Assembly (NCBI GenBank): GCA_049967655.1
Contig: JBMFSH010000043.1
Coordinates: 1-18,332, forward strand
Reading direction: 5' to 3'
Source: Acidobacteriota bacterium
Lineage (GTDB): Bacteria; Acidobacteriota; UBA4820; DSQY01
Length of the DNA stretch: 18,332 nucleotides
The translations under genes and the position numbers were made by a program. The notes under the pieces were generated by a model, which saw only the letters and a list, made by a program, of their open reading frames with translations, was not told the origin of the DNA and did not search any database. Shown here one piece after another: positions 1-18,332 of this stretch. Each line of letters starts with the position of its first letter. The stretch's first letter is position 1.

Positions 1-42
1 GGCGCCAAGGGAGAGGTGGGGCCCCATCGGGCTTTGCCCGTG

Positions 43-71
43 GGGCGGGGAGGGAATGGCCCTCCCCGTCC
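43..71. other. GC-rich inverted repeat / stem-loop about 120 bp downstream of the operon's last gene
   Basis: Arms gggcggggaggg (43-54) and ccctccccgtcc (60-71), one mismatch, loop aatgg. No U-tract on either strand, so not a canonical intrinsic terminator. Confidence 0.35.
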
Positions 72-191
72 AGGAGATAACGCCTTTCTCCCGTGAACCC
101 GAGCCGTAGCCGGAGGCACTCCGTTTCCATCGCGGAATTTGGGGGGGAAACCGGGCGCGGAGGGGGCGGGAGGGTCCTGAAGGGTGATCCG

Positions 192-1586
192 CTACCAGGT
201 GGTGCCCTCCCTCCTGGGCTTGAGCGACCAGAGGTACTCCACGATGTTGTGGAGGTCCTCCTCGTTCACCGTCCCCTTCCACGAGGGCATAGTGAGCGGC
301 GGAGCCGGCTTCGAGGGATCGGCCAGCGGGGGCGTCTTGCCGTCGCGGATGATGGCCATCACATCGGACTTCTTGTAGTCGTCCGCCACGTGGACGAGCG
401 AGGGCACCTGGCCGCCCTGGCTGTTGGGGTTGGCCACGCCGCCCGCGGCCCCCTGCCCGTGGCACCCCACGCAGCCGTAGTGCACGAAGGCCCTGGAGCC
501 GGCTTCCACGGCCGCCTCCTCCGGCGTGACGGGCTTGGCCCCGCCGGCGAGCAGCGCCTCGGCGTCCTTGTCGGTGGCCACCGCCATGAAGCGGATGAGG
601 GCCGTGCGCTCGTTGGCGGTGAGGTCGTAGGCGGGCATGGTGGAGCCGGGCGACACGAGCGCGGGGTTCACGAAGTGCTCGTCCAGCCAGCGAGCCGAGT
701 GGCGCCGGGTGACGCCCTCGAGGTCGGGGCCGGACTTCCCGCCGACCCCGCCGATGCTGTGGCACGCGATGCAGTTCTTCCGGGCGAAAAGTTCGCGGCC
801 GTCCGTGATGCTGGGGATCACGCTCTCGCTGGTGTAGGCGTTGGACATCTCTTCACCGGTGAGAGAGAGCATGAAGTAGGTCAGGTCCTTGGCCTGGCTG
901 GAGGTGAAGTGGAAGTTGGGCATAACCGAATTAGGCGAGACGGCCCTCGGGTCGAGGAAGTGCTTCTCGAGCCAGGCCGGGTCGCGGCGCGTGGCCCCTT
1001 CCCGGCTCAGGTCCGGTCCGATCGTTCCCCCCACGCCGCGGAGCCTATGGCACCCCCGGCAGCCGTGGGTGTCGAAGAGCCGCCTGCCCGCCGCCAGCTC
1101 CGGAACGCCCGGCACGTCGCCCTTCGTGTGGCACTGCCCGCAGGAGGCACGGACGTATTCGCGCGGCAGGAGGGGCTGGTGCCAGTTGGCCACCCGGCCG
1201 TGGGCGGCCGCCACGTCCGTGGCCAGGCCCTGGCCGCCGTGGCAGATGGTGCATCCGAAGCGGGAGGGCGGGTGCCTGCTGATGCCGGGATGGTAGGAGA
1301 AGGGCTCCGGCGCCCCCTTCATGGCCGGGTTCTCCACGCCCTGGTGGCAGGTTGTACAGCGGTCCACCCGCTGGAGGCCCGGAAGGATGATCTGGGCGAT
1401 GGCCACGGGGGCCTCCTCCACGGCGGCCTTGGCGGCGGCGTTGGGCTCGGATTGGGCCTCCAGGCGGTGGTAGCGCCGCTGGTAGGCGGCCCAGTCGGGC
1501 CTGGCCGCGCGCGCCAGGGCCAGGCCCAGGAGGACCATGTTGGCGAGGCTGAGGAGGAAGACGACGAACCGCGCCCGGTCCCTCAT
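192..1586 (-). CDS. Membrane-anchored hexaheme cytochrome c, cytochrome c subunit of the Rieske/cytochrome b complex (464 aa)
   Basis: True start ATG at 1586 ([14 protein letters not shown]...), an ATGA overlap with the cyt b stop. The longer 762-aa ORF is an upstream shadow extension. N-terminal hydrophobic helix and six CxxCH motifs (CTTCH, CTICH, CGQCH, CRGCH, CIACH, CVGCH). The last three sit in class-I-like domains with MP axial Met motifs. Confidence 0.9.
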
Positions 1587-2827
1587 GCGCCCCCCCCGGC
1601 GCCTTTGGCCCACGGCCAAACCCAGGCCCACCCCGCTCCCCGGCAGTACAGGCCGATGAGGAGCAGGACGAGATAGGAAAGCACCACGAGCGCGAAGAGC
1701 GAGAGGGCCAGAACCCTCTCCCTCGGCCTCCTGCTGGGGTTCCTGTCGTAGTAAGGAAGGAAGAGCAGCGCGAGAACCAAGAGGCTCGGCAACAGGATCC
1801 CCGAGAGGGCGGGCGAGTGGCTCACCAGCTCCTGGACGCCCAGGAAGTACCAGGGGGCTTTGGCGGGGTTGGGGGTCTTGGAGGGATCGGCCGTCTCCGA
1901 GAGCGGGGCATTGTAGAGCAGGGCCAGGGCCATGACCGCCGCCGAGGTCGCCAGGAAGGCGGCGCCCTCGCGAAGGAAGGCGTAGGGGTAGGAGAAGACG
2001 ACCTCCTCCTCCTCGGGGACCAGCACCTCGAAGGTCGGTTTGCCGGTCACGATTCCCATGAGCCCGTAGCTCTTCTCCGGGGATGACGGGATCGAGGTTT
2101 CCAGCGGCGGCGAGGAGGGCTCCTTCGGCCCGGACGGGGAGGGGGCCAGCCCTCCGTCCTTCCGGATCCGCCAGAGGTGGACCATGACCAGGGCCGCCGC
2201 GAGACCCGGCAGGACCGCCACGTGCAGGACGTAGAACCTCAGGAGGGCCTGGGTGCCCAGGGAATGGCCGCCCAGCAGGAGAACCTTGAGGACGGGACCC
2301 ACCAGAGGGGCCGAGGCCACGATGTTGGTTCCCACGGTGATCGCCCAAAAGGCCTTCTGGTCCCAGGGCAGGAGGTACCCCGTGAAGGAGAGGGTGAGGA
2401 CGAGGAAGAGGAGCAGGACCCCCACCACCCAGTTGAACTGCCTCGGCTCCTTGTAGGCCCCCGCGAAGAACACGCGGCACAGGTGGAGGAACACCGCCAC
2501 CACCAGGAGCTGGGCGGCCCAGCGGTGCATGTTCCTCAGGAAGGGGCCCAGGAACACCACGAATTGGAGGTCCTTCATGTCCTGGTAGGCCCTCGGGGGG
2601 TAGGGGTGGTAGTAGAACATCAGGGCCAGCCCCGTTGCGCCCAGGATGAGCAGGAGGAAGAAGGAGACGAAGCCGAGGTAGCCCGTGTGGCGGAGCCTCA
2701 GGTGCTCCTTGCGGACCTTGGCGGGGTGGATGTGGAGCCAGAGGTTGTAGAAGACGAGCTCGCTCCGCCCCTTCTGGGTGCTCGGCGGGTCTCCCCTGAA
2801 GATGCTGCGGAGGATGGATTTCAGCAT
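1583..2827 (-). CDS. petB: Cytochrome b, fused b6-type N-terminus plus subunit IV (414 aa)
   Basis: Start ATG at 2827 ([10 protein letters not shown]), just after the Rieske stop. Heme b ligands in [17 protein letters not shown] and [19 protein letters not shown]. Also [24 protein letters not shown] and the Qo-site variant [11 protein letters not shown]. Confidence 0.93.
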
Positions 2828-2829
2828 GG

Positions 2830-3291
2830 TCAGGACGGCACCAGCAGGTGGTAGGAGTCGGAGACGGGGCGGTTCTTGTCGACCTGGAGCTGGCCGTCCT
2901 TCGAGAGGGTGACCTCGAGCCACCTCAGGGGCCGGGGGGCCGGGCCGTGCAGCACGGCCCCGTCGGCGGCGAAGACGCTGCCGTGGCACGGGCAGTCGAA
3001 CTGCCGGTCGCGCTCGGACCACTGGACGGTACATCCCAGGTGGGTGCAGACGGCGCTCGCGGCCGAGAAGCCCTTCGCCGGGTCGTGGAAGAGGTAGACC
3101 TTCTCGGCGGGGAGAAAGACCGGCTGTCCCGGCGGAAAGTCGGCGGGATAGCCGACCTTGAACCGCCGCGCCGGCCCGTAGAACACGCCGGGGAGGAGGA
3201 AGCGGAAGAACCCGACCACTCCCATGCCGGCGGTGACGAGCAGGGCCACGGCGCTGGCGGTGGAGAGCGAGAGGAAGCTCCTTCGGTTCAT
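2830..3291 (-). CDS. petC: Rieske [2Fe-2S] protein of a Rieske/cytochrome b complex (153 aa)
   Basis: Tat motif NRRSFL followed by a TM helix, box I CTHLGC, box II CPCHGS, SD-like GGGAGGG upstream. Confidence 0.95.
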
Positions 3292-3325
3292 GCCGTCCCT
3301 CCCAGGCGCGGGACCGTGCCGGCCC

Positions 3326-5185
3326 CTACCGCGCCGTCTCGCGGCGCCGCTCCTCCAGGGCCTCCATGGTGATGGCCCCCGTGGGGCAGCGCTGGGCGCA
3401 GAGGGCGCACCGGGTGCAGCGCGTCTCGTCCTTCAGAATCGCCGTCGCGGCCCCGGGCCGGAGGCTCCCCGGCTTCACGCCGAAGCGCGCCCGGACGAGC
3501 GCGTCCAGGTCGCGGTCCCCCGCGAGATGCGACAGGTCCGCCAGCTTCAGGCAGGATTCCGGGCAGATGTCCACGCAGCCATTGCACAGGATGCACTTGG
3601 AGGAATCGAAGATGGTGTTCACCTGGCAGTTGAGGCACCGGGAGGCCTCCGCGCGGCCCGCGGCGTCGTCGTAGCCCAGCTCCACCTCGGCGATCCCGAC
3701 GCGGCGGTTGGTGGGCAGCGACGGCATGGGCTGGCGGGGGGTCCGCAGGCAGGCGGCCGGGAGGCTCCAGCCGGGGAGGACGCGGAACCGGCCGGTGCCC
3801 GTCTCGGAGGAGTCTCCGCCCAGGTAGCGGTGAATGGATCGGGCCGCCCTGTGGCCGTCGGCCACGGCGTCCACCAGCAGGCGTGGTCCGAAGGCCACGT
3901 CGCCTCCCGCAAAGACGCCGTGGGCCGTAGTTCCCAGCTCCGATCCCACGGAGACGTAGCCATGGCGGGAAACGCCCACCCCCTCCTGGCCCGTCAGGAA
4001 GCTCAGGTCCGCCTGCTGGCCGATGGCGAGGACCACGCTCTCGCAAGCCAGATGCCGCTCCTCCTGGCCGAAGGCGGGAGCGAACCGCCCCTCCTCGTCG
4101 TAGACCGAGAGGCAACGGCGGATCCGCAGGCCGGAAGCCCTGCCGCCCTCGCCCAGGATCTCCATGGCGCCCCAGCCGCTCTCCACCAGGACCCCTTCGG
4201 CCTCCGCCTCGCGCACCTGCCACTCGTAGGCGGACATCTTCTCCCGCGGTTCGAGGCTGAGCAGGTGCACGGAGCGGGCCCCCGTCCTGAGCGCCATGCG
4301 GGCCGCCTCGATGGCGGAGAAGTAGGCCGAACCGGTCGGCTCCGGGGGGCGGCTCTCCTCGACCTCCTCGCCCACCAGCGGCTCCTGCAGAAGCCTGAGG
4401 GCGGAGCGCGCCACGTCCACCGCCACGTTGCCCGAGCCCAGCACCACCACGCGGGGACCGAGCTCCACCTGGTAGCCGAGGTTGGCGTTGATGAGGAGGT
4501 CGATGCCCTGGAGGACGCCGTCGAGGTGGGCGCCCGGCATCTCGATCTCCCTCCCCCGGCTCAGCCCCGTCGCCAGCATCACCGCGTCGAAGCGGGAGCG
4601 CAGGGAGGACCAGGGGAGGTCCCGCCCGAGGGTCGTACGCAGGTGGAGGCGGATGCCGAGGGCGAGGATCTGCTGGACCTCCATGTCAATGACCTCCCGG
4701 GGGAGGCGGTAGTGCGGTACGCCCAGGTAGAGCATGCCGCCCGGGACGGGGGCCGACTCGAAGACCTCCACGTGGTAGCCCCAGAGGGCCAGGTCGTGGG
4801 CGCAGGTGAGGCCGCACGGCCCGGCGCCCACCACGGCCACCCGCTTGTCCGGCTTGGGGGCCGGCGGCGAGCGGTGGCGCGCGGGGTCGTGGCCGAGGCC
4901 CAGGTTGTGGTGATCCGTGGCGAAGCGCTTCAGGGCGCAGATGGCCACGGGGGCGTCTATGGCGCCCCGGCGGCAGGCCTGCTCGCAGGGGTGGGCGCAG
5001 ATGCGCCCCAGGACGTAGGCGAAGGGGTTGCCGAGGCGGGCGAGCTCGTAGGCCCTCTCGTCCTCCGAGGCGGCGATGGCCTGGACGTAGGCGTGGCACT
5101 CGCTGAGGATGGGGCAGGCCGCGCGGCAGGAGATCTGTTCCCGGTAGTAGGCTTCGTCCGGAACGACCACGCGAAAGGCCACCAT
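3326..5185 (-). CDS. FAD/NAD(P)H-dependent iron-sulfur oxidoreductase (GltD/NfnB/DsrL-like) with C-terminal 2x[4Fe-4S] ferredoxin domain
   Basis: N-terminal CRAACP and RICAHPCEQAC, FAD site VAVVGAGPCG, ATG motif, NAD(P) site VLGSGNVAVD, AGGD, EASRCLNC, then CILCNGCVDICP and CTRCALCAQRCP. No signal peptide. ATG 5185 has AAGGTG upstream; GTG 5194 is an alternative start. Confidence 0.9.
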   Translation of the reverse strand: MVAFRVVVPDEAYYREQISCRAACPILSECHAYVQAIAASEDERAYELARLGNPFAYVLGRICAHPCEQACRRGAIDAPVAICALKRFATDHHNLGLGHDPARHRSPPAPKPDKRVAVVGAGPCGLTCAHDLALWGYHVEVFESAPVPGGMLYLGVPHYRLPREVIDMEVQQILALGIRLHLRTTLGRDLPWSSLRSRFDAVMLATGLSRGREIEMPGAHLDGVLQGIDLLINANLGYQVELGPRVVVLGSGNVAVDVARSALRLLQEPLVGEEVEESRPPEPTGSAYFSAIEAARMALRTGARSVHLLSLEPREKMSAYEWQVREAEAEGVLVESGWGAMEILGEGGRASGLRIRRCLSVYDEEGRFAPAFGQEERHLACESVVLAIGQQADLSFLTGQEGVGVSRHGYVSVGSELGTTAHGVFAGGDVAFGPRLLVDAVADGHRAARSIHRYLGGDSSETGTGRFRVLPGWSLPAACLRTPRQPMPSLPTNRRVGIAEVELGYDDAAGRAEASRCLNCQVNTIFDSSKCILCNGCVDICPESCLKLADLSHLAGDRDLDALVRARFGVKPGSLRPGAATAILKDETRCTRCALCAQRCPTGAITMEALEERRRETAR

Positions 5186-5237
5186 GGGCTTCACCTTAGC
5201 CCCAGCGGGGCAAAAAGGGAATAGCGGCGCTCCGGCG

Positions 5238-6608
5238 CTAGGCGACCGAGGCGGCCGCCGGAACCGGCCCAGCGGTTTCGCCCCCCTCGCCCTCGGGAAG
5301 GTAGCTCTCCAGCCGCTCGGCGGTCTCCTGCACCCCCTCCCTGCCCTCCTCGATCTCCCAGATGGAGATGATGGGGAAGAGCTTGGTAAATCCCATGTAG
5401 ACCAGGATGAAGAGGGCGAAGCAGCCGGCCATCAGGGAGACCTCCACCCAGCTCGGTGTGTAGTGGACGTTGTAGCGGGGGATGCGCGGGTTGGACAGGG
5501 TGGGGATCACGATGGTGAAGCGTTCGAGCCACATGCCCACGTTGATCAGGAGCGAGGCGATGACCGTACCGGTAATGGTCCTGAACCGCTTCACCCCCAG
5601 GATGACGAGCGGGACGGGCAGGCAGCAGATGACCATGGCCCAGAAGTAGGGCGCGAAGGGGCCGGTGAGCTTGGACATCATGACCCTGATCTCGTCGGGG
5701 CTGTTGCCGTAGTAGGTCGTAATGTACTCGGCGAAGGTGAAGTAGGTCCAGAGAAGCGTCATCACCAGGAGGAGACGGCCCAGGTAGTCGAAGTGCAGGG
5801 GCTTGAGGAAGGCCTCCAGGTGGCAGCCCTTCCGGATGATGGCCATGGCCACGATGATGGCCGCGATCCCCGAGTAGATCGCCCCCACCACGAAGTAGGG
5901 CCCGAAGATGCTCGAGTGCCACATGGGTTGGATGGTCATGGCGAAGACCCATGACACCACCGTGTGTACCGAGACGGCGATGGGTACCATGATGACGGCC
6001 ATGATGGCGATGGCGCGGTTCAGGAGCTTCTTCTGCCTCTCGGTCCCCGTCCAGCCCAGGGAGAGCGGCCCGTAGAGCCAGCGCCGGTGGGGAAGCTTGT
6101 CCCGAAGGATGGCCGAGTCCGGAATGGTCGGGAGGTAGAGGTAGAGCACGGAGCCCGTCAGGTAGGTGGTGATGGAGAGGACGTCCCAGAGCAGGGGCGA
6201 GGTGAGGTGCGGCTTGAAGATCACGTTGAAGAGCCGGTCCTCGCGGCCCAGGTCAATGATGACGTTGGAGGCGCCGATGGCGATGACGGCCACCGTGATG
6301 ATCTCGGCGGCTCGTGTGATGGGTCGTCGCCACTCGGCCTTCGTCAGGCGGAGGATGGCCGAGATGAGCGTGCCGGCGTGGCTGACGCCGATGAAGAAGA
6401 CGAAGTTGGTGATGTAGAAGCCCCAGTAGACGGGCCTTCCCATACCCGTCACGCCCAGGCCGCGCTGGAGCTGGTAGTACCAGGCGTAGAGGGCCCAGAG
6501 CACGATGGCCCCCAATCCCGCCGCCGTGAACCAGAAGAGGCGGGAGGTGTCCACGACGGGGGGGATGAGCGCCTTCTCTTCGTAGGTCCAGTCCTCGCGG
6601 CGGTTCAC
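5238..6608 (-). CDS. nrfD: NrfD/PsrC-family quinone-interacting membrane subunit (ActC/QrcD-like, 456 aa)
   Basis: GTG start at 6608 overlaps the upstream TGA (GTGA) with SD GGAGGT. Motifs WGFYITNFVFFIGVSHAGTLISAIL, WRRPITRAAE, DLGR, SPLLWD, WHSSIFGPYF, GMWLERF. About 10 hydrophobic segments. Confidence 0.92.
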   Translation of the reverse strand: MNRREDWTYEEKALIPPVVDTSRLFWFTAAGLGAIVLWALYAWYYQLQRGLGVTGMGRPVYWGFYITNFVFFIGVSHAGTLISAILRLTKAEWRRPITRAAEIITVAVIAIGASNVIIDLGREDRLFNVIFKPHLTSPLLWDVLSITTYLTGSVLYLYLPTIPDSAILRDKLPHRRWLYGPLSLGWTGTERQKKLLNRAIAIMAVIMVPIAVSVHTVVSWVFAMTIQPMWHSSIFGPYFVVGAIYSGIAAIIVAMAIIRKGCHLEAFLKPLHFDYLGRLLLVMTLLWTYFTFAEYITTYYGNSPDEIRVMMSKLTGPFAPYFWAMVICCLPVPLVILGVKRFRTITGTVIASLLINVGMWLERFTIVIPTLSNPRIPRYNVHYTPSWVEVSLMAGCFALFILVYMGFTKLFPIISIWEIEEGREGVQETAERLESYLPEGEGGETAGPVPAAASVA

Positions 6609-7291
6609 TTGCCCACCTCCCTCAGAAAGTAGACCTTGGGCCGGGTGCCCAGCTCGGCCAGGAGACGGAAGGCCCTCTCGTGCCGCGAGAGGCGGTGCAC
6701 TTCCGATTTCTCGTCGTCCAGATCGCCGAAGGAGATGGCGTTGGGCGGGCAGATCTCCGCGCAGGCGGGCTGGTAGTCCTCCTCGCGCATGGGGCGCCGC
6801 TCCCACGCCGCCCGCTCCCTGGCGGCCTGCAACCGCTGGTGGCAGAAGGTGCACTTCTCGACCACGCCCTTGGGACGCACGGAGACGTCGGGGTTGAGGC
6901 CCTCGGCCATGGGCTGCGGCCACTCCGGCTTGCGCCAGTTGAAGAGCTTCACGCCGTAGGGGCAGGCGTTGGTGCAGTAGCGGCAGCCGATGCAGCGCGG
7001 GTAGATCTGGGCCACGATCCCGTCGGGGTTCTGGTAGGTGGCGTTCACCGGACAGACCTTGGTGCAGGGCGGGTCGTCGCACATGAGGCAGGGCCTCGGC
7101 TTCAGGGAGGCGCGCAGGGAGGGGAAGCTCCCCTCGATTTCGGCCAGCAGCTCGATCCAGAGCATGGTGCGCCCCTTGGCCGCGGCCTCGGGGTCGGTGA
7201 AGGGCACGTTGTTCTCCACCTTGCAGGCCACCACGCAGGCCTGGCAGGCCGTGCAGCGGTCCAGATCGATGACCATTCCGTACCGGGGCAT
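6605..7291 (-). CDS. Four-cluster iron-sulfur electron-transfer subunit (PsrB/NrfC/QrcC/ActB2-like, 228 aa)
   Basis: YGMVIDLDRCTACQACVVAC, CLMCDDPPCTKVCP, CIGCRYCTNACPY, KCTFC...PACAEICP, GTRPKVYF. SD AGGAGG upstream. Confidence 0.93.
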   Translation of the reverse strand: MPRYGMVIDLDRCTACQACVVACKVENNVPFTDPEAAAKGRTMLWIELLAEIEGSFPSLRASLKPRPCLMCDDPPCTKVCPVNATYQNPDGIVAQIYPRCIGCRYCTNACPYGVKLFNWRKPEWPQPMAEGLNPDVSVRPKGVVEKCTFCHQRLQAARERAAWERRPMREEDYQPACAEICPPNAISFGDLDDEKSEVHRLSRHERAFRLLAELGTRPKVYFLREVGK

Positions 7292-7300
7292 GAAGTCCTC

Positions 7301-9442
7301 CTACGCTTTGCGGATCCGGACGGTGGTTCGCTGGAGGTCCGGTAGGCGCGAGGACGCATCCAGCGTGTCCTGAACGATGGAGAGCGGGTCGGCCATGAGG
7401 CCGCGGGCGAAGCGGTTCCGAGAGGGGCCGCTGACGGCCATGGCGGCCACGCCGGGGCGGAGCCCCCTGAAGACGCGGGCCTTGGCGCGGATCTCGCCCT
7501 TCGGCCCCTGCACGACCACGGCGTCCCCCTCCGCGACGCCCATGCCGGCGGCATCCGTCGGGCTCAGTTCCACAAAGGCGCCCCAGAGCTCCCGCCCCAG
7601 GGGATCGGCCGCCTCCAGGAGGAAGGGCAGTGAACTACCGTTGGCGCCGGCGAAGGCCATGGGTTCGTAGAGGTAGAGGGAGAGGGTGCCATCGCTCTCC
7701 GCCCCATTGCTCGCGGGAGACGGCGCGCCCTGCACCGCGGCAAGGTTCCACCGTTCCGGCTGGGCGGGCCGGGCGGGCTTGGGCATCCAGAGGCCGCCCG
7801 CCTTCCTGGCGCTGGAGAGCGCCGCGGCGGGGTTCGGTGGGGCCGCTTCGCCGGCCTCGCTCCCGGGCAGAGTGGTGAAGCCCTCCGCCAGGAGCGTGCC
7901 GGCCCAGCCCTGGAAGGCCCTCTCGCGATCGGCGCCGGGGGCCGCGTCCAGGCTCTGACCCGTTTCGCCGGCCAGGGCGAGCGCCAATTCGGCCGGGGAG
8001 AGGGCCTCGGGAGGCGCCGCCAGCACGGGCTCGGCGTAAGCCCAGAGGAGCCCGCCCTCCGGGGCGGCAACGAGGTCGTCCTGGAAGGACTCGAAGGGAT
8101 GCGCCGCCGGCAGCACGAGGCGGACCGCCTCCGTCGTTGGCGAAGCCTCCAGGGAGAGGCAGGCGGAGAAGGGGAGGCTTTTCAGGAGGGAGCGCCACGC
8201 CTCGGGCCGCGTGGAGCGTCCCAGCGGATCGTCGTTTACGATCAGGACGCAGCGCAGGGAGCCCGAGTGAGCGGTCAGGGTGTCCAGCACGGCGTCGTCC
8301 GAGAGCGGCGAGGCTGGGAGGGTGGAGGCCGCGGCGGCGACCGGGTGAGTCGGTGCACCCGGCTGGCCGAGGAGGAGGTTCAGGGCCAACACCGCCGCGG
8401 CCTCCTGGGGGGTGGACCACGGGAGGCTCACGCTTCCGCCGCCGGCCACGGCCGAAGGCCGGTGGGCGGCGAGGTCGCGGGCAAGGGCTTCGATGGTGGC
8501 GGCGGGGACGCCGCAAATGGGGCTCGCCTTCTCGGGAGCGTAGCCGGCGAGGACCATCTTGGAGAAGGCGTCGTACCCGTCGGCGCGCTGCTTGACGGCG
8601 GCCTCGTTCACGGCGCCCTGCCGGATCAGAGCCGCCGCCAGGGCCAGGGCGAGAACCCCGTAGCTGCCGGGCGCGCAGGGAATCCACTCGTCGCTCTTCA
8701 TGGCCGTGACCGAGAAGCGGGGCTCCACCTGGACGAGGCGCCCCCGCACCTCCTGGCCCTGGCGGAAGTGCCCGTAGGCGCGCATGAGGGGGGCCGGAGA
8801 CGCGCTCGCCTCCAGCAGGGGCGCGCCCAGGGAGAGCACGTAGGCGCAGTGGGCGAGATCCAGCGTGGTGGCGGCGGGACGGCCGGTCAGCAGGCCGTGG
8901 GCCTGGACCACGTCGAGAGATTCCTGGCGGAAGGCGACGGGATCGGCCTTGAGGCCCTGCCCGAGGGACTGCCAGAGCGTCCTCGTGAGGCCGCGCTCGG
9001 TGCCCGACAGGATGGCCACGCCGCCCGGGGCGGAGGAGGCCTCGCGCATCTTCCGGGCGAGGAGGCGGACGGCGTCTCCCTTCTTCATGGAGCGCCCCTC
9101 GAAGGCGGCCCCGAGCAGCCGGTCGGGGTGGTAGAGCCGCTGGAGGGAGGCCATCCCCTTCATGCAGAGCGAGTCGCCGTTGGTGGGAAAGCGCGGGTTG
9201 CCCTTCAGCCCCACCACCCGGCCGTCCACGCGGCGCGCGATGACGCCGCACGAAGCGGGACACTCGCGGCAGAGCGTGGGATGGAAGGTGGAGATGCCGC
9301 TGGGGCGCAGGAAGGCGGCCGGATCGGGCTTGCCCTGAAGGCCCAGGAGCCCCTTCACGGGCCGCGAGCAGCTCGCCAGGGCCGCGGCGGCGGCGCCGCC
9401 CGCCACGCTGAGCTGGATGAACTCCCTTCTCTTGATGGCCAT
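7301..9442 (-). CDS. Tat-exported lipoprotein with molybdopterin-oxidoreductase fold (QrcB/ActB1-like, 713 aa)
   Basis: Twin-arginine KRREFIQ, lipobox LASC, N-terminal CRECPASC-x27-CMKG, LYHPDRL, VQVEPRFSVTAMKSDEWIP, VLPAAHPFES, and C-terminal VELSPTDAAGMGVAEGDAVVV...GLRPGV (molybdopterin dinucleotide-binding-domain-like). Confidence 0.88.
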   Translation of the reverse strand: MAIKRREFIQLSVAGGAAAAALASCSRPVKGLLGLQGKPDPAAFLRPSGISTFHPTLCRECPASCGVIARRVDGRVVGLKGNPRFPTNGDSLCMKGMASLQRLYHPDRLLGAAFEGRSMKKGDAVRLLARKMREASSAPGGVAILSGTERGLTRTLWQSLGQGLKADPVAFRQESLDVVQAHGLLTGRPAATTLDLAHCAYVLSLGAPLLEASASPAPLMRAYGHFRQGQEVRGRLVQVEPRFSVTAMKSDEWIPCAPGSYGVLALALAAALIRQGAVNEAAVKQRADGYDAFSKMVLAGYAPEKASPICGVPAATIEALARDLAAHRPSAVAGGGSVSLPWSTPQEAAAVLALNLLLGQPGAPTHPVAAAASTLPASPLSDDAVLDTLTAHSGSLRCVLIVNDDPLGRSTRPEAWRSLLKSLPFSACLSLEASPTTEAVRLVLPAAHPFESFQDDLVAAPEGGLLWAYAEPVLAAPPEALSPAELALALAGETGQSLDAAPGADRERAFQGWAGTLLAEGFTTLPGSEAGEAAPPNPAAALSSARKAGGLWMPKPARPAQPERWNLAAVQGAPSPASNGAESDGTLSLYLYEPMAFAGANGSSLPFLLEAADPLGRELWGAFVELSPTDAAGMGVAEGDAVVVQGPKGEIRAKARVFRGLRPGVAAMAVSGPSRNRFARGLMADPLSIVQDTLDASSRLPDLQRTTVRIRKA

Positions 9443-9461
9443 GGTCTCTCGGGCTCCTTCC

Positions 9462-9953
9462 CTAGCGGTGACAGGCGTCGCAGTCCGTGGCCGCGTGCAT
9501 CTTCCGGTGGCAGGCGATGCATCGGGTCATGGAGATGGGCAGAAGGGGGGCCGTCAGGGCGCTGGTCTGCCGCTCCATGGGTCCGTGGCACTGCTGGCAG
9601 CGGAGCTGGCCCAGCTCCGTGTGCCGCCGGTGGGAGAAATAGACGTAGTCGGGCAGGTGCGTCACCCTCACCCACGGGACCTCGCCGTCCTTCTTGAAGA
9701 AGGCCTGGATGGGCCGGAAGATCGCCCGGGTGCTGTCGGCGTGGCAGTTCATGCAGATGCGGGTGTGCGGCAGCGTCGCGTGGACCTCGGTGAGGGCGCC
9801 GTTGTGGCAGGCCACGCAGGGCATGTTCAGGTCGTGGACGTGCTTGTAGTGGTTGAAGGCGGCGGGCTGGACCACGTGCGGCACCATGATCGCGTAGGCC
9901 ACCACCCCGGCCGAGACCAGCACGAAGAGCGTGAAAACGATTCTCTGCCACAC
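9462..9953 (-). CDS. actA: Membrane-anchored pentaheme cytochrome c (ActA/QrcA-like, about 163 aa)
   Basis: One TM helix, QPAAFNHYKH, five CxxCH (CVACH, CMNCH, CQQCH, CIACH, CDACH), and the ActA/QrcA-type WVRVTHLPDYVYFSHRRH. GTG 9953 follows SD GGAGGT at 8 nt; the ORF-track TTG 9986 is an alternative start. Confidence 0.9.
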   Translation of the reverse strand: MWQRIVFTLFVLVSAGVVAYAIMVPHVVQPAAFNHYKHVHDLNMPCVACHNGALTEVHATLPHTRICMNCHADSTRAIFRPIQAFFKKDGEVPWVRVTHLPDYVYFSHRRHTELGQLRCQQCHGPMERQTSALTAPLLPISMTRCIACHRKMHAATDCDACHR

Positions 9954-10010
9954 GGGGAACCACCTCCGGCCCGGTCCTCCGGGCAAGCGGCAAACCCTTT
10001 GCGCCCGGAC

Positions 10011-10898
10011 CTAGCGAACGGGGGTCTCGGGCTTCGGCTCCTGCTCCGCCGCGAACTCCTTGGCCAGGGAGGTGAGGCCCGCCATGGCTCCCAGCCCCAT
10101 GGTTTCGACGGCGGTCGATGGGACGATCACCACGGTGGAGTTCTGCCGCATGCCCTCGAGCAGGATGTTCATGGCCCGCAGGTGGAGCGCGACGGGGTTC
10201 CGGATGTAGGAGGAGGCGGCCTCGGAAAACTTATCGGCCACCTGGCGCTCCGAGTCGCCCAGGATCACGCGGGCCTGCCGCTCCCGCTCGGCCTGCGCCT
10301 GCATGGACATGGCGTCCTGGAGGCCCGAGGGGATTTTCACGTCCCGCAGCTCCACCGTCACCACGTGGAGGCCCCAGACCGAGGTGCGCTCCTCGATAAT
10401 GTCCCTGAGCAGGGCATCGATGTGCTGGCGTCCGGTCAGCATCTCCGAGAGGTCGGTCCGGCCGATCACGTCCCTCAGCGCCGTCTGGGCGGCCCACGCC
10501 ACGGCCTCGCGGTAGTCCTCGACCTCGAGGGCGGCCTTCATGGGGTCCACCACTTTCCAGAAGAGGACGGCGTCCACGTCCACGGGGACGCTGTCCTGCG
10601 TCAGCGTCTCCTCGGCGGTGAAGGGGGTGGTGATGGTCCGCAGGTCCATCCAGTAGGGGATGGAATCCACGACGGGAATGATGCCGAAGAGCCCGGGGCC
10701 CTTGAGGCCCTTGAACTTGCCCAGGCGGAGCACGACGGCGCGCTCCCACTGCTTGCCCACGCGCACGGCCAGCAGGAAGAGGATGGCCACGACGGCGCCG
10801 GCCACCGCCACGAGCGGGAACTTGAGCGCCGCGGCCACGATGAAGCCGGCCACCAGGAAAATCGCCGCGATCAGGATGGTAATGGGATGCAAGCCCAT
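10011..10898 (-). CDS. SPFH/band-7 (stomatin-like) membrane protein (295 aa)
   Basis: N-terminal hydrophobic hairpin, WERAVVLRLGK...GPGLFGIIPVVD, LTQDSVPVDVDAVLFWKVVDP, AQTALRDVIG, MQAQAERERQARVILG. ATG 10898 with SD GGAGGG. Confidence 0.93.
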   Translation of the reverse strand: MGLHPITILIAAIFLVAGFIVAAALKFPLVAVAGAVVAILFLLAVRVGKQWERAVVLRLGKFKGLKGPGLFGIIPVVDSIPYWMDLRTITTPFTAEETLTQDSVPVDVDAVLFWKVVDPMKAALEVEDYREAVAWAAQTALRDVIGRTDLSEMLTGRQHIDALLRDIIEERTSVWGLHVVTVELRDVKIPSGLQDAMSMQAQAERERQARVILGDSERQVADKFSEAASSYIRNPVALHLRAMNILLEGMRQNSTVVIVPSTAVETMGLGAMAGLTSLAKEFAAEQEPKPETPVR

Positions 10899-10924
10899 GC
10901 GAGTCCCCTCCACAGTTCGGGGTG

Positions 10925-11491
10925 CTACCACGCCTCGCCCGGCTTCTCCGGGGGAAGCAGGCTGTCCAGATAAGCCACCAGGTCATCCTTCTGCCGCCGG
11001 GTGAGGCGATCCTTGAAGGGCGGCATGTGCAACGGGGGAGCGGGTCCATTGGGGTTGAGCCTGTCGATGATCGGGGCGCCGGCGTCGATCTTGTCGATGA
11101 GTTCGGACCTGGAGTAGTCGCTGCCCACGTGGATCAGCGCGGGCACCTGCTGGCCCGTCTTGGCGTTCGCGTTGCGGACCTTGCCCTGGCCTTCGATGCC
11201 GTGGCATCCCGCGCAGCCGTAGCCGTAGTAGATGCGACGGCCGGCCTCCACTTCAGCGGTGCCGGGCTTGATCTGGGGCCAGACGGCACTCTTACCGAGG
11301 AGCGGGTGACGGCCCTCGCGGGAGTAGCTCAAGCCGGGGTTCCAGCGGATGGCGTTGATGGCCAGCACGCTGTAGAAGGAGAGAAGACCCACAACGGGCA
11401 GCGCCAGCAGGATGGCCAGCCGCCTCGCCGGTTTGTCGACCTCCCCGGGGGTGACCTTCCCCCGGGGAGTGCAGATGGTCTTCTTCGACAT
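10925..11491 (-). CDS. Membrane-anchored monoheme cytochrome c (188 aa)
   Basis: Basic N-terminus plus TM helix (LAILLALPVVGLLSFYSVLAI), GRRIYYGYGCAGCHG, axial Met in HMPPF, C-terminal LVAYLDSL helix. Confidence 0.88.
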   Translation of the reverse strand: MSKKTICTPRGKVTPGEVDKPARRLAILLALPVVGLLSFYSVLAINAIRWNPGLSYSREGRHPLLGKSAVWPQIKPGTAEVEAGRRIYYGYGCAGCHGIEGQGKVRNANAKTGQQVPALIHVGSDYSRSELIDKIDAGAPIIDRLNPNGPAPPLHMPPFKDRLTRRQKDDLVAYLDSLLPPEKPGEAW

Positions 11492-11497
11492 GGATCC

Positions 11498-11923
11498 CTA
11501 CTGCCCCTTCTCCATCTGCTGGATCTGCTCGTCCGACAGGGCCGGGTAGAACTCCTTGGGGTTCTTGTCCTTGCGGTTCTCTTGGTCGTAGACGAGGAAC
11601 TCGAAGATCTTCTTGCCCTGGTCCGGGGAGATCCCGGAGTTGGGCTTGTGCATCATCCGCTTGACGTAGCGCTCCCAAGCGTCGCGGCTCATGGAGGTGT
11701 TGAGAGGGCGCGCCAGGGTGTGGCACTGGTTGCACTTCTCGCGGAAGATCTTGTAATCCTTCTGAATGTCCTTGGGGTAGCCCGAGACGTTGAGCTTGTC
11801 CGGCCCCTTGTCCTGGGGCAGCGCGGGCCCGCCCACCTGGGCCAGCAGGGCCAGGGACAGGGTGGCGCCGGCGGCCAGGGCGCTGAAGGCGGCGAGCGAC
11901 AGCATCCGTCGTTTCTGGATCAT
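11498..11923 (-). CDS. Small periplasmic monoheme cytochrome c (about 141 aa)
   Basis: Signal or anchor peptide, FREKCNQCHTLARP, WERYVKRMM (likely axial Met), KKIFEFLVY. SD GAGGAG lies 8 nt before ATG 11923; GTG 11929 is an alternative start. Confidence 0.85.
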   Translation of the reverse strand: MIQKRRMLSLAAFSALAAGATLSLALLAQVGGPALPQDKGPDKLNVSGYPKDIQKDYKIFREKCNQCHTLARPLNTSMSRDAWERYVKRMMHKPNSGISPDQGKKIFEFLVYDQENRKDKNPKEFYPALSDEQIQQMEKGQ

Positions 11924-11951
11924 GGTCACATCTCCTCGGGGACGAAGCCCC

Positions 11952-13250
11952 TTACCACGCGAGGTCCAGGCCGATCTTCGCCTGTTTGTCCTCGTTGTAG
12001 GCCCCCGTGATGTCGTTGCCCTTGGCGTCGATGAACTGGGCGTAGAGCTTGACGTTCCCGAGTCGGTCCACGGTCTTGATGACGCCGGCCATCCAGGTGG
12101 TGTTGTTGGAGGCGTAGAGGCCGAAGTCGGGCTGGTCGTAGTTGGACTTGTCGTAGCGGCCGTAGACCACCAAGCCCTGCGCGATGTAGTAGTCCGCCTC
12201 GCCGAAGTAGGCCTTTGTGTTGAAGGTGTTCACGGGGCCGTTGAAGGTGCTCTGCCAGTCCTCGCGGCCGCCCATATACCCCCCGAGCACGTCCAGGTGG
12301 TCGAAGAACTTGTAGTGGCCGAAGAGGCCCCACCGCTTGGCTGTGGGGACGTAGGTGAACTGCTGCGGCGTGCCCGCGTTCTGGATGGTGTCCTTGCGGC
12401 CGTTGTAATACATGGCCGAGACGCTGCCGTTGTCGCCGATCAGGAAGTCGGCGTCGAACATCACGTCCTTGTGGTTGTAAGTGCTCCCGTTGCCGATGCC
12501 GTTGCCGTTCACGTCCAGGCCGTTGGCCACCTTGGCGGTGAGGCCAACCACGTACTTGTAGTCGGGGCTCATGAAGGTGTAGCCCCCCTCCACCATGCCC
12601 GTGCTCTGGGCGAGGTAGATGCCGTTGGGAGAGGAGGAGCCGAAGCCCAGGGCGCTGTCGTCGTCCGTGAGGCCGTAGAGGTCGGCGGCGGAGTAGCCCT
12701 CCACGAGGTGCGACTTGCCCAGCCCCACGAAGTAGGAGTTGCGGACCGTGCCGCCGGTCCAGTCGAACTTGGCGCGCTCCATGTCGGAGGTGCCGCCGTC
12801 CTGGTAGGCCACGTACTCGCCGAAGTAGGAGAAGCCGCCCGACTCGGGAATGGAGCCTCCGAAGAGGATGGAGACCTGGTCCAGGTTGGCGCTGGAGGCG
12901 CTCGTGCGGGGGCTGCCCGTGGCCGTGGTGGTGTCGTGGGAGACCGAGGTGCGCATGTAGACGGCGGCCGCGTCGGTGAGCTTCCAAGGGATGTTTTCGT
13001 CAAGGCTCGCCACCTTCTTGGGGGGCTTATGCGTGTCGATGTCAGGCGGCATGCGGTAGCCGAGGCGCTTGAACTCGTAGCCGAACTTGGTCAGGCGGGG
13101 AAAGACCGTGTGGCAGGTGAAGCAGGAGATGTGGTACTTGCGGGCGAAGGCGGGGATCGCTTTGGGGCTCGGCGCCAGGATGGCGAATGCCGCCACCGCC
13201 GCGAAGCCCACGCCCACCCACCTGGTCCAACGCTGAGGCTTGTTCTCCAT
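11952..13250 (-). CDS. cyc2: Cyc2-like outer-membrane cytochrome c-porin fusion (432 aa)
   Basis: ATG 13250 with SD GGAGAAGGA. Signal peptide followed directly by IPAFARKYHISCFTCHTVFPRLTKFGYEFKRLGY, the Cyc2/Cyt572-type P-x-FAR-x5-CxxCH-x3-P-x-L-xx-FG-xx-F-xxx-GY motif. The remainder is amphipathic, aromatic-rich beta-strands ending in a barrel-type C-terminus AKIGLDLAW. Confidence 0.85.
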   Translation of the reverse strand: MENKPQRWTRWVGVGFAAVAAFAILAPSPKAIPAFARKYHISCFTCHTVFPRLTKFGYEFKRLGYRMPPDIDTHKPPKKVASLDENIPWKLTDAAAVYMRTSVSHDTTTATGSPRTSASSANLDQVSILFGGSIPESGGFSYFGEYVAYQDGGTSDMERAKFDWTGGTVRNSYFVGLGKSHLVEGYSAADLYGLTDDDSALGFGSSSPNGIYLAQSTGMVEGGYTFMSPDYKYVVGLTAKVANGLDVNGNGIGNGSTYNHKDVMFDADFLIGDNGSVSAMYYNGRKDTIQNAGTPQQFTYVPTAKRWGLFGHYKFFDHLDVLGGYMGGREDWQSTFNGPVNTFNTKAYFGEADYYIAQGLVVYGRYDKSNYDQPDFGLYASNNTTWMAGVIKTVDRLGNVKLYAQFIDAKGNDITGAYNEDKQAKIGLDLAW

Positions 13251-13283
13251 GGTACGTCCTTCTCCAAAGTGAGGCGCCTTCCC

Positions 13284-13300
13284 TGCACTCGGTGTGCCAA
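13284..13300 (-). promoter_or_regulatory. Sigma-54 (-24/-12) promoter of the redox operon
   Basis: Minus strand TTGGCACACCGAGTGCA: TGGCAC, with GG-N10-GC spacing exact. It lies about 35 nt upstream of the cyc2-like ATG and directly downstream of a GAFTGA-containing activator gene. Confidence 0.85.
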
Positions 13301-13361
13301 AACCGCAAAGGCCCGGGAATGGGCATTTGAGCGGGAGCCAGAAAGGGAGTTGGGGAGAAAA

Positions 13362-13425
13362 TGGGGCAGCGTCCCCACCGAAGCCCGCAGCCACCGGGTT
13401 GGAGGGGCGTGGAATTCATTCCCCA
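13362..13425. promoter_or_regulatory. Candidate upstream activator (enhancer) sites for the sigma-54 activator
   Basis: Palindrome TGGGG-N6-CCCCA at 13362-13377 and degenerate copy TGGAA-N6-CCCCA at 13410-13425, centred about 96 and 144 bp upstream of the predicted +1. Confidence 0.45.
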
Positions 13426-14786
13426 GGGCGGGAACTGCGTTCATCCCCCAGCATGGCGTAGAAGGTCTTCCGGTCCACCCCGGCCTCGCGGGCGGCGGCA
13501 CTCACGTTGCCCTCGTTGCGGTTCAGGAGCCTTTGGGCATAGGCGCGCTGGAAGCTCCCGAGGTACTTCTCACGGGCCTCCCTCCAGCCCAAGCGGCTGA
13601 GGTCCTCCGCGGAGCCGCGGGCCAGCCCCTCCTCCCTCTCCAGGTCCGAGGCCTCGATCTGCTTACCGGTGCAGAGCACCAACAGCCGCTCGATGGTGTT
13701 CTTCAGCTCCCTCACGTTGCCCTTCCAGGGGCGCTGGAGGAGGGCCTCGTAGAAGGCCGGCGAGGCACTGACCTCCTTGCCGTACTGCCGGGTGAAGCGC
13801 TGGATGAAGAAGCGGGCCAGGGCGGCGACGTCCTCGGGGCGCTGACGCAAAGGAGGCAGCTTGAGGGTCACCACGGCGAGGCGGTAGAAGAGCTCCTCGC
13901 GGAAGGCGCCCTCGGCGATCTTGGCCTGCAGGTCCTGGTTGGTGGCGCAGAGGATCCGGCAGTCCACGCGGATGGGCTCCACGGCGCCCACCCTGCGGAT
14001 CTCCCGCTCCTCGACGAAGCGGAAGAGCTTGGTCTGAAAATCCACCGGCAGGTCGCCGATCTCGTCCAGGAAGAGGGTCCCGCCCTGGGCCGCCTCGATG
14101 AGCCCGCGCTTGGGGGCCAGCGCGCCCGTGAAGGCCCCTTTCTCGTGACCGAACAGCTCGCTCTCGACGAGGGAGGCGGGAAGGGCCGTGCAGTCGATGG
14201 GGACGAAGGGGGCGCCCCGGCGCGCGCTCTGAGAGTGGATCCAGCGGGCCATCACCTCCTTGCCCGTGCCGCTCTCCCCCAGGATGAGGATGGTGGCATC
14301 GGTGGCCGCCGCCTGCCTGGCCTTGGCGATCTCGGCCTGCATGAGGGCGCTGTGGCTCTGGCAGGCGTCGGCCTCTCCGAGCTCCTCGAGGCGGCCCCGC
14401 AGGGACTCGACCTCCCGCTCCATGTCCCGCCGTTCGAGGGCGCGGCGGACGGCGAGGAGGAGGTCCTCCCGCTTGAAGGGCTTGCGCAGGTAGTCGAAGG
14501 CGCCGCTGCGCATGGCCAGGACGGCCCCCTCGATGGAGCCGTAGGCCGTCAGGAAGACCACCGGCACCTCGGGATGCGCCTCGTGGAGCTTGGCGAAGAG
14601 CTCCTCGCCCCGCATGCCCGGCATGCGGATGTCCAGAAGCAGGGCGTCCGGCGGGCGTTCGAGGAGGTGGGCGAGGCCCTCGCGCGGATCGGTGAAGGGC
14701 TCCACGGTGACACCGGGCAGGCGCAGCAGGCGCCGGATGTTCTCGCAAAGTTCGGGTTCGTCGTCGATGACCACCACTCGGCTCAC
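13416..14786 (-). CDS. NtrC-family sigma-54-dependent response regulator (REC-AAA+-Fis HTH, 456 aa)
   Basis: VVVIDDE, LLLDIRMPG (phospho-Asp), GESGTGKE, ESELFGHEKGAFTGA, LFLDEIG, WKGNVREL, C-terminal HTH NVSAAAREAGVDRKTFY. GTG start overlaps the kinase stop (GTGA). Confidence 0.96.
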   Translation of the reverse strand: MSRVVVIDDEPELCENIRRLLRLPGVTVEPFTDPREGLAHLLERPPDALLLDIRMPGMRGEELFAKLHEAHPEVPVVFLTAYGSIEGAVLAMRSGAFDYLRKPFKREDLLLAVRRALERRDMEREVESLRGRLEELGEADACQSHSALMQAEIAKARQAAATDATILILGESGTGKEVMARWIHSQSARRGAPFVPIDCTALPASLVESELFGHEKGAFTGALAPKRGLIEAAQGGTLFLDEIGDLPVDFQTKLFRFVEEREIRRVGAVEPIRVDCRILCATNQDLQAKIAEGAFREELFYRLAVVTLKLPPLRQRPEDVAALARFFIQRFTRQYGKEVSASPAFYEALLQRPWKGNVRELKNTIERLLVLCTGKQIEASDLEREEGLARGSAEDLSRLGWREAREKYLGSFQRAYAQRLLNRNEGNVSAAAREAGVDRKTFYAMLGDERSSRPGE

Positions 14787-15916
14787 GGCGCCTGCTCCTC
14801 CCTCTCCTCCTCCGGGAAGCGGGAGGCGAACCAGTGGTAGGGCTGCTCCTTGGTGAACCGTGCCCTGGGCATCTCCACGAGGAATCGGGCTCCGGCCTCC
14901 CCATCCGCCTCGTACCGCACCGCACCGTCGTAGATCTGGAGGAGGCTCGCCACGATGAAGAGCCCCAGCCCTGAGCGGCGGCGGTCCGCGCTGCGGGAGA
15001 CGAAGGGCTCGAAGAGGTGGTCGCGCAGCTCCTTCGGGACGCCCGGGCCGTCATCCTCCACCTCGAAGAGCACGGTGGCGCGGGCCGGGTGGCTCGGCTT
15101 GAGCCGCACGTCGACCGTGCCACCCCCGCGCTTCTCCAGCACCTGCAGCGCGTTGGCCACCAGCGCCCGGACCACCTCCTCGATGATGTGGCCGGGAAGG
15201 TTGACGCGCGGCGCCTCGACCCTGTCGAACCGGAGAGCGCTCCCCTGAGATTCGGCCAGGGGCCTCAGGGAGGTGAGGGCCCGCTCAATGGCTTCGGCGG
15301 GCAGGGCGGGCTCGAAGGCGCTGTCCACCTGGGCGCGCCGGAGAGCCGGCAGGAGCGTGCCGGAGATCTTCTCGATGTAGCGCGCCTCGTGGAGGATGCG
15401 CTCCAGGTCCTCGCAGAGCTCCACGTCGGAGGCCCGCTCCTGAAGGAGCACCTCCACCCGGCCGGTGAGGATGGCCAGGGGGTTGTTCACCTCGTGGAGG
15501 AAGCCGGCGACGAACTGCCCGAGGAGGGTCAGCTGGTGCGCGGTGCGGGCCTGGCTGTCGGCGGCCATGAGGTCCTCGCGCAGGCGCTTGACCCGGTAGC
15601 GCATGGCCTCACAGAGCTGGTGCGCCTGGGCCTCCTGCGAGCGCGCCGCCTCCAGGTCTCTCTGGAGCGCCGCTCGCCGCTTCGATCCGGTGAGAACGGC
15701 CGGGAGGGGCGCCAGGAGAAACAGTGCCGCCGTGGCCGCCTCGACCGGAAGGCCGCCGGGCAGGAGCCAGCGCGCGGCCAGCCACGAAGCCACCGCGCAG
15801 AGGCCCCAGAGAAGCGCCGCGGGAAACGAAGGGAAGGAAGTGGGGACGGAGGAATCGGACGTAGCGGTCTCCTCTTCGCCGAGGTCCCCCCTCCGCGCCT
15901 GGTCTGCTGCCGTCAC
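14783..15916 (-). CDS. Membrane sensor histidine kinase (NtrB-like HisKA plus HATPase)
   Basis: H-box GFLHEVNNPL, N-box LVANALQ, G1 EDDGPGV, F-box LFEPFVS, G2 SGLGLFIV. Two closely spaced hydrophobic segments at the N-terminus. Start uncertain (GTG 15916 chosen; the ORF extends to 15961). Confidence 0.88.
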   Translation of the reverse strand: MTAADQARRGDLGEEETATSDSSVPTSFPSFPAALLWGLCAVASWLAARWLLPGGLPVEAATAALFLLAPLPAVLTGSKRRAALQRDLEAARSQEAQAHQLCEAMRYRVKRLREDLMAADSQARTAHQLTLLGQFVAGFLHEVNNPLAILTGRVEVLLQERASDVELCEDLERILHEARYIEKISGTLLPALRRAQVDSAFEPALPAEAIERALTSLRPLAESQGSALRFDRVEAPRVNLPGHIIEEVVRALVANALQVLEKRGGGTVDVRLKPSHPARATVLFEVEDDGPGVPKELRDHLFEPFVSRSADRRRSGLGLFIVASLLQIYDGAVRYEADGEAGARFLVEMPRARFTKEQPYHWFASRFPEEEREEQAP

Positions 15917-16135
15917 TCTACACCAGCTCGCGGGAGGACAGAAGCGGAAGGCGCCGGCCACCGCCGCATCCCATCGTGGACCCCTGGAATGGGTGGTCTT
16001 ACCGGTGATGCGACCAAGCCCCGTGAACGGGGGAGCGCCGCGGCTCTGGCCGGGCGCGGGGGACGGGTTGACCCGTGATGCTGGAGCCCCGGCCGCGGCC
16101 GCGCAATCGTCCGGCGCCCAGAGGGCGCCTCCGTC

Positions 16136-18013
16136 CTACTCCGGCTGTTCGGTCTGGTCCGGCTGCGAAGTGCCGGCCTTCTGCTGCCAGGCTTTGCCCC
16201 AGTTGCTGCGGCCCGCCAGCCCGTCCCTGTGGGTCCGGTAAATGTCTTCGCGGACCCCGCTGGTGTCGGGCAGGGCAGGGGAGCCGCCCTCCTCGGCGAA
16301 CCGGCTGGAGCGGATGAAGGTGAAGTTGCCCTTCCGGGGGGAACCGGCCGGGATGTCCTGCGGGCGCCCGCCGTTCCGCTTGCGCTCCCTGCCGTCGCGG
16401 CCGTTGCCGCGCCGCTCCTGGCCCTTCCCGTCGGCCGGGCCCGCTTTCGCTTGGGCACCTGCCTGCGTGTGGGGCTGTCTTCGCCCATCCTGCCCTTGAG
16501 GCGGCTGGGCCTGGCGGCGCCCGCCCTGGAAGGGACGACCGCCGCCGCTGGCGTGGCGGCCGTTGTGCTTGCCGGCGCCGGCCGGCTTCGCCGCGCGGGC
16601 CGGCTGGGGAGCCCGATTGCCGTCGATCTCACGGGGAGACCCCTGGCTTTCGGAGACGAGCCGGTTTCCATCCACCTCGCGAGGAGCCCCGTCGGGCCTC
16701 CCGCCCTTGGCCGGCCTGCCGGGCCTCTGGGAGGAGGGCCGGCGGCTCCCGGCGGGACTCTTCCCCTGGGTCTCCTGCCCTGAGCGCCGCTGCAGCTTGG
16801 CCTTGGCGCGGGCCCGCTCCTCGGCCTTTCGGGCGCGGATGACCGCGATCCTCTCCGCGAGGGGGACCTCGAACCGCTCCTCCGCCTTCTTCGTGTAGTC
16901 GAAGCCCTCCACCGTCTGCCGGGGCAGCTTCTTGCCCAAGTGCCGCTCGATCTCGCGGAACTCCGCCTCCTCCTGCGGCGAGACCAGCGTGTAGGCGTCG
17001 CCGGTGGCGTCGGCGCGCGCCGTCCGGCCCACGCGGTGGATGTAGTCCTCGGGGAGGTTGGGAACGTCGAAATTCACCACCAGCCCCAGGGCCTGAACGT
17101 CGATCCCGCGGGCGGCGATGTCCGTCGCCACCAGGACCCTGTACCTGCCGGCCTTGAAGCCGGCCAGGGCCTCGGTCCTCTGGGCCTGGCTGCGGCTGCC
17201 GTGGATGCGGGCGCAGGAGACCCCGCGCTTCTCCAGGAAGTCCGCCAGGCGGTTGGCGCGGTGCTTGGTGCGGGTGAAGGCCAGGACGCTGCTGGCCTCC
17301 GGGCGCTTGAGCAGCTCCAGGAGAAGGTGGGACTTGAGCTCGTGGGGCACGGGGTAGGCCGCGTGGGTGATTCCCTCCGCCGGGGCCGATTTCCGCTCCA
17401 CGTTCAGCGCCACGGGGTTATCGAGCATCTCGCGGGCCAGCTCCACGATGGGCAGGGGTAGGGTGGCCGAGCACAGTATGGTCTGACGCCCGGCCGGAAG
17501 CTGCTTGAGCACGCGCCGGACGTCGGGGAGGAATCCCATGTCCAGCATGCGGTCGGCCTCGTCCAGCACCAGGAACTCCAGGGAGTCCAACCGGGCGTAG
17601 GGGTACTGGAAGTGATCGAGGAGCCGGCCGGGCGTGGCGATGATCACGTCCACACCGCGCTTGAAGGCCGCGACCTGCGGCTCCATGCCCACCCCGCCGT
17701 AGACGGCGGCGCCCTTGATCTGGGTGTGGGCCGCCAGGGCCTTCAGGTGCTCGGCGATCTGGGCCGCCAGCTCCCGCGTGGGAGCCAGGACGAGCGCCCG
17801 GGTCTTGCCCCTGGGCTTCTCCATGAGCTTGTGGAGGATGGGCAGCACGAAGGCGGCGGTCTTGCCGCTCCCGGTGGCGGCGGCGGCGAGCACGTCGCGG
17901 CCCTCCATGAGGGGCGGGATGGCCATCTCCTGGATGGGGGTCGGGACCTCGAATCCCTGGTCCTCCACGGCCTTCAGCAGCTTGGGGTTCAATCCGAACG
18001 ATGAAAATTGCAT
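16136..18013 (-). CDS. rhlE: DEAD-box ATP-dependent RNA helicase, RhlE-like, with long basic low-complexity C-terminal tail (625 aa)
   Basis: Q motif GFEVPTPIQ, TGSGKT, LAPTRELA, TPGRL, DEADRM, SAT, ARGID, HRVGRTAR. SD-like AAAGGA upstream. Confidence 0.93.
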   Translation of the reverse strand: MQFSSFGLNPKLLKAVEDQGFEVPTPIQEMAIPPLMEGRDVLAAAATGSGKTAAFVLPILHKLMEKPRGKTRALVLAPTRELAAQIAEHLKALAAHTQIKGAAVYGGVGMEPQVAAFKRGVDVIIATPGRLLDHFQYPYARLDSLEFLVLDEADRMLDMGFLPDVRRVLKQLPAGRQTILCSATLPLPIVELAREMLDNPVALNVERKSAPAEGITHAAYPVPHELKSHLLLELLKRPEASSVLAFTRTKHRANRLADFLEKRGVSCARIHGSRSQAQRTEALAGFKAGRYRVLVATDIAARGIDVQALGLVVNFDVPNLPEDYIHRVGRTARADATGDAYTLVSPQEEAEFREIERHLGKKLPRQTVEGFDYTKKAEERFEVPLAERIAVIRARKAEERARAKAKLQRRSGQETQGKSPAGSRRPSSQRPGRPAKGGRPDGAPREVDGNRLVSESQGSPREIDGNRAPQPARAAKPAGAGKHNGRHASGGGRPFQGGRRQAQPPQGQDGRRQPHTQAGAQAKAGPADGKGQERRGNGRDGRERKRNGGRPQDIPAGSPRKGNFTFIRSSRFAEEGGSPALPDTSGVREDIYRTHRDGLAGRSNWGKAWQQKAGTSQPDQTEQPE

Positions 18014-18332
18014 GGGTATCCTTTTTTCCTGGAGCCAGGCCCGGCGTACGCCGGCGCCGCTGGTCCGTCTGTCAATTCCGGCTTGTACCAGTGAGGGAAA
18101 CGGTGGGATCGCCGGTGAGTCCGCCGTTTGTGCCCCCGTCCCTGCCTGGGTCCGCCGGGCTTCTCTCGGAGAGAGCCCGTCCCATCTGAGGACGTAGGGG
18201 CGACGTAAAGATCCTTATCGCACACTTTCGGCGGAAATGCAAGCCAGACAATGAGCCCGAATTCCGCGATGGAAACGCGGGTGCCTTCGGCTACGGGTCG
18301 GGTTCACGGGGGAAAGGCGTTGTCTCCTGGAC

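Follow-up and report, generated by a model that had tools for sequence, protein, structure and literature searches.

Genes and control elements at the locus

The window analysed here is a stretch of 18,332 nucleotides from an Acidobacteriota bacterium (GTDB lineage Bacteria; Acidobacteriota; UBA4820; DSQY01), comprising positions 1-18,332 of the forward strand of contig JBMFSH010000043.1 in assembly GCA_049967655.1. Twelve genes in the same orientation run from position 13250 to 192 on the minus strand (Table 1), the last ending 191 bp from the contig end. The sequence-only reading from which we started had reported twelve co-oriented genes with gaps below about 60 bp, and the intergenic distances from cyc2 to the hexahaem gene (28, 6, 26, 57, 19, 9, -4, 52, 34, 2 and -4 bp, based on starts picked by a codon model) confirm one tightly packed putative operon. 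The claimed 14 haem-c motifs (CxxCH) were recovered as 1+1+1+5+6, and one further match, the CTFCH of the Fe-S subunit, was rejected as a haem site because it belongs to an Fe-S motif. As likewise claimed, no terminal oxidase or reductase was found among the twelve genes. Beyond the 3' end of the operon in G002, G003 and G011, the genes contained no CxxCH and did not match operon proteins. Against three congeners, dN/dS ranged from 0.05 to 0.52 over all twelve genes.

Table 1. Predicted features of the locus
Feature	Position	Strand	Remarks
Sensor histidine kinase	14783..15961	-	HisKA and HATPase domains; start uncertain (15793-15961)
NtrC-type sigma-54 activator	13416..14786	-	Receiver domain, intact GAFTGA motif
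Sigma-54 (-24/-12) promoter-like site	13284..13299	-	About 35-50 bp upstream of cyc2 start
Cyc2-like fused monohaem cytochrome c-porin, 432 aa	11952..13250	-	N-terminal motif, CxxCH, PxL, barrel ending in Trp
CytA, exported or anchored monohaem cytochrome c	11498..11923	-	Weakly like Chlorobium PscC/c-551 (E 0.002)
CytB, membrane-anchored class I monohaem cytochrome c	10925..11491	-	Met-ligand motif; insert member
SPFH/band-7 membrane scaffold protein	10011..10898	-	Insert member
Subunit A, membrane-anchored pentahaem cytochrome c, QrcA/ActA-like	9462..9953	-	Alternative start 9986
Subunit B, Tat-exported molybdoenzyme-like protein	7301..9442	-	FS0 cysteines C58, C61, C65, C93 kept
Subunit C, 16-Cys protein for four [4Fe-4S] clusters	6605..7291	-	Domain/HMM searches, Cys motifs
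Subunit D, NrfD-type quinone-binding membrane protein	5238..6608	-	ActC-sister subfamily
Cytoplasmic GltD/NfnB/DsrL-like FAD and Fe-S oxidoreductase	3326..5185	-	C-terminal 2x[4Fe-4S] domain
Rieske protein, Tat signal, Ser/Phe type like Kustd1480	2830..3291	-	PDB matches, alignment
Cytochrome b6 fused to subunit IV	1583..2827	-	His101/115/202/217, APWY Qo motif, extra conserved His32
Membrane-anchored hexahaem cytochrome c	192..1586	-	Three c7-like haems and three class I domains with Met motifs

The single upstream promoter of the earlier reading was upheld as a promoter-like site. Its -24/-12 match to the sigma-54 consensus is the only one in the window (shuffled sequences gave one in 8 of 200 cases) and one of 17 genome-wide; it is conserved in three congeners (G001, G002 and G003) and the sister genus (G011), lies next to the activator gene, and rpoN is present in the host genome. 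No sigma-70-like promoter was found, and the only terminator-like site on the coding strand within the twelve genes is a weak 5-bp stem inside the cytochrome b gene (1693-1681); across the window eight such sites were counted versus 6.5 +/- 2.9 by chance. An NtrC-type regulator precedes cyc2 in 24 of 26 close Acidobacteriota loci, and a histidine kinase gene stands upstream of most core loci as well. The N-terminus of the kinase is short and hydrophobic, and no extracytoplasmic sensor domain was found in it.

Haem-porin, quinone complexes and flavoprotein

The product of cyc2 carries AxPxFAR[Q/K][T/Y] before and PxL after its CxxCH, the N-terminal motif being the one that defines Cyc2 in PMC8406198 (in excerpt). 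A31, F35, A36, R37, C43, C46, H47, P51 and L53 are invariant in 88/88 aligned rows. Sequence searches of Pfam, NCBIfam and PDB gave no match, and the AF2 model (pLDDT 83.6) has 16 long strands and retrieved porins including OprO/OprP in Foldseek (E 1e-10 to 1e-14). Motif and model confirm the predicted Cyc2-type outer-membrane haem-porin, as the earlier reading had it; Fe(II) oxidase activity is putative. In the same excerpt, the three Cyc2 proteins assayed so far are iron oxidases and the function of distant homologues is termed uncertain. In close loci the cytA gene comes after cyc2, and in others it stands ahead of the ABCD module. CytB is 38-50% like the cytochromes encoded before this module in metagenome loci, and an SPFH gene adjoins the module in three further metagenome loci (L205, L208 and L214).

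The four-gene complex ABCD had been labelled Qrc/ACIII-like, which proved too broad. In subunit B the FS0 cysteines are invariant (18/18 rows), Gln173 stands opposite PsrA Cys173, a Mo ligand, the molybdopterin domain PF00384 was not matched, and the twelve-gene unit contains no TorD/NarJ-type gene. A catalytic Mo-bisPGD enzyme of the Psr/Arr type was rejected on the last three grounds, and subunit B is probably Mo-free. The host's ActB2 has one Cys fewer than subunit C at the quinone-proximal cluster.

Subunit D is nearest to ActC (E 5e-71). The ActC quinol-site residues His139, Ser164, Asp169 and Asp253 correspond to Asp119, Ser137, Asp142 and Val221; the changes of His139 and Asp253 recur in 120 of 120 homologues, and both residues are retained in the host ActC and four ACIII loci. 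Tyr323 is replaced by Thr. In the cytoplasmic half-channel, all 13 listed N-side positions are kept in the window protein, as are Glu394 and the gate Arg395. The Asp at the His139 position also occurs in the host DsrP and HybB and equals QrcD Asp120 by spacing, and the equivalent of QrcD Asp70 appears as Asn68 in an alignment that uses the HybB Asp as proxy. Since Asp70 is essential in Qrc and Asp120 is not (PMC6303296, PMC13059093), the shared Asp does not fix the direction of flow.

None of the four subunits passed its QrcA-D NCBIfam equivalog cut-off (scores/cut-offs 71/180, 182/440, 289/400 and 38/570) and no [3Fe-4S] motif is present, which together with the ActC-like D led us to reject Qrc membership. 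ACIII was rejected because ActD, ActE and ActF are absent from the unit and His139 and Asp253 are changed. Among 40 related loci with 2.5 kb downstream, an ActDE-like match was seen in two and ActF in one; a tetrahaem-type cytochrome match follows ABCD in 29/40, and none does here. ABCD thus appears to be neither Qrc nor ACIII but a complex of an ActC-sister subfamily.

The second quinone complex was correctly named Rieske/cytochrome b, but the likely place of the flavoprotein in a published anammox-type complex had been overlooked. The two best PDB matches of the Rieske protein are Kuenenia 9rk4 and 9rk3, and the gene set of such a complex is complete: Rieske protein, b6-type cytochrome b/subunit IV, multihaem cytochrome c and FAD/Fe-S oxidoreductase are co-encoded. 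Cytochrome b is a single fused chain of 414 aa with no haem-ci/haem cN Cys at the CxGG position, and the hexahaem protein would be the cytochrome c1/f equivalent. His32 is present in 32 of 37 cytochrome b rows, and the four rows with Glu in its place and PEWY come from loci without the flavoprotein; His32 and APWY thus track flavoprotein presence. Structure prediction of a cytochrome b dimer with the flavoprotein C-terminal domain gave a weak score of 0.34 versus 0.01 for the best control (at least 73% of contacts shared between runs, partner pLDDT at least 66); at scores of at most 0.60 the benchmark passed 18 of 157 solved complexes, and both of the mismatches that passed (2/215) fell in this range. 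Most likely, the flavoprotein is a subunit of the anammox-type complex. Kuenenia complexes carry an NAD(P) flavoprotein and a hexa- or octahaem cytochrome, and bifurcation to NAD(P) is there a proposal (PMC12954380, in excerpt). The earlier assignment as a pyridine-nucleotide flavoprotein stood, but its NAD(P) is probably NAD, since SLE replaces the YRR motif.

Probable modular origin and host metabolism

The operon appears to be a fusion of two widespread modules, a core (Cyc2-like porin, monohaem cytochrome, GltD-like flavoprotein, Rieske protein, fused cytochrome b and hexahaem cytochrome) and an insert (CytB, SPFH and ABCD). In 24 of 26 close Acidobacteriota loci, the other two being truncated, cytA runs straight into the flavoprotein gene, and the core of the sister genus (G011) likewise contains no insert. 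The core is hence kept without the second complex, and a path in series is not obligatory. The synteny search found the full order in this genus only, contrary to the picture of one ancient, co-evolved series path; cytB-SPFH-ABCD would have been inserted into the older core in the genus ancestor. We hold this architecture and modular origin with high confidence.

Each module occurs repeatedly next to outer-membrane cytochrome conduits. Of the 24 other 95%-clusters whose loci extend 8 kb or more upstream, 13 have a subunit D relative with an MtrAB-like or Cyc2 conduit no further than 10 kb away. This is a raw count from few independent lineages, since nine of the 13 belong to a single clade, and the barrel model behind it was built from seeds taken from these same loci. 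The remaining 11 show no conduit, including L147, the nearest by tree path; L213 gave no match to the MtrB model. In a second organism (L177/L178), ABCD lies ahead of flavoprotein-Rieske-cytochrome b, with no Cyc2 within 10 kb upstream in L177.

The host genome is 99% complete and looks like that of a heterotrophic, facultative anaerobe. It encodes a separate ACIII-aa3, cytochrome bd, Dsr/Apr, Qmo, MqnA/D-family menaquinone genes, an uptake hydrogenase and matches to the complex I 49-kDa family. The presence of aa3 and bd answers the question of terminal oxidases, and with Dsr/Qmo they can act as sinks, so the module need not be self-contained. PRK (CBB) and CdhC (Wood-Ljungdahl) were not found in this genome, nor was MtrB/PioB elsewhere in it, and the only RuBisCO is of form III within a nucleoside-salvage cluster. 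On these CBB and Wood-Ljungdahl markers the cell would gain little from producing NADH with Fe(II) electrons, and the autotrophic rationale for reverse electron transport is not supported.

Possible direction of electron flow and comparison with known systems

A role in surface electron exchange is likely, and the best reading, at about even chances, is a conduit between surface, menaquinone and NAD(H) that leans to Fe(II) uptake. Under sigma-54 control it would join a soluble outside partner, for which Fe(II)/Fe(III) and humic shuttles are the likeliest candidates, to menaquinone and NAD(H). Cyc2 would trade electrons with the periplasmic class I cytochromes cytA, cytB and hexahaem, which would meet menaquinone at two junctions. 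Mo-free ABCD would be a plain cytochrome c:menaquinone oxidoreductase, probably moving protons via its ActC-type channel, and the Rieske/cytochrome b complex would couple the quinone reaction at its APWY site to two branches, one of high potential (Rieske, hexahaem) and one of low potential (haems b, four Fe-S clusters, FAD, NAD). Electrons from Fe(II) might then reach menaquinone by either of two routes, an uphill one via ABCD or one in which the Rieske complex confurcates them with electrons from NADH; the quinol would be spent on O2 (bd, ACIII-aa3) or the Qmo/Dsr chain. Such a conduit would give a heterotroph supplementary, mixotrophic energy, not autotrophy. We counted in favour the Cyc2 motif and porin, core synteny, Kuenenia-type Rieske protein, APWY, conduit neighbours and host sinks, and against it the core without ABCD in 25 loci, the clustered conduit clade, the CO2-fixation markers not found and the step from cytochrome c to menaquinone, about 250-300 mV uphill by our own arithmetic on published potentials. 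As the main direction overall, uptake falls a little short of an even chance.

Export, which we consider rather unlikely, would have menaquinol from NADH, H2 or organic donors oxidised by ABCD and a bifurcating Rieske complex, with electrons passing out of the cell by way of cytA/cytB and Cyc2 and reducing humics or soluble Fe(III), NADH regenerated by the low branch, and two junctions for acceptors of different potential. ImcH, CbcL and CbcBA serve such acceptors in Geobacter. The heterotrophic host with uptake hydrogenase and Dsr fits export, as do relatives adjoining DmsE/MtrB-type conduits, an Fe(III)-reducing acidobacterium cited in PMC8528874 and the forward direction proposed for Kuenenia (PMC12954380, in excerpt). 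The kinship of subunit D to quinol-oxidising ActC, with channel residues kept, points the same way, but both His139 and Asp253 are changed. Moreover, a protein with one haem suits only partners that are soluble, the excerpt of PMC8406198 reports no Fe(III) reduction by any Cyc2, and APWY is proposed as a mark of reverse operation, APWY complexes being uncharacterised, in that of PMC4122944.

The strict series of the earlier uptake model (Cyc2, ABCD, menaquinol, Rieske complex), in which one electron would go to NAD and one back to the cytochrome pool, giving NADH without complex I, is improbable. It follows the gene order and the arrangement in L177/L178, and lacking a tetrahaem cytochrome ABCD may share the hexahaem; against it stand the 25 core loci complete without ABCD, the complex I matches, the CO2-fixation markers not found and L177 without an upstream Cyc2. 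We give least credence to a locus without extracellular transfer, where haem-porin and cytochromes would act on a periplasmic substrate, in redox sensing or in protection against O2/NO, with ABCD as a passenger using the promoter. Cyc2-cytA pairs do occur alone (G016, G020, G008) and as second copies (G002, G003, G011), a lone cytA paralogue lies on contig C45, and many Cyc2-bearing organisms are not known iron oxidisers (PMC8406198, in excerpt). However, all insert genes are under purifying selection and have host-like codon use, and both modules recur beside conduits.

The uptake-leaning conduit resembles several known systems in part. ABCD shares with ACIII (ActABCDEF; 6F0K, 6BTM, 6LOD, 8K9E) a pentahaem A, a molybdoenzyme-like B, an Fe-S subunit, an ActC-like D and most channel residues, but differs in lacking ActD/E/F, in a split B that keeps its FS0 cysteines, in four complete [4Fe-4S] motifs and in the three substitutions of D (His139, Asp253, Tyr323), while a true ACIII is encoded elsewhere in the same host. 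With Desulfovibrio QrcABCD (PMC6303296, PMC13059093) it has in common the A-B-C-D order, a separate Mo-free B, the quinone-site Asp and a sulfate-reducing host; five haems, 16 Cys in C with no [3Fe-4S] motif, FS0 cysteines in B, the ActC-like D and class I cytochromes as neighbours instead of TpIc3 set it apart. Kuenenia stuttgartiensis Kustd1480-1485 and Kuste4569-4574 (PMC12954380) match in the Rieske protein, the b6-type cytochrome b, a hexahaem cytochrome that stands in for c1/f and a cytoplasmic FAD and four-cluster oxidoreductase, and the extra N-terminal His may, without direct alignment, match their proposed interface haem ligand. Their cytochrome b/subunit IV is split with haem cN, whereas here it is fused and lacks the haem-ci cysteine; in addition, the genes here are linked to those of Cyc2 and a sigma-54 regulator, the motif is of the NAD type and the host is not an anammox organism. 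The haem-porin shares N-terminal motif, CxxCH, PxL and 16-strand barrel with A. ferrooxidans Cyc2, Mariprofundus Cyc2PV-1 and Leptospirillum Cyt572 (PMC8406198); its neighbours are quinone complexes and a flavoprotein rather than the rusticyanin and oxidase of the rus operon, and its host is a sulfate-reducing acidobacterium in which no CBB or Wood-Ljungdahl markers were found. Finally, the models put forward for neutrophilic iron oxidisers (PMC4643136, PMC5566968; Tenderiales preprint) also combine Cyc2, a periplasmic cytochrome and a quinone:cytochrome c complex as a route to NADH, with ACIII and bc1 in one genome, but there the loci are separate and NADH is made via complex I, whereas here the parts form one putative operon with its own flavoprotein.

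The twelve-gene operon and its host genome

The operon is real, intact and under selection. It is a fusion, at the level of the genus, of two modules that are widespread and uncharacterised. A core made up of cyc2, cytA, a flavoprotein, a Rieske protein, a fused cytochrome b and a hexahaem cytochrome is interrupted between cytA and the flavoprotein gene by an insert of cytB, an SPFH gene and subunits A (pentahaem cytochrome), B (molybdoenzyme-like), C (Fe-S) and D (NrfD-type membrane protein). All genes discussed lie on the minus strand, and coordinates are collected in the table. The sequence-only reading of these genes as one unit stands, and the unit would be co-transcribed. We counted the same 14 haem c motifs, a fifteenth CxxCH belonging to an Fe-S motif, and confirmed that the unit contains no terminal oxidase or reductase; none was evident past the contig end in the congeners G002 and G003 and in the sister genus G011, whose contigs run on. 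The single upstream -24/-12 site was recovered as the sole match in the window to the sigma-54 consensus (8 of 200 shuffles gave a match), and it is retained in all three congeners (G001, G002 and G003) and in G011. Upstream of the unit are genes for a histidine kinase and for an activator of the NtrC type that contains GAFTGA, and rpoN is encoded in the genome. The kinase has a short hydrophobic N-terminus without a recognised sensor domain and may sense within the membrane, for example the quinone state. The RhlE-like DEAD-box helicase, which carries a long low-complexity tail, is co-oriented, lies outside the operon and is missing beside the core in other lineages.

When compared with the three congeners, all twelve genes gave dN/dS values of 0.05-0.52, and their GC3 was 0.88-0.96. 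Since the insert shares these values with the core, a recent or decayed insert was rejected. In one of three mine-drainage metatranscriptome runs from the same study, run X2, contigs of about 95% identity covered two segments of the unit, one spanning cytA-cytB; these contigs establish neither transcription nor a single transcript.

Coordinates of the operon and of related features
Feature	Location	Remark
Twelve-gene unit	13250 to 192	minus strand; gaps -4 to 57 bp
-24/-12 site	13284-13299	
Histidine kinase	14783-15961	
DEAD-box helicase	16136-18013	
Run X2 contig matches	11358-11900; 13070-13259	
ACIII and aa3-type oxidase genes	G000:C6:101054-114078	L125
Second COX1-family protein	G000:C5:56714-60736	L131
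apr-qmo-dsr cluster	G000:C22:5405-24825	L126, L127
Form III RuBisCO cluster	G000:C30:15492-19140	L128
Lone cytA paralogue	G000:C45:12671-13096	L130
Second cyc2-cytA pairs (G002, G003, G011)	L031:5353-9534; L032:11800-16215; L033:7600-9325	
Conduit genes ahead of ABCD	L186:3501-11674; L184:2020-6601	
ABCD, flavoprotein, Rieske and cytochrome b string	L177:5387-20080	also L178 (one organism)
TorD/NarJ-type chaperone genes	L155:6496-7191; L183:11347-12111	

The host genome, G000 (3.14 Mb, 147 contigs, 99.3% complete, 0.5% contaminated), of which the window is the entire contig C43, encodes its terminal oxidases elsewhere: a canonical, full alternative complex III (ACIII) is followed by aa3-type oxidase genes, with cytochrome bd 16 kb off. 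Cytochrome c assembly genes are likewise present. A second COX1-family protein of 741 aa, which we read as qNOR-like, is encoded near a gene for an octahaem cytochrome that weakly matches a hydrazine-dehydrogenase HMM. A Hyd-2-type hydrogenase, complex I 49-kDa-family genes and MqnA/D-family genes were also found; MtrB was not found in the genome. In the apr-qmo-dsr cluster, DsrAB, DsrK, DsrP and AprA scored over cut-off and DsrL is of the YRR type. The genome resembles the facultative sulfate-reducing acidobacterium treated in PMC10564751, whose accessible text reports the bc complex and ACIII up under oxic conditions and 'qrcABCD' transcribed under anoxic conditions, in subfamilies that may differ from those of G000. 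Carbon fixation, raised by the sequence-only reading, found no backing in the markers covered: CdhC and PRK were not found in G000 and the RuBisCO is form III (over cut-off), so that autotrophic uptake was rejected. Beside the RuBisCO gene lie genes for an AMP/thymidine phosphorylase and a ribose-1,5-bisphosphate isomerase-like protein; together they form a nucleoside salvage cluster of archaeal type, here carried by an acidobacterium.

Distribution and parts of the core and the insert

The core was traced by a profile scan of genome contigs, from which the best 80 of 590 loci were retained. In 24 of the 26 close loci (L035-L060) cyc2, cytA and the flavoprotein gene are contiguous, the remaining two being truncated, and Rieske, cytochrome b and hexahaem genes follow in those 24 as far as the contig reaches. 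None of the 26 contains SPFH or ABCD genes; the activator is upstream in 24. The insert-less order recurs in G011, from another genus of the same family, at 47-70% identity, and a Cyc2-like gene with the flavoprotein-Rieske-cytochrome b block occurs more distantly in Vicinamibacteria, Blastocatellia, Bacteroidota and Eisenbacteria records. Conservation of the full twelve-gene order was seen at close range, and none was found beyond it in the samples scanned. In G001 and at metagenome locus L140 a single contig carries the order, and in G002 and G003 it is split over two contigs each; in best-80 samples, which are not a census, it was seen in one of 80 genome loci (a congener) and one of 80 metagenome loci (98% identical). 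A close D orthologue was found in three of 24 other family genomes, all three congeners, and among the listed homologues of subunit B there was none between 87% and about 31% identity.

The best two PDB matches of the Rieske protein were Kuenenia 9rk4 and 9rk3. It is of the Ser/Phe type, as is Kuenenia stuttgartiensis Kustd1480, for which a potential of +335 mV was measured (accessible part of PMC12954380); 200-230 mV is given for the Ser/Phe type in the portion available of PMC3509893. Cytochrome b, the sole match of its kind in G000, keeps the four haem histidines and is without the haem-ci cysteine. Its Qo motif is APWY, as in 26 of 37 aligned rows (one ambiguous, four PEWY, six not covering). 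His32 is found in 32 of the 37 and is Glu in the four PEWY rows, whose loci are without flavoprotein; it may be an interface haem ligand as proposed for Kuenenia, an equivalence drawn without direct alignment to His43/His62. In its accessible part, PMC4122944 associates APWY with reverse operation and lists no APWY complex as characterised. The flavoprotein, which resembles GltD, NfnB and DsrL, has four cluster motifs, and the NADP-binding YRR position is [S/C]LE in 34 of 36 rows (the other two are frameshifted), which by the DsrL rule, as far as given in PMC7596348, points to NAD. Complex prediction with its C-terminal domain and the cytochrome b dimer gave 0.34 against 0.01 for the best control (the runs agreed to 73% or more, and partner pLDDT was 66 or higher), a range in which 18 of 157 solved pairs passed along with both mismatches that passed among 215; this hints that the domain may dock on the dimer.

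Subunit D was nearest to ActC (E 5e-71) and, by the names of the listed homologues, has a group at 59-74% identity in NC10, Tectomicrobia, Omnitrophica, Nitrospinota, Planctomycetota, Rokubacteria and others. Relative to the ActC residues listed in the accessible part of PMC8076601, His139 is Asp and Asp253 is Val in 120 of 120 listed D homologues, with channel residues kept; host ActC and four ACIII loci retain His and Asp and form a separate clade. Through its insert the operon represents a large sister subfamily of ActC that spans phyla and in which both residue swaps are fixed. Subunit B has a Tat signal and FS0 cysteines, and C has 16 cysteines. The four-subunit complex, Qrc/ACIII-like in the sequence-only reading, belongs to neither family. 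Its gene order is that of Desulfovibrio Qrc (as described in the parts available of PMC6303296 and PMC13059093), yet none of four HMM cut-offs was passed and D is ActC-like; true ACIII was rejected since ActDEF are missing, the quinol residues are changed and a real ACIII is encoded on contig C6. The Geobacter Ext operon was rejected as well, with ExtP/ExtQ/ExtS HMM matches below cut-off. An active molybdoenzyme is unlikely for B, in which Gln lies opposite PsrA Cys173 and PF00384 is unmatched. In both relatives tested a TorD/NarJ-type chaperone gene directly follows D, a hint that B of such subfamily members may still bind molybdenum.

The Cyc2-like porin and conduits near ABCD relatives

The first gene product (432 aa) has the motif that defines Cyc2, together with CxxCH and PxL, as set out in the accessible part of PMC8406198, where distant Cyc2 homologues are termed uncertain; the motif is kept in the 88 homologues aligned from 120 listed. 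AlphaFold2 predicted a 16-strand barrel (pLDDT 83.6, haem region below 50) that matches porins including OprO/OprP. No sequence match was found in Pfam, NCBIfam or PDB, and the ESM Atlas matches were Acidobacteriota clusters only. On sequence and predicted fold we assign the protein to Cyc2. A close homologue, P0086, belongs to the isolate Telmatobacter sp. DSM 110680. In G000 a lone cytA paralogue (43% identity) occurs without cyc2; G002, G003 and G011 have second cyc2-cytA pairs (cyc2 36-41%), followed in G002 and G003 by an unannotated ORF of 730-760 aa.

Clustering at 95% identity reduced the best 80 of 161 metagenome D loci to 61 clusters. With L140 left out, 24 of these had 8 kb or more of upstream sequence; in 13 of the 24 a conduit of the MtrAB-like or Cyc2-like kind lay within 10 kb, and the other 11 had none. 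As nine of the 13 belong to one clade, about four or five independent cases are left as a raw count. Four of eight barrels passed the NCBIfam MtrB cut-off, two matched below it and two (L213, L155) were unmatched; the L184 barrel passed Pfam MtrB, and four of four decahaems passed DmsE. Porin-cytochrome conduits may have in the ActC-sister subfamily an inner-membrane partner that has gone unrecognised. A cytA-like gene was present in 19 and a cytB-like gene in 12 of the 80 loci. At L186 (cytB-cyc2-cytA-ABCD), L184 and L164, Cyc2 and MtrAB-like genes occupy similar places beside cytB/cytA and ahead of ABCD, a position that resembles an exchangeable conduit slot. The shared cytA/cytB front end would offer a simple route for module fusion. 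Cyc2-like genes also lie directly upstream of canonical ACIII-type genes in L070, L073, L074, L079, L080, L097 and L026 (Myxococcota records, G012).

One further lineage, L177/L178, has ABCD, flavoprotein, an Ala/Phe-type Rieske and a split APWY cytochrome b in one string with four tetrahaem cytochromes (16 haems); no Cyc2 was found within 10 kb upstream. A common origin was not supported: the window flavoprotein clusters with those of insert-less G011 and Terriglobia, and the two lineages are not joined in the D tree, which lacks resolution at that point.

Direction of electron flow and known systems

Beyond the parts, motifs, synteny and selection, which are shown, the haem-porin would feed a class I cytochrome pool that would meet menaquinone at two junctions, a simple one at ABCD and one coupled to NAD at the Rieske complex. 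Taking about +250 to +330 mV for the high branch and -320 mV for NAD, their mean, by our own arithmetic, lies near menaquinone, so that both directions would be open to the Rieske complex: quinol would yield NADH and reduced cytochrome, or NADH and Fe(II)-reduced cytochrome would yield quinol. Electron uptake into menaquinone, to which we give close to an even chance, is favoured by tested Cyc2 proteins, APWY, Met-ligated carriers and the available O2 sinks. Export through the conduit would suit a heterotrophic, anaerobic host and a subunit D akin to ActC; we consider it rather unlikely. We hold an obligate NADH-making loop to be improbable, and an operon with no surface role is the least probable of these readings.

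Returning to uptake, it could be combined with NADH formation in a single loop, a speculation to which we give a low probability: electrons from Fe(II), iron minerals or metal would pass through Cyc2 to reduce menaquinone at the ActC-sister complex, the Rieske complex would split quinol between NAD and the cytochrome pool, and the same pairing would have arisen again in the L177 lineage. Extracellular iron would in that case supply a sulfate-reducing acidobacterium with NADH, and with quinol for Qmo/Dsr, by a route that bypasses complex I. Should the operon have the proposed function, iron and sulfur cycling would be directly coupled by sulfate-reducing Acidobacteriota, and Cyc2 as an iron-oxidation marker would need care in such genomes.

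Each part of the operon has a known relative. The sequence-only reading knew of no description of the full combination as one operon, and open-access main texts likewise gave no Cyc2 paired with an NAD-linked Rieske complex, nor one paired with the four-subunit complex found here. Reviews on multiple Rieske complexes and ACIII gene clusters could bear on this novelty. In the accessible parts of PMC13741234, PMC10654088, PMC8528874, PMC4643136, PMC5566968 and bioRxiv 2022.05.06.490989, Cyc2 shares a genome, but no operon, with ACIII or bc1. For anammox bacteria, the available portion of PMC12954380 proposes, without demonstrating it, that a Rieske/cytochrome b complex bifurcates quinol electrons to NAD(P). 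In the operon, the high-potential branch probably has Cyc2 as its redox partner. Anammox bacteria are not readily manipulated; the operon family brings an anammox-type Rieske/cytochrome b complex into common soil, peat and sediment Acidobacteriota.
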